Source: Fidelibacterota bacterium
GTDB taxonomy: Bacteria; Fidelibacterota; UBA8477; JABMPR01
Reading direction: 5' to 3'
DNA: 64,000 nt
NCBI GenBank assembly: GCA_018650795.1
Contig: JABIFG010000058.1
Span: 9,497-73,496 of the forward strand
The position numbers and the translations under genes were made by a program. The notes below the pieces were generated by a model. The model did no database searches and had not been told where the DNA came from. It saw nothing but the letters and a program-made list of their open reading frames with translations. The stretch's first letter is position 1; the number at the start of each line of letters is the position of its first letter. Shown piece by piece: positions 1 to 64,000 of this stretch.

Positions 1-596
1 CGGCTTTTCGCGCTATCCGGGATAATCGTTGTTGAAGCCCAGATAAGTGATTCTGCAGATTTTTCCAATTGAGTTACGATTTGATCCAGATTGCTGGCGT
101 ATTGATCAAGCACTACTCGGTGTGGTGTAGTTGCGTCAGATTCAGTTTTCTTTTTCCTTTTAAGGTCATTCATACCCCAGTTAAAATGAATAACTTCCCA
201 CTGCGTACCAGCCAGCCATTTTTGGAGATTTTTGAGAGCTGATTTTGTATCCCCACCATTGGCTGGAATACGGTAAACATTTGCTATATCAGCTAATTCT
301 TCTCGTACTGCATGTGTGTATCCAACTGAGATTGCACCTCCCATTAGCAGGACATTGGGCAGGGATGGATCTGTATTCACAAATGCGAATGCGGGTTGTT
401 TGAGCTGTTTCTCCTTCAAGCCAGCGACCCACAGTTCCTGATCTGTATATATTGTCTTTCTGATTGAGGCAACTGCTACCGATTTTTGTTTGACTGACTC
501 AGGGGCAACTTTCACTGTGTTGGCTGTGGTTTCCAAACAGGCAACCAGATTAAATGAAAGGACCATAATTGTGGATAGGAGCAATCCTTTACCCAT
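1..596 (-). CDS. SGNH/GDSL-family hydrolase lipoprotein (putative carbohydrate esterase); the 3' end runs off the window start
   Basis: My own reverse-complement translation from the ATG at 596 gives MGKGLLLSTIMVLSFNLVAC LETT... This has a lipoprotein-type signal and a FNWGMND block typical of SGNH hydrolases. The frame stays open to position 1. It is absent from the ORF track because there is no stop codon in the window. Confidence 0.5.
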   Translation of the reverse strand, partial: MGKGLLLSTIMVLSFNLVACLETTANTVKVAPESVKQKSVAVASIRKTIYTDQELWVAGLKEKQLKQPAFAFVNTDPSLPNVLLMGGAISVGYTHAVREELADIANVYRIPANGGDTKSALKNLQKWLAGTQWEVIHFNWGMNDLKRKKKTESDATTPHRVVLDQYASNLDQIVTQLEKSAESLIWASTTIIPDSAKS

Positions 597-650
597 TTTA
601 GCATTTATTTTCTTTGACATGTTTCTCTCTTCCCTCTTGATGATAGTTTT

Positions 651-2201
651 CTATTTGAATTCAATCTTGTAAGCAAAGGCGTGTTGCCCCATTTGATTTT
701 TGGGGAGCTGGACAGTCAGGTGGTCAGCCGTGTTTTCCCAGCTGAGATTCCCCTCATATCCTAACAAGGACACTTTGCTTATGGGTCTGAAGTGCTCAGA
801 ACTCTCACCCAATGCATTAATCATGAGTTGTCCAGAATCGTCCCATCCCAGAGCTATTACATAGAGCACACCGTCATTGGCAGTAAAGCGGATATCCTGA
901 GGCACATAGCTCACCTTGTTTTTACGCTCGCTGAAAGCACCACCGATTTCCTTTGTAGGACCTTCGCCATACTTTAGCCAAGGTCTCGTATCATAGATGG
1001 CTTCACCGTTGACCTTGAGCCACTCTCCCATGCCCAGAAGCGTTTGCTGAGCACCCTCAGGAATCGATCCATCTGCACTGGGGCCAACGTTTAATAGTAG
1101 ACAACCATTTTTACTCACAATATCAACCAGGACGTCGATGAGTTCATTTACTGACCGATAATCTGAATTTTCTACATGACTCCAGGAAACATTGTCAATT
1201 GAAGTATCTGTCAACCAGGGGAACGGAGCTAAACTATCCATACGTCCGCGTTCAAAATCTAGAATACCTGCTCCAGCCGGGAAATCGTCATGCTTGTACG
1301 CAACACCAACATCCTGGCCTCTTTGAGCAGACTCATTGTAATAATATGCCAGAAACCTTTTTTTATAAGCCTGAAAATCATCTCTGGATTCACGCCAAAA
1401 CTTTTTTCTCTCCAGCCCCGAATCAAACCACAAGAGATCTGGATGATATTTATCGATGACTTCGATAGTTTTCTCTTCCCAGGCTTTCATATAAGCCGGT
1501 GTGGGTGCATCCCCTACCTCATGGATTGGTGGAAACATTCCATAGGGACCCGCCAGATCTGGATTCTGGGTATCAAAGCGGTGATCTTCACGGAAAGACG
1601 GCTCAAAATACCACCATTTACGGGCATGATGAAGGGAAGCCATAAATTTCATATCCTGAGCCCTGATAGCTGTGGCAAGTTCTCCGACTATGTCTCGTTT
1701 GGGACCTTTATCCATAGCATCCCACTCAGTTAGATCGCTATCCCACATGGCGAAACCATCGTGGTGTTCGGCGACTGGACCGGCGAACTGAGCTCCAGCT
1801 TGTTTAAAAAGATCGGCCCATTCCTGAGCATCGAATTTTTCGGCTGTGAAGAGGGGCACAAAATCACTATAGCCAAATTTGGTTTGATCGCCCCAGGTTT
1901 CAGCATGATGGGTAAAATAATTACCTCTTCGATGGTCTTTTTCGATATACATCTTACGGGGATACCATTCATGACCCCATGCAGGAATCGAATAAACGCC
2001 CCAGTGGGTATAGATTCCAAATTTAGCATCACTGAACCATTGGGGATCCTCATGTTTTACCAGAGACTCCCAATTCTCCTCAAAAGGTCCCAGAACTGGC
2101 TCTTGTTCAATGATTTCAGGTTTTGGCTGGCAGTTGATGATGAATAGAATACAACCAATTAGTAACAGCATCATTCTATCTTTGAGTTTGAACATCGCCA
2201 T
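651..2201 (-). CDS. alpha-L-fucosidase, GH29
   Basis: Contains the GH29 hallmarks KFGIYTHWGVYS, HHDGFAMWDS and LLNVGP. The likely start is MAMFKLKDRMMLLLIGCILFIINC, a signal peptide or lipobox. The longest ORF (to 2294) would overlap the upstream gene by 89 nt, so the internal start was chosen. Confidence 0.88.
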   Translation of the reverse strand: MAMFKLKDRMMLLLIGCILFIINCQPKPEIIEQEPVLGPFEENWESLVKHEDPQWFSDAKFGIYTHWGVYSIPAWGHEWYPRKMYIEKDHRRGNYFTHHAETWGDQTKFGYSDFVPLFTAEKFDAQEWADLFKQAGAQFAGPVAEHHDGFAMWDSDLTEWDAMDKGPKRDIVGELATAIRAQDMKFMASLHHARKWWYFEPSFREDHRFDTQNPDLAGPYGMFPPIHEVGDAPTPAYMKAWEEKTIEVIDKYHPDLLWFDSGLERKKFWRESRDDFQAYKKRFLAYYYNESAQRGQDVGVAYKHDDFPAGAGILDFERGRMDSLAPFPWLTDTSIDNVSWSHVENSDYRSVNELIDVLVDIVSKNGCLLLNVGPSADGSIPEGAQQTLLGMGEWLKVNGEAIYDTRPWLKYGEGPTKEIGGAFSERKNKVSYVPQDIRFTANDGVLYVIALGWDDSGQLMINALGESSEHFRPISKVSLLGYEGNLSWENTADHLTVQLPKNQMGQHAFAYKIEFK

Positions 2202-2205
2202 AATC

Positions 2206-4443
2206 CTATTTGACCAGTTGGAGGTTTTCACCAGAGTGATCTTCCAATGTTTCAGCACTCCAGAGTTCAATATTATTCTTCCAGATCCTCTCAAAACTCG
2301 GCTGGCTAAGCAATCCGATCTTCATGATGTCAATGGATTCAATCCCCATTGCTAGTGCGGGAGAGCCTTCTTCAAGTCGGACATCACCCCTGGCCATATC
2401 TTTGAATAGTGGATCGGCATATACTCCATGAGCCTCGTGCCCCAAGGCCTGAATCTGCTCTAAGGACTTCTTTCCGGCTTCCTGCATATCAGAATAAAAT
2501 AAATTGTAATCAGGATTTGCCAGATCCAGTAATCCTTTGAGCTTCTTTTCAACATTCGTGTTGTAAAATCTAACAGGAGTACCAATACCGTAGATAATGT
2601 TTTTATTTACTTTAGCACCTACAACGGTCTCAGGTCTAATAGATATTCCACCTCCAATGACGATGTTGTTTAGGATATAATTTGTGTGCTTTAGTTTGAT
2701 GCCATTGCCAAAAACAATATTCTGTTCCACATAGGATTCTTCCTGGTCGTCATCAAAGCGAATTTCGTTTGAAGCTTTGGTGGTCTTGTAAATCAGATTC
2801 CGTTTGATAATATTGCCTTTGCCTGCACATGACAGATAGATAGCATTTCCATCACCCAATACTTCCATGACATTATGAAATTCATTATCCTGGACCACAT
2901 TGTTGCGAGCATGTGCAAATTTTAAGGCTTCCTCTGCAGTCTGAGGATCATCCGTTTCTTCCCAGCGAATGATCTGCATATTTTCTCGAATTCTCCTTGG
3001 AATTGCGTATCCAGTCCACTTCACAGAATCCATGATCCCAAAATAGCGTGGACGGACACCGCTCAAGACGATGGCATCATAGGGCAAATCATGGATATAA
3101 TTGTTCAGAACTTTATTCTCTCCGCTCTGCCAGATAAAGATTCCAGGACTATGTAGATAGAGTTGACCAATCCTGGACATCTCATTGTCGACAATGCTAT
3201 GGCCGTAATTTACATCCTTAACACCAGGTCCATATCCAGCGAGCAAGATGCCTGTGCCACCGAGATTATCAATCTTGTTGGAGCGAATCTCAATATTCTG
3301 GCCGTAAAGGTCGATGCGGATTCCCCCACTCCCTGCATTTCGAAAATCACAGGCAATAACCCTACAATCCTGTGCTGATCTGAATCTGAGGAGGGTATTG
3401 TCCTTGTCAAACATATCCCAATCATGCTGAATACCACGGTCTTCCTTCGTCCAGGTATCCCGATCAGTGCCTGTGAAAGTCAAGCCCTTGAATTGAATTC
3501 CTCTAACAGGGATATCACCTTTAACTTCGTAGACATTTTTTCCTTCCACGCGTACAAGCGTCGGTAATGTGGGAGCTTGAATATTATCTCCGGGTGTATC
3601 TCCGGTTGGCCACAGGTAAAGCTTACCTGCCTGTGAGTCCAACACCCATTCACCAGGTTGATCCAGAGCTTCCAGAACATTCTCTACCCAGCAGGTCTCT
3701 TTCCAGGGTTTGTTTTTGACCTGACAGAGACGATAGGTTCCAGGAAGTGTTGTTGTAGCCAATAAGTTTTCTTCGTCCACGCTTTCCAGGGTTAAATAAT
3801 TAACCAACCATTGATGGGTCGGTCGGATAAAAATCTCAACATCTGATAGATTTGGCCAATCTTTGATTACGCCTTCCGGATAGTGCAAAATTTGTAGATC
3901 TTCCCATCTGTTGGCCAGGGTTGGGTTGGGACAGGCTGTGGTTGGTTGAAAGCCCTTAGAGCGGGCTCTGGGTAGTAGTGTTTCACCGTCATAGAGGGTT
4001 TTAAAGTTCCATTTGTCAGGTCCTTGATTGTTCAAGTCGAGGACATAAACATTTCCGTGCGCGATGGCGGGTAAAGCTTCCGGTGGGGAAGCAAGTTTTT
4101 GCCATCCGCTGAGTACTTTGGTGGATGTGATGATGGGTTCTGCGCCTTCTGCTGCTTCCCAACTGATTGTCTGACCTTCACCTGCACCATCCTTCAATCC
4201 CAGAACCAGCGTTTCATCCAGACGATAGACACCTCCACTTAGAACTACAGAGATATCACCGGTGTACTCATTACCCAGTGCTTCGCGAACCAATGTTTGA
4301 GCTTTTGTAAGGGTTGCAACAGGAGCATCCATGGTGCCCATGTTGGCGTCAGCGCCAGTTGGTGAGACGTGGATGGACATAGATTTCTCATCACATCTAT
4401 TGAACAGGATGGCTAGTGCTAGAATTAAAACTTTAAATTTCAT
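2206..4443 (-). CDS. secreted right-handed parallel beta-helix protein (pectin-lyase fold), candidate glycoside hydrolase or lyase for sulfated fucan
   Basis: 745 aa with an N-terminal signal (MKFKVLILALAILFNRC). The start SIHVSPTGADANMGTMDAPVATLTKAQ is typical of DUF1565/beta-helix proteins. Repetitive G/N-rich rungs are present (NAGSGGIRIDLYGQNIEIRSNKIDNLGGTGILL). There is no T9SS CTD. Confidence 0.6.
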   Translation of the reverse strand: MKFKVLILALAILFNRCDEKSMSIHVSPTGADANMGTMDAPVATLTKAQTLVREALGNEYTGDISVVLSGGVYRLDETLVLGLKDGAGEGQTISWEAAEGAEPIITSTKVLSGWQKLASPPEALPAIAHGNVYVLDLNNQGPDKWNFKTLYDGETLLPRARSKGFQPTTACPNPTLANRWEDLQILHYPEGVIKDWPNLSDVEIFIRPTHQWLVNYLTLESVDEENLLATTTLPGTYRLCQVKNKPWKETCWVENVLEALDQPGEWVLDSQAGKLYLWPTGDTPGDNIQAPTLPTLVRVEGKNVYEVKGDIPVRGIQFKGLTFTGTDRDTWTKEDRGIQHDWDMFDKDNTLLRFRSAQDCRVIACDFRNAGSGGIRIDLYGQNIEIRSNKIDNLGGTGILLAGYGPGVKDVNYGHSIVDNEMSRIGQLYLHSPGIFIWQSGENKVLNNYIHDLPYDAIVLSGVRPRYFGIMDSVKWTGYAIPRRIRENMQIIRWEETDDPQTAEEALKFAHARNNVVQDNEFHNVMEVLGDGNAIYLSCAGKGNIIKRNLIYKTTKASNEIRFDDDQEESYVEQNIVFGNGIKLKHTNYILNNIVIGGGISIRPETVVGAKVNKNIIYGIGTPVRFYNTNVEKKLKGLLDLANPDYNLFYSDMQEAGKKSLEQIQALGHEAHGVYADPLFKDMARGDVRLEEGSPALAMGIESIDIMKIGLLSQPSFERIWKNNIELWSAETLEDHSGENLQLVK

Positions 4444-4473
4444 GTTCTTTCCTTCATTGATTCAAATTACGAT

Positions 4474-6114
4474 CTAATCCCAGGCTTGTTCTCTGACTCG
4501 CATCAGGTCTGGATATTTCTCATCGGTGTCACCATATTGCTCTTTCAACTTCAGCAACTCCAACTTGAGTTTTTTAATCACTGCTGAGTATTCAGGATCT
4601 TCGTATACATTTTTCAATTCGCCTGGATCATTTTCCAGGTCATAAAGTTCCCAACCTGGAGGAGATGGACGATAATGATCCAATGCTTCAGTTGTTTTAT
4701 CCATGGTTTCGGAGGTTTTTTCCCCAACCAGACCCAAACCCAAACCATAAAAGAAGATGAGCTTATATTTATAAGTCCTGATACCGTAATGAGCGGGGAC
4801 ATTATGATGGGCCATGTGCATCCAGTATCGATAGTACATTGATATCCGCCAGGTCTCTGGGATATCACCACTTAACTGAGGAAGAAATGATGCTCCTTGC
4901 ATGCTGGAGGTTTTTTCTCCACCGGCTATATCCAGAAACAAGGGGGCAAAATCGATATTGAGGACCAGGCTGTCGTCAACACTTCCTGGTTCAGTAATAC
5001 CGGGGTATCTGGCGATGAAGGGCATTCTCAAGGAATCCTCATACATCCAGCGTTTATCATAGTAGTCGTGCTCTCCCAGAAACTGGCCTTGATCTGAGGT
5101 ATAGATAACCACTGTATTTTCAGCCAGACCACTTTGATCCAGATAATCCAACACTCGACCGACATTTTCGTCAATGGCTGCTACACAGCGCAGATAGTCC
5201 TTTATGTATTTCTGGTATCCAGACCGCTTTATTTGATCCGCGTCCATTCCTATGGCATCCAGAGCACCAGTTGGCCATTCTTTGCCAGCGCTCCCCTTCT
5301 CCATTCGTTTACCCAGCTTATAAAGATTGGAGCCGTAGCCCTGGGTAGATTCAGAACGATGAGACTTATCTTCCCAAAAACTGGGGGGTTCAGGAACCTC
5401 AATGCCATCAAGTAGATGTTCATAGCGGGGTGGATATTCCCAGAGACCGTGAGGTGCTTTATGTTGACACAGGAGAAAAAATGGTTTCTCATCATCTCGT
5501 GCCTCAAGCCATTTCAGCGTTTCTTCGGTAACCACGTCAGTGGCATAGCCTGGATAAACTTTCTCATCACCCTCTTGATTTTTCATGACGGGATCAAAAT
5601 AGGTACCTTGCCCCAGTACGCCGGTCAAGACATTCCAGTGATCAAATCCCTGGGGATCACCATGGAGATGGTATTTCCCAATAATTGCGGTTTCATAACC
5701 AGATTTCTGCAACTCATGGGCCACATGCTTGGTACCCGTCGGTAATGGATCATCAAGAGTTCTCACACCATTGATATGACCATACTGTCCTGTAAGGATA
5801 CTGGCACGACTGGGAGTACAGATGGAATTGGTGCAGAAGCAATTATCAAAACGCATCCCCTCCTTGGCGATCCGATCAATATTTGGTGTGGGCAGTGTTT
5901 CTGCCAGCCAGCCCTTGTATGCGCTAATGGCGTTGGCAGCATGATCATCTGACATGATGTAAAGAATATTTGGTTTCTTCTGGGTGGACTTTTTACTGGA
6001 TAGGCAGGATAGCAATGAGGATGAGCCTGCTAGAGCTAGACCTCCAACTGCAATCTGTTGCATGAATTTTCTACGGGATAGGGGTGTTGATTTAGTATTC
6101 ATCATAGCTCTCAT
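4474..6114 (-). CDS. S1-family sulfatase (formylglycine-dependent), Tat-secreted
   Basis: Tat motif SRRKFMQQIAVGG; sulfatase signature MSDDH...CTPSRASILTGQYGH (C-x-P-x-R). Confidence 0.9.
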   Translation of the reverse strand: MRAMMNTKSTPLSRRKFMQQIAVGGLALAGSSSLLSCLSSKKSTQKKPNILYIMSDDHAANAISAYKGWLAETLPTPNIDRIAKEGMRFDNCFCTNSICTPSRASILTGQYGHINGVRTLDDPLPTGTKHVAHELQKSGYETAIIGKYHLHGDPQGFDHWNVLTGVLGQGTYFDPVMKNQEGDEKVYPGYATDVVTEETLKWLEARDDEKPFFLLCQHKAPHGLWEYPPRYEHLLDGIEVPEPPSFWEDKSHRSESTQGYGSNLYKLGKRMEKGSAGKEWPTGALDAIGMDADQIKRSGYQKYIKDYLRCVAAIDENVGRVLDYLDQSGLAENTVVIYTSDQGQFLGEHDYYDKRWMYEDSLRMPFIARYPGITEPGSVDDSLVLNIDFAPLFLDIAGGEKTSSMQGASFLPQLSGDIPETWRISMYYRYWMHMAHHNVPAHYGIRTYKYKLIFFYGLGLGLVGEKTSETMDKTTEALDHYRPSPPGWELYDLENDPGELKNVYEDPEYSAVIKKLKLELLKLKEQYGDTDEKYPDLMRVREQAWD

Positions 6115-6155
6115 TCAATTTATTCCATTTACCAAACTGTGTGCTTGATTCGTCC

Positions 6156-6310
6156 GTCATCCTGAGGCTCTCGAAGGATGATAGTCCAAATCCGCTTCCC
6201 CCTTCGACGAAGCTCAGGGTGACACTCCTGAGTGCGCGATTGGGAGAGGGTGACACTTCGACCAGCCTTCGTTTTCAGCTTCGGCTGGCAGGCAAGCTCA
6301 GTGTCCGGTA
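6156..6310. repeat. Intergenic dispersed element with inverted-repeat ends (GTCATCCTGAGG ... GCTCAGGGTGAC), followed by a degenerate second copy
   Basis: gtcatcctgaggctctcgaaggatgatagtcc ... cttcgacgaagctcagggtgac at 6156-6223, then gggtgacacttcgacc ... agctcagtgtcc. Related copies occur at about 18535, 38886 and 57978. Confidence 0.5.
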
Positions 6311-6315
6311 AACAA

Positions 6316-8490
6316 TTATTCAGCAGTGAAGCTCCAGACTGGTCCTTTGATGACCTTTCCGCCAACGATGTTGTCTATTCTCCAGTAGTATGTTTTGCCT
6401 GTTTGAAGATTCCCGGGTGCAAAGATATTGTTCTTCTGTTTCCCTTTATACTCAATTGATTTGGGTGAAGCCTTGCTAACTGCCTTATTCGAATTCCCAA
6501 AGTAGATCAGGTTTGTTTCAGATTTGTAGGCTGACAGCCATATGAGATCAGTATTTTGTTTCGCCGCAGTGTTTTTATTCCTAGGAATAGGAATGCTACT
6601 GGTGGCTTCCTTTCTGCCTGGAATCCAATACTCCTTTGCTCCAAATTCATATGCACCAATATCTGGAGCGTTCCCCAGATATTTTTCCGAGCGATCTGAA
6701 ATAACCTTACCCGCGTCCACAATTTCAGCGCCTACTATCGGTCTGAAGTCCCAGTTATCAGGATCTCTTAGCTGAGTTCGGTAATCACCCTCGTTTTCAT
6801 AGGCGTTCCAGTTGTGATCTGCAATTCCGGGTACCGGTGTGAATTTTTTGCGATGGCCGGAGAGTTTACCAGCAAGGTTGTTGCGAGTTATCGTACCCTT
6901 ATTCGCCCCTCCATTTACATCAGAATCATCCAGGATGATGAGTCCATTCAAGCCCATTGCAAATGTGGTATTGTTGAAGCAGAAATGTCGCTCGCCTTTG
7001 ATCATGATGCCGCGCTCAGATTCCCACATGACGTTATTATTCATCTGTCCCCCATTCCCCCAACGTACTGGCGGAATTGGCGAATCGAACCGAGCACCGC
7101 TTTTAACCGTATTGCGGAACCAATTATTACGAATGATTGATCCTGTCTGTCCGGTGATCTTCACCTGGGTGATAGATCCGTCACTCTGTAGAAAACCTGT
7201 ATTCCACACGTGATTCAATTCTACTAACGGAATGCCACCGGCACTGATGGTTGAAGAGGCAGCGCAGGAGTGAACTGTATTTCTCCGAAAAATGTTATGC
7301 TTACCATTTAACATGATTGAAACCTGCAGGCCGGGAATACTGGATACCGAATAATCGATGTCATGAAAGAGAGAGTTTTCGACTCGATTGTGGGTACCCT
7401 CCATATAAAGTGCATGCCCATCTGTATAAGCAAATGAGCAATTCAGAATGGTACTATTTGATGCTTTTTTGGGACTCTTTTGTAGAAATACTGTGGATTC
7501 ATCATGCTGCTCATCACCAAGTAATCTCTGGGTATAGCTTGGATAAAGAAAATTACAATCTTCAAGTTGAATGTAGGTACAATTTTCAAATTTCAAGGTT
7601 GTCCCATAAAAGTCAATACCTCTAATGGTGATAAAATGACTATTAGCGAATGCTGCGGCATAGGTCTGGACTTTACCACGTAGATCTGCTTTAGGTTTTC
7701 CACCATCAGGCTGCCACAGGTAAATCGTTTTGGATTTCTTATCAAAAAACCATTCATTCTGAGAATCCAGGAAATCCAGTAATCCTTCGAGGTAGTAAAA
7801 ATGATGTTTGGGGCGGTAACCTTTGACTCTTTTAAAGGAAAATGCCTCTTCACCCTTTTTATGGGATTGAACCTGGCGTGTGGTTGAAGTGAATGAACCC
7901 ACATTAAGGATGGCCATAGCTCCTTTTATGGAAAAATCGAGGCTTTTTAGCTGATGGGGGGTTTCAGGATCATTATATAGTTTTTCTCTGGTGTCCTGCT
8001 TATGGAGCCCCCTGGCCCAGGTTTTCTTCTGATCCCAGACTGTATTATCTGAATATTGGGCATTGGGCCATCGGGCTGGAACAACCATTTCATTGTTCCA
8101 GAAGAGCTGCCACACATCCTGCTTCATTTTTAATTTATAAATGTTTCCGCTATGTTTTTTCCAACGTCCCTTGACATCAATCGTACCATCAAAAACAACT
8201 TTCTCATCGGGGTAAGCTAAAACTACCAGGGGTTTATCTTTTGAACCCTCAATGTTTTTCAGTTGATTCTCAAAGTGGTAGTTGCCCTCTCTTACAAAAC
8301 AGGTATCGCCGGGCTGCATCCCCGATAATGCTTTTTTGAGGCTTGCGAAGGGTGCCTTCATATCGCCCATATTACGATCACTACCATCCACTGCCAGAAA
8401 GACATTTTCGGCTAGGACTGGTTGTGCTAGAGCCAATATTAACAGGACTATACGGATATTGGTTATAATCATCGTATCATTTTTTTTCAT
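6316..8490 (-). CDS. DUF1565-like right-handed beta-helix protein with a C-terminal FN3-like domain (paralog family A)
   Basis: Signal peptide. NVFLAVDGSDRNMGDMKAPFASLKKAL matches the YYVSPxGSDxNxGTxxxPF type of start. Family motif DVWQLFWNNEMVVPARWPN. The C-terminal about 75 aa (YFGNS...TYYWRIDNIVGG...WSF) recur in the paralogs at 52942-55404 and 55386-57905. Confidence 0.65.
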   Translation of the reverse strand: MKKNDTMIITNIRIVLLILALAQPVLAENVFLAVDGSDRNMGDMKAPFASLKKALSGMQPGDTCFVREGNYHFENQLKNIEGSKDKPLVVLAYPDEKVVFDGTIDVKGRWKKHSGNIYKLKMKQDVWQLFWNNEMVVPARWPNAQYSDNTVWDQKKTWARGLHKQDTREKLYNDPETPHQLKSLDFSIKGAMAILNVGSFTSTTRQVQSHKKGEEAFSFKRVKGYRPKHHFYYLEGLLDFLDSQNEWFFDKKSKTIYLWQPDGGKPKADLRGKVQTYAAAFANSHFITIRGIDFYGTTLKFENCTYIQLEDCNFLYPSYTQRLLGDEQHDESTVFLQKSPKKASNSTILNCSFAYTDGHALYMEGTHNRVENSLFHDIDYSVSSIPGLQVSIMLNGKHNIFRRNTVHSCAASSTISAGGIPLVELNHVWNTGFLQSDGSITQVKITGQTGSIIRNNWFRNTVKSGARFDSPIPPVRWGNGGQMNNNVMWESERGIMIKGERHFCFNNTTFAMGLNGLIILDDSDVNGGANKGTITRNNLAGKLSGHRKKFTPVPGIADHNWNAYENEGDYRTQLRDPDNWDFRPIVGAEIVDAGKVISDRSEKYLGNAPDIGAYEFGAKEYWIPGRKEATSSIPIPRNKNTAAKQNTDLIWLSAYKSETNLIYFGNSNKAVSKASPKSIEYKGKQKNNIFAPGNLQTGKTYYWRIDNIVGGKVIKGPVWSFTAE

Positions 8491-10900
8491 TTTTCTTCCA
8501 CTGGTTGTTGAACGAATAAGATATGGACATTATAAATCGTTTTGAATCATACTCAGAAATGTTTCTTGCGAAGAAATCTGTTCGATAATCAATTTCCTTT
8601 TCATCTCTGAGTGTGTCAAACACATCGGATACTTTCATACTTAAATTCACTTTGCGATCCCACAGATAAGTCTTGAGAGAGACATCAGTGAATTGTCTGG
8701 TGGCATTACTCCCCTGCCAGGTAATACGGGGTGATTCATACTTGTGAATGATTTGAAAGTAGTGTTGCTTTTTCAGGTTCAGGTCAAGTTTGATTTTTGC
8801 CGAAGTAGTAACCTTCTGGCGTTTCTTAAGTGATTCATCCCCTTCACTCAACAGCATACTATTAAAGTGTACAATACTGCCTGATATTTTCATGAAAGTA
8901 GCAGTCTTGTAAACCCAGTTTATATCTCCTCCTATTGCTTCACCAGAGGAAAGATTATCTGGATAAATGTGGGTAATACTATCTGATACAATTTCAATCT
9001 GATTGCCAATTATATCATCGATTTCCCTGTAAAATAGTGAGCTGCTGATAGTGTGTTTTTCGTTTCTCCATATGTACTGTAATTCATAGTTATCAATTTG
9101 CTCAGGTTTCAAATAGGGGTTACCTGTTTTCAAAAAATAGGTTGAGGTATTTATGACCTGCGGATTCAACCTGTTGTAGGCTGGTGGTGATATTCTACGG
9201 GAATAACTGAATTGCAGCGTTTGCAGCGGTGTAATCATCCTGATGAATTGAAGTGAGGGCAGGACCTGATCATATCTATTATTGACACTCCCTGTATCAT
9301 TATGGACCGACTCATTGGTGATTGATTCCAGACGTGTTCCCAGGTTCAATTGGTAGTGTTCAGTTGAATAGCGATAAGAGATATAGGATCCATGCATGAT
9401 TTCGTTGTATGAAAAGGGTCCTCCCCTAAAACTATCCTGACTCCAGCCCGATTCATCCACCAACAACGAAAAATAATCATTCCGGAGTAGATTGTTGTCG
9501 GAGCGAAATTGATATCCCAGATCGATTTCATGTTGACCCAGCGCAGGTAAAGACCAATCTATTTTAATTGTTGTTTGATCGCGATCATCATCGCTATGGA
9601 GAGAGTCGCTTTTCAGATTGCCTGAGACAAACCCCTGAGGATCAAAATTCTGTTTTTGATCATTTCCATCACGCGCTGAGGCTGTCAGTGATTGAGTGAA
9701 GAGTACATTCAAATTGGATCTGGATGTTTTTGCATCAAAGTTATAGATCAGGGATATTTCATCTCGTTCCCTTAGATCTGATGATTCCTTTTCCTTCTCA
9801 GTAAATCGCTGTAGCATCTGCGTACTATCCAATCGATCTGAGTGCGTTGATCCAGTTAGATCCTTCAAGCGAATATTTATTAAATAAGTAAGCCTGAAGG
9901 CGTGTCTTTTTGAGGCTGACCATCTTGTGCCCATTCTGTATTGTCTTGTCAGACTCTGTTTATCATTTTCCCCTGTAAGATTTAAAAACCATGGGTTGTC
10001 GGAATAGGTTTCTCTCCAATACCGGGTGTCGCTTGATCGTGTAAACAGTCTATCTGAGAACTCACCAAAGGCATTAAACCCTTTCACATTGGTAGATGCA
10101 TTTGCAGATATCTGATAGTCACCGGAGTCATGATATCCAAGACGAAGTCGGCCGCTACTGCCCTTCTTTTTGTGCTTTTTGAGCTTGATATCGATAACTC
10201 CACCTGATGAAGATTCATATTTAGCAGAAGGATTAGGAATGACTTCGATGGATTGGATTGAGCCAGCTGGAATTTGAGAGAGCATATCTTCTAAATTGGT
10301 TTTGACACCATCAATATAAATGGCTGCTTTCTGACCCCGAATGGCTGCAGATTCGTCCTCATCAAAGGTAACGCTGGGGGCATTTTCTAACAGGTCTACT
10401 GCTGTCTCCCCTTCCACGGATGCAGAATCACCAACTGTGATTACAGTTTTGCCAGGCTCAAATCGAACATCGGGAGCTTGAGCGGCTGCAATTATCTCTG
10501 GACTTTCCAGGTTTGCCTGAAGCAGGTAGAGGTCCCCAAGGTCAACCAGGGAGTTTGGAATGGATATATCTTTGATTTGATGTGTTTCATAGCCGATATA
10601 TTGAATTTCAAGATCGTATGTCTCAGGTAGTAACAAATCAATCGTAAACACACCCATCTGATCTGATGTTGTACCAGTTACCAGTCCAGAATCTGAACTT
10701 TGAAATATCAAAATATTTGCACCCAGGATAGGATTGTGAGTTTCAGCATCAAGGAGTTTTCCCTTCAATATGGCATTGGACCTTGTTGATGGATTTTGTG
10801 ATAGAACCAATATAGGTATGAGAACAGTGATAAGAATACGGGTCGTGGTTCTCAAAGACAAACCGAGCTGTGAAGATTTTTGTTTAGATTGTGATACCAC
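8477..10900 (-). CDS. outer-membrane beta-barrel, TonB-dependent-receptor-like protein with an N-terminal carboxypeptidase-regulatory-like domain
   Basis: CarbopepD_reg-like region ILKGKLLDAETHNPILGANILIFQ...GVFTIDL. Plug-like region AVDLLENAPSVTFDEDESAAIRGQKAAIYIDGV...GSIQSIEVIPNPSAKYESSSGGVIDIKLK. A long barrel ends ...ISYSF, then a basic extension NNQWKKNEKK. Confidence 0.7.
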   Translation of the reverse strand: MVSQSKQKSSQLGLSLRTTTRILITVLIPILVLSQNPSTRSNAILKGKLLDAETHNPILGANILIFQSSDSGLVTGTTSDQMGVFTIDLLLPETYDLEIQYIGYETHQIKDISIPNSLVDLGDLYLLQANLESPEIIAAAQAPDVRFEPGKTVITVGDSASVEGETAVDLLENAPSVTFDEDESAAIRGQKAAIYIDGVKTNLEDMLSQIPAGSIQSIEVIPNPSAKYESSSGGVIDIKLKKHKKKGSSGRLRLGYHDSGDYQISANASTNVKGFNAFGEFSDRLFTRSSDTRYWRETYSDNPWFLNLTGENDKQSLTRQYRMGTRWSASKRHAFRLTYLINIRLKDLTGSTHSDRLDSTQMLQRFTEKEKESSDLRERDEISLIYNFDAKTSRSNLNVLFTQSLTASARDGNDQKQNFDPQGFVSGNLKSDSLHSDDDRDQTTIKIDWSLPALGQHEIDLGYQFRSDNNLLRNDYFSLLVDESGWSQDSFRGGPFSYNEIMHGSYISYRYSTEHYQLNLGTRLESITNESVHNDTGSVNNRYDQVLPSLQFIRMITPLQTLQFSYSRRISPPAYNRLNPQVINTSTYFLKTGNPYLKPEQIDNYELQYIWRNEKHTISSSLFYREIDDIIGNQIEIVSDSITHIYPDNLSSGEAIGGDINWVYKTATFMKISGSIVHFNSMLLSEGDESLKKRQKVTTSAKIKLDLNLKKQHYFQIIHKYESPRITWQGSNATRQFTDVSLKTYLWDRKVNLSMKVSDVFDTLRDEKEIDYRTDFFARNISEYDSKRFIMSISYSFNNQWKKNEKK

Positions 10901-11014
10901 TAGCGAGTGCTTGCTTATCTTTTCATTTAATATTTATGGACTTAAAACATCCTCCAGCGAAAGGGCGCGCTTATTCACCCTTTCGCTTTTGTTTGTGGAG
11001 GAGTGTGTGAGACT

Positions 11015-13606
11015 CTATTTCATTAACACCATCTTTTTACTTACTGAGGAACCATTAGCTGACAAGGTGTATAGGTAGACTCCACTGGGAACATGCTGAC
11101 CTAAGTCATTTGTCGCATCCCAGCTTACCGTATAGTTGCCACCACTCAGATAGCTTGAGGACAAGGTTTTAACTTCCTGCCCTAAGGCATTGTATACCGT
11201 TAAGACAGCATAACCTGATTCAGCCATTGAGAATCCAATCTCTGTATTAGGATTGAAGGGGTTGGGATAGTTCTGGCTCAGAGCATAGGATGTTGGAATC
11301 CCTGGCAATGAGGCAACAGAAAGCGGTTCACAAGACTGTGGGAATGGTAGGTTAGTATCAGTATTGTGCTCACCAAAACAATGCTCATCCAACACGAATG
11401 TTGCAGCAGCATCATCTATCATGAAATCACGATTCTGGGCAAAACCCGATTCGTTATCAAGAGAGTTGATACCATATTTGCATTGCTGTGCCTTTGCCTG
11501 ACCAGCTGTGTAGAGATATGAATAGGTATATTTCAGACCTTCAGTGTCAGTCTGGGTCATTGCCCATTCACCAACACAGGTTACATCATTACCCCAATCC
11601 CACCATTGGCTAAGAACACCATTAATGGTCACACCATTCACTTCAGACCACATTGTGATATCATCAGAACCAGTCTGAGTGTCTATCAGTGTGTCACCTG
11701 CATCCAAAGCGCGGTAAGCAGATGAGATGTCCAGGTTGAATGTCACGCTAACATCCTGAGTGATAATATCATCAGGAGTGACATCAGCGAAATACGCTAC
11801 GGCTTGGAAAATTTCGCCATAGCCATTTTCATCTGAATCAGTTTCATCCCCGGTTGCTGTGAATGAGCGGTTTGGTGAACCTTCCCAGATAGCTTGATCA
11901 ACATCGCCACCAGTAAGGATTACGAATTTGTATTCGAATCCTGAACCAATAGGCACTGCATCAAAGCTGGAAAGATGGGTATAGACATTGGTCTGCTCTG
12001 GATCCAGAGTCATCTGGATAGCGCCACCCCAGTTGCCATAGTTGTCATGGCCACCACGGATAACAATCAAATCACCATTACCTGGATCAAAGTTACCATT
12101 CAGTAACTGAACCGTCATATCTGCCTGAATAAAGACTTCAACATCAGCAGTTCCCACAGGCTCCTGGTTACCATACCATACTGTTGGGAGGATATTTTCG
12201 CCAGCCACTACAGTATACATACGGTTGTCAATACCTTCTGAGGTATCCCAGTTGCTGTTAATCCGGAACTTGTACTCCATTGGACCTGCAGGAACACTAA
12301 AAGTACCTTCATAGATACCGTCAGCATCGCCATCAGTCAACATGTCACCGCCACCCCATTCATTCAGGGTACCAGCTACATCGAGAACATCCGTACCAGG
12401 TACAAATGTACCGAGAGTTGTCTGGAAACTCATGTCAACACTAAATGTGACAGGATTGCCTGGTGTAACCGCAGGTGCCCAACGGGGATCACCAATAGAT
12501 GAGCCACCTTCTCCTGCTCCAATTAAAGGCGATCCCGCCTGTAGGGTTAAATCACCAATGGCGGAATCCACAAAGAGCGGATCAACCTGAATATTATTCG
12601 CACCATGAGTACCGCCTACGGGTGTATCCCCCGCAGCACCATTGTTATACCAATTACAATAATCTACGGCAACAGCCGATGTCGTTGTTCCACCTGTTGT
12701 TTTACAAGGCTCGTCCGCCACGTTTGTGAATGTTGTGTTATTAACATAGGAATCAGTAGCTGCAAATTTGACAACAAAACCATCATGATTCTCACCTGGA
12801 ATCCCGATGTGGTCAAAGGTACTATGATCTATGACCACCTTACCATCTGAAATACCATCCGGATCCTGCATTTTGAGGAATATTGCTGAGTTGGTTGTAT
12901 TCCAGATCGAACTATTTGTAAACTGAAATAAATTCCTGAGTCCCCTATTATTGGCGGAGTGATTAATTTTCCGGCCACCGGTCCCATCAAGATCGTAAAT
13001 GTAACAACCATCAAAAATTAAAGTATCCAGGACACCTGGGAGACCATCTGTAGCGACTTGAACACCATCAATAAAAACACCAGCATTATCGACATAGTCG
13101 ATACCATCAAAGACCATGGAGCCATCGGCCAGGATAAGTGTATCTGGAACTCCGGTGATGCTCATTGTTAGCTGATGGGCATGGTGCATATCTGTGTTAT
13201 AGAACTTCCAGTTCACTCCAATATCGGCCCGGTTACGAAACATGCGTGTTGTTTTTGCTTCCGGTTCTCCATCCATGGTTAGCTCAATATCAGCAATGGT
13301 TAAGGAAGCATAAGTGAAAAATTGAGTTGCCTCCTGAGTTTGTGCTACTGCTGTGTCAGCATTCCAGAGAAAAGAAATCACTGGTTTACTGGCTAGACCT
13401 TCAGCCGCTTTTATGGTGAGTGGTACATAAATGAACAGCGGATCATTGGCGTAGACACCCTCCTGCTCTAGGATCAACCTATCACCTGCTGCTGCTGTGG
13501 CCAGCGCAGCTTTAATGGTATTCTCTCCTGGCTGGACCATAATGTCCGTAGCCATTATTGGTAGCGTCATCGCTATCAACAAAATGCACATTAACATCTT
13601 CTTCAT
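11015..13606 (-). CDS. large secreted multidomain protein: beta-helix-like region, two CBM20-like beta-sandwich modules, type-A T9SS C-terminal sorting domain
   Basis: Signal MKKMLMCILLIAMTLPIMA. CBM20-like blocks VTFSVDM...EYKFRINSNWD...NRMYTV and EYKFVILTGG...GSPNRSF. CTD LSQNYPNPFNPNTEIGF...GVYLYTL...KKMVLMK. Confidence 0.6.
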   Translation of the reverse strand: MKKMLMCILLIAMTLPIMATDIMVQPGENTIKAALATAAAGDRLILEQEGVYANDPLFIYVPLTIKAAEGLASKPVISFLWNADTAVAQTQEATQFFTYASLTIADIELTMDGEPEAKTTRMFRNRADIGVNWKFYNTDMHHAHQLTMSITGVPDTLILADGSMVFDGIDYVDNAGVFIDGVQVATDGLPGVLDTLIFDGCYIYDLDGTGGRKINHSANNRGLRNLFQFTNSSIWNTTNSAIFLKMQDPDGISDGKVVIDHSTFDHIGIPGENHDGFVVKFAATDSYVNNTTFTNVADEPCKTTGGTTTSAVAVDYCNWYNNGAAGDTPVGGTHGANNIQVDPLFVDSAIGDLTLQAGSPLIGAGEGGSSIGDPRWAPAVTPGNPVTFSVDMSFQTTLGTFVPGTDVLDVAGTLNEWGGGDMLTDGDADGIYEGTFSVPAGPMEYKFRINSNWDTSEGIDNRMYTVVAGENILPTVWYGNQEPVGTADVEVFIQADMTVQLLNGNFDPGNGDLIVIRGGHDNYGNWGGAIQMTLDPEQTNVYTHLSSFDAVPIGSGFEYKFVILTGGDVDQAIWEGSPNRSFTATGDETDSDENGYGEIFQAVAYFADVTPDDIITQDVSVTFNLDISSAYRALDAGDTLIDTQTGSDDITMWSEVNGVTINGVLSQWWDWGNDVTCVGEWAMTQTDTEGLKYTYSYLYTAGQAKAQQCKYGINSLDNESGFAQNRDFMIDDAAATFVLDEHCFGEHNTDTNLPFPQSCEPLSVASLPGIPTSYALSQNYPNPFNPNTEIGFSMAESGYAVLTVYNALGQEVKTLSSSYLSGGNYTVSWDATNDLGQHVPSGVYLYTLSANGSSVSKKMVLMK

Positions 13607-13644
13607 ACCTCACTCCTTTGTTTTATTAAAGCTATCATCCGATT

Positions 13645-15252
13645 TTATTGAATTTTAAATGCATAGGCGATGTCACAAGGCTTTTCATCAGGGAAACTAA
13701 TTTCGAGACCTGCGGCTGTTCTTTTCCATTCAATTTTACCAGTATTTCCTAACATCTCAACACTGCTGATTTCCCCTGGAAAATAATCGGACCCCTCGTT
13801 TAATGAATGGACTATAATTTTTCCACTTTCTGGCCAGTTAAGAGTTGTAGCATACAGCGTTTTCCCATCCTTGGATTGGGTAAATCTGATATCCTGGGGT
13901 GAAAATTCCTGGCGATAATTCCAGCCTGGTTTCATCACTCCTTTTTGGGTGGCCTTCATTGTGGCTAGTTTTGTGGGACCTTCTCCGAAGATCTTCCAGG
14001 GTCTGGTACTATAAATAGCTTCCCCATTCACTCGTAGCCATGCACCAATTCCCTGCATAATTTCCTTTTCCTCTTCAGGGATAGATCCATCTCCCTTGGG
14101 GGTCAAGGAAAGCAGGAACACGCCACCACGACTGACCAGATCAATAAGGCTGCGTGTGTGATAATCGGCCTTATCTTTATAAATTTTATTGTGTTCATAG
14201 GCCCAGGGATAGGCAATCGCTCGATCGATGAGAAACCAGGGTTCCACATCCTCGAGCATATCTCGGCCATTTTCATAACTCAAAAGACCAAACTCATCTG
14301 GAAAGTTAAATTTTCCGGCATGCTTGTTTGCCACAACAACTTCCTGTCCGCGGGCATCTGCCTTGTTAAAAAAATGTGCTATGGCTTCCTGGACATAGGA
14401 AACGGGTGGTGTATCATTCTTCATAGACGTGTTGAGACCGTCAAACCAGATAAAGTCGGGTTGATAATTATCAACCACTTCAATAATCTTTGCCCGCCAC
14501 TGGTTTGAGAAATCCTCGCGCGTCGAATGACCATCATGCCAGTAAAAATCGCTGTACTGTGGATCGAAGAGATCAAATTTTTCTCTATCCTCTTCAGTCC
14601 ATTTTTCCATTTTGCCACCAGTAGCAAAACCATAGGTACGTCCATGATGGAATGTAGCAGCAAGTTTCATATCTCCCCTTGCCCTCACTGCCTTCGTTAT
14701 TTCCCCAAAAATATCCCGTTTGGGACCCATATTTTTTGAATTCCAGCGGTTTACCTTACTGTCCCACAATAGAAAACCATCATGATGGACCACGCAGATG
14801 CCCCCAAATTTTGCTCCGGCATCGGCCATGACCTCAACCCACTCCTCAGCATCAAATTTATCAGCAGTGAATTGCGGGATAAGATCGATATAGCCAAAGT
14901 CTTCCGGTTTCCCATAGGTCTCGGTCATGTAGTCATGTATTTCCGGCTTGTTAAACTCGCGTTTGTACATGGATTTGAGAGGTGCAGCGGGACCGCCATT
15001 GGCAACCACAGAATAGATACCCCAATGGGTGTAAACACCAAATTTGGCATCTTTCATCCACTCCGGAATTTCATCTTTAGAAAGAGATTCCCAATTTGCT
15101 TCATAAGGTCCAGTAACCTGTTTTTGGGCAAGCACTGGTTCAGGAATGATGCTCTGTTCCACTTTTTCTGGCGCACAAGATGCAATGATGGCCAGAGACA
15201 AAACAGCTAGAAGCAGGTAGGTGAAGTTATTTTTGATGGACTGCATGATCAC
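13645..15252 (-). CDS. alpha-L-fucosidase, GH29 (tandem paralog 1)
   Basis: KFGVYTHWGIYSV, HHDGFLLWDS, LLSLTPKGDG. Signal-peptide or lipoprotein N-terminus. The start appears to be GTG at 15252 (or ATG at 15246), preceded by AAGAGG. Confidence 0.88.
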   Translation of the reverse strand: MIMQSIKNNFTYLLLAVLSLAIIASCAPEKVEQSIIPEPVLAQKQVTGPYEANWESLSKDEIPEWMKDAKFGVYTHWGIYSVVANGGPAAPLKSMYKREFNKPEIHDYMTETYGKPEDFGYIDLIPQFTADKFDAEEWVEVMADAGAKFGGICVVHHDGFLLWDSKVNRWNSKNMGPKRDIFGEITKAVRARGDMKLAATFHHGRTYGFATGGKMEKWTEEDREKFDLFDPQYSDFYWHDGHSTREDFSNQWRAKIIEVVDNYQPDFIWFDGLNTSMKNDTPPVSYVQEAIAHFFNKADARGQEVVVANKHAGKFNFPDEFGLLSYENGRDMLEDVEPWFLIDRAIAYPWAYEHNKIYKDKADYHTRSLIDLVSRGGVFLLSLTPKGDGSIPEEEKEIMQGIGAWLRVNGEAIYSTRPWKIFGEGPTKLATMKATQKGVMKPGWNYRQEFSPQDIRFTQSKDGKTLYATTLNWPESGKIIVHSLNEGSDYFPGEISSVEMLGNTGKIEWKRTAAGLEISFPDEKPCDIAYAFKIQ

Positions 15253-15261
15253 TTCGACCTC

Positions 15262-16863
15262 TTATTTAATTCTAAACGCGTAAGCTGTGGTGCATGGCTT
15301 TTGCTGAGGAAATATTATTTCCAGACCTTCTGATGTCCTGGACCACTCAATTTTTTCAGAACTGGCCAGCATTTCAACCGAGTTGATCTTTCCAGTGTAG
15401 AGTTCAGAACCTTCTCTGAGCGACGTGACAACAATCTTACCATCTTCAGGCCATTCCAGAGCCGTTGCATAAAGGGTTTTGCCATCTTTTGACTGAGTAA
15501 ATCTAATATCCTGGGAGGTGAGCTTTTTGCGGTAATTCCATCCAGGTTTCAGGGTACCCTTGCCGGTTTTTTTCATGGCTGTCAAATCTGTAGGTCCTTC
15601 ACCATATAATTTCCAGGGGCGGGTATTATATATAGCCTCTCCATTAATTTTTAACCAATTACCAATTCCGGCCATGATCTCTTTTTCCCTCGCAGGGATT
15701 GAGCCATCACCTTTGGGGGTCAGTGACAGCAGGAATATTCCACCGCGACTTACGAGATCGATGAGACTACGTGTATGATATTCTGGTCCATCTCTATATT
15801 TTTTATCGGCTTCATAAGCCCAGGGATAACCAATAGCACGATCGATGAGGAACCAGGGTTGCACATCACCGGCCATATCACGACCATTTTCATAGCTCAA
15901 CAAGCCGAAATCATCTGGGAAATTGAATTTACCACCAGCATTCTTATTGGCGACCACAACTTCTTTGCTCGATGCATCAGCTTTATTGAAAAAATGGGCA
16001 ATTGCATCCTGAACATGTGAAACGGGAGGTGTATCATTTTTCATTGATGTATTCAGACCATCAAACCATAGAAAATCTGGATCGTAATTATCTACCACTT
16101 CTATAACCTTGGCACGCCACTGGTCAGAAAACTCCTCACGGCTAGAATGACCATCATGCCAGTAAAAATCTTTGTATTGGGGATCGAAAAGATCAAACTT
16201 GGATCTTTCCTCTTCGGTCCAGATATCCAGTTTACCGCCTGTGGCAAATCCATAGGTACGACCATGGTGGAAGGTGGCTGCTAATTTCATATCTCCACGG
16301 GCGCGGACTGCTTTGGTAATTTCACCAAAGATGTCTCGCTTTGGTCCCATATTCATTGAGTTCCAACGATTCACTTTTGAATCCCATAGCAGAAAACCAT
16401 CATGATGCACGACGCAGATGCCACCAAATTTGGCTCCGCCATCAGCCATAACATCTACCCATTCCTCTGCATCAAATTTTTCAGCCGTAAACATGGGAAT
16501 GATATCTACATATCCAACATCTTCAGCTTTACCAAAATTTTCGAGATAATGATCGTAGGTTTCCTTTTTACCCTGACCTTCTTTGTAGATTGACTTCAAA
16601 GGAGCACCGGCACCACCTTTGGCGATGACTGAGTAAACACCCCAATGTGTATAGACTCCAAATTTGGCATCTTTGATCCATTCAGGAATGTCATTTTTAG
16701 CCAGTGATTCCCAATTCGGCTCATACCCAACCATAGAAACACTCGAAGGGGTTGCTGGAGCTACTGGAGCCGGTTCTGGGGTAGTTTTAGGGGGCATACA
16801 GGCTGTTAGCAATATCAGGGCTAGAATAGATGCAATAGCGACTCTGGCGATTGTTGATCTCAT
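15262..16863 (-). CDS. alpha-L-fucosidase, GH29 (tandem paralog 2)
   Basis: About 75% identical to the product of 13645-15252 along the whole length (DAKFGVYTHWGVYSV..., HHDGFLLWDSKVNRWNS...). Lipoprotein-type signal ...LLTAC. Confidence 0.88.
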   Translation of the reverse strand: MRSTIARVAIASILALILLTACMPPKTTPEPAPVAPATPSSVSMVGYEPNWESLAKNDIPEWIKDAKFGVYTHWGVYSVIAKGGAGAPLKSIYKEGQGKKETYDHYLENFGKAEDVGYVDIIPMFTAEKFDAEEWVDVMADGGAKFGGICVVHHDGFLLWDSKVNRWNSMNMGPKRDIFGEITKAVRARGDMKLAATFHHGRTYGFATGGKLDIWTEEERSKFDLFDPQYKDFYWHDGHSSREEFSDQWRAKVIEVVDNYDPDFLWFDGLNTSMKNDTPPVSHVQDAIAHFFNKADASSKEVVVANKNAGGKFNFPDDFGLLSYENGRDMAGDVQPWFLIDRAIGYPWAYEADKKYRDGPEYHTRSLIDLVSRGGIFLLSLTPKGDGSIPAREKEIMAGIGNWLKINGEAIYNTRPWKLYGEGPTDLTAMKKTGKGTLKPGWNYRKKLTSQDIRFTQSKDGKTLYATALEWPEDGKIVVTSLREGSELYTGKINSVEMLASSEKIEWSRTSEGLEIIFPQQKPCTTAYAFRIK

Positions 16864-16897
16864 TTCATTTCCTCAATTTCATAATTGGTTTCAGTAT

Positions 16898-18442
16898 TTA
16901 TTTCTTTTTTTTCTTAATTCTTTGCTTGTTGCTGACTTTCCACCCTCCAAGAGTGGGGCTCCACTTGCTCAGGGGTTCAAAATCAGGATCACCATAGTCT
17001 CCCCCACTATGGCTTTTCTCAGCGGAGGCTAAAAAGCGTTTCAATTCAGTTTTCAATTTTTGGGCATGGTCCGGATGATCGGCTATGATATTGTTTTCTT
17101 CATATCGATCCTCGTACAGATCGAATAGCATATCTTCTTCACCCGTATCGGAGTAGTTCGTTAGAAATTTATATCGATCATCAATCATTCCTGCGGTTGG
17201 AGAACCGTACATAGAACCTTTTCCCGACTGAAATCGAAAGGGGATTGGTTTGCTACGTTTGGATTCATCCCCAGACAGAAGCGGCATAATGTTTAGTCCA
17301 TCAAGGGCTCGGTGGTCTGGAAGATCAACTTCAAGCGTCTCCATAATGGTTGGGAAATAATCCAGTGTGGAAGCAGGTCTTTCCATGATGCTTCCCTGCT
17401 TAGCTGGACCAGCTGGCCAATGCAGAAAGGCAGGTGAGCCGACTCCCCCTGAAAAGAGGCTCCGTTTTCTACCTCTGTGTCCCCCAGTAACTCCGGGTCT
17501 ACCCTTTTCAGGACCATTATCACTGCAGAACCACAACATGGTGTCATCCAGGACTCCCAGGTTGGTAAGTTCAGTTTTTAATCTGCCGACTTGATCATCA
17601 AGTGCTGTAATGCAGCCATAATAATTCTGCTCAAGTTCTGTGTACTGAGAGTACATCGCCTGGTAGTCAGGACCGGCTTTGACGGGTGCATGTGGTGCGT
17701 GGAACCAGATCACGGTAAAAAATGGTTTCTCTGCCTCAACTGACTGATTAACAAAAGGCAGGATGCGATCCATCATGATGCGACTGTCATCACCGTTAAC
17801 GTTATCTATAACGCGCTCGCCATTGTGCCAGTACGGATTTTCTGTCGTTGCAGCTTTCTCCCCTGTTGGTCCGTAAGGATCCCAGGTGGCTACAGCATGA
17901 TGTGTGACAAAATGTTCATCGTACCCAAACCATTCTGGTAGGGCGAGATGTTTATCCCCTGAATTTTTACCGGTGTATTTGCGATTCGGGCTACCCAAAT
18001 GCCACTTCCCAAAGTGGCCGGTAGTATAGCCAGCCTGTTTGAGCATTTCAGGAAGCGTAACTTCCTGTGTTGGCAAGGCTCCCTGATTGGCTTTCCATAT
18101 CCCGTATCTAAAATAATGACGTCCGGTGAGACAGGTTGCTCGAGTTGGAGAACACACTGGAGCTCCTGAATAAAAACGGTCCAGACGAACACCTGAGTTG
18201 GCAAGATTATCCAGATGAGGTGTTTTGATAATGGTATTTCCATTCCAGCCAACATCACCCCAGCCCATATCATCTGTCATCATTAAAATTATGTTTGGGC
18301 GCTGCTTTTTTTGTGGAGATGTTATTGTGCTGGTGAGCGCAGAGCTACCACCACAGGCTACAAGACTGCCAGCCGCGATAATTCCTGCCATAAATTCTCG
18401 GCGAGTCATTGATTTGTGTTCAGTTTTTAGATGGCGTGACAT
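16898..18442 (-). CDS. S1-family sulfatase, Tat-secreted, with a C-terminal poly-lysine tail
   Basis: Tat motif MTRREFMAGIIAAG; MMTDDMGWGD...CSPTRATCLTGRHY; ends ...SNKQRIKKKKK. Alternative start at M12 (position 18409). Confidence 0.88.
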   Translation of the reverse strand: MSRHLKTEHKSMTRREFMAGIIAAGSLVACGGSSALTSTITSPQKKQRPNIILMMTDDMGWGDVGWNGNTIIKTPHLDNLANSGVRLDRFYSGAPVCSPTRATCLTGRHYFRYGIWKANQGALPTQEVTLPEMLKQAGYTTGHFGKWHLGSPNRKYTGKNSGDKHLALPEWFGYDEHFVTHHAVATWDPYGPTGEKAATTENPYWHNGERVIDNVNGDDSRIMMDRILPFVNQSVEAEKPFFTVIWFHAPHAPVKAGPDYQAMYSQYTELEQNYYGCITALDDQVGRLKTELTNLGVLDDTMLWFCSDNGPEKGRPGVTGGHRGRKRSLFSGGVGSPAFLHWPAGPAKQGSIMERPASTLDYFPTIMETLEVDLPDHRALDGLNIMPLLSGDESKRSKPIPFRFQSGKGSMYGSPTAGMIDDRYKFLTNYSDTGEEDMLFDLYEDRYEENNIIADHPDHAQKLKTELKRFLASAEKSHSGGDYGDPDFEPLSKWSPTLGGWKVSNKQRIKKKKK

Positions 18443-18477
18443 GGAATAATCTTATCCCTCATTCACTTTAGGTATAA

Positions 18478-18498
18478 TTGGTATACTAATATATACCA
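18478..18498. promoter_or_regulatory. Inverted repeat TGGTATA-N6-TATACCA about 40 bp upstream of the sulfatase start; instance of the recurring GTATA/TATAC operator-like motif
   Basis: ttggtatactaatatatacca. Related palindromes at 31148-31165, 38811-38820 (TAGTATACTA), 42731-42739 and 52869-52887 (AAGTATActtaaTATACTT), all upstream of transcription-unit starts. Confidence 0.3.
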
Positions 18499-18534
18499 TA
18501 ACAAGGTGTATTCAAGGGAATTCGGGGGGTTTCA

Positions 18535-18650
18535 GGTAAGGAGACTGAGCTTGTCGAAGTCGGTTGGTTATCACCCTATGGTAATGGACATTTCGTCCTT
18601 CGACTCCGCTCAGTATGACAGCTCAATGTCCGAGGAATCTTATAGCTTCA
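18535..18650. repeat. Copy of the dispersed intergenic element (CTGAGCTTGTCGAAG ... CGACTCCGCTCAGTATGAC)
   Basis: Shares the CTGAGCTYGTCGAAGT core and a CTCAG(G/T)ATGAC end with the copies at 6156, 38886 and 57978. Confidence 0.4.
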
Positions 18651-20157
18651 GGGTATATCCTAGCATAATGCGATCGTTTCTATCAGTGATATAATGCATG
18701 CTGGTTGCGAAGTAATCCAGATATTTTAGTTGTTGCCAGCTATAAGCAATATCAAAAGTACCCCAGAGCATGTCGATGGCTATCCCACCTGAATAGATAT
18801 CCTGTTCCGGTCCTCGATCGATAAATGGCGATCGCCAGCCATGAAATTCACGGCTACCTGTTTGATAACCACCCGCAAGCTTTACCCTGCTATGGATTTT
18901 GTAAACAATTCCTAATTTCATGGTCAATACGTCAACCCAGGGTTGGTAACCATCTAGTGTTTGACTGGTATCACCCAGGCTGATTTTTGCTTCCGATAAC
19001 GGATTCCAAATCAAATCGAAGTAAACCTCCAATTGATCTTTTGGTTTTACAGCTATGCCAAAACTGGATTTTACCGGTAACGCGATATCCATTGATATTC
19101 CGCTTGTATCCAGCACAAAAGCTGAATCATCAGGTTGAATAAACCAATCTGCATCAGAATATTTACGAGTCATCGTGGCAGGTAAATCAAACTGAAATCC
19201 TGCCGAAAAATCAGGGGTATGAAACTGTAGTGACAAATCTAGAATATTTGCCGACCAATCACTATCCGCAGTATTAACTTTAGCAGCAGTTGTGTCATCA
19301 TAATAAAAGGCAAAACCACCATTGGGACGCCACTTATAATCTCCATAGTGTGCCCATGATATATTGTCATTTGTTGTGCCGGACAGTGATTTCATGCCAA
19401 TACCAACATTCGCCCATTCAAAAACTTCGACAGCCAGTGCTGCCTGAAGCACAGCCATATCGCCTTTCCGCTCTCGGACATATGTAAACTGGTGCAAATC
19501 CAGGGTATCGCCATCAGTATTCAGACCTGGATCAGCCCAATCCCCGATAACAGGATCGAGATAGGCTTCATTCTGATCATAATCGTATATATTCTGGTTT
19601 CGATAAGCCAGGGCTAATGCAATCGTCCGTCCACCAAAAATCGCAAGGGGTAAACCTAGACTCACATTTGAAATACCTGAGAGTTCCAACTTCTGTTCCC
19701 AGTCCCGTGCTTTATAATCCCAGAAATTCAAACCAGTATCATTCACCTTGATATCATCAGGTGTGAGCAAATTAAATAGGGAATCCACCCAAATACCGTT
19801 GTTACTATGTACAGGTTGGTAAGTTTTATCTATAATACGCAGAATAAGGGGGTCAACCCTATCTTCCATCATGACCATATTTTCAAATTGATTTCGATTC
19901 GAGATATGACCATTAAATTGAAATTGAATTCCTTCCAAACCGACTAAACCGGCTGGATTACGAAAGATATCATTCAGAGTTCCATCACCTGCCACTCCCG
20001 CGCCAGCTTTTGCCAGAGTCCAGGGGGTTTCGGTTTCAAGGTTTGCCATCCCATGCAAGAGAATCACCTCTCCATTCCCCTGCCCCAAAAGCGAGAGAGG
20101 GAAAAAGGCAATGCTTGCCAGAGTTAATATTACAGTGATTGATTTAAATTTATTCAT
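18640..20157 (-). CDS. long PorV/PorQ-like (FadL-like) T9SS-associated outer-membrane beta-barrel, 505 aa
   Basis: Signal peptide. N-terminal block AKAGAGVAGDGTLNDIFRNPAGLVGLEGIQFQF shares the xxA(R/K)xxxxGxxxxxxxxxNPAGL signature with the shorter PorV-like proteins and with its 514-aa paralog at 44802-46346. Ends in alternating barrel-type strands ...LGYTLKL. Confidence 0.5.
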   Translation of the reverse strand: MNKFKSITVILTLASIAFFPLSLLGQGNGEVILLHGMANLETETPWTLAKAGAGVAGDGTLNDIFRNPAGLVGLEGIQFQFNGHISNRNQFENMVMMEDRVDPLILRIIDKTYQPVHSNNGIWVDSLFNLLTPDDIKVNDTGLNFWDYKARDWEQKLELSGISNVSLGLPLAIFGGRTIALALAYRNQNIYDYDQNEAYLDPVIGDWADPGLNTDGDTLDLHQFTYVRERKGDMAVLQAALAVEVFEWANVGIGMKSLSGTTNDNISWAHYGDYKWRPNGGFAFYYDDTTAAKVNTADSDWSANILDLSLQFHTPDFSAGFQFDLPATMTRKYSDADWFIQPDDSAFVLDTSGISMDIALPVKSSFGIAVKPKDQLEVYFDLIWNPLSEAKISLGDTSQTLDGYQPWVDVLTMKLGIVYKIHSRVKLAGGYQTGSREFHGWRSPFIDRGPEQDIYSGGIAIDMLWGTFDIAYSWQQLKYLDYFATSMHYITDRNDRIMLGYTLKL

Positions 20158-20170
20158 ACTTATATCCAGC

Positions 20171-21163
20171 CTATCTCATCACATAGCTCAGACTAAAACG
20201 CTGAACGTATTGCAAGAAGTCATCATAATCATTATATGCATAATCGAATTTAAAATTTCCCAGGGCTACCCCAGCTCCCAGACTGAGTCCCTCAGTGAGA
20301 TAATTGATTTTATATCCTCCCCGCAAGAACAGTCTTTCTTTCAAAGCCCATTCTGCACCCACGTTATACTGTTGATCATAATCCCTGGGGGCTAGCAGAT
20401 CTGCTGCCAGAGTGAGTCTTTGAAACGAATTTGTCCCCATCAAGCCACCTTCTGGACCAAAGCATTCAGTGGCGAATCCTAAAATAAGTACCTGAGGTGC
20501 TGAAAATCCCTTCTCTTCAAATACGATGTCATCTCCAAAATGACGAACAACTGCACTGGTTCGTAGTGTTCTCCAGCCGGAGCGATAGAGCACACCACCA
20601 TCAAAAAGGATTTGATCGTCCTTGGAATAAATGAGGTCTTCCTGCACAAATTTGGCAGTGATACCAAAACTGAATTTATCTGTTACAGCTCGGGCATAAG
20701 TCAGACCCAACATGAGATGATTAGGAGAAAAGTAATCTTGAGAAGTGGCAAATGCCTGGTATTCCGCCAGACTGGAGACATTGGTTGTATGGAGTATTTT
20801 ACCAATATCATTGTATTGATACTGTATGGCAAACGTGCCTAACCGGGTTCCGAAGAGTGCAACACCTCCCATATTTCGGACATCTGCAAAATAGTTATAC
20901 ATAGACATAGACAATTCATATTTCCCTGCGTCAGTTAGCCCGGCAGGATTGTAATATACGCCATCAGCATTATCAGCCACTGCCGTAAAAGCTTCGCCCA
21001 TACCGTTGGCTCTGGCATCCGGTTTTACCTTCAGGAATTGAAATGCAGTTGTCCCCTCTTTAGTCGTCTGAGCATCAATTGTTGAGAGTGCTAACAGCAG
21101 ACACAAGGGCAAGACTATTGATTTGATTCTCTTCAATTTCATCATTCTTTCTCCTTGGGTCAC
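20171..21163 (-). CDS. PorV-like T9SS-associated outer-membrane beta-barrel (PorV/PorQ family), about 325 aa
   Basis: TAFQFLKVKPDARANGMGEAFTAVADNADGVYYNPAGLTD is the characteristic PorV-type N-terminal motif. C-terminal aromatic-rich beta-strands ...QRFSLSYVMR. Paralog at 46348-47433. Likely start MMKLKRIK (21145). Confidence 0.55.
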   Translation of the reverse strand: MTQGERMMKLKRIKSIVLPLCLLLALSTIDAQTTKEGTTAFQFLKVKPDARANGMGEAFTAVADNADGVYYNPAGLTDAGKYELSMSMYNYFADVRNMGGVALFGTRLGTFAIQYQYNDIGKILHTTNVSSLAEYQAFATSQDYFSPNHLMLGLTYARAVTDKFSFGITAKFVQEDLIYSKDDQILFDGGVLYRSGWRTLRTSAVVRHFGDDIVFEEKGFSAPQVLILGFATECFGPEGGLMGTNSFQRLTLAADLLAPRDYDQQYNVGAEWALKERLFLRGGYKINYLTEGLSLGAGVALGNFKFDYAYNDYDDFLQYVQRFSLSYVMR

Positions 21164-21165
21164 AG

Positions 21166-23445
21166 CTAGCGAATAATTACAAACTTTGTCATGGTCTGCT
21201 GTCCATCTGGTGTCTGAATGGCAACAAAATACACACCTGGAGCCAGGAGCATGTTATTCTCATTCACGAGATTAAAAGTGAGCGATCCACTCTCAGAGTT
21301 TTCATGCTCAATGCTTTGTACTTTCTGACCTGCAAAACTATAGACACGAATTGAGCATTTTTCAGGAAGTCCAAAAATACTGACTGCATTTGCAAGTGAG
21401 ACATTTTGAAAGCCACTTTCCAGAATAAAGGGATTTGGGACAATAAAAATGTTCTCAAGATCCCCTTCGGGACCAATATCCCTGCGATGTTGAGTCATAT
21501 TTGTTTTACCACTCTGAAAACCATTTACATCCCGCGTAGTAACTGAATAAAAGGCCACATCTGAAAAGGCGAAATCGATGTCATCATCTATATATTCGTA
21601 GATATTTTCAGAATTGACCTCCCCCGCTGAAATGGCGACTAATCGTTTCCAGGGACCAAGACGATTAAAACTTCTCCAGATATAAAATGAGTCCAAGGCA
21701 GCAGAGGAATGAGTAAAATCTTCAACTGCTCTTGACCAGGTAATATGGATATTGGCATCCTCATCGTTACTCACCTTAAGACCTGGTGCAGGAACTGGAA
21801 CATAGACATCATACACGCCATCTGGCTCCGTCCAATCCGGCCAACAGACGACTGAATCCTCCGCCCAGAGTGAATCATGTTCGATGTCCCATCCGGTATA
21901 GGCTTTCCAAGCCTCTCGAGCAACGTCCTGAACTGAGATAACCCCAGTTTCTGCATTGACATAATCGGGATATCCAAAAGTATCCAAATATCTGAAGGTG
22001 CTATCTCCTACTGTGAGTTCAGCATTAATATCAGGCGCTACACCCCAAAGGTCTGATTTCTGACCACCTCCAAATACCCTTTTACCTGGATCTGAACCAT
22101 ATCCAACGACCTGGGCAAAACTGAAATGAAGAATATCACCCCTGTTAATAGTATAGGGACCACAAACAAATGACGAGGCAGGCGCTTCTGCACTTTTAGG
22201 TTTATACTTGGGTCTTCCAACCCAAAACATTGGATGCTCATTTGGATCCGGTGCGTCAAGTTCTGGAAATTTACCTTGGGCCCGGCTATGTGTCTTATAA
22301 TGTGGTTTGTTGATGAGCGATGTAGAAACAAACCAACCAGCATTCTGGATAATCCCCCAGGGCTGCTTGATAGTTAAATTCTCATCCCATTCAAAGTCAG
22401 CTGCATGTTGAGCATATTCCATTGTTGTCAGATGAAAGGTCGTATCATTTGTATCAAGAACTGTCAGATGCTCCCTATCCCAATGAAGCGCTGTATGCCC
22501 CGCAGCCTGTGGTGCCAGCAATCCACCACCATTCAAACCAGTAGACGAAAACTCCCAAAAAAGATCCTCATCCGGTTCAGGATGATATGGCTTGGAGTGA
22601 TCCTGCTGGGTGCTAATGCTCTGGCAATAAAACATGGTGTAGTCTGTATCGAAACTGTTGTATACATCACCCCTGAAAATTCCTGGTTTCCAGTACCAGG
22701 AACCAAAGGTTCTCTGAAAGCTCATCATGTTAGGTGGTATAGCCGTATGGAATGCAAACAAGGCATCTACATAGGTATCTACTGAGTCCTGCTCTATAGT
22801 GTTTTCATCATAGTCCGTATTGCCCGTAAATTCCAGTTCATACTCATGGAAAATGATATCATCCAGCATTGGATAGCTGTATTGACGAGTGACCCTCGTA
22901 ACTGTCATACCCACACTGGTAGCAAATCGAGTGTGAATGAGCTGTTCAGCCTCATTTGGATCGAAATCAGGATTGAGACTACCATCTTCAAGCAGAGGAT
23001 AGTTGGTTTCTTTCCAGAATTCAAGTGGCCAGCACCAAACTTCATATTCCATCTCTGGACCGCCCGAGCCCACCATTCCAGCGAATGAAAAGTGTTTTTG
23101 ATCAACTCCCAGTTTTCCTGGATGGTTCACACCAATATGGATACCACCTCCCAGACCGTTGTGTTGACCATAATATTCAATATTATCAATAACAGTCCTT
23201 GACCAGGCTGGCCATTCGGTCATAGGTGTATTGGTTGATTCAATTCCATTATTTTTGTAGGGGGCTACGAAGACTCCCGTGTTATAAAAAGTCTCATGGA
23301 GGGTACCGCGATCATGGACCAAACGCTCACGTTGAGCCCATAAGCCAGAAGTAATACTCATCAGCAATATGACATATAATACCAATTTTAAGCGATTTGA
23401 CATAGCAGTCTCAGTTGAACTTTCCTGATATATATAGTTCATCAT
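21166..23445 (-). CDS. large secreted protein of unknown function with a type-A T9SS CTD (unrecognised family; paralog of 47430-49793)
   Basis: Signal (MSNRLKLVLYVILLMSITSGLWAQ, probable start 23403). Conserved blocks shared with the paralog: EWPxxSxTVxxxIxYxGQHNxxGGGIHIGxNxxxK, HFSFxGxVGxGGPE and GGLLAPQAAG. CTD IFIVPNPF...GVYFVAIQT...KFVIIR. Confidence 0.6.
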   Translation of the reverse strand: MMNYIYQESSTETAMSNRLKLVLYVILLMSITSGLWAQRERLVHDRGTLHETFYNTGVFVAPYKNNGIESTNTPMTEWPAWSRTVIDNIEYYGQHNGLGGGIHIGVNHPGKLGVDQKHFSFAGMVGSGGPEMEYEVWCWPLEFWKETNYPLLEDGSLNPDFDPNEAEQLIHTRFATSVGMTVTRVTRQYSYPMLDDIIFHEYELEFTGNTDYDENTIEQDSVDTYVDALFAFHTAIPPNMMSFQRTFGSWYWKPGIFRGDVYNSFDTDYTMFYCQSISTQQDHSKPYHPEPDEDLFWEFSSTGLNGGGLLAPQAAGHTALHWDREHLTVLDTNDTTFHLTTMEYAQHAADFEWDENLTIKQPWGIIQNAGWFVSTSLINKPHYKTHSRAQGKFPELDAPDPNEHPMFWVGRPKYKPKSAEAPASSFVCGPYTINRGDILHFSFAQVVGYGSDPGKRVFGGGQKSDLWGVAPDINAELTVGDSTFRYLDTFGYPDYVNAETGVISVQDVAREAWKAYTGWDIEHDSLWAEDSVVCWPDWTEPDGVYDVYVPVPAPGLKVSNDEDANIHITWSRAVEDFTHSSAALDSFYIWRSFNRLGPWKRLVAISAGEVNSENIYEYIDDDIDFAFSDVAFYSVTTRDVNGFQSGKTNMTQHRRDIGPEGDLENIFIVPNPFILESGFQNVSLANAVSIFGLPEKCSIRVYSFAGQKVQSIEHENSESGSLTFNLVNENNMLLAPGVYFVAIQTPDGQQTMTKFVIIR

Positions 23446-23454
23446 AGTAGTCCC

Positions 23455-26379
23455 TTAAAAAGTCCACTGAACGCCAAGGCGAAAATAGCGAGGAGCGTTT
23501 TGATAGTAGCGAATGTGCTGGGGGAAATCCATGGGAGAATAATCACTTTCCACCATAACAGCATCGATGTCGCCTGCCTCATATTCTTCAATTGCTTCAA
23601 AGTCCTTAAATAAGGAATAGGCATAAACCTTTTCGTTCAAGACATTAAAGATAGTGAGGTTAAGGTTGAGTTTCTGTTTCCCAAAACGCATGTTCTTAGC
23701 AATTTTCATCTGAAGATTATTCTCGTCAGGACCGACTTTATTGAATTTTGTTCCAATTGCTTCTTCAGGACCATAGTACGTATAGGGTCTTCCCTCTTGA
23801 AAAGTGAATTTCGTATTGACTGAGATACCAGAGATAGGTTGTACTCCAAAGATCTGGGGTCCGAACCCGCTGGGAGTTTTATAGCCGATATTTGTGATAA
23901 TCCTGTTTCGGCGATTATAGTTCATGATCACATCTTCAGGTTCCGGCGCGCGATTATTCTCATGATCAAAATCATAGCGCCCATCTGAACCTTCCTTGTA
24001 TGATAGGGTAGCGTCAAAGGGTGTGGGGTTCTTGCCAATTGCTTTCTGGAAATTATAGCGAACGCTCATATTAAAGTTGCCCTGTTTTCTAACAAGACTC
24101 AAACTGAAGCCCTTGATATTGGCATAATCAAGATTGGCAAATCCCTTATAATCAGATCCGGTTGAATCCTCATAGAAGACCGTCTGCACCAGATTTTTCA
24201 CATCCTTATAATAGGTCGAAATATTTAACCTGAAACCAAAGGGTAGTCCCTGAACCAGACCAAAATCATAGGCATTGGTTCGTTCTGGTTTCAATCGGGC
24301 ATTACCCAATTCATCAACCTCATTGCCTGTAATATCATAATAGCGACGATAGATTTTGTCAAAATTGGGACGCTGAGTAAAACTTCCATAGTTAACATGA
24401 ATCACCGAGCGATCATTGACCGGATAAGAAAAGCCCAACCTGGGTTGCAGGTGGTAAACCAACTCGGTTTTGGCAGTTTCTGCTAATTCAGGATCGTTAA
24501 AAGGTCCACGTAAACCTGGTGGTAAACTCGCATCATAATTCGGATTAGCAGTCGGATGGAAAAGATTTGTAAAATATTCATAGTTATAATTATAAAAGTC
24601 AAAACGTAGACCAATATTTGCAACCAGACCCTCGAATTCCATCTTGTCCTGGACATAGAAAGCTCCCTCGTAGGGTTTCTCATGATATGTCAGGATTTGA
24701 GCATTTGGTGAACTCGCCGATGCAGACCGCTCCGTACGCAGATCATAGCTAAATAGTTGCCATCCAGCTTTTATCAAATTTCCCATGTTGAGTTGTTTAT
24801 TCCAGGATCCATAAAAGCGCAGGGTGCTGGTCTCCTCAGTAGTATAGCTATTTTCCAGGACCTTATTATTCAGATCACCAGGTAACCAGATGGGCGTATT
24901 AAAATCGCTCCCAAAATTTGAACCCATCCATTCAGGATCACGTACAGGATATCTGTGAGCATAGTCCGTGGTAAAACTCCTCAGGTTCATCTCCATATAG
25001 GACTTTTTACTAAATATGTGCTCCCAGCGAAGACCATAATCTGCTGCCTGGTTTCTATCACGGTGAGGGCCATAATCAGGATTGAAAATTTTAACATACC
25101 TATTCCCAACACTCCAATTGAGCTTATCGGAGGCAAAGTAATTCAGGGAAATGATTAGTTTGTTTGAGAAATCCGGTGCCCATGAAAAATTGGACATGAG
25201 CTGTCTTGATTTATTTGGAAAAGCGGTCAAGACTTTGGTTCCATCTACCTGCTGTCTGACTGCCAGAAAGATTCTGGTCTTGTCAGACACGGGTCCACCA
25301 GTTGAAAGATCAATGCGGTAATCCGTCACTTCATCATACGACAATCCTATTTGTCTGGCAAAAGCCAGGTATTGAGCCCGAGCAAACTGAGCCACTTTAA
25401 GACTGTCCTCATGGGTGGCATTTTCGAGATCCACATAATTAGCGTAGGAGCCATTGCTATTCCAGTTAATCAATGATTGACTGGAATCCTGCTGACTGAC
25501 CTGAAGCCAATTCTCTGCGTCCCCTCCAAACAGATTGTGAGGTCTGACATCTTCGCTCCAGGCAGATCCACCCCAGTGATTATAGTGCGGTAATGTTCCG
25601 GAGTAATTCACCTTGGTACTCCAACGCTTTCCGCCTGTTTTGGGGACCATATTGATTACCCCTGACTGAGCATTTCCATACTCAGCCGAGAAACCTGAGG
25701 TAAACACTTCCACCGCCTGAAGACCAGAGGTCATCGGCTTAAAGGAAGCTTTATTGGATAATGGGTTTACTATACTAGCTCCACCGATCAGATATTGAGT
25801 TTCGGCTTCACGACCTCCACGAACATTATCTTCAACAATATCAGCATTGAGATCAATAATATCCTGGACATCGTAGATTCCAGCCACTTCCTCAAGTTCT
25901 GACATGATATAGTTCTGTTTAGTAGCGGTGAGATCTTTTTGAATCATGTCAGATCGGAAGGCGGTTACCAGAATATCATCCAGGAGTAATGATTCGGAAC
26001 TCAAGTCAAAAAATATTTCAGTAGTTTTGTCTACGTCTATGCGCACCATTTCAATCTTTTTTGACTGGTAGCCCATCATGTGGGCTTCGACATTGTAAAA
26101 ACCAGGCTCAAGATTAAGGATATAGAAACGACCATCAAGATCTGTGGCAGCTCCAAGAGGTCTACTCAATGGTTCGATTTCTCCACCGACCCAGCGCTCA
26201 TTAATAATAACGTTGGCACCAATCAGTCCCTTATCAGTTCCAGTATCACGAACAGCTCCAGAAATTTTACCCGTTTGATCTGCCATTACTGAGGATTGAA
26301 TGATCAGAGCCATCAGTATGGCGCTTTTTATTCGTTTTATCATTTTTGGGGATTGTGGCATAAAGCCTCTCCTTAGCAT
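23455..26379 (-). CDS. TonB-dependent receptor (carboxypeptidase-regulatory-like N-domain, plug, 22-strand-type barrel)
   Basis: GKISGAVRDTGTDKGLIGANVIINE...DGRFYILNLEPGFYNVEAHMMGYQ; plug ...TSGFSAEYGNAQSGVINMVPKTGG; terminal YFRLGVQWTF. Paralog at 49828-52746. Confidence 0.8.
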   Translation of the reverse strand: MLRRGFMPQSPKMIKRIKSAILMALIIQSSVMADQTGKISGAVRDTGTDKGLIGANVIINERWVGGEIEPLSRPLGAATDLDGRFYILNLEPGFYNVEAHMMGYQSKKIEMVRIDVDKTTEIFFDLSSESLLLDDILVTAFRSDMIQKDLTATKQNYIMSELEEVAGIYDVQDIIDLNADIVEDNVRGGREAETQYLIGGASIVNPLSNKASFKPMTSGLQAVEVFTSGFSAEYGNAQSGVINMVPKTGGKRWSTKVNYSGTLPHYNHWGGSAWSEDVRPHNLFGGDAENWLQVSQQDSSQSLINWNSNGSYANYVDLENATHEDSLKVAQFARAQYLAFARQIGLSYDEVTDYRIDLSTGGPVSDKTRIFLAVRQQVDGTKVLTAFPNKSRQLMSNFSWAPDFSNKLIISLNYFASDKLNWSVGNRYVKIFNPDYGPHRDRNQAADYGLRWEHIFSKKSYMEMNLRSFTTDYAHRYPVRDPEWMGSNFGSDFNTPIWLPGDLNNKVLENSYTTEETSTLRFYGSWNKQLNMGNLIKAGWQLFSYDLRTERSASASSPNAQILTYHEKPYEGAFYVQDKMEFEGLVANIGLRFDFYNYNYEYFTNLFHPTANPNYDASLPPGLRGPFNDPELAETAKTELVYHLQPRLGFSYPVNDRSVIHVNYGSFTQRPNFDKIYRRYYDITGNEVDELGNARLKPERTNAYDFGLVQGLPFGFRLNISTYYKDVKNLVQTVFYEDSTGSDYKGFANLDYANIKGFSLSLVRKQGNFNMSVRYNFQKAIGKNPTPFDATLSYKEGSDGRYDFDHENNRAPEPEDVIMNYNRRNRIITNIGYKTPSGFGPQIFGVQPISGISVNTKFTFQEGRPYTYYGPEEAIGTKFNKVGPDENNLQMKIAKNMRFGKQKLNLNLTIFNVLNEKVYAYSLFKDFEAIEEYEAGDIDAVMVESDYSPMDFPQHIRYYQNAPRYFRLGVQWTF

Positions 26380-26510
26380 AACGGTGTCAATCTTTTGAAG
26401 CCGTGCCTCCAGGGATTTTCAGATTTCGTTGGCAAAAACCCGCCTGGTCAAAAAATCCCAACTCAGTTCCAGTTAGCCCGCACGGGCATTAGATATTTAA
26501 ACATTTTTTT

Positions 26511-26547
26511 CAAAAAAGAGGGCAGTCCGTATACCAGACTACCCCCT
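26511..26547 (-). terminator. Rho-independent terminator downstream of the 1500-aa gene
   Basis: Minus-strand reading AGGGGGTAGTCtggtatacgGACTGCCCTCTTTTTTG: 8-bp stem (one G·U), 9-nt loop, T-run. A second hairpin GCCCGcaCGGGC lies at 26477-26488. Confidence 0.55.
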
Positions 26548-26572
26548 ATTTAATCTAGAACCTCATCTCAAG

Positions 26573-29500
26573 TTACTTGAGTAAGATCATTTTTCTAGCT
26601 TGACCGTAGCTGCCAGCCTGGATACGATATATATACATACCGGCGCCAACGGGTCGACCATTTTGATCAGTACCATTCCAGATAGCCGTATGATAACCAG
26701 CATCTCTGGACTCGTTCACGAGCGTTGATACCAATCGACCCTTGAGATCATAGATACTCAAAACAACCTGTGAAGCTTCTGGAAGTCCATAGCTTAAAGT
26801 GGTTGCAGGATTAAACGGATTGGGATAGTTATTTTCCAAAACATAGTCATCGGGAATGATACCTTCAGCATGAAGACCTACTGCTGTAGCATCTACAGTC
26901 AGTGTAAATGGGCCATTAGAAGCTGATACAGGATCAGCAACACCGTCTGATATGGACATCGTCCATGATCCAGCGGCTGTTCCATCATCCGGCAGGGCGT
27001 CTGCAAGTGCAGCATAGGTGATATAGGCCATAGAACTTCCCTCAAGAATAAGATCGTTTGCAAGGAATCCTAAATCATCTGATCCCTCCAAAGTTATCTC
27101 AAGTTCATCACCATCCACATCAATCAGATCGGACCATGTAAACCATAGTGTATCACCGAGTGTTGTGGAAGTAATCGTAACTGTTGTGGCATCTGCTGGT
27201 GTATTCAATGCAAAGTCCGTTGGTGCATCGTTAACTGCATTCACAGTCACCATCATGGTATCGCTGACTGTGGCTCTGGTAGTTGGATTGCTGGCGGTAA
27301 AGACGATTTCAGTGCTACCATTGGCATCAGGCAAGAATTGCAGGGTAACCACGTTGTCTGTAACCGATGCAAAGACCAGTGATTCATCACCAATCACATG
27401 ACTGTAAATCAGTTCTTGATCAATATCAATAAAGACTGTATCCAGATCGACCAGCAGCAGATCCGCAGCATCCTCATCTACCATGACATCGGCAATTGGA
27501 TTGATGACGACTGGCAAATCATCAACTGGACCAACGACGAGTACAAAACTGGTTGTAGCATCCAATAGGCCATCGCTGACTACAACATCAATGTTTGCTG
27601 TACCGCTCCAGTTGGCAGCAGGTGTCAAAGTCAGCATAGCATCAACCAGGAAGGAAGGCACCACGTTGGCTTCATCTGAAGTTGCCGAATACGTCAAGGC
27701 ATCCTCTTCAGCATCAACAGCGATGATGGGCACCACCAGGATTGTATCTTCACCAGTAAACTGTGCTGGAATGTCTGTAATCACAGGTGCAGTGTTGGGC
27801 ACAAAGGTTCCCCAGTTACGGTCACCAATATTGTCCCCATCGCTAGCAGCGCCCACATAGGCAGATGTTGAAGCGAGGCGAAAATCACTGGCTGCGACAT
27901 CAGCAAACATAGGATCGGCCACACCGATGCAGTTCGTTGATGCTGGAACTTTGTCATTATTGCGTGAATCAAAGTTAAACCAACCACTATAATACAATGA
28001 ATCTGGATAGGCATCGATTGGTTCAGCAGTATTTTTTGTCACATTCCATCTCTGAACATTTGAGAATATGTTATTCCCAACAAATGTCCCTGCTTCACTA
28101 CCGAACAACTTGATTGTGTGGTTATTAGCAATACTATAAAATGTACAATGGTTTATAGTTACGATTGAAGGATCTGATCCATCATCGTAATTTGATATTC
28201 TAATGGGAAGGATCAGATTTGAGAAAGTACAATCTTCGATCAGGATGACAGAAGCAGCTGGAATGGTATCGACATCGCTGGGGTTATTTGCATCACCCAT
28301 AAAATCAAGCGGTCTGGCAAACAGCAAATTTGAAAATTTGCTGTTCGTGATACTTAAAGTATCCAGACTAGAACCATCTGAAGTGCTTTCCAAAAATTCT
28401 TGTCTGACGGCTTTCTCACCATTTCTGAAATCACAATTGTCAACCACAAGGTTATTGATACCGGGTTGGCCATAATCCATCAGCGTATCACTGTATACTA
28501 CAAATACGCCAATCGTATCTGTGGCCATTGCCAGATCTTCTTGACCAAAAACCAGACCTTGCAGGCTTATATCAGCCCAGGCTCGAATAAGATTTTCGGT
28601 AATATCTCCTTGTCCATAGGCAAACTCTATTACAGGTTTTTCGGTGAGCCCATCAGCTGCTTTGATTGTTATTGGCTTATCCACAATGAAAGTCGTGTCT
28701 GTGTACATTCCTCCATCTGTGGTGAGCACAATAATATCACGAGCATTTGCCGTGGCGATGGCATTTGATATGGCATACATACCTGCTGCCACTTCAATTT
28801 CATTACCGCCTGGTCCCATGTCGACCATATCATATCGCAGGGTTCCCATTATCTGATAGCCATCGTCGCGTGGATCTGATGAATCATACTGGGTGACAAC
28901 ACCCTTGAGATCCATGAGTACCTGAGGAGGATACCAACCGTCTAAATCGGTATCACTATCAATCCTGAGTGTAACTGTATTGGTGCCATCTGTCAGATCG
29001 ACACTGGCACTGTTTCCGTCAGTTGGCCAGGTAGATGGGTCAACGAGATAAACATCATCAACTTTGATAAATGAACCTTCATTGGCCTCACCCAGTAGAT
29101 CCAGGGTGATTAATGTTGGTACTCTTGCGTTTTCCGTACTCAGGACAGAAACACTGGCAGCGGTCACCTCAAGTTGGGTCAGACCGTTATACTGACTCAC
29201 CTCACCAAAGACCTCTACTTCATCTCCAATATTTAGAACTAAGTCCGTTCCGTCTGCATGTAATACAATTCCGGCTGTGGCATCCTGAATGTGATAGGCA
29301 CGATAGTAACCACCATAGTCAGGAGAAGTTACAATACCCATAACATGAACCAGATCCCCGAGTTTGTCTGGAACTAAATTAGCATCGGAGTCTAAACGAG
29401 CATCAGCAATGGAGATTACTGGTAGTACAATAGAGAAGGCTGCGTCACTCACATCTGAAACAGCTCCATCCTCCACTACGGTTAGACGGACACTGCAAAG

Positions 29501-31075
29501 CGTGGAGAGTTCATTTGGAATAGTCCAGGTATAGGTACCCAGGGTTGCATCCACACTGGCTGCTAATTCAGTCCAGGTAGTGCCATCGCTGGTATACTCA
29601 ATCTGTACATTGGAAATAAATCCAGAATCCCACGTAATTTCATAGTCTTCACCAACTTGCCATTCTTCGCCACCGTTTGGAGCAGTGAGCGTAACATAAG
29701 GAGATACAATTGAGAAGGTAGCATCTGACACATCAAAGGCTGTTGCATCTGCAGCATCTGAAATCTTTACCAAGCATGTGGGTGAATCAGCAACTGGTAG
29801 TGTCCAGGCGTAGGTCCCCAGAGTAGCATCCACAGAGGCAGCAATTTCAACCCATGTGGCACCGTCATCTGTCGTATAATCCAATTTGACATTTGTAACA
29901 TTGTCGGTTACCCAGGTGATATCATGACTTGTGCCCTGCAACCAGATTTCTCCACCGTTGGGTGCCCCAACGACGATAACGGCTGCACCGTCAGCTCCGT
30001 ATTCAAAAGCACCAATATCAAAAGGAGTCAGGCGAGCATAGCCGCGTGCATCATTCAGAGGGATATCTATACTATTAATAGCGGTTGCATCACCAGCATC
30101 AATGGCAACTGATCCCGGATTCAAAGCTATAGTTGGCACACCAAGAGTAGTATTGTTAGCCGCTACATCCGAAGCCAAATTTAATGCTGAAATATCATAG
30201 ATATTATTCGTTCCGAGCAAAGTACCCGATATTCCGACAGTGTCGCCGACAACGTTATAGTCGCCATCAATAGCCTGAGTCGCTGGATCAAAAAGTGAAA
30301 TATCATATGCTGAATTGTTGGCAATAATATTATTTTGTAAATAATAGGTGCCAGTATTCCCTGAATTATTGGGACGCATGACGATACCACCATCATTATC
30401 AACAATAGTACAGTTGATGATAGTCATCTTATACGTGTCCTTATTCCATAATTCGACAACACCTTCGAAACCGGTATTATTGGATATGGTACTATTCAGC
30501 ATCACGGCGCCATCTTTTTTTACGATACAAACCGCAGCACCAGTTTGAGCAGATTGGCCTTGGTTATAGTCTATGGTGCAATTATCAATCATTAGCCTGG
30601 ATCCAGCTCCACCGATTCCAGCCCCTTTTTTAGCATTCACCATTTTGTTTCTGGTAACATGCAGGTTTACTAGAAAGACATCGTCTTTTCCACTTGCGAT
30701 CTCAATTCCGGCACCATGGCTCGATCCATTTTTCTGAGCGTGCTGCACAGTCATGTCACGAATCACAACATTTGGTTCAGCATTTACTAAAAACACAGGA
30801 TCAGTATCTACACCTGTCTCAGTGGTAGGATCAACAGCCTGGGCCTGGACAATCGTCTGGTCTGCGCCCTGTCCCATAATCACTACTGCAGCGCCGACAG
30901 TAACTGTCTCGGTAAAAGTTCCTGCAGCAAGACTGACAGTATCACCTGCAGCTGCACCCAGAATTGCTGTATTAATACTTTCCCCTACAGCGACGTTATG
31001 AGTTATTGCCTGACCCAGACTACAAAAAACAGTCATTGCCAGAATCAAACTAAAAATGGTTAGCTTTCTAAACAT
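26573..31075 (-). CDS. giant (1500 aa) secreted multidomain protein: N-terminal beta-helix, three tandem ~55-aa beta-sandwich repeats, second beta-helix region, cadherin/Ig-like repeats, type-A T9SS CTD
   Basis: Signal MFRKLTIFSLILAMTVFCSLGQA. Beta-helix rungs NCTIDYNQG.../NNTGFEG.../NCTIVDNDGG. Repeats GGEIWLQGTSHDITWVTDNVTNVKLDYTTDDGATWVEIAASVDATLGTYAWTLP (three copies). VNAVNDAPT and VTDNVVTLQFLPDANGSTEIVFTASN are cadherin-like. CTD ENNYPNPFNPATTLSYGL...GMYIYRIQ...RKMILLK. Strong SD AAGGAGAGAGCACC-ATG. Confidence 0.75.
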   Translation of the reverse strand: MFRKLTIFSLILAMTVFCSLGQAITHNVAVGESINTAILGAAAGDTVSLAAGTFTETVTVGAAVVIMGQGADQTIVQAQAVDPTTETGVDTDPVFLVNAEPNVVIRDMTVQHAQKNGSSHGAGIEIASGKDDVFLVNLHVTRNKMVNAKKGAGIGGAGSRLMIDNCTIDYNQGQSAQTGAAVCIVKKDGAVMLNSTISNNTGFEGVVELWNKDTYKMTIINCTIVDNDGGIVMRPNNSGNTGTYYLQNNIIANNSAYDISLFDPATQAIDGDYNVVGDTVGISGTLLGTNNIYDISALNLASDVAANNTTLGVPTIALNPGSVAIDAGDATAINSIDIPLNDARGYARLTPFDIGAFEYGADGAAVIVVGAPNGGEIWLQGTSHDITWVTDNVTNVKLDYTTDDGATWVEIAASVDATLGTYAWTLPVADSPTCLVKISDAADATAFDVSDATFSIVSPYVTLTAPNGGEEWQVGEDYEITWDSGFISNVQIEYTSDGTTWTELAASVDATLGTYTWTIPNELSTLCSVRLTVVEDGAVSDVSDAAFSIVLPVISIADARLDSDANLVPDKLGDLVHVMGIVTSPDYGGYYRAYHIQDATAGIVLHADGTDLVLNIGDEVEVFGEVSQYNGLTQLEVTAASVSVLSTENARVPTLITLDLLGEANEGSFIKVDDVYLVDPSTWPTDGNSASVDLTDGTNTVTLRIDSDTDLDGWYPPQVLMDLKGVVTQYDSSDPRDDGYQIMGTLRYDMVDMGPGGNEIEVAAGMYAISNAIATANARDIIVLTTDGGMYTDTTFIVDKPITIKAADGLTEKPVIEFAYGQGDITENLIRAWADISLQGLVFGQEDLAMATDTIGVFVVYSDTLMDYGQPGINNLVVDNCDFRNGEKAVRQEFLESTSDGSSLDTLSITNSKFSNLLFARPLDFMGDANNPSDVDTIPAASVILIEDCTFSNLILPIRISNYDDGSDPSIVTINHCTFYSIANNHTIKLFGSEAGTFVGNNIFSNVQRWNVTKNTAEPIDAYPDSLYYSGWFNFDSRNNDKVPASTNCIGVADPMFADVAASDFRLASTSAYVGAASDGDNIGDRNWGTFVPNTAPVITDIPAQFTGEDTILVVPIIAVDAEEDALTYSATSDEANVVPSFLVDAMLTLTPAANWSGTANIDVVVSDGLLDATTSFVLVVGPVDDLPVVINPIADVMVDEDAADLLLVDLDTVFIDIDQELIYSHVIGDESLVFASVTDNVVTLQFLPDANGSTEIVFTASNPTTRATVSDTMMVTVNAVNDAPTDFALNTPADATTVTITSTTLGDTLWFTWSDLIDVDGDELEITLEGSDDLGFLANDLILEGSSMAYITYAALADALPDDGTAAGSWTMSISDGVADPVSASNGPFTLTVDATAVGLHAEGIIPDDYVLENNYPNPFNPATTLSYGLPEASQVVLSIYDLKGRLVSTLVNESRDAGYHTAIWNGTDQNGRPVGAGMYIYRIQAGSYGQARKMILLK

Positions 31076-31147
31076 GGTGCTCTCTCCTTCGAATTAAATT
31101 CTTGAACAGATACTATAAAATGTTGCTACATATAATTAATGGTAATA

Positions 31148-31165
31148 GTATACTAATTATACCCA
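31148..31165. promoter_or_regulatory. GTATA-N5-TATAC palindrome about 80 bp upstream of the 1500-aa gene
   Basis: agtatactaattataccc in the 290-bp AT-rich leader region 31076-31362. Confidence 0.3.
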
Positions 31166-31362
31166 CCCAGACAAATACTATTCTACTTTTTTCCTCCCCG
31201 AAAAGCCTTTTGTTATAGGGTTAGGCTAATGTATGTTGAAAAACTGGGTGGAAATAGTGGAAATTTATTGATGATAATTTTTATCAACTTATGAACTGTT
31301 TTCCCCAGTTTCACCGTCCATACCTTAGATACTCTCATTGAGTTCTATTGTCATTAAATGCG

Positions 31363-31698
31363 TTACAAACTTATACCAAAGTACTGCAACACCAACTGGT
31401 CTAATCCCGTATTCTCAAGCGCATGCCGTTCCCCTGCCTCAACAACCACGGTTATACCCGTCATGAGATCGTAATGACTGCCCTCTATGGTGATAACTCC
31501 AGATCCACTCTGCACAATGAATATCTCAATCAGGTCCTTATGAACATGCTCCTCCACCTTTTCACCTGGGGGATATGCCGATTGTGCCAGGGTAGAAATA
31601 TTCCCGATCTCATGATATTTCAATATGACCTGCTTCTTAATTCTTGGATTGTGAGAAACAGAATCTTGAGGCAATTCTTTAAGATTAACAAGCTTCAT
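31363..31698 (-). CDS. cupin-domain protein
   Basis: 111 aa; GEKVEEHVHKD...EIFIVQSGSGVITIEG...VVVEAGERHALENTG is the two-motif cupin_2 signature. Confidence 0.7.
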   Translation of the reverse strand: MKLVNLKELPQDSVSHNPRIKKQVILKYHEIGNISTLAQSAYPPGEKVEEHVHKDLIEIFIVQSGSGVITIEGSHYDLMTGITVVVEAGERHALENTGLDQLVLQYFGISL

Positions 31699-31713
31699 AT
31701 TATTTATGCCTGG

Positions 31714-33222
31714 TTATCCCTCGTCATAAAACTGATAGTCCCGGTGATTGTGCAGGTGCTTCCTGGCATATTTTTCATTGGAGAAATACTTCCAGACTTT
31801 CTTGCCCTTTTTAGTTTTGAAAAATGGATCGGCTGCCTGTATCGGTGGATACTGTTCCAGAACCTTCTCAAAATATTTTCTGGCTTTCAATACATCAGGA
31901 TCGGAGGAATCCGACACATTTTTATATCCATGTCCGTCTCTACTATCCCCACAATCGTAAAAACGCCCCTGTGGCATATCCAGAATTGGATTCAGGGCTT
32001 CAAGCAAATAACGTCTGGTACGCATGAGCTGCGTTGTGCCAACTGCACTATAAATCCAGTCCCTGTGCGCGTCTGAATCACCATTAAAAAATGGTTTCAG
32101 GCTCTTGCCGTCGACTTCATAGCCACGGGGTAAGTCACCACCAGCATATTCAACCACCGTTGGCAGGATGTCTGAGAGATCTGTCATTTCTGCAGTGAGT
32201 CCACGCTGTTTCACCGGACCACCAAAGGCTACAAAAGGAACGCGACAGCCCCTCTCAACTCCTCGAGATTTTGCGGTGGAACCTGTTCCATTGTCTGAAC
32301 AATAAATAATGATGGTGTTATCAAGAATATCCAGATCTTCCGCTTTTTTGATAATTTGCCCAACCAAAACATCGATATACTCATTCATAGCGGCAAAACG
32401 AGCCTGTTTCTCGCCTGATTCCAATCCGCCACCGATTTCACCCTGTTTACCGCGCAGCGGTGTGGTGGCTGGTCCCTTTCGAGTACCATGTGGTGCGACC
32501 ATGGGGTAGTATGCCAAGAAAGGTCCCTTTTTATTTCTCTCCATAAAATCACAAACAAAATCTGTAAATATCTGTGGTCCATAATCATCAGGTTTGGTAT
32601 CTAGCAATTTATGATTCTGGATAATCCCGGGGTGCCAATAGCGAGCAGTCGTAGCTTCATCTTCCCAGGCGCCTTTGTGTTTGGGTGATCCCTGTAGCTT
32701 TTTGATTTCACCTTTTGATTCCCAGAGGCAGTATTCTTCAAATCCACCCGTTTCAGAGTAGGGTGTACCTCTACCAAGATGCCATTTCCCTGCAATAGCC
32801 GTGGCATATCCAGCCTGTTTGGCCAGTTTCCCAAAACTATGATGATGGGCATGCAGATCTTCACTATTTTTTGCAACAGGATATTTGAAATTATTATGAT
32901 AAAATCCGGTACGATTCGCATATCGGCCTGTCATGATCATCGCTCGTGTCGGGCTACAAATGGCGCTGGACCAGGCGGTATCAAACTGAACTCCCTCCCT
33001 GGCTATTCTATCGATATGGGGAGTTTTTACCTCGCTATTTCCATAACAACCATACAGATCGGGACTCACGTCATCTGACATGATCAGAACAATATTCGGA
33101 CGATCCCCCGATTTGCTTTTCTTACCAAAGATTCCTGAATGTGCTAGTTGTGGTAGCGATATAGCAGCAAGTCCAACACCTGCTTTGCTTAAGAATTGAC
33201 GTCTATTCAGGTTATTTGTCAT
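31714..33222 (-). CDS. S1-family sulfatase, Tat-secreted
   Basis: NRRQFLSKAGVGLAA; MSDDVSPD...CSPTRAMIMTGRYANRTG. Confidence 0.9.
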   Translation of the reverse strand: MTNNLNRRQFLSKAGVGLAAISLPQLAHSGIFGKKSKSGDRPNIVLIMSDDVSPDLYGCYGNSEVKTPHIDRIAREGVQFDTAWSSAICSPTRAMIMTGRYANRTGFYHNNFKYPVAKNSEDLHAHHHSFGKLAKQAGYATAIAGKWHLGRGTPYSETGGFEEYCLWESKGEIKKLQGSPKHKGAWEDEATTARYWHPGIIQNHKLLDTKPDDYGPQIFTDFVCDFMERNKKGPFLAYYPMVAPHGTRKGPATTPLRGKQGEIGGGLESGEKQARFAAMNEYIDVLVGQIIKKAEDLDILDNTIIIYCSDNGTGSTAKSRGVERGCRVPFVAFGGPVKQRGLTAEMTDLSDILPTVVEYAGGDLPRGYEVDGKSLKPFFNGDSDAHRDWIYSAVGTTQLMRTRRYLLEALNPILDMPQGRFYDCGDSRDGHGYKNVSDSSDPDVLKARKYFEKVLEQYPPIQAADPFFKTKKGKKVWKYFSNEKYARKHLHNHRDYQFYDEG

Positions 33223-33255
33223 AAATCTTGCCCCATCATTAAAACCTATTTTTCA

Positions 33256-35400
33256 CTATTTGACCAATAAACACTTTTTGACCAATGTTCTCGACCGCGA
33301 TCGAAGCTGAATCATATACACTCCAGAACTAATATTCTGTGGATTCCAGCGAATTGAGTGTTCTCCTTTGGTGTAAGATTGATTAATTAACTCTGCAACA
33401 TGTTGTCCGCTTAGTGAGTAAACATTCAATCTAATTCTATCCACCTCACCTAGTCTGAATTTGATCAGCGTGGTTCCATTAAAAGGATTTGGGAAATTCT
33501 GCTCCAGTGAAAAATCGTGGGGTGAATTTATATTGGTACCCCTCGAATCAATAGCGACTGGGAAAGTCTGCGGCTCCCAGGAAATACCAGCCGTCCAATG
33601 CTCTCCACCATATTCATAAGCCCCCAGGTCAGGAGCCTCCCCTAGATAGCCATCGGTAATTCCTACGATCTCAAGACCAGCATCGATAAAAGGAGAATCC
33701 TCAATGGGTCGAAAATCATAATTCTCAGGATCAACCAAATAGTCTTCAACAGAATCCTCTGTGATCCAGCCATTCCAGTTATGATCATAGATTCCAGGAA
33801 CAGGATAGGCGTCATAATTACTTGAACGATGTCCCGAAATTTTATCTGCAGCATTATTACGCGTAATGGTGCCCTCATTGCCACCCAGATCAATGAGAAC
33901 AATGATTCCAGTATTTGAGGTGTTAAAGCAAGTATTGTTCAGAACACGATGATCATGTCCTTTGAGCATATGTCCTGACTTTATATCCCAGGATACATTA
34001 TGATGCATGGTGCCACTGTGGCCGTCGCCATCTCCATCAAAGCGAATCCCATACTTTGGACTATCGTGAACCCAATTGTAAGCTGTTTCTGAATCGATCT
34101 GCTGATTTTCCATATAATGAATGATGGCACCATCACTCTGCAGATAACCTGTATCATACATGTCATTGTACTCAACCAGGGCCATATTACCGGGATTAAG
34201 TCCGGATGAGGCACCCGTTTTGTGAACAGTGTTTTGGCGAAAAATATTATCATTGCCGCCCATCTTTAAAGTAGTCATGACCGAGGACAAGTCGGTAACG
34301 GTGTAGTCGATATGGTAAAAGTAGCAATCCTGGATGGTGTTATTCCCACCATCGGTTTCAATTGCACTTCCATCCGTGTATTGGAAGGAACAGCGTTTCA
34401 CTATGCAATCACTGCTACTGTTAATGCGGGACATTTCAGGTTCTACCCCAGTCACACCCAACATTCGCTTATAGCAGCTGGGATACATAAAATTGCAACT
34501 ATCCACTTCAGAATAGTTGGAATTATGAATATTGAAGGTCGTCCCAAAAAAATTGAGACCTTTAATTTTAAAGACATTGGAATTGCTCACATCAAAAAAA
34601 TAGGACTGGGTTTTCCCACGAATATTCAAGCCCGTCGGATTCGCATTTTCTGGAGCCCAAAAATAGAGTTCCATAGATTCATGATCATAGAACCACTCCC
34701 CTGGCTGATCAAGAAATTCCAGCTTATTCTCAAAAAAGTAATAATGATGTTTTGTACGATAGGCAGATTCAGGTATAGGGTCGAAGCTGAAGGAATTACT
34801 CCCCTGAGTATGACCGGTAACTTCTTTGGTGTAAGAACGAAACGATCCGGTATTAAGAATAGCGAGTGCTCCTTCCACGCTGAATATAAGATCAGCCAAC
34901 ACTATATCACCATGCGGGTCATCCACTTCGGCCCCATTGGTACTCGCATTCTCATCTCCATGTGCCCAATTCTCCTCCTGGTTCCAGATCGTTCCATCAT
35001 CAAAACGGGCATTGGGCCACCGGGCCATGATCATTTCATTCTGATCGACAAAGAGTTGCCAGATATCTTCATTCAGGGTTGTTTTGTAAATCGATCCCTG
35101 ATGAATGGTCCAGGTAGAGTTTATTGGGGCGGTCCCATCAAGAATTACAATCTCATCTTGATAAGGACGAAATGTGAGTTGTGGTTTACCGGACACCACA
35201 ACCTCTTCATGGTAGGTACCTCCACGAATGATACATACATCCCCAAATTGCATTGAATTGGCAGCGAATTGTATCGAAGCATAAGGTGCCTCAAGCGTAC
35301 CAGAATTTGTGTTGGAGCCTGATGGTGCAACAAAGTATTCTGTAGCATTCAAACATGAGAGTCCCAACAGACAGGGTATTATGTAATCAAGAATTCTCAT
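33256..35400 (-). CDS. DUF1565-like right-handed beta-helix protein with a type-A T9SS CTD (paralog family A)
   Basis: TEYFVAPSGSNTNSGTLEAPYASIQFAANSM; DIWQLFVDQNEMIMARWPN; CTD LEQNFPNPFNGTTLIKF...GVYMIQL...KKCLLVK. Confidence 0.7.
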   Translation of the reverse strand: MRILDYIIPCLLGLSCLNATEYFVAPSGSNTNSGTLEAPYASIQFAANSMQFGDVCIIRGGTYHEEVVVSGKPQLTFRPYQDEIVILDGTAPINSTWTIHQGSIYKTTLNEDIWQLFVDQNEMIMARWPNARFDDGTIWNQEENWAHGDENASTNGAEVDDPHGDIVLADLIFSVEGALAILNTGSFRSYTKEVTGHTQGSNSFSFDPIPESAYRTKHHYYFFENKLEFLDQPGEWFYDHESMELYFWAPENANPTGLNIRGKTQSYFFDVSNSNVFKIKGLNFFGTTFNIHNSNYSEVDSCNFMYPSCYKRMLGVTGVEPEMSRINSSSDCIVKRCSFQYTDGSAIETDGGNNTIQDCYFYHIDYTVTDLSSVMTTLKMGGNDNIFRQNTVHKTGASSGLNPGNMALVEYNDMYDTGYLQSDGAIIHYMENQQIDSETAYNWVHDSPKYGIRFDGDGDGHSGTMHHNVSWDIKSGHMLKGHDHRVLNNTCFNTSNTGIIVLIDLGGNEGTITRNNAADKISGHRSSNYDAYPVPGIYDHNWNGWITEDSVEDYLVDPENYDFRPIEDSPFIDAGLEIVGITDGYLGEAPDLGAYEYGGEHWTAGISWEPQTFPVAIDSRGTNINSPHDFSLEQNFPNPFNGTTLIKFRLGEVDRIRLNVYSLSGQHVAELINQSYTKGEHSIRWNPQNISSGVYMIQLRSRSRTLVKKCLLVK

Positions 35401-35447
35401 TTTCTCAAGTCCCTGGATTTCCTGGTACGCTGCTATTAATCATCGAT

Positions 35448-36932
35448 TTACTTTAAGTATACCAGTTTTTGACTGAGTGTCTGCGTACCTACCCGCAGTC
35501 GATAGAAATACATGCCAGTAGAAACATTGTCTGGAACAAACATAACTTCATGATACCCAGCGTCCATTGAAGCATTCACCAATGTTTCGATATGTTTTCC
35601 ACTCATATCAAATACGGCTAGTTCCACTCTGGTATTCTCATACAATTCAAACGGGATAATTGTGGATGGATTGAAAGGATTGGGATAATTGGTCAGCAGC
35701 CTGAAACTCTCAGGAATTGTGTGACTTTGATCAACAGCCGATGGATCCCCCATGGACTTAAATCGCACCCCATCTACATAGGCCGTGGCATCTCCATCGT
35801 AGCCATCATCCGTGATGAATCGGATTTTAATACTGGCGAACGTTGCTCCTTCAGGAGCTGTTTGTAGTCCAGTGGATATGGTTTGCCAGATGGGTAAATC
35901 ACTGGTGAAGGATGTATTTAGGGCGGATCCAACAGTCACCGAATCAATATCATCCCAGCGCAACAACATTTTTATCTTTACGCCAGGATCGCTGTCATAA
36001 AACCAACTTGAGAATTCGTACTCCTCACCAACAACTACGGGTATGAAGTTTTGATTCATTTCACGATTACCATCATTTGAGGTCCAATTTGCAACGGCCG
36101 AGAACTCACCTTCCAGCACTTGTTCGGATTCTTTGGAAATTGTAAAGGCTTCAGAATTGTTTATCGCCCAGAAATCGGGAGGTCCAGTGTCGCCTGAATC
36201 AGCCCAGGTCTCAAACCCGCCATTTTGCTCGATGAAGGTGCAGGTGTAGAAACAACTCCCATCATCTTCTGTTGCACGCGGATCATAATTACATGCTGTT
36301 ACATCAGTACAACCGGGAATCCCTGTTGCGCCGGGGATGATCACAGAGGCTTTATCGACATGGACATATCCAGTTCCCGTCCAGGAGGAATCAACATCTA
36401 CCGTCCTGATTTTAAATTGGATATTGGTGGCACAATCTGGTGCAGCCAATACTCCTGAGGTTATTTCCTGCCATTCCAGGGAGTCTCGACTGGCGGGGGA
36501 ATTATAGGCACTCCCAGCACAATCATTACCATCAGCATCAAACCATTTGAGGAGAAATTTGGTAAACATGGTTGAATCCGTATCCAGAGCCCACATGGAG
36601 AATATATATTCCTGACCACCGGTAATAGGGATATCATCCTGAATCAATTCACCATTTGCTGTATTAAAATAGTCCAGCCGAATACTGTAATCACCTTCAT
36701 AGACGAGCTCCGTCTCTTGACTGGCGCTCACGCGTGCTGTATTGTTAATTCTCCAATAGTCCGGTGGTCCATTCACCCCACTTATATCCCAGGATTCAAA
36801 GCTATTGTTGAGTAGTAGTTCTGCTTGACTCAATGCCAAAACTGGCAAAATCAGCGATAAACATAATGCACTCAGGTTTAGGTGTAATTTTGTCTTCATA
36901 GTTCCTCCTGAATATTTGCTTGAATCAATCAA
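35448..36932 (-). CDS. secreted protein with two tandem CBM4/9-like carbohydrate-binding modules and a type-A T9SS CTD
   Basis: Two ~200-aa repeats starting NNSFESWD...GPPDYWRINN and QNGGFETWADSGDTGPPDFWAINN (NGGFE is the CBM4/9 hallmark). CTD LLTNYPNPFNPSTIIPF...GMYFYRL...QKLVYLK. The same module type is at the C-terminus of the 58065-59867 product. Confidence 0.6.
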   Translation of the reverse strand: MIDSSKYSGGTMKTKLHLNLSALCLSLILPVLALSQAELLLNNSFESWDISGVNGPPDYWRINNTARVSASQETELVYEGDYSIRLDYFNTANGELIQDDIPITGGQEYIFSMWALDTDSTMFTKFLLKWFDADGNDCAGSAYNSPASRDSLEWQEITSGVLAAPDCATNIQFKIRTVDVDSSWTGTGYVHVDKASVIIPGATGIPGCTDVTACNYDPRATEDDGSCFYTCTFIEQNGGFETWADSGDTGPPDFWAINNSEAFTISKESEQVLEGEFSAVANWTSNDGNREMNQNFIPVVVGEEYEFSSWFYDSDPGVKIKMLLRWDDIDSVTVGSALNTSFTSDLPIWQTISTGLQTAPEGATFASIKIRFITDDGYDGDATAYVDGVRFKSMGDPSAVDQSHTIPESFRLLTNYPNPFNPSTIIPFELYENTRVELAVFDMSGKHIETLVNASMDAGYHEVMFVPDNVSTGMYFYRLRVGTQTLSQKLVYLK

Positions 36933-36959
36933 ACAGGTCTTAAGATAAAACGTTGGGGA

Positions 36960-37307
36960 TTAATCATTATGATAAACTTCTTCCATACGTGCCCATTGCT
37001 CACCCGTTTGTCGATTCCTGATGGGTATCTGGCAAGGATCGGTTAGCTGCCACCAGGCTTGATTTTCTGGTTCCTCGCTGAGGAGTTGCATATCTGCTGC
37101 AAAATCATTTCCTGAATATTCGAAATGGCTAAACAGATAGTATTTCCCATCATCCAATTGATGCAGATAGATTGTATAGTTATGAATATTGTATTTCGAT
37201 AGAAGGTGTCGGACGCCAGTATGAGAATCGGCGTGTAAGGATTTGTACTCTACGATCTTTTCCTCTCGCAGTTCGACAACTTTTCCATACCGTTCTCTAT
37301 TGGTCAT
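36960..37307 (-). CDS. rhaM: RhaM-family mutarotase (L-rhamnose mutarotase-like; plausibly 6-deoxyhexose/L-fucose mutarotase here)
   Basis: 115 aa. HNYTIYL...YYLFSHFEY...QAWWQLTDPCQ...MEEVYH aligns with the E. coli RhaM blocks HNYAIYL...LFATVEI...QRWWKYMTDVM...LQEVFYL. Confidence 0.65.
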   Translation of the reverse strand: MTNRERYGKVVELREEKIVEYKSLHADSHTGVRHLLSKYNIHNYTIYLHQLDDGKYYLFSHFEYSGNDFAADMQLLSEEPENQAWWQLTDPCQIPIRNRQTGEQWARMEEVYHND

Positions 37308-37335
37308 TGTTCGTCTCCAGTGCTTAAATGCTCAA

Positions 37336-38703
37336 TTAAATGTTGAATTTCCTGAGCCGATTAGCAAATATTCTTTTCATTCGATGACCTTTTGTCTGAC
37401 TCACTGAATACCCATTGTGGCTACTCGCATCGCTATAAGTAGATCCAACTGAGTTCGATGATCGTGACGTACTATCAGGAGACTCATTGAAATCCATCAC
37501 AGCTTCAACTAATAATACAGCATCCAGGACATCATATGAGAGATCTCGGTTCATATCAATAATCAGAAGTTCGTCTTCATTTGCGGGAATTCCTGATTGA
37601 GATACGATCTCCATCAACCGCTGCAAATCCAGAACATCTAATAGGCTATCCGCATTCACATCGCCGAAAAAAATGTGCTGACCCAGCAGGAATACTTTAG
37701 CTCCGGGATTGGCGTCACCAATAGCAATCGCCAGACCTGGTTCATACATATAGATATCCCTGATTGAGAATCCATAGATATCATTGCCGCCAAAACTTTC
37801 ATCCTCCCAGGTTTGCCCGCCATCGCTGCTTGAGTGTATTACTCCGTAGCCACTACTGGATACTGTAATCCCTCCAATCATAATATTGGAACTATCTGCA
37901 TAGCTCACTGCCTGATATTTTGCTGAATTATTTGGATCCAGGTTTAGATCGATGAAGTTTTGACCACCATTATGTGTCATCAAGGCAGTGCCATTGGTTC
38001 CCACAACAGTCCAGTTATTCACATCAAATGCATCAATATCCTGAAAGACGGGTGTACCGGCTGAGTGGATGAGGACACCCCAACTCTGACCGCCATTGGA
38101 TGTTGATACAAGAGCCCCCTTCTTCCCCGCTGCGATCCAATTATATTCATCGATAATTTCAAGCGCCATGGTGCTAGCATTATTGTGGATACTAGGAAGA
38201 ATGTCATTCAGAGCTGAATTCATTTCCCAGGTTTCACCTGTATTACGAGACGTAAAGAGCTTACCTTTTTTATCCATCACGATGGCGGTGCTATCATTCA
38301 ACCATCTGACCCGACGAATAGATTCAGGTGTATCGAAGCTGTTGTAGGTCCAGCTCGTCCCACCATCGAGGGTTCGCATGTTCATCACATTGGATCCACC
38401 AACAAAACCGGTGAACTGATCTCGAAAACTTGTTGTGACCATCGAAATACCATTGTCAGCGGCTGGACAGGTCAAAAGTTGCCATGACTGTCCATAATCC
38501 AGTGTTTTCAGGACACCACCTTCAGGAATTGAATTTAGAGCACCACCGACGGCAACGTAAGCCACACCATCTTCAAGTATAGAGATTTCATTCAATTTGA
38601 TAATGCTGTCATCGACAGAAACTTCATTCCATTGAGTAAAGCCTTGTGATAAAATCAAAAAGCCAAGTATAAGCCATTGGAAGTGAATATTTTTTTTCAT
38701 CAT
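37336..38703 (-). CDS. BNR/Ycf48-like beta-propeller protein with a C-terminal dockerin-like module (no T9SS CTD)
   Basis: Signal peptide. Six Asp-box/BNR-like repeats (TLDYGQSW, TLDGGTSW, SRNTGETW, STSNGGQSW, THNGGQNF, SSDGGQTW). Dockerin-like duplicated Ca-loop GDVNADSLLDVLDL...IDMNRDLSYDVLDAVLL (D-x-N-x-D-x3-D-x2-D twice). Ser-rich tail. Confidence 0.65.
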   Translation of the reverse strand: MMKKNIHFQWLILGFLILSQGFTQWNEVSVDDSIIKLNEISILEDGVAYVAVGGALNSIPEGGVLKTLDYGQSWQLLTCPAADNGISMVTTSFRDQFTGFVGGSNVMNMRTLDGGTSWTYNSFDTPESIRRVRWLNDSTAIVMDKKGKLFTSRNTGETWEMNSALNDILPSIHNNASTMALEIIDEYNWIAAGKKGALVSTSNGGQSWGVLIHSAGTPVFQDIDAFDVNNWTVVGTNGTALMTHNGGQNFIDLNLDPNNSAKYQAVSYADSSNIMIGGITVSSSGYGVIHSSSDGGQTWEDESFGGNDIYGFSIRDIYMYEPGLAIAIGDANPGAKVFLLGQHIFFGDVNADSLLDVLDLQRLMEIVSQSGIPANEDELLIIDMNRDLSYDVLDAVLLVEAVMDFNESPDSTSRSSNSVGSTYSDASSHNGYSVSQTKGHRMKRIFANRLRKFNI

Positions 38704-38810
38704 CCTGGATTCACAGTCCTATCATATTGTATATATAACACTAACAGAAGCAGTCCTATTTTTAATGTATTTATATAGTAACATCAATCTATTGTGTCTT
38801 TATGTATATT

Positions 38811-38820
38811 TAGTATACTA
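38811..38820. promoter_or_regulatory. 10-bp perfect palindrome TAGTATACTA inside the shared block TCAATCT..TATGTATATTTAGTATAC, about 110 bp upstream of the gene start
   Basis: The same block (tcaatct...tatgtatatttagtatac) recurs at 42716-42739 upstream of the paralog that starts at 42611. Confidence 0.35.
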
Positions 38821-38885
38821 TATATTTTAATCATTCCAAGGAATACCTAAACAGTTATTTAGTGACACCAGAAAGTGAGAATTGT

Positions 38886-38978
38886 GTCATTCTGATGGAG
38901 CGCAGTGATAGAAGAATCTTGGTCCTTTTGATGGAATCCTTCTTATGGATCAAGATCCTACGCGGTGCTCAGGATGAC
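38886..38978. repeat. Copy of the dispersed intergenic element with clear terminal inverted repeats (GTCATTCTGATGG ... GCTCAGGATGAC)
   Basis: gtcattctgatggagcgcagtgatagaagaatc...cgcggtgctcaggatgac. The internal sequence resembles 6156-6190 (gtcatcctgaggctctcgaaggatgatagtcc). Confidence 0.5.
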
Positions 38979-39003
38979 GGGGAGAAATGACATTTCGATG
39001 GAC

Positions 39004-39041
39004 AAATAAAAAGAGGCTGATAGCCTTTCAGCAATCAGCCC
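39004..39041 (-). terminator. Rho-independent terminator downstream of the 39070-40908 gene
   Basis: Minus-strand reading GGCTGATtgctgaaaggctATCAGCC followed by TCTTTTTATTT: perfect 7-bp stem plus T-run. Confidence 0.6.
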
Positions 39042-39069
39042 CTGATAAGTCAAAATCAATGACTCTATA

Positions 39070-40908
39070 CTATTTCATCAGGATCATTTTCCGGGTCAGG
39101 CTATGCATCCCCGATGATAATCTGGCAACATAGATACCAGACGGCATATTGGTCGCACTGAAGGTCAAGGTATATGAACCTGCAGTTTGATAGCCCTGTA
39201 CAAGTTTGCTGATCTCATTACCATTGACATCGTAAATCGTAAGTTCAACCACTCCACTCTCAGCTAAATCATAGCTCAATTGAGTCGAGGGATTGAATGG
39301 ATTGGGATAGTTTGTATGTAGAGCAAATGTCTGTGGACTCAGTCGACCATCGATTGAGACAGGACTAACCAGAATATAATCAGCCTTTGTCACAGTCACC
39401 GAAGCACCTGCCAAATCTCGTACAGTCAAACTCACTGAATAAGTTCCTGCCTCACTGAAAGTATAGCTCGGATTCTGAACATCTGAATCCTCAGTACCAT
39501 CATTATTAAAATCCCAACTCCAACCGATAATGCTAGATGCACCAGCTGTGGAAAGATCAGTAAATGATACTTCCAGAGGAGCTAGACCTTCAGTTACTGA
39601 AGCACTAAAATCTGCTGTAGGTGCATTATATGGATTGATTGTGATGATGACGTCATCGGTATCCGTAGCGCTACTGTCATCTGTAACCGTTAGTGTGACA
39701 GTATAGGTTCCAACCTCAAATGCGCTGGAGGCAGAAACACCTGAAGCACTGCCACCCTCCCAGGCCCAGTCATAACTGACAATCGAGCCATCACTATCCG
39801 ATGAGCCTGATCCATCCAATGTCACAAAGACGGATTGATTTGGTGCGGCAACATCAAAAGTTTGATCAGCTCCGGCGTTAGCGACTGGAGCATTGTTGCC
39901 ACCGCCGCCTCCGGAGGGATCACCCAGTTGATAAATTCTCCCACCTGGATTGAGATCTCCCAGAGCAATAACTGTGGTCGCATCATACATGTGAATCTCT
40001 CGTACCGTACAAGAGGTTGTACTGGGTATATCTGCTTCTGTCCAGGTAGCACCACCATCTGTGGTTTGATAAATTACTCCAGGACTTCCTGATCCCAGAT
40101 TACCACCTGCCATGGCATTATTTGCATCTAGATAATCTAAGGATTCAAATCTTGCCGCAGAGTTTAAAGTCATAGTTGTAAAATTTGCTCCCCCATCAGT
40201 TGTCTTGAGGGCAGAGCCATTAGTCCCAACAATCATCCAGTTATCCACATCAATAGCATCAATACCCAGAAAGACTGGCGTACCCAGACCCTGTGGCAGA
40301 ATAGTCCATGTGGCACCAGCATCCGTAGTTTTTGCGATAGCTCCCTTTTTCCCAACACTGACCCAGGTATTGTCATCAAGGAATTCCATATCATAACAGC
40401 CTGCTTTGCTGTGAATCGTTTGGAGTACATTTACAAGTGCACGACTCGAAGTCCAGTTCACACCTGCATCTTCGCTGATAAATACCTTACCACTATCGCC
40501 AACAGTGATTACTGTAGTAGCGCTCAACCATTTTGAGACCCAGAATGAATTTACTGCCTCAAAAGCTGGTGTTTCCCAGGTGGCACCACCATCACGAGTT
40601 ATCATGACGACATGGTCTTTGCCAGTGACGATTCCCAGGTTTACATCCCAGAAGTCTACTGAAAGCATCCCGGTCGGTGTCGTTGCTGCCGGGCAATCCA
40701 ATTCAGTCCAGGACGTTCCCCAGTCAGTGGTTTTTAAAACACCACCATAGGGTATATCTGTCTGATTGCCGATGGCGATATAGGCGGTCCCGTCATCCAG
40801 GATACTTATCTCCTGCAGTCGACCATCTGGTACAATTTCAGTCTCGGTCCATTGGGCAAACACAATTGATATTAGCAATAGTGCTGATACCCCTATTCGT
40901 TTAAGCAT
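39070..40908 (-). CDS. BNR/Ycf48-like beta-propeller protein with two PKD domains and a type-A T9SS CTD
   Basis: Propeller repeats (TTDWGTSW, TRDGGATW, EDAGVNW, TTDAGATW, TTDGGANF, TTDGGATW). Gly-rich linker. PKD regions ...VTLDGSGSSDSDGSIVSYDWAW... and SWDFNNDGTEDSDVQNPSYTFSEAGTYSVSLTVRD. CTD LHTNYPNPFNPSTQLSYDL...GIYVARL...RKMILMK. Confidence 0.7.
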   Translation of the reverse strand: MLKRIGVSALLLISIVFAQWTETEIVPDGRLQEISILDDGTAYIAIGNQTDIPYGGVLKTTDWGTSWTELDCPAATTPTGMLSVDFWDVNLGIVTGKDHVVMITRDGGATWETPAFEAVNSFWVSKWLSATTVITVGDSGKVFISEDAGVNWTSSRALVNVLQTIHSKAGCYDMEFLDDNTWVSVGKKGAIAKTTDAGATWTILPQGLGTPVFLGIDAIDVDNWMIVGTNGSALKTTDGGANFTTMTLNSAARFESLDYLDANNAMAGGNLGSGSPGVIYQTTDGGATWTEADIPSTTSCTVREIHMYDATTVIALGDLNPGGRIYQLGDPSGGGGGNNAPVANAGADQTFDVAAPNQSVFVTLDGSGSSDSDGSIVSYDWAWEGGSASGVSASSAFEVGTYTVTLTVTDDSSATDTDDVIITINPYNAPTADFSASVTEGLAPLEVSFTDLSTAGASSIIGWSWDFNNDGTEDSDVQNPSYTFSEAGTYSVSLTVRDLAGASVTVTKADYILVSPVSIDGRLSPQTFALHTNYPNPFNPSTQLSYDLAESGVVELTIYDVNGNEISKLVQGYQTAGSYTLTFSATNMPSGIYVARLSSGMHSLTRKMILMK

Positions 40909-40960
40909 ACTTCCTCCCCTGTCGCGTTTTAATCTGTTTCAAATAATGCCACGCTTCTTA

Positions 40961-41009
40961 CTTATAAATAAAGTGAGGAGATAAAGCCTGGAAGACCCTA
41001 TCCCCTCAC
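40961..41009 (-). terminator. Probable Rho-independent terminator downstream of the 41037-42611 gene
   Basis: Minus-strand reading GTGAGGGGAtagggtcttccaggctttaTCTCCTCAC followed by TTTATTTATAAG. The stem is imperfect. Confidence 0.35.
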
Positions 41010-41036
41010 CATCAAACTTTAGAACGATTGATCATA

Positions 41037-42611
41037 TTATTTCATCAGGATCATTTTCCTGGTCGTGCTATTCATACCTGAAGTTAATCTGGCAACATAG
41101 ACACCTGATGGCAGGTTGTTCGCACTGAAGGTCAGTGAATGTGATCCAGCGGATTGGTAGCCTTTTACCAGATTACTGATTTCATTCCCGTTCACATCAT
41201 AAACCGTCAATTCAACCATTCCACTCTCAGCGAGATCATAGCTGATCTGAGTCGACGGATTGAAGGGATTGGGAAAATTAGCATGGAGATCAAATGTCTT
41301 TGGACTCATACGGCCATCAACAGATACGACTGCATTGACTATAATAATCACTTCATCAGTAGCTGTTTCACCACCATCATCAGTTACTGTAAGTGTGATT
41401 GAATAAGTACCAGCTGCAAATTCTACATCAGCTGTCTCACCGGATGCTGTTCCACCGTCCCAGGACCATTCCCAGGCAGCTACGGTTCCATCGGAATCTG
41501 AAGATCCAGATCCATCAAGTGTAACGGTTACTCCCAGACCAGGTCCAGTTTCATCCATAGTTTGATCAGCACCTGCATCGGCTGTAGGGGCAACATTGCC
41601 AGTTCCAGATCCTGGATCACCAAGGATGTAGACATAACCATCAGTAGTCCCAACATCACCAACAACGATAACGTCTGTGGCACTGAACATATGTACATCA
41701 CGGACGCTATAGTTGTACAAATCTGCACCTGCAAATGTTTCAGCAACCCAGGTTGATCCACCATCAGCGGAAGACATCATGACACCATTACCATCGATAT
41801 ACTTACCGCCGACAATAAGATTATCAGCGCCAAAATTATCGATACAGTACCAATCAATTGTGGCTTCAGGATTAGCACCTAAATCGGCAATATTTGGGCC
41901 ACCATCACTGGTAAACAATACTTTACCCTGTTTACTCACAGCATACCAGGAATTAGCATCAACGGCTGTTATATCCTGGAAAAAGACCGTCCCAGCTGTA
42001 TGGGTAACTGCTGTCCAGGAAACACCCCCATCTGTGGATTTCAAGATCGCACCCTTTTTGCCACAGGCCAGCCAATTATTTTCATCAACGATTTCCAGAG
42101 CAGTAATATTCGCACTGCCATGAACACCAAGAAGCGCTGTATTCAAGGCAAAATCCTCGGTCCAACTCGCTCCGTTATCTTCTGTATAATAAAGAATACC
42201 TTTAAAATCCACTGCCACAAATCTGGTATCTGTGATCCACCGGACTTTATTGGTCTTATTGGGACCACCTGGACTTACACCGGAGGTCCAGGTTTCTCCA
42301 CCATCCAAAGTGACCACCATGTAACCGATGGGTCCAGTAGCAAATCCGACACCAGTGTTGTTAAAAGCAACCGTCAGAAGGGAGCTAGCACCTTCACCAG
42401 CATAATACATCAGTGTATCCCAGGTCGTTCCATAATCAGTAGTTTTCAAAACCCCGGAATAGCCAGTTCCACCTAAAGCGACATATGCCAGACCATCATC
42501 CAGTACCTGAATTTGATTTAGTTTTCCCATCGTTTCAACGACCACTTCTGTCCACTGTCCAAAACCAAGCGACATGCAGATAATTGTCAATACGAGTAAC
42601 TTTTTAAGCAT
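41037..42611 (-). CDS. BNR/Ycf48-like beta-propeller protein with a PKD/Ig-like domain and a type-A T9SS CTD
   Basis: Paralog of the 39070-40908 product. The CTD and the last ~250 nt are about 80% identical at nucleotide level to 39070-39320. PKD-like ...VTVTLDGSGSSDSDGTVAAWEWSWDGG...TYSITLTVTDDGGE. Confidence 0.7.
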   Translation of the reverse strand: MLKKLLVLTIICMSLGFGQWTEVVVETMGKLNQIQVLDDGLAYVALGGTGYSGVLKTTDYGTTWDTLMYYAGEGASSLLTVAFNNTGVGFATGPIGYMVVTLDGGETWTSGVSPGGPNKTNKVRWITDTRFVAVDFKGILYYTEDNGASWTEDFALNTALLGVHGSANITALEIVDENNWLACGKKGAILKSTDGGVSWTAVTHTAGTVFFQDITAVDANSWYAVSKQGKVLFTSDGGPNIADLGANPEATIDWYCIDNFGADNLIVGGKYIDGNGVMMSSADGGSTWVAETFAGADLYNYSVRDVHMFSATDVIVVGDVGTTDGYVYILGDPGSGTGNVAPTADAGADQTMDETGPGLGVTVTLDGSGSSDSDGTVAAWEWSWDGGTASGETADVEFAAGTYSITLTVTDDGGETATDEVIIIVNAVVSVDGRMSPKTFDLHANFPNPFNPSTQISYDLAESGMVELTVYDVNGNEISNLVKGYQSAGSHSLTFSANNLPSGVYVARLTSGMNSTTRKMILMK

Positions 42612-42849
42612 ACACCTTCTCCTTTAATGTTAAATAAATATGAAACCTCGAGTTGCCTTCCTAAGACACTCTCATTTTCCAATAATTATATACTGTAAAA
42701 ACCATTATGTTATTCAATCTTATGTATATTTAGTATACCTATTTTTTATAAAAAAGCAAGTCTAACATTCTAACATTCTGTGTAAATCTTGTGACCCTAA
42801 AGCTTTACAAATTAGAGTGGAGGAATCTATCGATCCTTCAGAATTATTA

Positions 42850-44763
42850 CTACCTAACCAACAACATTTTTATGGTATCAGACCGATTTCCCAAAATCAT
42901 CCTACAAAAATATATGCCTGTATGTACAGATAATCCTGCGTCGTTTAAACCATCCCAACTTGCTACATGTTGACCAGCAGGCATATTCTCGTTCTGTAGA
43001 ATTGCAACTTGCTTTCCCCTGGTATCGAAGACCACAAGGGAAACCGGACCAGCCTGTGAAATACCATATTGAATGCTGGTACTGGGATTAAAAGGATTAG
43101 GAAAATTTTGATGCAACATGATATCCTCTGGATTAACCGGATCATATTCATCCACGCTCAATAATATCTCGGCCTGGATTTCGGAGCCCCCCGGTCCTGC
43201 CAGGATCAAATTATCAATGCTGAATTCCACTGGTCCCGTAAATGCAACGTCAATAACCTGCATGGGAAGTTGTATCAGGAGTCCAGATTCAACATTGATC
43301 TGACCACCCCCAATATTTACACCCAGAAGACGCGTGTTTCCCGCTCCTGTGCTAGTAAATGTGGATGCTGATTCATTTCCCGGTGCTAATTCTGGTGTTC
43401 CAATTTCAAAAACGGATGGATCAAAATTAATATCTGCCTGAAACCCGGAAATCATCCCATTATATGAAATGTGAACAGGGACATTTTGCCATTCCAGAGT
43501 ATTATGAACTCGAGTCATTGATTGCGATGAAAGCGTCGTACCAGAAACAATCGACCTGGCAAGTGCAGAATCGTCAAGGATGGCTTCAATCAGCATAACC
43601 ACATCCAGGATATCGTTTGAATTATCACCATTCATATCCATAACCCGTAATTCGGTTTCCAGACCAGGATCACCGGTGGAAGTGATGATCTCAACCATGC
43701 GAGTTAAATCTGTTACATCGAGTTGTCCATCTCCAGTGATATCACCAAAGAACAGGGCTTCACCATAAAGGTATATACGTGAATCGGCACTTTGGGAATC
43801 ATGGTTGTAGTCCCCCACAGCTAGCGCATGGTCGTATCGATACATATGAATATCATTAATCATGATGGTGTTTTCATTGCCAGCGGTAAAGGGTTCATCG
43901 ATCCAATTCATTCCACCATCAGAACTGTAATGAATAACACCTGAAGAGGATCCATCCTGACCGCCGATCATCACATGATTCTCGTCGAAACAACTCACTG
44001 CATTATAATCAAAAGTATTTGAAGGATCGGGATAGAGCCTGGTAAAACTGTTACCCCCATCTGTGGTCTTCAGCACCCTCCCATTATTTCCAACAATAAA
44101 CCAATTATCAATATTTAATACTGAAATATCCTGGAAGACTGGCTTGCCAGCTGAATGTGAACATTCGCTCCACGTCAATCCATGATCCATCGTTTTGAGC
44201 ACCGCACCTTTCTTACCTACTACCACCCAATTGTCGTGATCGATGATCTCAAGGGCATAGGCTTTGGCTCTGCTGTTAACAAGATTTAACGCGGCTTCAA
44301 GACTAGTAGTTACCACCCAGCCCGCGCCAATATATTCAGTAGACCATATGATTCCATTTTCCGTTAACATTATTAACTCAGAAGAACCTATCCACCTGAC
44401 TGAGGAAATATCGTCTGAACTGCCAAACTGATCTAGTTGCCAGTTGGCTCCACCATCTTGAGTCCAGATATATTTCCCGTTTGAACCACCTACAACACCA
44501 TAATTCTCATTTTTAAACGCAATGGTTGATGCATCGTCAAGCCAGTCAACTGGACCAGAGGTTATAGTTATCCAATTTTCACCGTAATCCGTTGATTTGA
44601 TTAGCTCTGAACCATCTGAGCTGTGAACCACCGCAAATGCCAAGCCATCATTGAGGGTGCAGATTTCTATAATTTCACCCTCGTTTGGCACTTCAACTTC
44701 AACCCACTGTGGAAATCCAATTGTGAGACAAATAGTGATCAGTAAAAGCAGATGCTTAGACAT
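42850..44763 (-). CDS. BNR/Ycf48-like beta-propeller protein with a dockerin-like module, a cohesin-like module and a type-A T9SS CTD (scaffoldin-like)
   Basis: Dockerin-like GDITGDGQLDVTDLTRMVEIITS...MDMNGDNSNDILDVVMLIEAIL. The following ~140 aa (ISGFQADINFDPSVFEIGTPELAPG...LLGVNIGGGQINVESGLLIQLPMQVIDVAFTGPVEFSIDN) resemble a cohesin (core motif like CDFVFRYDPNVLEI). CTD LHQNFPNPFNPSTSIQYGI...GIYFCRM...KMLLVR. Confidence 0.6.
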   Translation of the reverse strand: MSKHLLLLITICLTIGFPQWVEVEVPNEGEIIEICTLNDGLAFAVVHSSDGSELIKSTDYGENWITITSGPVDWLDDASTIAFKNENYGVVGGSNGKYIWTQDGGANWQLDQFGSSDDISSVRWIGSSELIMLTENGIIWSTEYIGAGWVVTTSLEAALNLVNSRAKAYALEIIDHDNWVVVGKKGAVLKTMDHGLTWSECSHSAGKPVFQDISVLNIDNWFIVGNNGRVLKTTDGGNSFTRLYPDPSNTFDYNAVSCFDENHVMIGGQDGSSSGVIHYSSDGGMNWIDEPFTAGNENTIMINDIHMYRYDHALAVGDYNHDSQSADSRIYLYGEALFFGDITGDGQLDVTDLTRMVEIITSTGDPGLETELRVMDMNGDNSNDILDVVMLIEAILDDSALARSIVSGTTLSSQSMTRVHNTLEWQNVPVHISYNGMISGFQADINFDPSVFEIGTPELAPGNESASTFTSTGAGNTRLLGVNIGGGQINVESGLLIQLPMQVIDVAFTGPVEFSIDNLILAGPGGSEIQAEILLSVDEYDPVNPEDIMLHQNFPNPFNPSTSIQYGISQAGPVSLVVFDTRGKQVAILQNENMPAGQHVASWDGLNDAGLSVHTGIYFCRMILGNRSDTIKMLLVR

Positions 44764-44801
44764 TTATTGGATCCTTCTAACTATTTATGCAACATTCTGA
44801 T

Positions 44802-46346
44802 TTAAAAACCATATTTCAGACCTATCAGTACAGTACTACTATGCTGCGATACAAAATTAAGATAGGCATAAGCAGGTTCTAAATACTTTATATGCTGGTA
44901 TTCATAAGCTATGTCTAACTGAACCTTTATGATGGAGATGGATACCCCCGTTGTAAGGCTGGTGGATCGAGGACCTTCAGATTTATCTGCAACTCCCCAG
45001 GGTACATATGCCAGGGGTGTTGAACGATAACCACCCATCAGGGTCAAAAAATCTGCTAGATCATAAGATAGACCTAATTGATAATTCATTACATCCGCCC
45101 ATTGATATTGAGTCGAGTCAGAGACAATATCCCCATAGCCAAAATCTGCATATTGAAATGTCGCAGACTCGTATGGATTGAAGCCCATGTCAAAGGCGAT
45201 ACTCAAATCTTCTGTTGCCTGAATATTTACCCCAACTGTATAAGAAGCAGGTATATCAGCATAATCCTGGCCACTAAGTGGGATTGATGAGACTGAATCA
45301 GGGGCAGAGACATGCCGGGTATAGATCCAGTCCCTTTTAAGTCGATAGGGCAACTTGACCTGAAAACCGAAGTCGATAGTTTCATAATCCAGGATCAAAC
45401 CCAGATCCATATTCAGACCACTAAAACTTGACGTCCCACTTGTCCGGGTCACTAGTGAATCATGTGAAAAAACAAAACTTTTTGACCATAGATCCAGATC
45501 CGCTATTTTATCGAGAACTAACTCATCCTCAGTATCACCAGACAGACTATTCACACCCAATCCAAGTTGAATGACTTCGCCAGGACTATAACCGAGGGCA
45601 AATCGTAGAGAATTGACTACCCCTTGACGACTCCTGGTGAATTGTGACCATACCACATGGGCTGTATCATCACTGTTATCAAAAGTATAGTGCATATACG
45701 GTCGGTGTGCCAGGAAGGGATCAGTATGACTGTCATTTCGATCGTAGTCATCCACATTGTACTGACGTGAAAAGGATCCGCCCAGGACAATATCCTGTTC
45801 AAATAGCGTGATCGGTAAAACCGCGGAGATGGCGTTTAGGGGCAATCTTTTGGAGCGCTCCTCGATCCAGCTCGCAGCACTACGCTCGTAATGATAAACA
45901 CCCTGCTCAGGGATGCCAATGTCTTCAATATCCATCAGTAACCAGAGTGAATCGTCTGTAACACCATATTGTCCAGGATCAATTTCAAAACGATAGTCCA
46001 AAATCATACTTAGCATGGGTGTGGATTCTTGATCTCCCCACATTTTATTTTCCCATAGGGTGGTCTCGGTCGCTTTAGCAGAGAATGAAATTTGAAATTC
46101 CTCAATGCCATTCAAACCGGCTGGATTAAAATAAATCGATTCAATTTCACCTGATTTTGCTGCATAAGCATTTCCAGTCGCAAGCCCTCTAACGCTCAGG
46201 GGACTGATCTGCCCCAGACCCTGAAATCCGAGATCCGCACCATTCCCCTGTGCATAAACGCTGGTGACACACATCATCCAAAGCAAGCCTGCGCTGAATA
46301 AAACTGGAAGTCCACTTCTTTTCATTTTGTATCCTAAAGAATCCAT
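44802..46346 (-). CDS. long PorV/PorQ-like (FadL-like) T9SS-associated outer-membrane beta-barrel, ~507-514 aa (paralog of 18640-20157)
   Basis: SVRGLATGNAYAAKSGEIESIYFNPAGLNGIEEFQISF; C-terminal ...STVLIGLKYGF (terminal Phe). Probable start MKRSGLPVLFSAGLLWMMC... at 46325. Confidence 0.5.
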   Translation of the reverse strand: MDSLGYKMKRSGLPVLFSAGLLWMMCVTSVYAQGNGADLGFQGLGQISPLSVRGLATGNAYAAKSGEIESIYFNPAGLNGIEEFQISFSAKATETTLWENKMWGDQESTPMLSMILDYRFEIDPGQYGVTDDSLWLLMDIEDIGIPEQGVYHYERSAASWIEERSKRLPLNAISAVLPITLFEQDIVLGGSFSRQYNVDDYDRNDSHTDPFLAHRPYMHYTFDNSDDTAHVVWSQFTRSRQGVVNSLRFALGYSPGEVIQLGLGVNSLSGDTEDELVLDKIADLDLWSKSFVFSHDSLVTRTSGTSSFSGLNMDLGLILDYETIDFGFQVKLPYRLKRDWIYTRHVSAPDSVSSIPLSGQDYADIPASYTVGVNIQATEDLSIAFDMGFNPYESATFQYADFGYGDIVSDSTQYQWADVMNYQLGLSYDLADFLTLMGGYRSTPLAYVPWGVADKSEGPRSTSLTTGVSISIIKVQLDIAYEYQHIKYLEPAYAYLNFVSQHSSTVLIGLKYGF

Positions 46347-46347
46347 T

Positions 46348-47433
46348 TTAAAGAGTCATTCCGAGTGAAAATCTATTGATGGCTCCCAGATAGGAATCAT
46401 AATTGTTGAATGAATAATCCACTTGCACACCTTTAAAATGCAGACCAAAACCAAGGCTCCAGTTCTCTGTATCATAATTCAGTTTGTAGCCAGATCTCAC
46501 AAAAAGCAGCTCATCGTAAGCATATTCCAATCCAAAATTAAACTGCTGATCGTAATCACGGGGAGCCAACATATCCACCGCAAAGAGCAGACTGGATTTC
46601 GAGTTCGGTGAAGTGAGAATCGCATCTTTTGGACCAAAAACATAGCCAGAAATACCCATGACTAGAATCTGTGGTAAGGGATACTGTTTACCTGTAACTG
46701 TTTTGATTTCATCCGTATAAGTACTGTCATGGAAGATTCGCAGGGTGTCTTCATATTCAATAAAACTTACATCCTTACCAAAATGTCTCAGGACCATAGA
46801 TATTTTTACAGATTCATAACCCGTTTTGTATTGCAGACCTGTATCAAAGGCGATGAGGGAAGCTGACATCTCACTACCATTATAGGAATAATCCGCATTT
46901 TCCTTGATCTGCTTCGCTGTCAAACCGAATGCAAATTTGTTCGTAAGGGATGCGGCATAGGACAAGCCGATAATCTGATGTCCAGGGTTAAAAGTCTCGC
47001 CGGTAAGACCTGGATTAAAATCTCCGTTTTGATATCCCATTGCATCTACAGAAGTGACATTCATTTCGCCATAATCGGTGAATTGAGCCATCATACCAAC
47101 AGTTCCAAAATTTGGAAAGTTGTAGGCGGCTGAAAAGGCAGAGGTTTTTACATCAAAGAAATAGTTGAAATGAGAAGCCGAAAGATCAAGCTTATCAATA
47201 TCCGTCAGACCTGCAGGATTGATAAACATTGCAGATGCACCATCAACAAAGGATGATATGGCATCACCCATAGCCGCCGATCTGGCGGTGGGATTGACCT
47301 TAAGGAATTGAAATGCAGTCGTCCCAACCTTTTCCTGAGCCATCACGGAGGAAAGGAAAATTGCAGCACAGATGATGACCTGTCTTGCCCTGCCTGATCT
47401 TCTTTTCATAATTTTCTCTTCACTCCATATCAT
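46348..47433 (-). CDS. PorV-like T9SS-associated outer-membrane beta-barrel (paralog of 20171-21163)
   Basis: TTAFQFLKVNPTARSAAMGDAISSFVDGASAMFINPAGLTD; ends ...NRFSLGMTL. One-bp gap to the next gene and a 4-bp overlap with the previous one, so they are co-transcribed. Confidence 0.55.
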   Translation of the reverse strand: MIWSEEKIMKRRSGRARQVIICAAIFLSSVMAQEKVGTTAFQFLKVNPTARSAAMGDAISSFVDGASAMFINPAGLTDIDKLDLSASHFNYFFDVKTSAFSAAYNFPNFGTVGMMAQFTDYGEMNVTSVDAMGYQNGDFNPGLTGETFNPGHQIIGLSYAASLTNKFAFGLTAKQIKENADYSYNGSEMSASLIAFDTGLQYKTGYESVKISMVLRHFGKDVSFIEYEDTLRIFHDSTYTDEIKTVTGKQYPLPQILVMGISGYVFGPKDAILTSPNSKSSLLFAVDMLAPRDYDQQFNFGLEYAYDELLFVRSGYKLNYDTENWSLGFGLHFKGVQVDYSFNNYDSYLGAINRFSLGMTL

Positions 47434-49793
47434 TTGATAATGAAAAATTTGCCACCGGTGGTTTGACCATCGGGGGTTGAGACCGAATAGAAATAGAGAC
47501 CTGCTGCAATAATTTGGTCATTTCGACTGACCTGGAAATACTGATGAGAATATGCATCAGAATCATGTTCCAGTGTTTCCACCAGTTGTCCGGCATATGA
47601 ATAGATGCGGATAGTACATACTGCAGGTAATCCATAAAATCCGATCATGTTGTCTTCACCCGTACCGGAGAAACCTGATTTTTCAAAGAAGGGATTTGGT
47701 GTCACCACGATTTCACCCAATTCTTCCACTGCCCCTTGACTCCTTCTAAATGCTGGTAGGTCGGCATTATCGGGATCAGGAAAGATGTTGGATTTTCCAG
47801 ACTCAAAGCCCTCAGTATCAAAACTTGTAGCTGCATAGAATACGGCTTCGCCCATCTTCAGGGTCGAGTCTTCATCAAAGAATTCGTAGGTATTGTCTGA
47901 GTTCACATCTCCAACGCCCTTAGATATGAGTAATTTCCATGGCCCCAGAGGATTGTAGGCCCTATATAAATTGAATCCACCAAGATCGTTCACCGTATGA
48001 GGAAAATTTTCCACCGCCCGATTCCAGCGTACTCGCACTCCCTGCAGAGCAGTATTAGCCACTTCCACAATGGGTGCAGGCCATGGAATATCTTGAACTG
48101 AATAGTTCCCATCTCTCGCATTATTCTCAGGCCAATAGCGGAACTCACCGGCACCCCAGCTTTCAACAGGAGCCAGTGAATCGCCAGTGTACATCTCGTA
48201 AGCTTTGCGGGAAACATCCTGCACTGTGATTACATCTGAGTTCACATAGTCAGGATATCCATAGTCTGAGATGTAATGGCTGGTCATGACCACATCATTC
48301 CCCTCATCATTTTTAAGAATGACATCAAAGGAGTCGATGTTGACGGGCTTCATAAATAATACATTCGCATCGTGTGATCCCCCACCCATAATCTCGCGGG
48401 AATCAGTGCCATATCCCACTACTTGAGCCATACTAAATTCGATGGTGTCGCCCCGATGAATTGTATAGGGACCAAATGCAAACGCCTGAAGCGGCATAGC
48501 ATTGGCTTTTTTAGACGAGAAAGATCCCCTGCCGACCCAGGTCTCACCGACTCGTGGATCTGTCAAATAGCTAGTTCCGAAAGGGTTCCCTCGCCTCTCG
48601 GTTTCACTAGAGGCACCTTCGTAAAGCTTATTCAGACCAAACCAACCTTTGTTCTTGTAAATTTCCCAGGGTTGTCTGATTCGAAATACATTGGTATCTG
48701 GTTCATCAGGAAACTGAAACAGCTCATGATCATTCGCTTTCCAGGCATAGGAGGTTTCACCATCATAAACTGTCGTATCAGTGGCGATGTTGATTGCTGA
48801 GAGATGTTTTGTATCATAATAGAGCATACTCATGCCTGCAGCCTGAGGAGCCAATAGCCCGCCACCATTTTTACCGGTTCTGGCCCATTCTTCAAAAAGA
48901 TCCAGATTTGGTTCTGGTTTGGCCTTACGGTTTAAGGAACCATTTGTTTGTGTATCAAAATTAAAAAGGGTCCATAATTTGTGATCAAAACTCTGATGGT
49001 TTCCATCGCTTATGAGTCCAGGCTTCCAGTTCCAGATGCCACCATATTCAGGTTGACGCTGATAGGCAAACATGTTGGGACCCCAAGCCTGACCGAAAAA
49101 AACAACAAAATCTTCCCAGACTTGAACCGTGTCTAGTGTAGTAATACCACCGGAGCTACGCTCTATAGTAACCTCTTCAATGGTAGTAGGATCACTATCA
49201 GTATTTCCATCGAAAACCAGTTCATATTCATGAATGATCATGTCATCATAATCAGGATAACTCCAGGCTCGCGATACGCGGGTTATTGTGACACCCATAC
49301 TGGTTGCCCATTTGGCATAGATAATTTCTTCGGCTTCTTCAGGATCATACTCGGGGTTAAGACTTCCATCTGAAAGAATGGGATAATTCTCAGTTCGATA
49401 AAATTCGACAGGAAAATTCCAGATACCAATGGTTTCCTCGGGTCCACCACCTCCGACGAGTCCACAAAATGAGAAATGACGATCGGTCTGAAACGGTTTA
49501 TCATGAACATTTCCTGATATATGAATCCCACCGCCCATAGTGTTGTGCTGTCCATCATAAATGATGGTACCCTCAACCGTGCTGGAGTACTTGGGCCATT
49601 CCATCTGAGGGTGATCAACGATATCCATACCGTCATTGTGAAAGGGTGTGCTGATGATTCCATTATTATAGAGAGATTCACGCATCATTCCTCTGCGCAT
49701 TACTTTGTATTCTCGGCGTTGACCCCAGACAGACGTCAAAGTGAGCAAAAGCATGATGATCAGCGCAATCCAGGTCTTTTCATTTTTAAACAT
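47430..49793 (-). CDS. large secreted protein of unknown function with a type-A T9SS CTD (paralog of 21166-23445)
   Basis: Signal MFKNEKTWIALIIMLLLTLTSVWGQ. Shared blocks EWPKYSSTVEGTIIYDGQHNTMGGGIHISGNVHDKP, HFSFCGLVGGGGPEE and GGLLAPQAAG. CTD ...IVVTPNPF...GLYFYSVST...KFFIIK. Confidence 0.6.
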   Translation of the reverse strand: MFKNEKTWIALIIMLLLTLTSVWGQRREYKVMRRGMMRESLYNNGIISTPFHNDGMDIVDHPQMEWPKYSSTVEGTIIYDGQHNTMGGGIHISGNVHDKPFQTDRHFSFCGLVGGGGPEETIGIWNFPVEFYRTENYPILSDGSLNPEYDPEEAEEIIYAKWATSMGVTITRVSRAWSYPDYDDMIIHEYELVFDGNTDSDPTTIEEVTIERSSGGITTLDTVQVWEDFVVFFGQAWGPNMFAYQRQPEYGGIWNWKPGLISDGNHQSFDHKLWTLFNFDTQTNGSLNRKAKPEPNLDLFEEWARTGKNGGGLLAPQAAGMSMLYYDTKHLSAINIATDTTVYDGETSYAWKANDHELFQFPDEPDTNVFRIRQPWEIYKNKGWFGLNKLYEGASSETERRGNPFGTSYLTDPRVGETWVGRGSFSSKKANAMPLQAFAFGPYTIHRGDTIEFSMAQVVGYGTDSREIMGGGSHDANVLFMKPVNIDSFDVILKNDEGNDVVMTSHYISDYGYPDYVNSDVITVQDVSRKAYEMYTGDSLAPVESWGAGEFRYWPENNARDGNYSVQDIPWPAPIVEVANTALQGVRVRWNRAVENFPHTVNDLGGFNLYRAYNPLGPWKLLISKGVGDVNSDNTYEFFDEDSTLKMGEAVFYAATSFDTEGFESGKSNIFPDPDNADLPAFRRSQGAVEELGEIVVTPNPFFEKSGFSGTGEDNMIGFYGLPAVCTIRIYSYAGQLVETLEHDSDAYSHQYFQVSRNDQIIAAGLYFYSVSTPDGQTTGGKFFIIK

Positions 49794-49827
49794 GATGTAT
49801 CTTACCCTTCTACAGCAACTGATCGCT

Positions 49828-52746
49828 CTAAAACTTGATATTCACACCCATCCTGTAATAGGCTGGTGTGTTTTTATAAATTATTGCTTCTTCGATGTAT
49901 GGAAAATCCACATTTAATGTGTATACTCGAGCTCCATCATGCCAGATTTGCTCAAGCAATTCGCCATTTTCATCATAAATATTTTCCCATTCACCTTCAA
50001 CTCCATAGTCATGGAGATCTGATTTACGCTCACTGTCCCCACGGAAGACGGAATAATTGAAAACCTTATCATTCAGCAGGTTCATACCCTCGAAATAGAC
50101 AGTATACTCGTATGCTCTCAGATGGAATGTCTTCTGGAGACGTGCCTGAAGCTTGTTTTCCTCTGGTGTTCGTCGATTATAACGCTGACCTGCAACTTCG
50201 GGATCGAATGTGTAGGGACGCCCTGTCATCCAGTCATTGCGAATATTCAAGTTCCAACTTCCCATAGGTCGTGATCCAAATACTTGGGGACCAAATTTTT
50301 TGGGGCTTCTAATATTGAAACTGGTGACCAAACGGTGGGTGCGCTCATAGTCCATAGGGATGTCTTCGGGATCAGGTAATTCAATATCTATGCGCCCCGA
50401 TAATCTGTCCAATTCAAGATAGGTTACGGGTGCATCAAAGGGAGTGGCTGACTTTCCAGTAGCTTTCTGATATCGATAGCGGACAATTGCTGTGAATAAT
50501 TTGCTGCGCTTTTCAATACTGGCATGAAAACCTTTAATATTGGCATAGTCCCGATTGTCATAGGTGCGATAAACGTTGGTCTCTTCATCGATATAGGTCA
50601 CAGCCTGGATCAGATCTTTCACATCCTTATAATAGAGACTCACATCCATCCTGATACCAAATGGAAAGCCCTGGACCACACCAATATCATATGAGTTGGT
50701 TTTTTCAGGACGAAGCTGTGGATTACCCAGGCTATTAACACGACCCGTTTCTTCGATACGACGTTCATAGACATACTTCAAACCAGGTCGCTGGACGAAT
50801 TGGCCATAATTCATATGTACTACTGAAGCCAGATTGATGGGAAATGCTATTCCCAGACGGGGTTGCAGTCGGGAGAATGGCTTGGTGTCTTCACGCAAAG
50901 CATTATCTATATCCAAATAATCTGTTTGCTCAAAGTAAGGTAGGTCAGGATTAAAATCCGGATTGCGTGTCGGTGAGAAACGATCGCTGAAATAACTCGT
51001 GTTAAAATCGTAAAAATCCCACCGCAAACCAAGATTGGCGATCATTCCCTCAAACTCGAGTTTGTCTTCCAGGTAGAGAGCACCTTCAATTGGTGTTACT
51101 TTATACTCATTCAACTCATAATTGGTCTGACTTGTTACATTATTTTCAGCATAATTTTTGATATCGTAGGCGAAGACCTGAAGACCGAATTTGAGAAGAT
51201 TGTAATTTGTTAGTTGATTTGAAACTTGACTCAACAGAGAATAGGTTGTGTTTTGATTGCGATTTCTGGAATTAGCGAATTCATCACTATACATACCGTT
51301 CAATCCCAGTCTGGAGAAAAAAGGCAATGCATTGGAAGGTCCATATTGGGGAATTTGTTGATTTGGGTCACGAATGGGTGCAAGCTGCCATGAGCGGTTA
51401 TAGAGAATCCGGAAGTTTAGATCCATAAAAGCAGCTTTTGAAAAAACGTGTTCCCAGCGAAAGCGTAAATTTTGGGTTGTCCGCATCTTTTTAGAGTTAC
51501 CCTCTTCCCTGAAGAAAAGATCTCTCGAATTATTCACACCAATCGTATTACTAAAATTATAATTATAATCATAACCCATCACCAGTTTGTTAGTACTGCT
51601 CATATCATGGGTAAGATTTACCATTAAATCTCGACGAGTATCAGGCACTTCTGAGGGTATTATATTTGGTTTTGAATGATTGCCCAGGGCGAAAAAGATA
51701 CGTGTATTATCAGTAATAGGACCACCACTGCTAAAGTTCACCCGCAGATCTTGCCAGAGGTCATTATAATTTCCATCCAGCAGTCGCGAAAAACTTCGAA
51801 ATTGGGCATAAGCAAACATAGCTTGCTTTAAGGTATCATCGTAGGTGTGGGCAGCATATTTGCCACCACCCGTTTCCTCGAAATAAGGATTCTCTGAGTC
51901 TGTAGTCGAGGTCAACCAAAACTCTGGACCGCCAGCAAAGAGGTTCCAAGGGGTTTTGGAGGTGTCAAAAACACTGCCACCCCAGTACAAATCATGAGGG
52001 GCTGTATAAGCAATCTGTACATTCGTACGCCACTTATTTTTACCCTGTTTTGGAATCATGTTCACAACACCAGATTGAGTGTTACCATATTCTGCGCTAA
52101 ATCCACTTGTCACGACCTGAACTTGTTCCATACTGATCACCAGCGGAGTGTAGGCTTTGCCATTTTCCATGGGATCTACAATGGTTCCACCATCAACCAG
52201 ATACAGGGTTTCATTTTCGCGGCCACCACGAAAATGATCATCAACGACATCGGCTTGTAAAGCGATCACATCGTCAATTTCGTACATGGCTGTATTGTTT
52301 TCCATTTCCGACATGGCGTAATTTTGACGTGTGGCTGTGAGATCAACCTGTATGTCATCAGCCCGATAGGCTGTAACCACAACATCTTCACCTAGAATGG
52401 CTTTTGGTTCGAGCTCAAAATTCACCCAGGTTGTGCGGTCCGCATCCACACGTACTCTGGTTCTTAGTTCAGTACCATACCCCATCATCATGACTTTTAT
52501 ATCATAATCACCCGGTTCGAGGTTCAGAATAAAATATTGACCTTTGTCATTGGCTGCAGCACCAGCTGGATGGAGCATTTCTACCTGAAATTCATCAACC
52601 CAAGTGGTAGGGACCACGATGGAAGCACCAATCAGAGGTTCTTTCGTTTCCAGATTACGAATCACCCCAGCTATTTTGCCTGTTACACCTGCAAAGCACC
52701 AGCTTGTCATCATTATGATCAGGAAGAAAGCTTTTGTGCCTCTCAT
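49828..52746 (-). CDS. TonB-dependent receptor (paralog of 23455-26379)
   Basis: GKIAGVIRNLETKEPLIGASIVVP...GQYFILNLEPGDYDIKVMMMGY; TSGFSAEYGNTQSGVVNMIPKQG; terminal YYRMGVNIKF. Confidence 0.8.
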   Translation of the reverse strand: MRGTKAFFLIIMMTSWCFAGVTGKIAGVIRNLETKEPLIGASIVVPTTWVDEFQVEMLHPAGAAANDKGQYFILNLEPGDYDIKVMMMGYGTELRTRVRVDADRTTWVNFELEPKAILGEDVVVTAYRADDIQVDLTATRQNYAMSEMENNTAMYEIDDVIALQADVVDDHFRGGRENETLYLVDGGTIVDPMENGKAYTPLVISMEQVQVVTSGFSAEYGNTQSGVVNMIPKQGKNKWRTNVQIAYTAPHDLYWGGSVFDTSKTPWNLFAGGPEFWLTSTTDSENPYFEETGGGKYAAHTYDDTLKQAMFAYAQFRSFSRLLDGNYNDLWQDLRVNFSSGGPITDNTRIFFALGNHSKPNIIPSEVPDTRRDLMVNLTHDMSSTNKLVMGYDYNYNFSNTIGVNNSRDLFFREEGNSKKMRTTQNLRFRWEHVFSKAAFMDLNFRILYNRSWQLAPIRDPNQQIPQYGPSNALPFFSRLGLNGMYSDEFANSRNRNQNTTYSLLSQVSNQLTNYNLLKFGLQVFAYDIKNYAENNVTSQTNYELNEYKVTPIEGALYLEDKLEFEGMIANLGLRWDFYDFNTSYFSDRFSPTRNPDFNPDLPYFEQTDYLDIDNALREDTKPFSRLQPRLGIAFPINLASVVHMNYGQFVQRPGLKYVYERRIEETGRVNSLGNPQLRPEKTNSYDIGVVQGFPFGIRMDVSLYYKDVKDLIQAVTYIDEETNVYRTYDNRDYANIKGFHASIEKRSKLFTAIVRYRYQKATGKSATPFDAPVTYLELDRLSGRIDIELPDPEDIPMDYERTHRLVTSFNIRSPKKFGPQVFGSRPMGSWNLNIRNDWMTGRPYTFDPEVAGQRYNRRTPEENKLQARLQKTFHLRAYEYTVYFEGMNLLNDKVFNYSVFRGDSERKSDLHDYGVEGEWENIYDENGELLEQIWHDGARVYTLNVDFPYIEEAIIYKNTPAYYRMGVNIKF

Positions 52747-52868
52747 TAAGACCTCACTTATACCGCTTATTGGTTTACCAATAAAGCCTGAATCTTCTTA
52801 TCGACGAAGACAGCTGGTTTAAATGTTCTTTTGCGTCCAATTTTTCATATCAGTGCATTACACTTTAT

Positions 52869-52887
52869 TAAGTATACTTAATATACT
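52869..52887. promoter_or_regulatory. Inverted repeat AAGTATA-N5-TATACTT about 130 bp upstream of the TonB-dependent receptor gene
   Basis: aagtatacttaatatactt in the intergenic region 52747-52941. Confidence 0.3.
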
Positions 52888-52941
52888 TTTAACATGACTA
52901 ATAACAAGCACGACTCATGCAATAAGTAGCCCAAATAATGT

Positions 52942-55404
52942 CTATTTGATTAAGACGAGTTTCTTTGTCTGAGAAAATCCTTTGCCACTCAGGCGGTACA
53001 AGTACACCCCTGATGCCAGCAGATCTGCCTGAAAATCAACACTGTGATGTCCCTTCACCATAGAACGGTCAACCAGGGTTAACTCTAGTCCACCCAATAG
53101 GTTAAACAACTGCATTTTCACCTGTGATGCGTATGGTAAGGTGAATTTTATTGTCGTCTGCGCATTAAATGGATTTGGATAATTATCACTCAAATGAAAT
53201 TTGAATGGAGATTCCCTGTCATTATTCAGCCCTGATGCAGCGGAACCTACCAGAAAATTCCACTCATCACCCGTTACCCAGCCGGCAGGTGTATTGCAAT
53301 TAACTCTCCAATAATAAAGTTGACCCGGAATTAACGAACCCGGATCATAAATATTATTGACCTGCGTGCCCATTTCCGTGAGCTGACCAGATTCAGTCCC
53401 GAAGTAAACCTGAAAACTTGTGGCTTCCAGCCCCTTCAGCCACATCAGATCGGCGTCTGTCATAACATTGACTGCATCATGAGGTGGAACAGGTGTTGAT
53501 GCCTTTGATACGAGTCGTCCAGGAATCCAGTAGTTATCATCACCAAATTCATAAGCCCCAATATCCGGTGCCTCCCCGACATATCCTTCAGTGATTCCTG
53601 GAATGATCACACCGGCATCGATGAGTTCGGATCCCGCTTTGGGTCGAAAATCAAAATTATAGGGATCACGTAGCTCTTCCCGTAAATCAGTCCCCGTTTC
53701 ATAACCGTTCCAATTATGATCGTGGAAGCCAGGTATAGCGGTAAAACCATTATTACTTCCCGATAACTTGGTCGCCGCATTATTCATGGTGTAGGTGCTG
53801 TCATTTCCACCTTTATCGATTGAGATCTGGATATCATTCCGAGGTACACAGCCAAAGGCAGTATTATTATAGATAAAATGAGCGGTTCCCTTAACTCTGA
53901 GACCGCGATTCCCATTCATGGAAATACAATGATGAATCGTGCCATCATAAGCGCCTGGATCCCCATCAAACCGGATCACATTGTGGCTATTAGTATCATA
54001 ACACCAATTATAACCGATAATCATACCGGGTTGTTGACCTGGGGCAATCTGGATGTTGGATCCATCTATGCTATAATGAATGTTGTAAATATTGTTTAAC
54101 TCAATCAGATCCGCTTTACCGCCTTTGAGACCATTCCCCTTCCCGATGGTATGAATGGTGTTTCGTCTAAATATGTCGTCTTCCGATTTGCGACCATAAA
54201 CAGCCCCCTGTCGTCCCTGAGCCCACAGGATATGATGAAACAGACTATTCTCGATACGCCATCTACGGGTTCCGGCGCTATGAAAGGTAATGGCACAATT
54301 CTCTGAATATTCAAACACGCAATCATAGAATGTATCATCCTGACCTCCATCCAAATCAATATTGAGTGGCTGCTCGCGCACACCCAGCATGCGTTTGGAG
54401 TATGATGGATAACTAAAATTACAATGGTTAAATGTTCGATGGTCTCCCTGGAGAATGAGGAAATTTCCTGCATAGAAGGTTAAATTCTCAAAAAGAATAT
54501 TTGACGAATTATGAAGTTCCATAATCCTGTCTATGGTCCTTCCGCGTATGTCATGCAAAGAGGGATTTGCATTATCTTCGCACCACAAATACAATTCCAT
54601 AGTGGATTGATCAAAAAACCATTCTCCCGGACTGTCCAGCAAATCCAGCTTCCCCTCAAACCAGTATCGAGATTCAGAGCCGTCAGAATCTCGACTGACA
54701 TCCAGATATTCAGCCGTACACTCAAAGCTGCTAGAACCAGGTATGTGATTGGTAATTTCTTCCACAATAATGTGCTCTGAAGTGGTCAGTTTACCCACTG
54801 CCAGACCACCTGTTAAATCAACATTTAGACTTGCCAGGCTATGCACACTCTCATTATTCACGATATTGCCACCAACACCCTGCACAAAGATTGATTCATC
54901 CGTACAGTGAGCCCAGGAATTAATATCCCAAAAACTTCCTGGTTCAGGGAAATTTGGGTTGGGATGACCCCCACTGGAATAGTCGGGGTTGGTTGGATTG
55001 GCTAGATTTGGCCAACGTGCCATCTGCATCATGCGATCATTGACAAATAACTGCCAGATGGTATCAGTAACAGTTGTTTTGTAGATACTACCCTGATATT
55101 GAACCCAGTCAGATGTAATGAGCTTGGTCCCATCAATGACGCCCTCTTCACCTGGATAGCTTTTAAAGCTAAGGTTGGATTTATTCTCCATATTGATGAA
55201 TCCATAATGCCTTCCGTCACGTAGTTGGCAGATATCCCCGCTGGACATTTCATCGACAGCCCGCTGAATTGTCAGGAATGGAGAATTAATGGAACCATCA
55301 GATTCATCATCACCATACTCAGAGACAAAATACTCTGTAGCGTTCAGACATGACAGCAGCCATAAAAGAGCGACTACTCCTCGAATTATTTTATAAGCAT
55401 ACAC
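52942..55404 (-). CDS. DUF1565-like right-handed beta-helix protein with an FN3-like domain and a type-A T9SS CTD (paralog family A)
   Basis: TEYFVSEYGDDESDGSINSPFLTIQRAVDEM; TIWQLFVNDRMMQMARWPN; FN3-like MTDADLMWLKGLEATSFQVYFG...LYYWRVNCNTPAGWVTGDEWNF; CTD LSDNYPNPFNAQTTIKF...GVYLYRL...KKLVLIK. Confidence 0.7.
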   Translation of the reverse strand: MYAYKIIRGVVALLWLLSCLNATEYFVSEYGDDESDGSINSPFLTIQRAVDEMSSGDICQLRDGRHYGFINMENKSNLSFKSYPGEEGVIDGTKLITSDWVQYQGSIYKTTVTDTIWQLFVNDRMMQMARWPNLANPTNPDYSSGGHPNPNFPEPGSFWDINSWAHCTDESIFVQGVGGNIVNNESVHSLASLNVDLTGGLAVGKLTTSEHIIVEEITNHIPGSSSFECTAEYLDVSRDSDGSESRYWFEGKLDLLDSPGEWFFDQSTMELYLWCEDNANPSLHDIRGRTIDRIMELHNSSNILFENLTFYAGNFLILQGDHRTFNHCNFSYPSYSKRMLGVREQPLNIDLDGGQDDTFYDCVFEYSENCAITFHSAGTRRWRIENSLFHHILWAQGRQGAVYGRKSEDDIFRRNTIHTIGKGNGLKGGKADLIELNNIYNIHYSIDGSNIQIAPGQQPGMIIGYNWCYDTNSHNVIRFDGDPGAYDGTIHHCISMNGNRGLRVKGTAHFIYNNTAFGCVPRNDIQISIDKGGNDSTYTMNNAATKLSGSNNGFTAIPGFHDHNWNGYETGTDLREELRDPYNFDFRPKAGSELIDAGVIIPGITEGYVGEAPDIGAYEFGDDNYWIPGRLVSKASTPVPPHDAVNVMTDADLMWLKGLEATSFQVYFGTESGQLTEMGTQVNNIYDPGSLIPGQLYYWRVNCNTPAGWVTGDEWNFLVGSAASGLNNDRESPFKFHLSDNYPNPFNAQTTIKFTLPYASQVKMQLFNLLGGLELTLVDRSMVKGHHSVDFQADLLASGVYLYRLSGKGFSQTKKLVLIK

Positions 55405-57905
55405 TTTTGGACCGCCCTTGAATCACCGCTTTCCAACTGAATAAAGTAGACACCTGATGCCAGATCTTCTGCGTACAAATCAAATTTATGTTCCCCCCGA
55501 CCAAGCTCCTCACTTATCAGGGTACGAATATATCGTCCTTGAATATTGAACAGGGTCAAGCTGGTCATATCCATCTCAGGGATAGAAAATGAAATCCTGG
55601 TTTTGGGATTAAAGGGATTTGGATAATTGTTCTGCAATTTGAATCTGAATGGTAGAATCCCGCTGTCACCAGTACCAGTTGAAGGTTCACCGACTAGGAA
55701 ACTCCATGTCTCTCCAGTCACAACACCGGCTGGCGTCACACAATCCACTCGCCAGAAATATTCGCTCTCCTCCAACAAACCGGGCTCATAGATATTATTA
55801 GCCTGTGTACTCACTTGAACCAGATTGCTGGGACTTAGCCCAAAATAGACCCTATAACTGGTTGCTTCCCTCCCCTTCAACCACATCAGATCTGCATCCG
55901 TCATGACCATGTTAGATTCATGTGGTGGGATGGGTGTAGAGGCGTGGGAATATTGATAACCTGGAATCCAGTAATTGACATCCCCGTATTCATAGGCTCC
56001 AATGTCTGGTGCATCACCTACAAACCCGGCCGTAATGCTATCATACATAACACCTGCATCGATCAGATCACTGTCGAAGCGCGGTCTGAAATCAAAATTG
56101 TGAACATCTCGTACCTGCAAACTGGCATTTTCTTCTGTTACATATCCATTCCAGTTATGGCTCTCATTTCCAGTGAGGGGGACATATATCTGTCGATCGG
56201 AGGAAATCGCTTGTGCCAAATTGTTATGTACATTTGAATGAGAATTGTTATCAGTCCCAGCGGGAGTCAGCACTTTTATACCCGGTTCTCCATCAGATTG
56301 AATCTCCAGTGATGTATTATTGATTACATGATGATAATCACCTTTGATCTGCATAGAAGCAGGCACCTTCCATGAGACAAAATGATGGTCAGTGCCATTA
56401 ACACCGCTGCTCCCATCCCATCTACAACCGGTTTTGAAAGCCTGGAAATGCCAGTTGTAGCTGCGAATTCTTCCATCGCTGCCACCCCCGGGTCCATCCC
56501 CACCGGCACATTGCATGGCGCAACCATCATACTGAAAGTATCCAAATTTGGAAAAGCGACACATCGTTACATCCATGGAGGTATGTTTGACCATGACCTT
56601 CGAGCCATTCGTGTGGAAAGTACAATTCGTCATTAAGCTATTTTTATTTGAATTTGCCATGAGAGCCATTTGAGCCATCCCGGTAAAGCTGAAATGATGA
56701 AACAGACAATTATCAATCAGAATTCCATAACCCGATTTCATCCAGACCATACCATCCGAATATTCGAAAACGCAGTTGCGTAGCGTGGTAAATGTACCTG
56801 ACGAGGTACTAGTCGATCCATCCAGAACAGTAGTACCTTCATGGATTGCGGAAGCTGCAGCTTGCTCAGGTTCTCCCGCATAACTGTGTTCACCAAGCAT
56901 ACGTCGATACCAGGTCGGATAGGAAAAATTGCAGTCTTCAACGGTCACATGATGTCCATTGGGAGAATTGACGGTACAACCGAAGAAATTGATACCCCTG
57001 ATGGTGATAAAATCCATTTCATTCACACTGATGGCATATGATATGGTTTTGCCCCTGATATTTCGACCCTCAGGAGAAGCACCGTCTTCACACCAGACCC
57101 TGACAACGCCTGTCGTGTTGTCATAATACCACTCACCAGGGATATCCAGAGCACTGTTGGCTTCAATCATGAACTGACCCTGCCGCTGGTCGTGGGGATT
57201 CATAACAGGTTCATGGATCAAATCGTTACTTCCGGCTGAATGACTGAGAATATTGCGGGAAAAGGTTGACTCAGAATGAAAGTTCAAAATGATGGAACCA
57301 CCTTCAAAACTGACGCCTTCTGCTGCAAGATTGTGAAAGTTTGAGTTATTTGTAAGATTCCCACCTGCATTCCAGGTATTCACCATATGTCCCCAGGTAC
57401 CTTCCCAATCCCACCATGAGCCAGCTATGGGGGTATATTCATCTTCTTGAAACTGAATTGGATCGCAGGGATGTCCGACTAAGACATTGGGCCAACGAGC
57501 CGGTATCATCATGCGTCCATCAACCCAGAGCTGCCAGACATCCTGATCGAGGGTGGTCTGATAGATATTCGTTCCTGGCTCCTGAGTCCAGGTTACTCCA
57601 CCCAGATCTGAGAGCGCTCTGGAACCATCGAGGGTCACCTCTTCATCAGCGTAGTTTGAAATGGTTATGGGACCTGTTTTTGAACTAGTCACCACCTCTT
57701 CATGATAGACACCCTCCCGGATATAGATGTGATCCCCGGGTCCAGCCACATCAATAAAGGCATGCTCAAGCGTGGCAAAAGGGGCTGATATTGTTCCTGG
57801 ATTCGTATCGTCTCCATCAGTCGCCACATAATATTCTGTAGCCAGGAGCATGGGAGCCATGACCAAAAGGGATATGATGACGTATTTCACTTTATTAAGA
57901 CACAT
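55386..57905 (-). CDS. DUF1565-like right-handed beta-helix protein with an FN3-like domain and a type-A T9SS CTD (paralog family A)
   Basis: TEYYVATDGDDTNPGTISAPFATLEHAF; DVWQLWVDGRMMIPARWPN; FN3-like MTDADLMWLKGREATSYRVYFG...EYFWRVDCVTPAGVVTGETWSF; CTD LQNNYPNPFNPKTRISF...GVYFIQL...QKCMLIK. Its 3' end overlaps the start of the downstream paralog by 19 nt. Confidence 0.7.
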   Translation of the reverse strand: MCLNKVKYVIISLLVMAPMLLATEYYVATDGDDTNPGTISAPFATLEHAFIDVAGPGDHIYIREGVYHEEVVTSSKTGPITISNYADEEVTLDGSRALSDLGGVTWTQEPGTNIYQTTLDQDVWQLWVDGRMMIPARWPNVLVGHPCDPIQFQEDEYTPIAGSWWDWEGTWGHMVNTWNAGGNLTNNSNFHNLAAEGVSFEGGSIILNFHSESTFSRNILSHSAGSNDLIHEPVMNPHDQRQGQFMIEANSALDIPGEWYYDNTTGVVRVWCEDGASPEGRNIRGKTISYAISVNEMDFITIRGINFFGCTVNSPNGHHVTVEDCNFSYPTWYRRMLGEHSYAGEPEQAAASAIHEGTTVLDGSTSTSSGTFTTLRNCVFEYSDGMVWMKSGYGILIDNCLFHHFSFTGMAQMALMANSNKNSLMTNCTFHTNGSKVMVKHTSMDVTMCRFSKFGYFQYDGCAMQCAGGDGPGGGSDGRIRSYNWHFQAFKTGCRWDGSSGVNGTDHHFVSWKVPASMQIKGDYHHVINNTSLEIQSDGEPGIKVLTPAGTDNNSHSNVHNNLAQAISSDRQIYVPLTGNESHNWNGYVTEENASLQVRDVHNFDFRPRFDSDLIDAGVMYDSITAGFVGDAPDIGAYEYGDVNYWIPGYQYSHASTPIPPHESNMVMTDADLMWLKGREATSYRVYFGLSPSNLVQVSTQANNIYEPGLLEESEYFWRVDCVTPAGVVTGETWSFLVGEPSTGTGDSGILPFRFKLQNNYPNPFNPKTRISFSIPEMDMTSLTLFNIQGRYIRTLISEELGRGEHKFDLYAEDLASGVYFIQLESGDSRAVQKCMLIK

Positions 57906-57977
57906 TTGGCTACATCTTTCTGTTTGTCACTATTGATCTGATTCATAATTCGACGATGTGATGAAAAAATCAAGTAC

Positions 57978-58023
57978 GTCATCCCGAGCGCGATGTACTG
58001 AGCTCGTCGAAGTGGAGTCGAGG
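57978..58023. repeat. Partial copy of the dispersed intergenic element (GTCATCCCGAGCG...CTGAGCTCGTCGAAGTGGAGTCGAGG)
   Basis: Shares the GTCATCCYGAG and CTGAGCTYGTCGAAGT cores with the copies at 6156, 18535 and 38886. Confidence 0.45.
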
Positions 58024-58064
58024 AATAACACATAACACTTCATCACCAGTTCATTATCTCAAGT

Positions 58065-59867
58065 CTATTTCACAAGGATCATTTTTCTGACTTGACTCAC
58101 TCCCTCACTTTCTAAACGATAGAGATAGAGACCTGCCGGAAGTTTGCTGGCATCCAGTTTTACAGTATGGGATCCAGCGGTATAGTCCCCAGATGCAATC
58201 GAGTGAACCCAGCGTCCCTTGATATCAAACAACTCGAGGCTTATGTACTGATTATCCTCCAATTCAAATTGGATATTGGTACTTGGATTGAACGGATTAG
58301 GAAAATTTTGTGATAAACTAAAGCTCCTGGGTGCCCGACGAACCTGATCAATGCCAACAACCCCGCCGGGTCCGACCATAGACACATCATCGACATAGAT
58401 GGTTCCATCTCCATCCCAACTGGCATTGACATCTACTGTCCGCAATTTGAAGTCACAAAAAGCCACGCTATCCGGGGCGGTGACAAATCCGGTTGAAATA
58501 TGCTGCCAGCCCCCCTCATTAGCAGTGATGCCTGATTCGACATCAGAACCAACTCGGTCGTGCTCAGCGTTCTCCCATCTGATTAAAACGCGTCCTACTA
58601 CTGCTGAATCATTGTCAAAAAACCAGGCTGAGAATTTGTAATCATCTCCTGCAACTACCGGGATATCCTGTTGAGTGAACAGGCGGGGACTCTTAATGGT
58701 TTGTTCAATGCGAACACTCCTGGTTCCCCAATGAACTATAGATTCTTCTATGGAAGCTGTCACGGCGCTGTCTTTATCGAATGCCCAAAACTCAGGCATG
58801 GTATCGTTCCAGGTCTCGAAACCTACATTACTAAGGTGCTCACCTAAGCCAGCATAAATCAGGTCTGAAGAAAGTTTGGTACTAGGCAAACCATTTTCAT
58901 CTTGAATGTATAAGCTTACGCTGTAATGACCTGGATTTTCATAAATATGACTGGGAGACTGCTCAGTACTAGAATTTCCATCTCCAAAATCCCATTGATA
59001 TTGATTGATAGGACTATTGCCTGGCACTGAAAGATCAGTAAAATTAACCATAAGCGGAGCATCACCTGATGTGGGTGAAGCCGTAAAGTCAGCACTTGGT
59101 GCACCCGTCACTTCAGCTACCGGAGAATCATCGTCCCAGAGTGGATCGCCCACGATCGTACCATTGTTTCCGCTGGTACTGTAGTCCTGGGTTGAGGTTC
59201 CACTTCCTTCATTAAATTTCCAATATCCCTGAAGTGTAGCTGAGGAATTGTAATTCCCACCATCCGCTAAAACATCAAGAACATTTCCTTCGGCATAAAT
59301 AGCTGCAGCCTCTTCTGGATTCAAAGCTGAATTCCAGAAAGCAATTTCGTCCAGCTTACCACCATAATAACCATTGTTCTTGCGGGCGAATCTTAACTTT
59401 CCCGTATTATCAAGTGATAAGGTAGAGAAGGTATTGATAATGACAGAATCAGAGGCAGAACCATTAATATAAATATAGGCTGTGTCCAATAAGGTTCGAT
59501 CTACTGCCAGAATAATATTTACCCAGGCATTGGTTTCAACTTCAGTCATAATATCTGGTTCGGAACGCAGGGAAATTTCCTCCACACCAGCTACTTTCCC
59601 GAGAAAAGTAATGGCTCCCGTCCCGCCATTTAAGTTGAATTGCCAGAGGTTAGCGCCGTTTTGCTTTTTGGCCATGAACATCTTTCCATCTGCCCAGGAG
59701 TCTACCTTGGCCCATACAGAAATGCTAAAATCGCCTTCAATTAGATCAAGGGCAGGTGAATCCTCGAATTCTACAAAATCATTTACACCATCAAAATTCA
59801 AAGAATAATCCTCGGCATGGCTGATGCCGTATAATAGAATTAATACTATTACACTTATCTTTTTCAT
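58065..59867 (-). CDS. secreted protein with LamG/concanavalin-A-like lectin, PKD, CBM4/9-like and type-A T9SS CTD modules
   Basis: LamG-like LNFDGVNDFVEFEDSPALDL...FSISVWAKVDSW...GKLDEIAFWNSALNPEEAAAIY. PKD ...NFTDLS...YQWDFGDGNSSTEQSPSHIYENPGHYSVSLYIQDENG. CBM4/9-like LSNVGFETWND...EFWAFDKD. CTD LSQNFPNPFNPSTNIQF...GLYLYRL...RKMILVK. Confidence 0.7.
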   Translation of the reverse strand: MKKISVIVLILLYGISHAEDYSLNFDGVNDFVEFEDSPALDLIEGDFSISVWAKVDSWADGKMFMAKKQNGANLWQFNLNGGTGAITFLGKVAGVEEISLRSEPDIMTEVETNAWVNIILAVDRTLLDTAYIYINGSASDSVIINTFSTLSLDNTGKLRFARKNNGYYGGKLDEIAFWNSALNPEEAAAIYAEGNVLDVLADGGNYNSSATLQGYWKFNEGSGTSTQDYSTSGNNGTIVGDPLWDDDSPVAEVTGAPSADFTASPTSGDAPLMVNFTDLSVPGNSPINQYQWDFGDGNSSTEQSPSHIYENPGHYSVSLYIQDENGLPSTKLSSDLIYAGLGEHLSNVGFETWNDTMPEFWAFDKDSAVTASIEESIVHWGTRSVRIEQTIKSPRLFTQQDIPVVAGDDYKFSAWFFDNDSAVVGRVLIRWENAEHDRVGSDVESGITANEGGWQHISTGFVTAPDSVAFCDFKLRTVDVNASWDGDGTIYVDDVSMVGPGGVVGIDQVRRAPRSFSLSQNFPNPFNPSTNIQFELEDNQYISLELFDIKGRWVHSIASGDYTAGSHTVKLDASKLPAGLYLYRLESEGVSQVRKMILVK

Positions 59868-59894
59868 CTTACACTCCCCAGTGTTACAAAACGG

Positions 59895-61283
59895 TTAATG
59901 CTTCTTTATTTCTTTGGCCATTTCAGCTAAAACTGATCCAAAACGTTTGCGTCTCACTTCAGCCGTTGAAGCTAGATCCCCTACCGGCAGTGGCGATTTT
60001 TCGTCTGGATCGGTAATGACGTCATAGAAATTGCCATTGTTATAGAGTTTCCAACGTTCATCGCGAACCCATCTTGTAAATTCAGGCTTATCTGATTTCT
60101 TCTTTTTGGGTTTTTTATTTTTCTTATTCTTCTTTTTCTTCTTTTCGATCCCGCTGTCTTCAACGGCATATTTTCCTTTTTCAAAATGACAGAAAATATA
60201 TTCCTTGGGGTGACCCTGCTTGCCCTTGAGCTGAGGTACAAAGCTGACACCATCCACGATGAAATCTTTTGAAATTTTAGCTCCACCAATTTCTGCTACA
60301 GTTGGGAGAATATCTGAAAAATCAATGAGATCGGTATTGAGCTTATTGGCAGGTGCAGTCCCCTCCCAATAGGCAATTAAGGGTACATGAGTACCGGCAT
60401 CAATACTGCGGCCCTTTCCTCCACGGATCTTTTTACCATTAAATTTGGATGTGACCTTCTTATCTGTCCCATTATCACCTGTGAACAGGAGAAGTGTATC
60501 ATCTGCAATCCCAAGTTCCTCCAGATGATCAACCATTTTTCCCACGATTTTATCGGTATAGGCTACCATATCGGGGAAGTATTTGGTGTTGCGCTTGGAT
60601 TTTGAATCCCCTTCCTTGCTATCCGGTGTGGGGACATGGGGGCCATGTGTCAAAGCCATGGGATAATAGATGAAGAAGGGGTTTTTCTTATTCCGGGTCA
60701 TAAAATCCATGAGGAATTGTGAATAGATATCGGGGCCATATTTCCCATCAGTATCCTTAAGCACTTTCCCATTTTGGGTAATATTTGGATTCCAATAACG
60801 CGAGCCCTTGGATTCACGATCTACCTGCCAGAGACAGTATTCATCAAAGCCAGAATCTTCGGGTCGTGTGCCAGGAAATTCTTTGCCACGTCCTGAAAGC
60901 TGCCATTTGCCAGCGATAGCCGTAGCATACCCTGCAGTACCCATAATGTGTCCGAAGGTCTTCTCGCCCTTGTTGAGGGTTTCGAAAGCCACATAATTGC
61001 GGGCATTAGTTTTCCCAGTCATGATTTTCACCCTGGTGGGCGTGCAAACCGGTTGTGAGTGACAGTTCGTAAACCTGATCCCGCGTTTGGCCAGATCATC
61101 AATTCGTGGAGTAGAATATGATTGTCCACCATTGGCTGTTACGCATTCATAGCCAAAATCATCAGGCATGATGAGGATAATATTCGGTTTCTTTTTACCA
61201 AACGCTGCCTGAGCCAGCCCGCTTGGTATTGATAATGCCAGAGTACCTATTCCAGCGGATTTAAGAAATTCCCGTCGCTTCAT
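59895..61283 (-). CDS. S1-family sulfatase, Tat-secreted, with an internal lysine-rich insert
   Basis: MKRREFLKSAGIGTLALS; MPDDFGYE...CTPTRVKIMTGK; an insert EKKKKKNKKNKKPKKKKSDKPE lies near the C-terminus. Confidence 0.88.
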   Translation of the reverse strand: MKRREFLKSAGIGTLALSIPSGLAQAAFGKKKPNIILIMPDDFGYECVTANGGQSYSTPRIDDLAKRGIRFTNCHSQPVCTPTRVKIMTGKTNARNYVAFETLNKGEKTFGHIMGTAGYATAIAGKWQLSGRGKEFPGTRPEDSGFDEYCLWQVDRESKGSRYWNPNITQNGKVLKDTDGKYGPDIYSQFLMDFMTRNKKNPFFIYYPMALTHGPHVPTPDSKEGDSKSKRNTKYFPDMVAYTDKIVGKMVDHLEELGIADDTLLLFTGDNGTDKKVTSKFNGKKIRGGKGRSIDAGTHVPLIAYWEGTAPANKLNTDLIDFSDILPTVAEIGGAKISKDFIVDGVSFVPQLKGKQGHPKEYIFCHFEKGKYAVEDSGIEKKKKKNKKNKKPKKKKSDKPEFTRWVRDERWKLYNNGNFYDVITDPDEKSPLPVGDLASTAEVRRKRFGSVLAEMAKEIKKH

Positions 61284-61284
61284 T

Positions 61285-62802
61285 TTATTTCACCAGTTCA
61301 CATTTTAGAACAAAGGCATGTTCACAGGGTTTGGACTGGGGAAAAGTGACTTTCAACTCGGTCTCACTGAGAAACCAATCATTGATGGGTCCACTGCCCA
61401 GCATTTCAATTCTATTGATTTCTGTGGAATTTTTCTGTAATTCGCTCCAGATATCTTTTACCGTAGCTACTCCATTCTCAGGCCAATCCATGACGATAAT
61501 ATATAAGTCGTTATCTCTAGTAGTGTATCGAATATCACCTGCTGTGAATTCACCTTTACGGCGATTATGTCCACCACCCTCAACAAAAGTGGGTCCCTCA
61601 CCATAGCTAGTCCAGGGTCTGGTCCCATAAATGGCCTCGCCATTCATTTCAAGCCATTTGCCAATATCCAGGAGGCGTTTTTTTGATTCATCATCGATTT
61701 TGCCGTGCCGATCGGGACCTACATTCAACAGCATACTTCCATTTTTGCTGACAACGTCAATCAATTCATCAATGAGCCAGTTGGATGTGAAGTATTTGGG
61801 ATTTTTAATATATCCCCAGGAATTTGACATGACTGAGTTGTCAGTTAGCCAAGCCTCTGGACTCAATTCAGCCATTGAGCCTCTTTCATTATCCTTGATG
61901 CCAACACCTTCTGGCAGATTGTCCTTTTTGTAGGTAATGCCCACTTCTTTACCGGCAGCTTGAGCCTTGTTATAATAGTTGTGGATAAAGTCCTTCTTAT
62001 AGGGTTCAAAGGCTCCCTTCCCCCAGGCTCCGTCAAACCAGAGTAAATCAGGATCGTATTTTTCAATCACCTCTTCAATCTTGTGCTGCCAGTCCAGCAG
62101 ATATTCCTCGCTGTGAGGAGCTCTTTTTTCGTGGATAGGACCATACATACTTCCTACATAAGCATATTGGGGATCACCGGTATCATAACTGGAGTCATGA
62201 TCATAAAGGGACCAGTTACGGGCATGGTGAAAGGAGGTGACAAAATGCATGGAGCGTTTACGGATGGCGATTTCCAATTCCCCAACAATATCCCGCTTGG
62301 GACCCATTTCTTTGGCATCCCATTTGGTCAGATCACTATCCCACATGACAAACCCATCATGATGGACTGCTACGGGACCGGCAAAACGAGCTCCAGATTT
62401 TTGAAAAAGATCTGCCCATTCCTCAGCATCAAATTGAGCACCATCAAACATGGGTAGAAAATCCTTATAACCAAATTCAGACGGATGTCCCCAGGTCTTG
62501 GTGTGATGACCAAAAAAATCTTTCTTGCGGAAACCGTCTTTCTCATACATGCCATGGGGATACCATTCGGTATAGTAGGCTGGTACACTATATGGACCCC
62601 AATGGGTATAGATTCCAAATTTTGCATCCCTAAACCATTCAGGGGTCTGATGTTGCTTCAAGGATTCCCAGTCAGCAGTAAATGGTAAAGTAATTTCCTG
62701 TTTAGCCTCAGGCGTGATTTCAGTTGCAACCCGCTCATTAGCACAGCCATAAAGACATCCCATAATTATGGGAATCAGCAGCAATTCCTTATATTGCATC
62801 AT
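61285..62802 (-). CDS. alpha-L-fucosidase, GH29
   Basis: Lipoprotein-type signal ...IMGCLYGCAN; KFGIYTHWGPYSV, HHDGFVMWDSDL, LLNVGPDRHG. Confidence 0.88.
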   Translation of the reverse strand: MMQYKELLLIPIIMGCLYGCANERVATEITPEAKQEITLPFTADWESLKQHQTPEWFRDAKFGIYTHWGPYSVPAYYTEWYPHGMYEKDGFRKKDFFGHHTKTWGHPSEFGYKDFLPMFDGAQFDAEEWADLFQKSGARFAGPVAVHHDGFVMWDSDLTKWDAKEMGPKRDIVGELEIAIRKRSMHFVTSFHHARNWSLYDHDSSYDTGDPQYAYVGSMYGPIHEKRAPHSEEYLLDWQHKIEEVIEKYDPDLLWFDGAWGKGAFEPYKKDFIHNYYNKAQAAGKEVGITYKKDNLPEGVGIKDNERGSMAELSPEAWLTDNSVMSNSWGYIKNPKYFTSNWLIDELIDVVSKNGSMLLNVGPDRHGKIDDESKKRLLDIGKWLEMNGEAIYGTRPWTSYGEGPTFVEGGGHNRRKGEFTAGDIRYTTRDNDLYIIVMDWPENGVATVKDIWSELQKNSTEINRIEMLGSGPINDWFLSETELKVTFPQSKPCEHAFVLKCELVK

Positions 62803-64000
62803 TTCTTTTTCCTACTCTTCTTTATACTCAATTTGCTTTTTGCTAGTGCTTCTCGATATTTCTTAAATTCCTTTTTAGGAATAAGTCGGATTTTTTCATC
62901 CCATGACACGTGACGATCCATCAACACAGCCCATTCTGGATAGTTATTGCGCTGCACACAATTTTTCTTCCAGCGTTCAACTTCTTGATCGTAATATTTC
63001 TGCATCTGTCGCAAGGTTTTCTGCATTTCAGGCTTATCAACCAGGTTATGCATCTCTAAGGTATCTTCTTTGAGATCATACAATTCCTCTGCTGCCTGCA
63101 TCCCTTCACCAGCAAAAAACCAGTTGATGTACTTATATCTTTCTGTCACAACACCCAGTTCGTGTGTGGGTATAATCCCCCAGACATTCATGATAGGTAG
63201 TGCTTCGCGAAGCTTGTGTTTGGGATTTTCAACCATGGATCGCATGCTGATACCATCAACTGATTTTGGAATTTCCAGCTCAGCGTAGTCCATTATAGTC
63301 GGCATGATGTCTACACTCCCGGTTACTCCCTGACAGCGATATCCTTTGCCTGAATTTCGGTGTCGTGGATCCAGTATGACCATGGGAGCGCGGCTGGCTT
63401 CTTCATAGGGTAAAACCTTGCCACCAAAACCATGAGCACCACAGCTATAGCCATTATCGGTTGTAAAAATGATAACCGTATTATCGGCAATGCCACGTGC
63501 TTCCAGCTTGTCTCTGATCATCTTGACAGCGACATCCACCCCATACACCAATTGATTATATTTGCGCATGGTATCCTGATAGCGCTCACCCCTGAAGTCC
63601 TTATACTGCAGGTACTGCCGGCCACTTTTCGCCTGTTGCGGTAAATGCTCAGCGTTTTTGGTACCATGATTTTTGCGCTCATCCCAAACCGTATCAGCAT
63701 AAACGTGGTCATAGCGGGAATCTGGCGATCTGGGTGAATGGGGAGCTTTGAAACTCACAGAAAGACAAAATGGCTTGTCCTGCTCCATGGCCGTATCAAT
63801 AAAATCTTCAGATGCAGCCCCCAGGGCTCCACTAACATGAGGATACTGTTCTGCGTACATGGCGATGTGTTCATTCTCTTCTGTTTCATACTCACCCTGT
63901 CCGGGCCAACCATGCCAGACATCAAAAGAATCCATGGGCATTTTTTCATTGCTATGGTATCCAGATTTATCCGGTTTATCCGTGACTGCATACCCAAATT
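62799..64000 (-). CDS. S1-family sulfatase; the N-terminal part runs off the window end
   Basis: Sulfatase C-terminal core ...IIFTTDNGYSCGAHGFGGKVLPYEEASRAPMVILDP...DIMPTI; lysine-rich tail ...KSKLSIKKSRKKK. The frame is open to position 64000, and the C-x-P-x-R region must lie beyond the window. Confidence 0.8.
   Translation of the reverse strand, partial: FGYAVTDKPDKSGYHSNEKMPMDSFDVWHGWPGQGEYETEENEHIAMYAEQYPHVSGALGAASEDFIDTAMEQDKPFCLSVSFKAPHSPRSPDSRYDHVYADTVWDERKNHGTKNAEHLPQQAKSGRQYLQYKDFRGERYQDTMRKYNQLVYGVDVAVKMIRDKLEARGIADNTVIIFTTDNGYSCGAHGFGGKVLPYEEASRAPMVILDPRHRNSGKGYRCQGVTGSVDIMPTIMDYAELEIPKSVDGISMRSMVENPKHKLREALPIMNVWGIIPTHELGVVTERYKYINWFFAGEGMQAAEELYDLKEDTLEMHNLVDKPEMQKTLRQMQKYYDQEVERWKKNCVQRNNYPEWAVLMDRHVSWDEKIRLIPKKEFKKYREALAKSKLSIKKSRKKK

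Follow-up and report, generated by a model that had tools for sequence, protein, structure and literature searches.

The fucoidanases of family GH107 combine a head domain, Ig repeats and a T9SS tail; FcnA is an example of such multi-module T9SS enzymes, and in the surface protein RbtA of A. baumannii the anchor is a GlyGly-CTERM/rhombosortase signal. The C-terminal domain of the PL6 lyase BoPL6 is catalytically inactive, yet binds polyguluronate (PMC12992946), and B. thetaiotaomicron proteins of the DUF4957 and DUF5123 types are listed beside TonB-dependent receptors (PMC10434189). DdbD, a DUF5689 protein, has been proposed to be the substrate-binding partner of a CarboxypepD_reg transporter (bioRxiv 10.1101/2025.03.18.642099), and an AF3 model predicts that it docks on DdbC.

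We analysed a window of 64,000 nucleotides from an uncultured marine Candidatus Marinimicrobia bacterium, in which a single open reading frame (1500 codons plus stop) encodes a multi-module protein, here called the giant. A protein with one residue different from the giant carries the name Candidatus Marinimicrobia. We give about even weight to the reading that the giant is exposed at the cell surface and, without being an enzyme, serves a sulfated-fucan locus as a glycan-capture protein or adhesin. Because only binding-type and spacer modules are recognisable in the sequence, it would most likely hold a fucose-rich sulfated polymer at the surface without cutting it. The sorting domain, the conserved gene order, a leader palindrome and the pairing of beta-helix 2-type modules with transporters support exposure on the surface by way of T9SS as well as a function linked to the glycan locus. 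The features, all on the minus strand, are as follows.

26573..31075, minus: whole gene (orthologs of 73% and 70% identity align over the entire length)
31076..31362, minus: AT-rich leader and promoter region, 287 bp (base composition, sequence reading)
31139..31162, minus: 24-nt leader element GTATAATTAGTATACTATTACCAT (conserved in three lineages, with one substitution in L004)
31010..31075, minus: signal peptide, aa 1-22, Sec/SPI type without lipobox (read from sequence; conserved in orthologs)
29981..31009, minus: beta-helix 1 with choice-of-anchor Q C-terminal cap, aa 23-365 (cap aa 313-359)
29699..29977, minus: Kre9/KNH-like Ig repeat 1, aa 367-459 (motif and repeat search, Pfam)
29420..29695, minus: Kre9/KNH-like Ig repeat 2, aa 461-552 (52% identical to repeat 1)
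28841..29419, minus: DUF5689 module, aa 553-745 (PF18942 above threshold, aa 553-732)
27800..28840, minus: beta-helix 2, DUF4957/DUF5123 type, aa 746-1092 (homology to PL6 C-terminal domain)
27527..27799, minus: Big_9/cadherin-like Ig module, aa 1093-1183 (PF17963 above cut-off)
26876..27526, minus: acidic stalk region with VNAVNDAPT linker motif, aa 1184-1400 (motif search)
26576..26875, minus: T9SS type A C-terminal sorting domain, FlgD_ig type, aa 1401-1500 (profile match aa 1417-1497)
26517..26547, minus: intrinsic terminator, 13-bp stem, 5-nt loop and T6 tail
18640..26379, minus: downstream uptake cassette (domain matches; order conserved in L001-L004)
11015..13606, minus: beta-helix 2 paralog (25% identity, 384 aa aligned), joined to X25 and CBM20 modules and a T9SS sorting domain

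As the initial annotation had it, this is the largest gene of the locus (the runner-up ORF in the window has 974 aa), with an AT-rich leader, put there at 290 bp and found here to be 287 bp (33% GC vs 44.6% in the gene), and a strong terminator, which lies in a 68-nt stretch after the stop codon with dG -25.1 kcal/mol and z -4.6 relative to shuffles. That this terminator separates the giant gene from the transporter cassette was counted against capture. The ribosome-binding site AAGGAGAG (31089-31082) is placed 6 nt ahead of the ATG. The full protein has 1500 residues; in its mature form it has a mass of ~156 kDa and a pI of 4.05. By inspection the N-terminus looks like a signal peptide of the Sec type, MFRKLTIFSLILAMTVFCSLGQA followed by ITH, and the sorting domain scores 34.3 bits with TIGR04183 (cut-off 23), so that the signals for the T9SS export claimed earlier are both present and export itself is predicted. 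The C-terminus shares 30-42% identity with those of nine other window proteins and 26% with that of a tenth; 11 further window proteins have sorting domains, and PorV/PorQ-family genes also occur in the window.

The 24-nt leader element overlaps a promoter-like TTGTCT-16-TATACT and contains a GTATA-N5-TATAC palindrome (31148-31162) that is identical in all three lineages. Perfect copies occur in 5 of 11 intergenic regions, the giant's leader and four others, against a shuffle expectation of 0.007, and occupy orthologous positions in L001 and L004. The giant gene is its own transcription unit, yet has a cis-element that other operons of the locus also carry. Around the orthologs (73% and 70% identity) the order sulfatase, cupin, giant, transporter cassette is maintained, and it is kept in three lineages despite rearrangements in L004.

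These observations bear on the possibility that the giant is a general surface adhesin or coat protein, serving in attachment to particles or a host or forming a layer that protects or acts as a decoy, without taking part directly in glycan capture for import, and with a position in the locus that is historical. Its separate transcription would fit, as would beta-helix 1, which belongs to the RbtA class of widespread surface beta-helices and to no defined pectate-lyase family: its 403 relatives are found in very diverse multi-domain surface proteins and its top structural match is A. baumannii RbtA, which leaves its role unexplained, since the function of RbtA is itself unknown. The Kre9/KNH-like repeats, too, are spacers of a generic kind that hundreds of giant T9SS proteins contain, and the mosaic, module-by-module divergence between orthologs suggests surface variation. 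We nevertheless regard this reading as unlikely, as the palindrome, conserved in orthologs, links the promoter region with those of four further transcription units in the locus, gene order survives in all three lineages, and beta-helix 2-type proteins recur near similar transporter genes in other glycan loci. For the initial annotation, the contrary outcome was that the domains belong to a well-characterised family of adhesins unrelated to glycans, haemagglutinin for instance; the modules do not resolve into one.

Between the two beta-helices lie spacers and a DUF5689 module. The two Kre9/KNH-like repeats, scanned alone, reach 34.3 bits with PF10342 (threshold 24.6), and the first carries an Asp-box-like TTDDGATW motif. 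Motif searches and tiled BLAST of the giant found no third copy of the GGExW...ITW...DGxTW...LGTY pattern, of which three had been announced. Cadherin-like repeats had also been proposed, and one such module stands: Big_9 matches aa 1094-1175 (27.7 bits vs 23.6), whereas Cadherin_5 (PF17892) falls just short (24.7 vs 26.5), NCBIfam tandem-95 gives two weak stretches, and neither a Pfam scan nor an internal repeat search returned anything for aa 1176-1400 (~220 residues); the proposal is borne out in part. The VNAVNDAPT motif is present in the acidic stalk (aa 1278-1286), and this region probably comprises two further Ig-like modules.

The DUF5689 module scores 42 bits with PF18942 (threshold 28.6; profile positions 3-205 of 217) and weakly matches the N-terminal region of ExeM/NucH. 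Downstream, the cassette encodes a CarboxypepD_reg TonB-dependent transporter (23455-26379), a 759-aa T9SS protein, a PorV/PorQ-family protein and a FadL-like barrel. A sharper form of the capture reading would have DUF5689 dock on this transporter and hand over substrate, as DdbD may on DdbC, making the giant the substrate-loading subunit of a SusD-independent transporter. The near-full-length, above-threshold match suits such a role; the giant gene is immediately upstream of the transporter gene, no SusD-like family is matched in the window, and the genes for both DdbD, for which docking is predicted by AF3, and Riemerella RA0C_RS04920 adjoin CarboxypepD_reg outer-membrane transporter genes. 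We consider docking very unlikely all the same: the module is no lipoprotein lid but internal to a C-terminally anchored 156-kDa protein, a polyanion would not suit its net charge of -25, and AF2 models its fold poorly (pLDDT ~25, against 46 overall, with much of beta-helix 2 also poorly modelled). Moreover, a GH29 gene intervenes between giant and transporter in L004, the cassette has its own candidate lid in the 759-aa protein with its PorQ-like partner, and the second cassette of the window has no DUF5689 protein. The absence of a partner of the giant's kind upstream of this second cassette was also counted against capture.

The homology of beta-helix 2 is limited to the C-terminal domain of two-domain PL6 lyases. 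It matches 7DMK residues 426-675 by phmmer (E 1e-15); its family profile aligns with 7DMK 423-744 (E 5e-36), and also with 7O77 432-709 and AlyGC 438-673. Every top Foldseek match is a two-domain PL6 enzyme, and DUF5123 scores 32.4 bits, under its 35.1 cut-off. Of the two activities first suggested, polysaccharide binding or depolymerisation, binding fits this resemblance to a polyguluronate-binding domain (PMC12992946), and depolymerisation is left without support. We found no catalytic family in the giant with Pfam or NCBIfam; the PL6 catalytic domain is not matched, and PF14592 is absent. The only PDB chains returned by phmmer are those of the PL6 C-terminal domain, FlgD and, at chance level (E 0.096), a single designed protein, and therefore no solved fucan-degrading enzyme. 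When either beta-helix is aligned with its relatives, no Asp, Glu, Lys, Arg or His of the helix body is invariant, although in beta-helix 2 the absence of a conserved catalytic residue is weak evidence because its alignment holds 7 sequences. Many glycan-cleaving enzymes occur among beta-helix folds, which was counted against capture.

Could one of the helices nonetheless be the first member of a new family of endo-acting lyases or hydrolases that degrade sulfated fucans? The giant would then be a secreted depolymerase whose Ig, DUF5689 and cadherin-like modules serve for binding and spacing, in the manner of the Flavobacteriia fucoidanases with several modules and a T9SS tail. Its layout of head domain, Ig repeats and T9SS tail recalls the GH107 fucoidanases, and no ORF of the window is assigned to an endo-fucanase family by Pfam or NCBIfam. 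We judge this distinctly unlikely, given that beta-helix 2 matches the non-catalytic PL6 domain and never the catalytic N-terminal one (PMC12992946), that the beta-helix 1 profile, too, aligns with the C-terminal part of 7DMK, and that the fucoidan lyase FdlA surfaces at no better than E 0.4 with the model of the mid-region and is missing from the listed top 50-60 matches of beta-helix 1. Beta-helix 1 also diverges more than any other module between close orthologs (50% identity vs ~80% elsewhere in P0002), unusual for a catalytic core. Better enzyme candidates are the five other beta-helix proteins of the neighbourhood, four with GH141-type domain matches and three with T9SS tails.

Alongside these five, the neighbouring genes include four GH29 fucosidases and four sulfatases. 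The initial annotation had proposed that the giant could capture fucoidan; the GH29, sulfatase and GH141-type neighbours are consistent with this, and it is from them alone that we infer the specificity. The pairing of beta-helix 2-type modules with transporters is seen elsewhere: the gene of the paralog, whose X25 and CBM20 are binding modules, is directly upstream of a further TonB-dependent transporter gene (8477-10900), and in L018 and L019 small proteins consisting of a signal peptide, a beta-helix 2-type module and a sorting domain are encoded beside cassettes of the same kind (transporter, ~736-aa and 335-aa proteins in L018; PorV-like and FadL-like genes in L019), in loci that carry GH88/GH20 or PL6 genes.

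On the capture reading, the giant would use Sec to pass the inner membrane and T9SS to pass the outer one. The sorting domain would then be removed and the protein would stay surface-attached, by analogy with type A cargo in Bacteroidota, with the C-terminal acidic cadherin-like/Ig stalk keeping the N-terminal modules off the membrane. Beta-helix 2, possibly with DUF5689 and beta-helix 1, may bind anionic polysaccharide. Direct electrostatic binding of a sulfated polyanion is disfavoured by the pI of 4.05 and the module charges (-25 for DUF5689, -28 for beta-helix 2), although this trait is common to the whole set of T9SS cargo in the window; given the strong acidity of every module, binding would perhaps proceed through bridging Ca2+. 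Captured polymer could thus be concentrated close to the GH141-like enzymes that are secreted and to the adjacent TonB-dependent transporter cassette.

Compared with known systems, beta-helix 2 has the same N-cap and C-cap motifs as the PL6 C-terminal domains of BcAlyPL6 (7DMK), Patl3640 (7O77), AlyGC (5GKD) and BoPL6, and the acidic loop aligned with their 'DEST' loop reads DDGS. It differs in being embedded in a 1500-aa T9SS protein that has no catalytic N-terminal domain for it to complement, and in its likely ligand, a sulfated fucan rather than alginate. The DUF4957/DUF5123 proteins of Bacteroides glycan-utilisation loci are relatives likewise encoded beside TonB-dependent transporter genes. 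Most members of the RbtA/choice-of-anchor Q class have better GGGI rungs than beta-helix 1, and the RbtA anchor differs from the giant's T9SS tail. DdbD, from a B. thetaiotaomicron DNA-utilisation locus, and RA0C_RS04920 share with the giant the Pfam family DUF5689 and a gene adjoining that of a CarboxypepD_reg-type TonB-dependent outer-membrane transporter, but they are stand-alone, proposed DNA binders, whereas the giant's DUF5689 is internal, very acidic and part of a glycan locus. With the SusE/F-position lipoproteins of Bacteroidota and with GH107 FcnA the giant has in common the logic of a multi-domain surface protein with Ig-like spacers and transporter and enzyme neighbours; it lacks a lipid anchor, a SusC/SusD pair, a recognised CBM and a GH107 catalytic domain. 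Unlike the surface glycan-binding proteins of Bacteroidota polysaccharide-utilisation loci, it belongs to a different phylum and is predicted to be anchored through T9SS.

We find that the largest of the 33 ORFs of at least 200 residues in the window, 31 of which lie on the minus strand, is a gene of 1500 codons at 26573..31075 (-), hereafter the giant gene. Its start is credible, since the ribosome-binding site AAGGAGAG ends 6 nt 5' of the ATG, the encoded N-terminus is a typical Sec signal peptide, and both full-length orthologs share the start position in the alignment. The gene is preceded by a 287-bp intergenic leader of 33% GC, vs 44.6% in the gene itself, and is followed, 26 nt past the stop codon, by a hairpin with a 13-bp stem and a T6 tail; the 68-nt post-stop stretch containing this hairpin folds at -25.1 kcal/mol (z = -4.6 vs shuffles). 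The ORF, GC and folding data bear out the initial annotation of the gene, its AT-rich leader and its strong terminator. The giant gene is a separate transcription unit, and Rfam returns no RNA family in the window, the leader included.

Pfam, NCBIfam and PDB searches, together with two structure predictions, give the module order of the giant protein, and these assignments leave no residue range that could conceal a further, catalytic domain:

aa 1-22, signal peptide
aa 23-365, beta-helix 1 with choice-of-anchor Q cap
aa 367-552, two Kre9/KNH-like Ig domains with an Asp-box-like motif
aa 553-745, DUF5689
aa 746-1092, beta-helix 2, of DUF4957/DUF5123 type
aa 1093-1400, Big_9 module and acidic stretch
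aa 1401-1500, T9SS type A sorting domain

The signal peptide, read from the sequence by eye, has n-, h- and c-regions and ends at GQA/I; a lipoprotein anchor was rejected, as there is no lipobox. At the C-terminus, TIGR04183 scores 34.3 bits (cut-off 23, aa 1417-1497) and PF13860 (FlgD_ig) 38.4 (cut-off 27), with PF18962 at 25.5, slightly below its cut-off of 27; the same region is 30-42% identical to nine other window proteins and 26% identical to a tenth. Two PorV/PorQ-family genes are found within the window. The giant protein is thus predicted to be exported and anchored at the cell surface. Each module bar the sorting tail has a pI of ~4.05, and Lys + Arg make up 3.7% of the protein. When 32 ORFs are tabulated, all window T9SS-tail proteins are strongly acidic (pI 4.0-4.9, K+R 4-8%), and the fucosidases and sulfatases, which are likely periplasmic, have ordinary compositions (pI 5.3-9.5).

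Beta-helix 2 is homologous to the C-terminal domain of two-domain PL6 alginate lyases. Its sequence matches residues 426-675 of BcAlyPL6 at E 1e-15, and a profile from a seven-sequence alignment (A4; three orthologs, three small T9SS proteins and a window paralog) that spans aa 553-1092, DUF5689 included for the three orthologs, matches BcAlyPL6 (7DMK, 423-744, E 5e-36), Patl3640 (7O77, 432-709, 3e-22) and AlyGC (5GKD, 438-673, 8e-18). All of these ranges correspond to the C-terminal domain, and the homology is significant across the whole of beta-helix 2, which places it among the PL6 C-terminal/DUF4957-DUF5123 modules; PF17161 scores 32.4 on the giant, under its cut-off of 35.1, and PF16318 or PF17161 is present in relatives P0123-P0125. 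The catalytic N-terminal domain of PL6 (Chondroitinas_B, PF14592) has no match in the giant at E <= 1, and membership in the PL6 lyases was rejected on this absence and on the confinement of PDB matches to the C-terminal domain. An AlphaFold model of aa 553-1092 from the seven sequences reaches pLDDT 46 overall, 50-90 in the helix core, and failed for DUF5689 and the DUF5123 tail; a Foldseek search with this low-confidence model, used solely as support for the sequence result, returns two-domain PL6 enzymes as all of the top twelve, with single-domain PL6 far lower. In two-domain PL6 enzymes the C-terminal domain accompanies a catalytic N-terminal partner, whereas the giant has no such partner, and in BoPL6 the C-terminal domain lacks catalytic activity, binds polyguluronate and shapes the N-terminal active site (2026 study, PMC12992946), so that the simplest transfer of function is anionic polysaccharide binding. 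We infer by this analogy that beta-helix 2 would bind an anionic polysaccharide without cleaving it.

Relatives of beta-helix 2 recur in other gene neighbourhoods. Three small proteins identified by sequence each consist of a signal peptide, a beta-helix 2-type module and a sorting domain, and two of the three could be placed on contigs: one follows genes for a CarboxypepD_reg transporter and for 736-aa and 335-aa proteins and precedes GH88 and GH20 genes, and the other comes after PorV-like and FadL-like genes and ahead of genes for a pectate-lyase-like protein and a T9SS PL6 lyase. The window itself encodes an 863-aa T9SS protein (11015-13606) that joins such a module, with 25% identity to beta-helix 2 across 384 aa, to X25 and to a CBM20 of starch-binding type; the next gene downstream (8477-10900) encodes a TonB-dependent transporter of the OMP_b-brl_3 type. 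These two genes form a second binding-protein/transporter pairing in the window. DUF4957 + DUF5123 proteins of B. thetaiotaomicron are listed adjoining TonB-dependent receptors (PMC10434189). With this recurrence, the beta-helix 2 module therefore behaves as a transporter-associated surface component of glycan loci.

AlphaFold2 predicts beta-helix 1, with 19 relatives as the alignment, to be a right-handed beta-helix (pLDDT 86, pTM 0.91), and in the giant this helix is followed by the NF041518 cap domain, as in the RbtA-like choice-of-anchor Q class. Queried singly in word-based homolog searches, the two beta-helices gave 2 and 3 matches; an exhaustive HMMER scan with beta-helix 1 yields 403 relatives among 50%-identity representatives, the best-scoring of which are mostly multi-domain proteins of ~600 to >4,000 residues. 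Columns that never vary across the family alignment form an asparagine ladder and the cap motif D-x-R...D-x-G-x-x-E, with no conserved acidic or basic residue within the helix body; the query has no enzyme-family match in Pfam, and 11 of 20 relatives match the generic PF13229 alone. A Chlamydia Pmp identity was rejected, with no match for the query and weak Chlam_PMP matches in three of the 20 relatives. We read beta-helix 1 as a putative ligand-binding surface module and not as an enzyme core.

The whole giant protein, searched against the PDB (phmmer, E <= 1), returns just FlgD, the PL6 C-terminal domain and, at chance level (E 0.096), one designed protein, and matches no catalytic domain of fucan-degrading enzymes whose structures are solved, such as GH107 and FdlA. 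When the low-confidence mid-region model is searched with Foldseek, the fucoidan lyase FdlA scores E 0.4; the matches listed for beta-helix 1 do not include it. A novel depolymerase would be compatible with the beta-helix fold, and no endo-fucanase family is named among the window ORFs; this identity has no positive support in the searches, however, and the other beta-helix proteins of the window, five in number and four with GH141-type matches, are better candidates, leaving it quite unlikely for the giant.

The modules between and beyond the helices are fewer than the initial annotation proposed. What was described there as a triple GGExW...ITW...DGxTW...LGTY repeat is present in two copies only (aa 367-459 and 461-552, 52% identical), a third having been rejected, and the cadherin-like repeats reduce to one module above threshold, Big_9 (PF17963, 27.7 bits vs 23.6, aa 1094-1175), with no further module assignable: Cadherin_5 (PF17892) scores 24.7, below its 26.5 cut-off, and aa 1176-1400, containing VNAVNDAPT, have no Pfam match and no detectable internal repeat. 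Haemagglutinin, TPS and autotransporter passenger families are absent from the Pfam and NCBIfam matches of the giant at E <= 1, so the haemagglutinin-type adhesin assignment that had been weighed against a glycan-directed role finds no footing there.

The window carries the following further features:

four GH29 fucosidases
4474-6114, sulfatase, twin-arginine signal RRKFM
16898-18442, sulfatase, twin-arginine signal RREFM
31714-33222, sulfatase, twin-arginine signal RRQFL
59895-61283, sulfatase, twin-arginine signal RREFL
five beta-helix proteins, four with GH141-type domain matches
twelve T9SS sorting-domain proteins
37336-44763, four consecutive BNR/YCF48-like propeller proteins
18640-26379, four-gene cassette, one copy, with the transporter at 23455-26379 and the PorV/PorQ-like protein at 20171-21163
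44802-52746, four-gene cassette, other copy

The four twin-arginine-type signals point to Tat export of folded sulfatases into the periplasm, and from the gene content a sulfated, fucose-rich polysaccharide would be a plausible substrate. T9SS tails are found in three of the four propeller proteins and PKD domains in two of those three; the propeller protein at 42850-44763 has Dockerin_1 above threshold and a weak Cohesin match. A 111-aa cupin ORF (31363-31698; Cupin_2/AraC-binding-like, without a DNA-binding domain) sits between a sulfatase and the giant leader, in the same place in all three lineages that carry the giant. Each cassette encodes a CarboxypepD_reg TonB-dependent transporter, a T9SS protein of 759 or 787 aa and two barrels, one of the PorV/PorQ family and one FadL-like. 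Identity between the 759-aa and 787-aa proteins is 40%, and their Pfam matches are confined to the tail; the 759-aa one has no PDB match, and its tail resembles that of PorZ. Similar gene sets occur on two contigs that encode small beta-helix 2-type proteins, L018 (1098-7465) and L019 (323-2881, PorV-like and FadL-like genes only), where they adjoin GH88/GH20 and PL6 genes. SusD-like families have no match in the window, and the cassette looks, by its gene content, like a SusD-less glycan-uptake unit in which the PorQ-like protein may anchor a T9SS-delivered lid.

We give about an even chance to the giant being a non-catalytic, T9SS-anchored capture protein or adhesin, the distal modules of which would bind the target polymer, so that the bound polymer would be held close to the secreted enzymes and the transporter; what the data show are the module identities, the relationship of beta-helix 2 to a non-catalytic binding domain, the absence of catalytic signatures, the recurring neighbourhood and the common cis-element, and what we infer from there are export, anchoring, ligand and handover to the transporter. 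A narrower form of this explanation, in which DUF5689 would adopt the OB/HIN-like fold of DdbD-like proteins and dock on the transporter, starts from a match to PF18942 (42 bits vs 28.6, aa 553-732, profile positions 3-205 of 217) and from the CarboxypepD_reg transporter gene that follows the giant gene, an adjacency with a parallel in two works on the family: the genes of the stand-alone DUF5689 proteins DdbD (B. thetaiotaomicron) and RA0C_RS04920 (Riemerella) each adjoin CarboxypepD_reg outer-membrane transporter genes. The module has a net charge of -25, its part of the AF2 model has pLDDT ~25, and a metagenome scan with the DUF5689 alignment gives no further relatives, so that the link to the transporter is a lead and not a result; the DUF5689 profile matches nothing meaningful in the PDB, and we consider docking very unlikely. 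The acidity of DUF5689 was considered as an exclusion of polyanion binding and retained merely as counter-evidence, because all T9SS cargo of the window is equally acidic.

A protein one residue different from the giant is deposited as 'DUF5123 domain-containing protein' from Candidatus Marinimicrobia/Neomarinimicrobiota bins and is found on 102 public contigs, and, of 5.8 billion clustered proteins searched, only those of two further lineages (73% and 70% identical) share the full architecture. The whole-protein homolog search was swamped by Kre9/KNH repeats, three full-length relatives emerging from it, and a genome-collection scan gave sorting-domain matches only (Cloacimonadota, KSB1) and no close genome. 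The sulfatase-cupin-giant-transporter cassette order is preserved in both other lineages, with an extra GH29 gene in one. Ortholog divergence is a mosaic by module (alignment A1): in ortholog P0002, beta-helix 1 is lowest at 50% identity and most other modules are at ~80% (range 66-88%), and in ortholog P0003, beta-helix 1 is at 78%, with Ig repeat 2 and beta-helix 2 at 57-59%. This pattern suggests that modules have been replaced one by one or that exposed parts evolve fast.

Alignment of the three giant leaders reveals one strongly conserved block, GTATAATTAGTATACTATTACCAT, located 67-90 nt 5' of the ATG, which is the same in the window and in ortholog locus L001 and differs by one substitution in ortholog locus L004; its core, GTATA-N5-TATAC, is identical in all three lineages. 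We find this perfect 15-bp palindrome in 5 of the 11 window intergenic regions >60 bp, compared to an expected count of 0.007 (20,000 shuffles of the intergenic sequences):

18472-18486, window
31148-31162, window
38804-38818, window
42724-42738, window
52872-52886, window
2076, 9915 and 22594, L001
971 and 9911, L004

The window sites lie 30-126 bp ahead of five transcription units, namely a sulfatase/fucosidase operon, the giant gene, two propeller genes and the second transporter cassette. In L001 the palindrome occupies the orthologous positions, and in L004 it precedes the giant gene, with an additional copy where a GH43 gene begins. At three sites the first half-site falls on a -10 element, 16 nt from a TTGnnn hexamer, and no regulator gene is visible within the window. 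The palindrome could serve as operator or promoter element for a regulon that spans the locus, and with this shared element the giant gene appears to be co-regulated with the degradative and uptake genes. Both this regulon signal and the conserved gene neighbourhood weaken the explanation that the giant is a generic adhesin or coat protein unrelated to uptake, which we consider unlikely.

A joint reading, very unlikely to hold in all its parts, is SusD-less import of fucose-rich sulfated polysaccharides in Marinimicrobia (SAR406), with the giant as the subunit that both captures and loads the substrate. T9SS-anchored proteins would take the place of lipoproteins, the PL6-C-terminal-domain-like beta-helix would bind the polyanion, DUF5689 would dock on the TonB-dependent transporter, a second T9SS protein would be held as a lid by locus-specific PorQ-like barrels, and the GTATA-N5-TATAC operator would control the whole set.

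Few forms of marine organic carbon resist degradation as strongly as fucose-rich sulfated polysaccharides, and Candidatus Marinimicrobia is, to our knowledge, an abundant phylum with no cultured representative. The locus gives this phylum a complete complement of fucosidases, sulfatases, transporters and secreted beta-helix proteins, and literature searches turned up no report of such a locus from Marinimicrobia. The giant is its most elaborate surface component; if a capture protein, it would be a concrete ligand-binding reagent for fucose-rich sulfated polymers and an entry point to glycan uptake without SusC/SusD pairs, and if merely a generic surface protein, the finding is ordinary. On either reading, all modules bar the sorting tail come from families whose function is unknown or little studied, and the surrounding locus is of more interest than the giant protein alone. 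The individual module families, mostly uncharacterised, are already known, as is the placement of a surface glycan-binding protein beside an outer-membrane transporter; new here are the phylum, the way the modules are combined, T9SS anchoring in a system that lacks SusC/SusD, and a PL6-type C-terminal domain that stands on its own.

Follow-up and report, generated by a model that had tools for sequence, protein, structure and literature searches.

In the BtuB-BtuG and TbpA-TbpB pairs a TonB-dependent transporter works with a surface-exposed partner that captures its ligand, as we propose for the module described here; the partner in these pairs is a lipoprotein and, unlike in this module, neither a type IX secretion system (T9SS) CTD nor FadL-family anchor barrels are involved. 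The SusC/SusD (RagA/RagB) systems, or 'utilisomes', share several features with the module: a large TonB-dependent transporter with a CarboxypepD_reg-like extension whose gene is directly followed by that of a surface partner, several copies per genome, and a setting among CAZyme and sulfatase genes, in loci that also carry GntR-type regulators, MFS transporters and more surface-protein genes just downstream. The module occupies the position that SusC/SusD holds in the sugar-utilisation loci of Bacteroidota.

In the T9SS, PorZ keeps its CTD, to which PorQ binds, and it has been proposed that cognate PorV-like barrels shield CTDs from cleavage (PMC10202324). In SprB-SprF and PorP/SprF-type systems a dedicated FadL/PorV-like barrel gene adjoins the gene of its CTD cargo (PMC10202324), as it does here, although such systems have type-B CTDs and serve gliding adhesins whereas the present module has a type-A variant CTD in a nutrient-transporter context. 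BamG, a barrel of the FadL family, docks on BamA, the larger barrel against which it packs, and anchors BamH, a surface protein that it holds by its extracellular loops (PMC12611786, PMC12578637).

No description of the present module was found in the literature searched. On balance we lean towards reading its four genes as one outer-membrane nutrient-uptake complex, with SusC/D-like glycan uptake, a T9SS-delivered partner and dedicated barrels and, as part of the same joint reading, towards placing the module at the core of loci of the polysaccharide-utilisation type in FCB phyla other than the Bacteroidota proper.

Two paralogous cassettes in one locus

The window is the whole 64,000-nucleotide stretch of Fidelibacterota DNA analysed here. 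The first-pass annotation had proposed that a four-gene cassette recurs in it at 44802-52746; the ORFs are found at these positions, and pairwise BLASTP establishes gene-for-gene homology to cassette 1. The features are as follows.

44802-52746, minus strand: cassette 2, all four genes (transporter, cargo, PorV-like barrel, large barrel)
49828..52746, minus strand: cassette 2 gene 1, TonB-dependent transporter, 972 aa
47430..49793, minus strand: cassette 2 gene 2, the 'cargo', 787 aa
46348..47433, minus strand: cassette 2 gene 3, PorV/PorQ-family 14-strand barrel, 361 aa
44802..46346, minus strand: cassette 2 gene 4, FadL-family barrel closest to BamG, 514 aa
42850..44763, minus strand: gene directly after cassette 2, 637-aa BNR/Sortilin, dockerin, cohesin-like, CTD protein (Pfam and NCBIfam matches)
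52747..52941, minus strand: intergenic region 5' of cassette 2, 195 bp, the cassette's only sizeable gap
18640-26379, minus strand: cassette 1, all four genes in the same order
23455..26379, minus strand: cassette 1 gene 1, paralogous TonB-dependent transporter, 974 aa, 38% identity
21166..23445, minus strand: cassette 1 gene 2, paralogous cargo, 759 aa, 40% identity
20171..21163, minus strand: cassette 1 gene 3, paralogous PorV/PorQ-family barrel, 330 aa, GTG start, 39% identity
18640..20157, minus strand: cassette 1 gene 4, paralogous FadL/BamG-like barrel, 505 aa, 26% identity

All four pairs align over their full length (E=0 for the transporters and for the cargo proteins, E=5e-78 for the PorV-like barrels and E=6e-49 for the large barrels). 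An identity of 35-50%, estimated by eye, holds for the first three pairs and is too high for the large barrels. The motifs GQHNxxGGGIHI, HFSFxGxVGxGGPE and GGLLAPQAAG, said to be shared, occur in the cargo of both cassettes, and the junctions of cassette 2 are also as described, with a 4-bp overlap between the cargo and PorV-like genes and a 1-bp gap between the latter and the large barrel; the transporter and cargo genes are 34 bp apart. Neither copy is a pseudo-cassette, as frameshifts are absent from both and all eight genes are under purifying selection, with dN/dS of 0.027-0.106 relative to the orthologous cassettes L004 and L035 of a Black Sea Neomarinimicrobiota MAG. Judged by their sequences, both cassettes are intact, functional paralogues, gene for gene.

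The predicted promoter and regulation of cassette 2 likely reside in the 195-bp intergenic region, in which promoter-like and hairpin matches are weak and no commoner than background, and which has no detected similarity to the region upstream of cassette 1. The window also encodes GH29 fucosidases, sulfatases and beta-helix CTD enzymes, and it contains the two old paralogues within one fucosidase- and sulfatase-rich locus; they would probably serve different oligosaccharide products. The two cassettes are flanked by different enzymes and their divergence is even over all domains, neither of which is by itself a sign of ligand change.

The transporter and cargo differ from SusC and SusD

The cassette 2 transporter begins with a signal peptide and, at residues 25-124, an N-terminal extension of the CarboxypepD_reg-like type (PF13715/PF13620 above cut-off); a TonB-box-like GEDVVVTAY, a predicted plug and a large barrel with a C-terminal Phe follow. 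The cassette 1 transporter has the same Pfam architecture. The 22-strand barrel model PF00593 matches the two proteins at 73.8 and 69.2 bits (cut-off 27). The plug model PF07715 reaches 16.8 bits, under its cut-off of 23.9, although RGGR...YL.DG and SGFSAEYGN.QSGVVN, both plug motifs, do not vary in alignment A4, in which the TonB-box-like VVVTAY segment is invariant or nearly so. Unlike SusC, the transporter has no match to SusC/RagA models at E<=0.01 in the NCBIfam search, and a profile search of the PDB returned only weak matches to PhuR and Cir and no SusC, such that membership of the SusC/RagA subfamily was rejected. Its nearest NCBIfam and PDB matches are haem and siderophore receptors, far under cut-offs.

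The 787-aa cargo consists of a signal peptide with predicted cleavage before Gln, an N-domain (~26-480), a linker, an Fn3-like domain (~571-690) and a variant T9SS CTD (~691-787). The N-domain is a galactose-mutarotase-like beta-supersandwich of the carbohydrate-enzyme type, and the predicted structure is almost entirely beta; the confidence of the two AF2 models is moderate (pLDDT 65-71). A Pfam search of the cargo gave no match. SusD, by comparison, is a helical TPR lipoprotein, and assignment of the cargo to the SusD family was rejected on the lack of a SusD/RagB Pfam match, the beta rather than helical TPR fold, and an N-terminus that has a Sec signal peptide without a lipobox Cys. Surface exposure is predicted to proceed via the T9SS and not by lipoprotein export, and the module further departs from SusC/SusD in its two extra, obligatory FadL-family barrels. 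An annotated SusCDE operon is present in Melioribacter roseus (PMC3534657), and the module is therefore not simply a substitute for a missing SusD.

The cargo CTD belongs to a distinct class

The label 'CTD protein' given to the 787-aa cargo needs qualification: its 18.7 bits fall under the curated TIGR04183 cut-off of 23, whereas 28 of 29 family members match that model at E<=0.01, and the cassette 1 cargo scores 29.3 bits, above the cut-off. Both cargo proteins score under GA with the Pfam CTD model (PF18962). The tail of the PorZ model NF052228 matches the cassette 1 cargo at 31.7 bits (residues 661-758), and it is matched by 25/29 cargo homologues as against 0/9 ordinary CTD proteins of the window. 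The sole PDB match of the cargo profile is likewise the PorZ CTD, although the likeness is weak in absolute terms (~32 bits; PDB E=0.025). The cargo is not PorZ itself, as there is no full-length match that includes the two beta-propellers. With an HMM built from the ordinary CTDs of the window, 93 non-cargo CTDs from other phyla score a median of 99.9 bits, compared with a median of 20.9 and a maximum of 28.4 for 81 cargo CTDs, and the reciprocal test parts the two groups equally well. These profiles indicate that the cargo CTD is a distinct, PorZ-like variant class of T9SS CTD. The core T9SS genes lie outside the window, but a T9SS in the same organism is implied by the presence of at least 10 ordinary CTD proteins within it.

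Retention of a CTD is not readable from sequence, and retention of the cargo is a prediction. The cargo might instead be a T9SS substrate of the ordinary kind, whose CTD PorU cleaves and which ends up LPS-attached or released, with the adjacent barrels acting as shuttles or chaperones only, dedicated to its secretion as SprF is to that of SprB, and not as permanent anchors; the transporter would still import glycan, and the cargo would be a free or LPS-bound glycan-binding protein. The type-A-like CTD with its widespread TIGR04183 matches fits such a scheme, PorV is known to act as a shuttle and certain cargo proteins have cognate barrels of the PorP/SprF type (PMC10202324), and the PorP/SprF model is weakly matched by 11/31 PorV-like members. 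We nevertheless regard this explanation as unlikely, in that the cargo CTDs form a discrete class barely recognised by ordinary-CTD models, resemble the two retained CTDs (the PorZ and PorU tails), co-vary with both barrels (see below), and are the most conserved part of the cargo, with a median identity of 62%.

Two FadL-family barrels accompany the cargo

The gene 3 product matches the PorV family model NF033709 at 161.8 bits in cassette 2 and 157.8 bits in cassette 1 (cut-off 90), as do all 31 PorV-like homologues, and profile A2 of this barrel matches F. johnsoniae PorV (6h3i_F) at 3.8e-18. Identity as either the PorQ or the PorV equivalog was rejected, as neither cut-off is reached by cassette 2 or the other copy (PorQ, NF033711: 89.9 and 93.8 bits, cut-off 220; PorV, NF033710: 53.9 and 67.2 bits, cut-off 250). 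By score we place it in the PorV/PorQ family, nearer to PorQ than to PorV.

The 514-aa gene 4 product had been described as PorV/PorQ-like as well, but PorV-family models match it weakly and at the N-terminus only, and it is better regarded as a FadL-family barrel closest to BamG in profile and fold. It has the FadL/Toluene_X features of a 14-strand barrel and an N-terminal hatch with an NPA motif; the cassette 1 protein scores 24.7 bits with Toluene_X, under the cut-off. The BamG model NF053685 (cut-off 250) gives 33.8 bits for the 514-aa protein and 16.1 bits for its paralogue; the former is ~100 residues longer than BamG because of extra loops at 102-164, 199-230 and 393-416. BamG equivalence was rejected on this score and on the multi-copy occurrence and location in glycan loci; being multi-copy and locus-encoded, the barrel is not the essential BAM subunit. 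Its role is the least constrained part of the model.

The pairing of a PorV/PorQ-family barrel with a protein whose CTD resembles the retained PorZ and PorU CTDs recalls PorQ-PorZ and PorV-PorU, although the scores are far under the PorQ, PorV and PorZ equivalog cut-offs, and those pairs are a single housekeeping set whereas the module is multi-copy, locus-embedded and linked to a TonB-dependent transporter. It is conceivable that the module serves its own locus as a version of the T9SS attachment complex, in which a PorQ/PorZ-like pair and an additional barrel fix the many CTD enzymes of the locus to the surface near the transporter without binding ligand. Besides the PorZ-like tail and PorQ-like barrel, this would suit loci rich in ordinary CTD enzymes, in which the 'fifth gene' directly after the cassette encodes a CTD protein in 51/63 related loci (42850..44763 holds the same position). 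However, the cargo N-domain is a beta-supersandwich unrelated to the two beta-propellers of PorZ, no PorU-like sortase gene accompanying the cassette was found in the loci examined, and co-variation of the N-domain with the transporter points to a transporter-linked role; we consider the attachment function improbable.

Co-variation is domain-specific

Partial Mantel tests on distances were performed across 59 loci. The cargo N-domain correlates with the transporter (r=0.83-0.84, p=0.001), whereas the cargo CTD correlates with the PorV-like barrel (r=0.39-0.47) and with the large barrel (r=0.38-0.54, p<=0.018); there is no significant correlation of the CTD with the transporter or with its own N-domain. 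Linkage on the chromosome and recombination, and not physical contact, could account for part of the co-variation, the transporter and cargo N-domain being adjacent on the DNA. The correlation between the CTD and the large barrel, the genes for which are not adjacent, exceeds that between the two adjacent barrels.

Gene order and glycan-locus context

The order transporter, cargo, PorV-like barrel and large barrel on one strand is present in 72 of 80 related loci; of the other eight, contig ends truncate seven, which leaves a single true exception. The loci derive from Neomarinimicrobiota (Marinimicrobia), Ignavibacteriota/Melioribacteraceae, Calditrichia (Calditrichota), KSB1 and Fidelibacterota. 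It had been argued from the duplication that the four proteins act as a unit, and the near-invariant order across at least five FCB-superphylum lineages supports this with stronger evidence than the duplication itself. Cassettes in several phyla sit inside alginate-, sulfated-glycan- and fucoidan-type enzyme loci. One locus (L087) comprises GntR, the cassette, an SDR, a PL17-like lyase, a cupin, an MFS transporter and a PL6 enzyme, a gene set of the alginate-locus type; another (L085) has a KDPG aldolase, a PfkB kinase, PL6 and a heparinase-like protein, and a third (L089) four sulfatases.

These patterns bear on the idea that the four genes share no more than their regulation and encode outer-membrane proteins that function independently, for example FadL-family barrels that take up hydrophobic or amphipathic compounds and a transporter for a non-glycan nutrient. 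FadL and TodX homologues do transport hydrophobic compounds, and the haem and siderophore receptors nearest to the transporter are in keeping with this idea, albeit as matches far under cut-offs. Yet the invariant order across phyla, the consistent placement inside CAZyme and sulfatase loci, the domain-specific co-variation and the restriction of a special CTD class to this cargo make it very improbable.

A model for the module

In the uptake-complex reading that we prefer, the transporter, recognised as such by family membership, would import oligosaccharides, a substrate suggested by its genomic context. The cargo would be exported by the T9SS, as its signal peptide and CTD predict, and its beta-supersandwich could serve on the cell surface as the ligand-capturing partner or lid of the transporter, the role of SusD toward SusC, to which gene position, fold and co-variation point. 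By analogy with PorZ-PorQ, PorU-PorV, SprB-SprF and BamH-BamG, the PorZ-like CTD would be retained and not a disposable signal, staying bound to its cognate PorQ-like barrel, while the BamG-like barrel may act as a second membrane adaptor that tethers the cargo beside the transporter. That such a T9SS-delivered partner is permanently tethered to two FadL-family barrels encoded in the locus, via a CTD subclass of its own, in a previously unrecognised build for glycan import in Marinimicrobia, Ignavibacteriota, Calditrichota, KSB1 and relatives, we put forward more tentatively, its likelihood falling somewhat short of even. If true, the T9SS would here assemble a counterpart of the SusC/D 'pedal-bin' complex, and the cassette would provide a locus marker in these phyla as SusC/D does in Bacteroidota.

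Age of the duplication

Multiple cassette copies per genome are common in the family, with three in one KSB1 bin. The copies in the window are 23-40% identical, compared with cross-phylum medians of 41-54% among retrieved loci, and the Black Sea MAG already holds both; the duplication is therefore old. In a neighbour-joining tree both window copies fall in one long-branch clade of marine Marinimicrobia, and the tree fits a duplication inside that lineage, with long-branch attraction as an alternative. A more distant relative (L090) has the same transporter, cargo and PorV-like architecture.

Two intact, paralogous four-gene cassettes

The whole window is one co-directional locus of GH29 fucosidases, sulfatases and beta-helix (GH141-like) proteins, with numerous proteins that carry a type IX secretion (T9SS) C-terminal domain (CTD), and is a fucoidan-type degradation locus. 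No match to the SusD family was found among the window ORFs scanned. The nearest named homologues are from Candidatus Marinimicrobia/Neomarinimicrobiota. The second gene product of cassette 2, a 787-aa protein that we refer to as the cargo, occurs in identical form (47430-49793; related loci L001-L003) in 204 indexed blocks of public assemblies, on contigs of up to 0.2-1 Mb, so the source organism or population is widespread among the samples sequenced.

Genes of the two cassettes in the window
49828-52746, minus, cassette 2 transporter (gene 1)
47430-49793, minus, cassette 2 cargo (gene 2)
46348-47433, minus, cassette 2 PorV-like barrel (gene 3)
44802-46346, minus, cassette 2 large barrel (gene 4)
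23455-26379, minus, cassette 1 transporter (gene 1)
21166-23445, minus, cassette 1 cargo (gene 2)
20171-21163, minus, cassette 1 PorV-like barrel (gene 3)
18640-20157, minus, cassette 1 large barrel (gene 4)

The two cassettes lie about 26 kb from one another, and every cassette 2 ORF named in the first-pass annotation is present, on the minus strand, at the positions given there. All four pairs align over their full lengths by BLASTP and far beyond chance, with identities of 38% for the transporters (E=0), 40% for the cargo proteins (E=0), 39% for the PorV-like barrels (5e-78) and 26% for the large barrels (6e-49); each gene thus has its homologue in the other cassette, as had been proposed. 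The by-eye estimate of roughly 35-50% identity holds for the first three pairs, but the large barrels are more diverged than was estimated. The shared sequence motifs quoted in that annotation are correct, as are its gene junctions of a 4-bp overlap and a 1-bp gap.

Orthologues of both cassettes are present in a Neomarinimicrobiota MAG from 150 m in the Black Sea (loci L004 and L035), with 73-94% protein identity. Because synonymous sites between the window copies are saturated (23-40% protein identity), dN/dS was determined against these orthologues in place of a comparison between copies 1 and 2, and ranges from 0.027 to 0.106 for all eight genes. Neither copy is decaying, which disposes of the possibility that one is a pseudo-cassette. 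The regions upstream of the two cassettes have no motif in common, and promoter and terminator scans gave matches at background level. A GC-rich hairpin, GCCCGTGCGGGC, lies within the 193-bp gap before the cassette 1 transporter gene.

Identities of the four proteins

Gene 1 codes for a TonB-dependent transporter with a CarboxypepD_reg-like N-terminal extension, a TonB-box-like VVVTAY sequence and conserved plug motifs; it matches neither the SusC/RagA model nor the solved SusC structures. No Pfam domains were found in the cargo; its AF2 model (29-sequence alignment; pLDDT 70.7, pTM 0.78) is nearly all beta, with an Fn3 domain followed by a CTD-like beta-sandwich in the C-terminal part, and the (alpha/alpha)6 catalytic domain is absent.

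The gene 3 proteins pass the PorV/PorQ family model, scoring 162 and 158 bits (cut-off 90), but fall below both the PorQ and PorV equivalog models, with the PorQ score the higher of the two; in profile searches of the PDB they match Flavobacterium johnsoniae PorV. Gene 4 codes for a FadL-family 14-strand barrel, whose best profile match in the PDB is chain F of the Bacteroides thetaiotaomicron BAM complex, which is BamG, and all 31 of the gene 4 homologues weakly match the BamG model. The earlier label for gene 4, PorV/PorQ-like, is thus better replaced by FadL/BamG-like. Profiles were required for these assignments, and single-sequence PDB searches with three barrel proteins returned nothing useful. 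Word-index searches for homologues of the 514-aa barrel of cassette 2 gave just 3-5 proteins, even with a 31-sequence profile, and its AF2 model was consequently built on a 6-sequence alignment.

Signal-peptide cleavage just before Gln (consensus A-Q) is predicted for three of the four cassette proteins (47430-49793, 46348-47433 and 44802-46346) and their homologues, a pattern known among secreted and outer-membrane proteins of Bacteroidota.

The cargo CTDs constitute a separate class

The tail of the PorZ model is matched by 25 of 29 cargo homologues and by none of nine ordinary CTD proteins of the window, whereas on the generic CTD model those nine score 32-43 bits and the cargo 19-29 bits. 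With an HMM trained on ten ordinary CTDs of the window, the median was 99.9 bits for 93 non-cargo CTDs from other phyla (Ignavibacteriota, Calditrichia, KSB1), compared with a median of 20.9 and a maximum of 28.4 bits for 81 cargo CTDs. With the reciprocal cargo-CTD HMM, members of its own family score at least 100 bits and ordinary CTDs 5-23 bits. Ordinary T9SS CTDs are highly conserved over these phyla (window examples at 33256-35400, 39070-40908 and 58065-59867), and the cargo CTDs are a sharply separate class. The PorZ CTD is the only PDB match to the cargo profile, although the cargo is not PorZ itself, as its N-domain differs and its gene is multi-copy.

A review of the T9SS describes the CTD of PorZ as retained and held by PorQ, and suggests that CTDs may be shielded from cleavage by their cognate PorV-like barrels (PMC10202324). 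With a CTD class so distinct from that of ordinary substrates, it seems rather unlikely that the cargo is an ordinary, cleaved protein for which the barrels act as dedicated shuttles.

The cassette is conserved across phyla and in glycan loci of differing specificity

When one genome from each GTDB species was scanned with a degenerate pattern, 313 stretches coding for a cargo relative were identified. The window's eight proteins were searched against six-frame ORFs of the best 80 of these, which derive from Neomarinimicrobiota, Ignavibacteriota/Melioribacteraceae, Calditrichia, KSB1 and Fidelibacterota, together with MAGs labelled Bacteroidetes or Cytophagia that group with the other lineages in the tree. 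In 72 of these 80 best loci the transporter, cargo, PorV-like barrel and large barrel are encoded on one strand in this order, and in seven more the cassette is interrupted by contig ends. The sole true exception (L080; Fidelibacterota bin809, CP070656.1) has the cargo, only fragments of the transporter, and neither barrel downstream (hhalign E 0.07-0.33), and has probably either degenerated or been misassembled. The four genes form a conserved unit, in agreement with the proposal that they work together, and with order and strand so constant it is very improbable that the four proteins have independent functions. Several genomes have two or three copies.

An impression that the cargo is unusually conserved proved to be biased, as the 80 loci are the closest of the 313 and far more divergent members exist. 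A HMMER scan of 1.84 billion cluster representatives with the profile yielded 2,731 proteins at E<=1e-10, and the wider family is therefore large. One distant relative (P0176, in locus L090) has a CarboxypepD_reg transporter on one side and a PorV-like gene on the other, so the architecture reaches well past the close subfamily. Beside the cassette in L087 (1-1851) a 1148-aa protein is followed by a 337-aa PorV-like protein, and beside that in L061 (2-2956, minus strand) a transporter-like ORF adjoins a PorV-like ORF; barrels of the PorV family encoded within loci may be a more general feature of these phyla.

The cassette is placed in glycan loci of differing specificity, accompanied by an alginate-type set (GntR, SDR, PL17-like lyase, cupin, MFS transporter and PL6; L087), by PL6, a heparinase-like protein and KDPG-pathway genes (L085), by four sulfatases (L089), or by an amylase and beta-helix/DUF5123 CTD proteins (L084). 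It has the place in its loci that SusC/SusD has in those of Bacteroidota.

Immediately after the large barrel, 51 of 63 loci (L006-L089) code for a protein of 450-570 aa that carries an ordinary T9SS CTD. A single beta-helix/DUF5123-like family accounts for 43 of these 51 and is probably a fifth component of the module; it is missing at this position from both cassettes of the window. DUF5123 CTD proteins are encoded elsewhere in the window, at 11015-13606 and 26573-31075, the latter (minus strand) lying directly upstream of cassette 1 and comprising 1500 aa with DUF5689, F5/8 type C, DUF5123, Big_9 and CTD regions.

Co-variation of the components and a model for their function

Partial Mantel tests were performed on 59 loci with all four genes. 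Distances of the cargo N-domain correlate closely with those of the transporter when the other components are controlled (r=0.83-0.84, p=0.001), while those of the cargo CTD correlate with the PorV-like barrel (r=0.39-0.47) and the large barrel (r=0.38-0.54, p<=0.018), and with neither the transporter nor the cargo's own N-domain. The pattern persists without the long-branch marine clade. These data suggest two interaction modules, although they are correlations of distances and not proof of contact, to which linkage and recombination could contribute.

The homology, synteny, genomic context, fold classes, distinct CTD class and co-variation are established by these analyses; the route of secretion, the retention of the CTD, the assembly of a complex and its ligand are inferred. 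We somewhat favor a model in which the cassette specifies a glycan-uptake complex, and consider it improbable that the module is a locus-specific attachment complex. The cargo would be exported by the T9SS, its supersandwich domain would work with the transporter at the cell surface in the manner of SusD with SusC, and its specialised CTD would remain on the PorQ-like barrel. BamG docks on BamA and holds BamH (PMC12611786, PMC12578637), and by analogy the BamG-like barrel could be a second adaptor. If so, the uses of the T9SS would be widened from secretion and gliding to transporter-complex assembly, and FadL-family barrels would anchor surface proteins in a third case, after PorQ-PorZ and BamG-BamH.

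No description of the cassette was found in the open-access literature (full text), and all source-named homologues are annotated as 'hypothetical protein' or 'T9SS C-terminal target / type A sorting domain-containing protein'. Every part is from a known family; what is new is their combination, in which a TonB-dependent transporter and two FadL-family barrels are joined by a T9SS-delivered partner that has a CTD class of its own. The Melioribacter roseus genome paper describes one SusCDE operon and Por-domain enzymes, not this cassette (PMC3534657), so SusCDE and the cassette can co-exist within a phylum. Polysaccharide utilisation loci are nearly always found and counted by SusC/SusD pairs, and as a consequence glycan uptake by abundant non-Bacteroidota FCB lineages is largely unseen by current annotation, including SAR406/Marinimicrobia of the dark ocean and sedimentary Ignavibacteriota, Calditrichota and KSB1. 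A conserved four-gene marker at the SusC/D position would make it possible to find and type such loci in metagenomes.

Divergence of the window copies and neighboring genes

In family alignments the window copies have mutual identities of 0.23-0.41, compared with cross-phylum medians of 0.41-0.54 among the retrieved loci, yet in a neighbour-joining tree they share one long-branch clade, which also includes another sequence from marine Marinimicrobia. The copies would thus stem from an ancient duplication in this lineage and have diverged rapidly since, although long-branch attraction is a possible cause of the grouping. Divergence is even over the domains (cargo N-domain 0.43 and CTD 0.41; transporter barrel 0.36 and plug 0.52). 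The flanking enzymes differ between the cassettes. Retargeting to another oligosaccharide would be plausible.

A third TonB-dependent transporter, of the OMP_b-brl_3 type (8477-10900, minus strand), has a CarboxypepD_reg extension at its N-terminus and a clear Plug domain, and is without cargo, PorV-like or FadL-like partners; the start of its gene overlaps with the beta-helix gene that precedes it (6316-8490). Directly after cassette 2 is a gene for a 637-aa protein (42850-44763, minus strand) with BNR/Sortilin repeats, a type I dockerin (30.7 bits, over its cut-off), a weak cohesin match and a T9SS CTD, a mix of domains unusual for Marinimicrobia; three more BNR/PKD CTD paralogues are encoded next, at 37336-42611.
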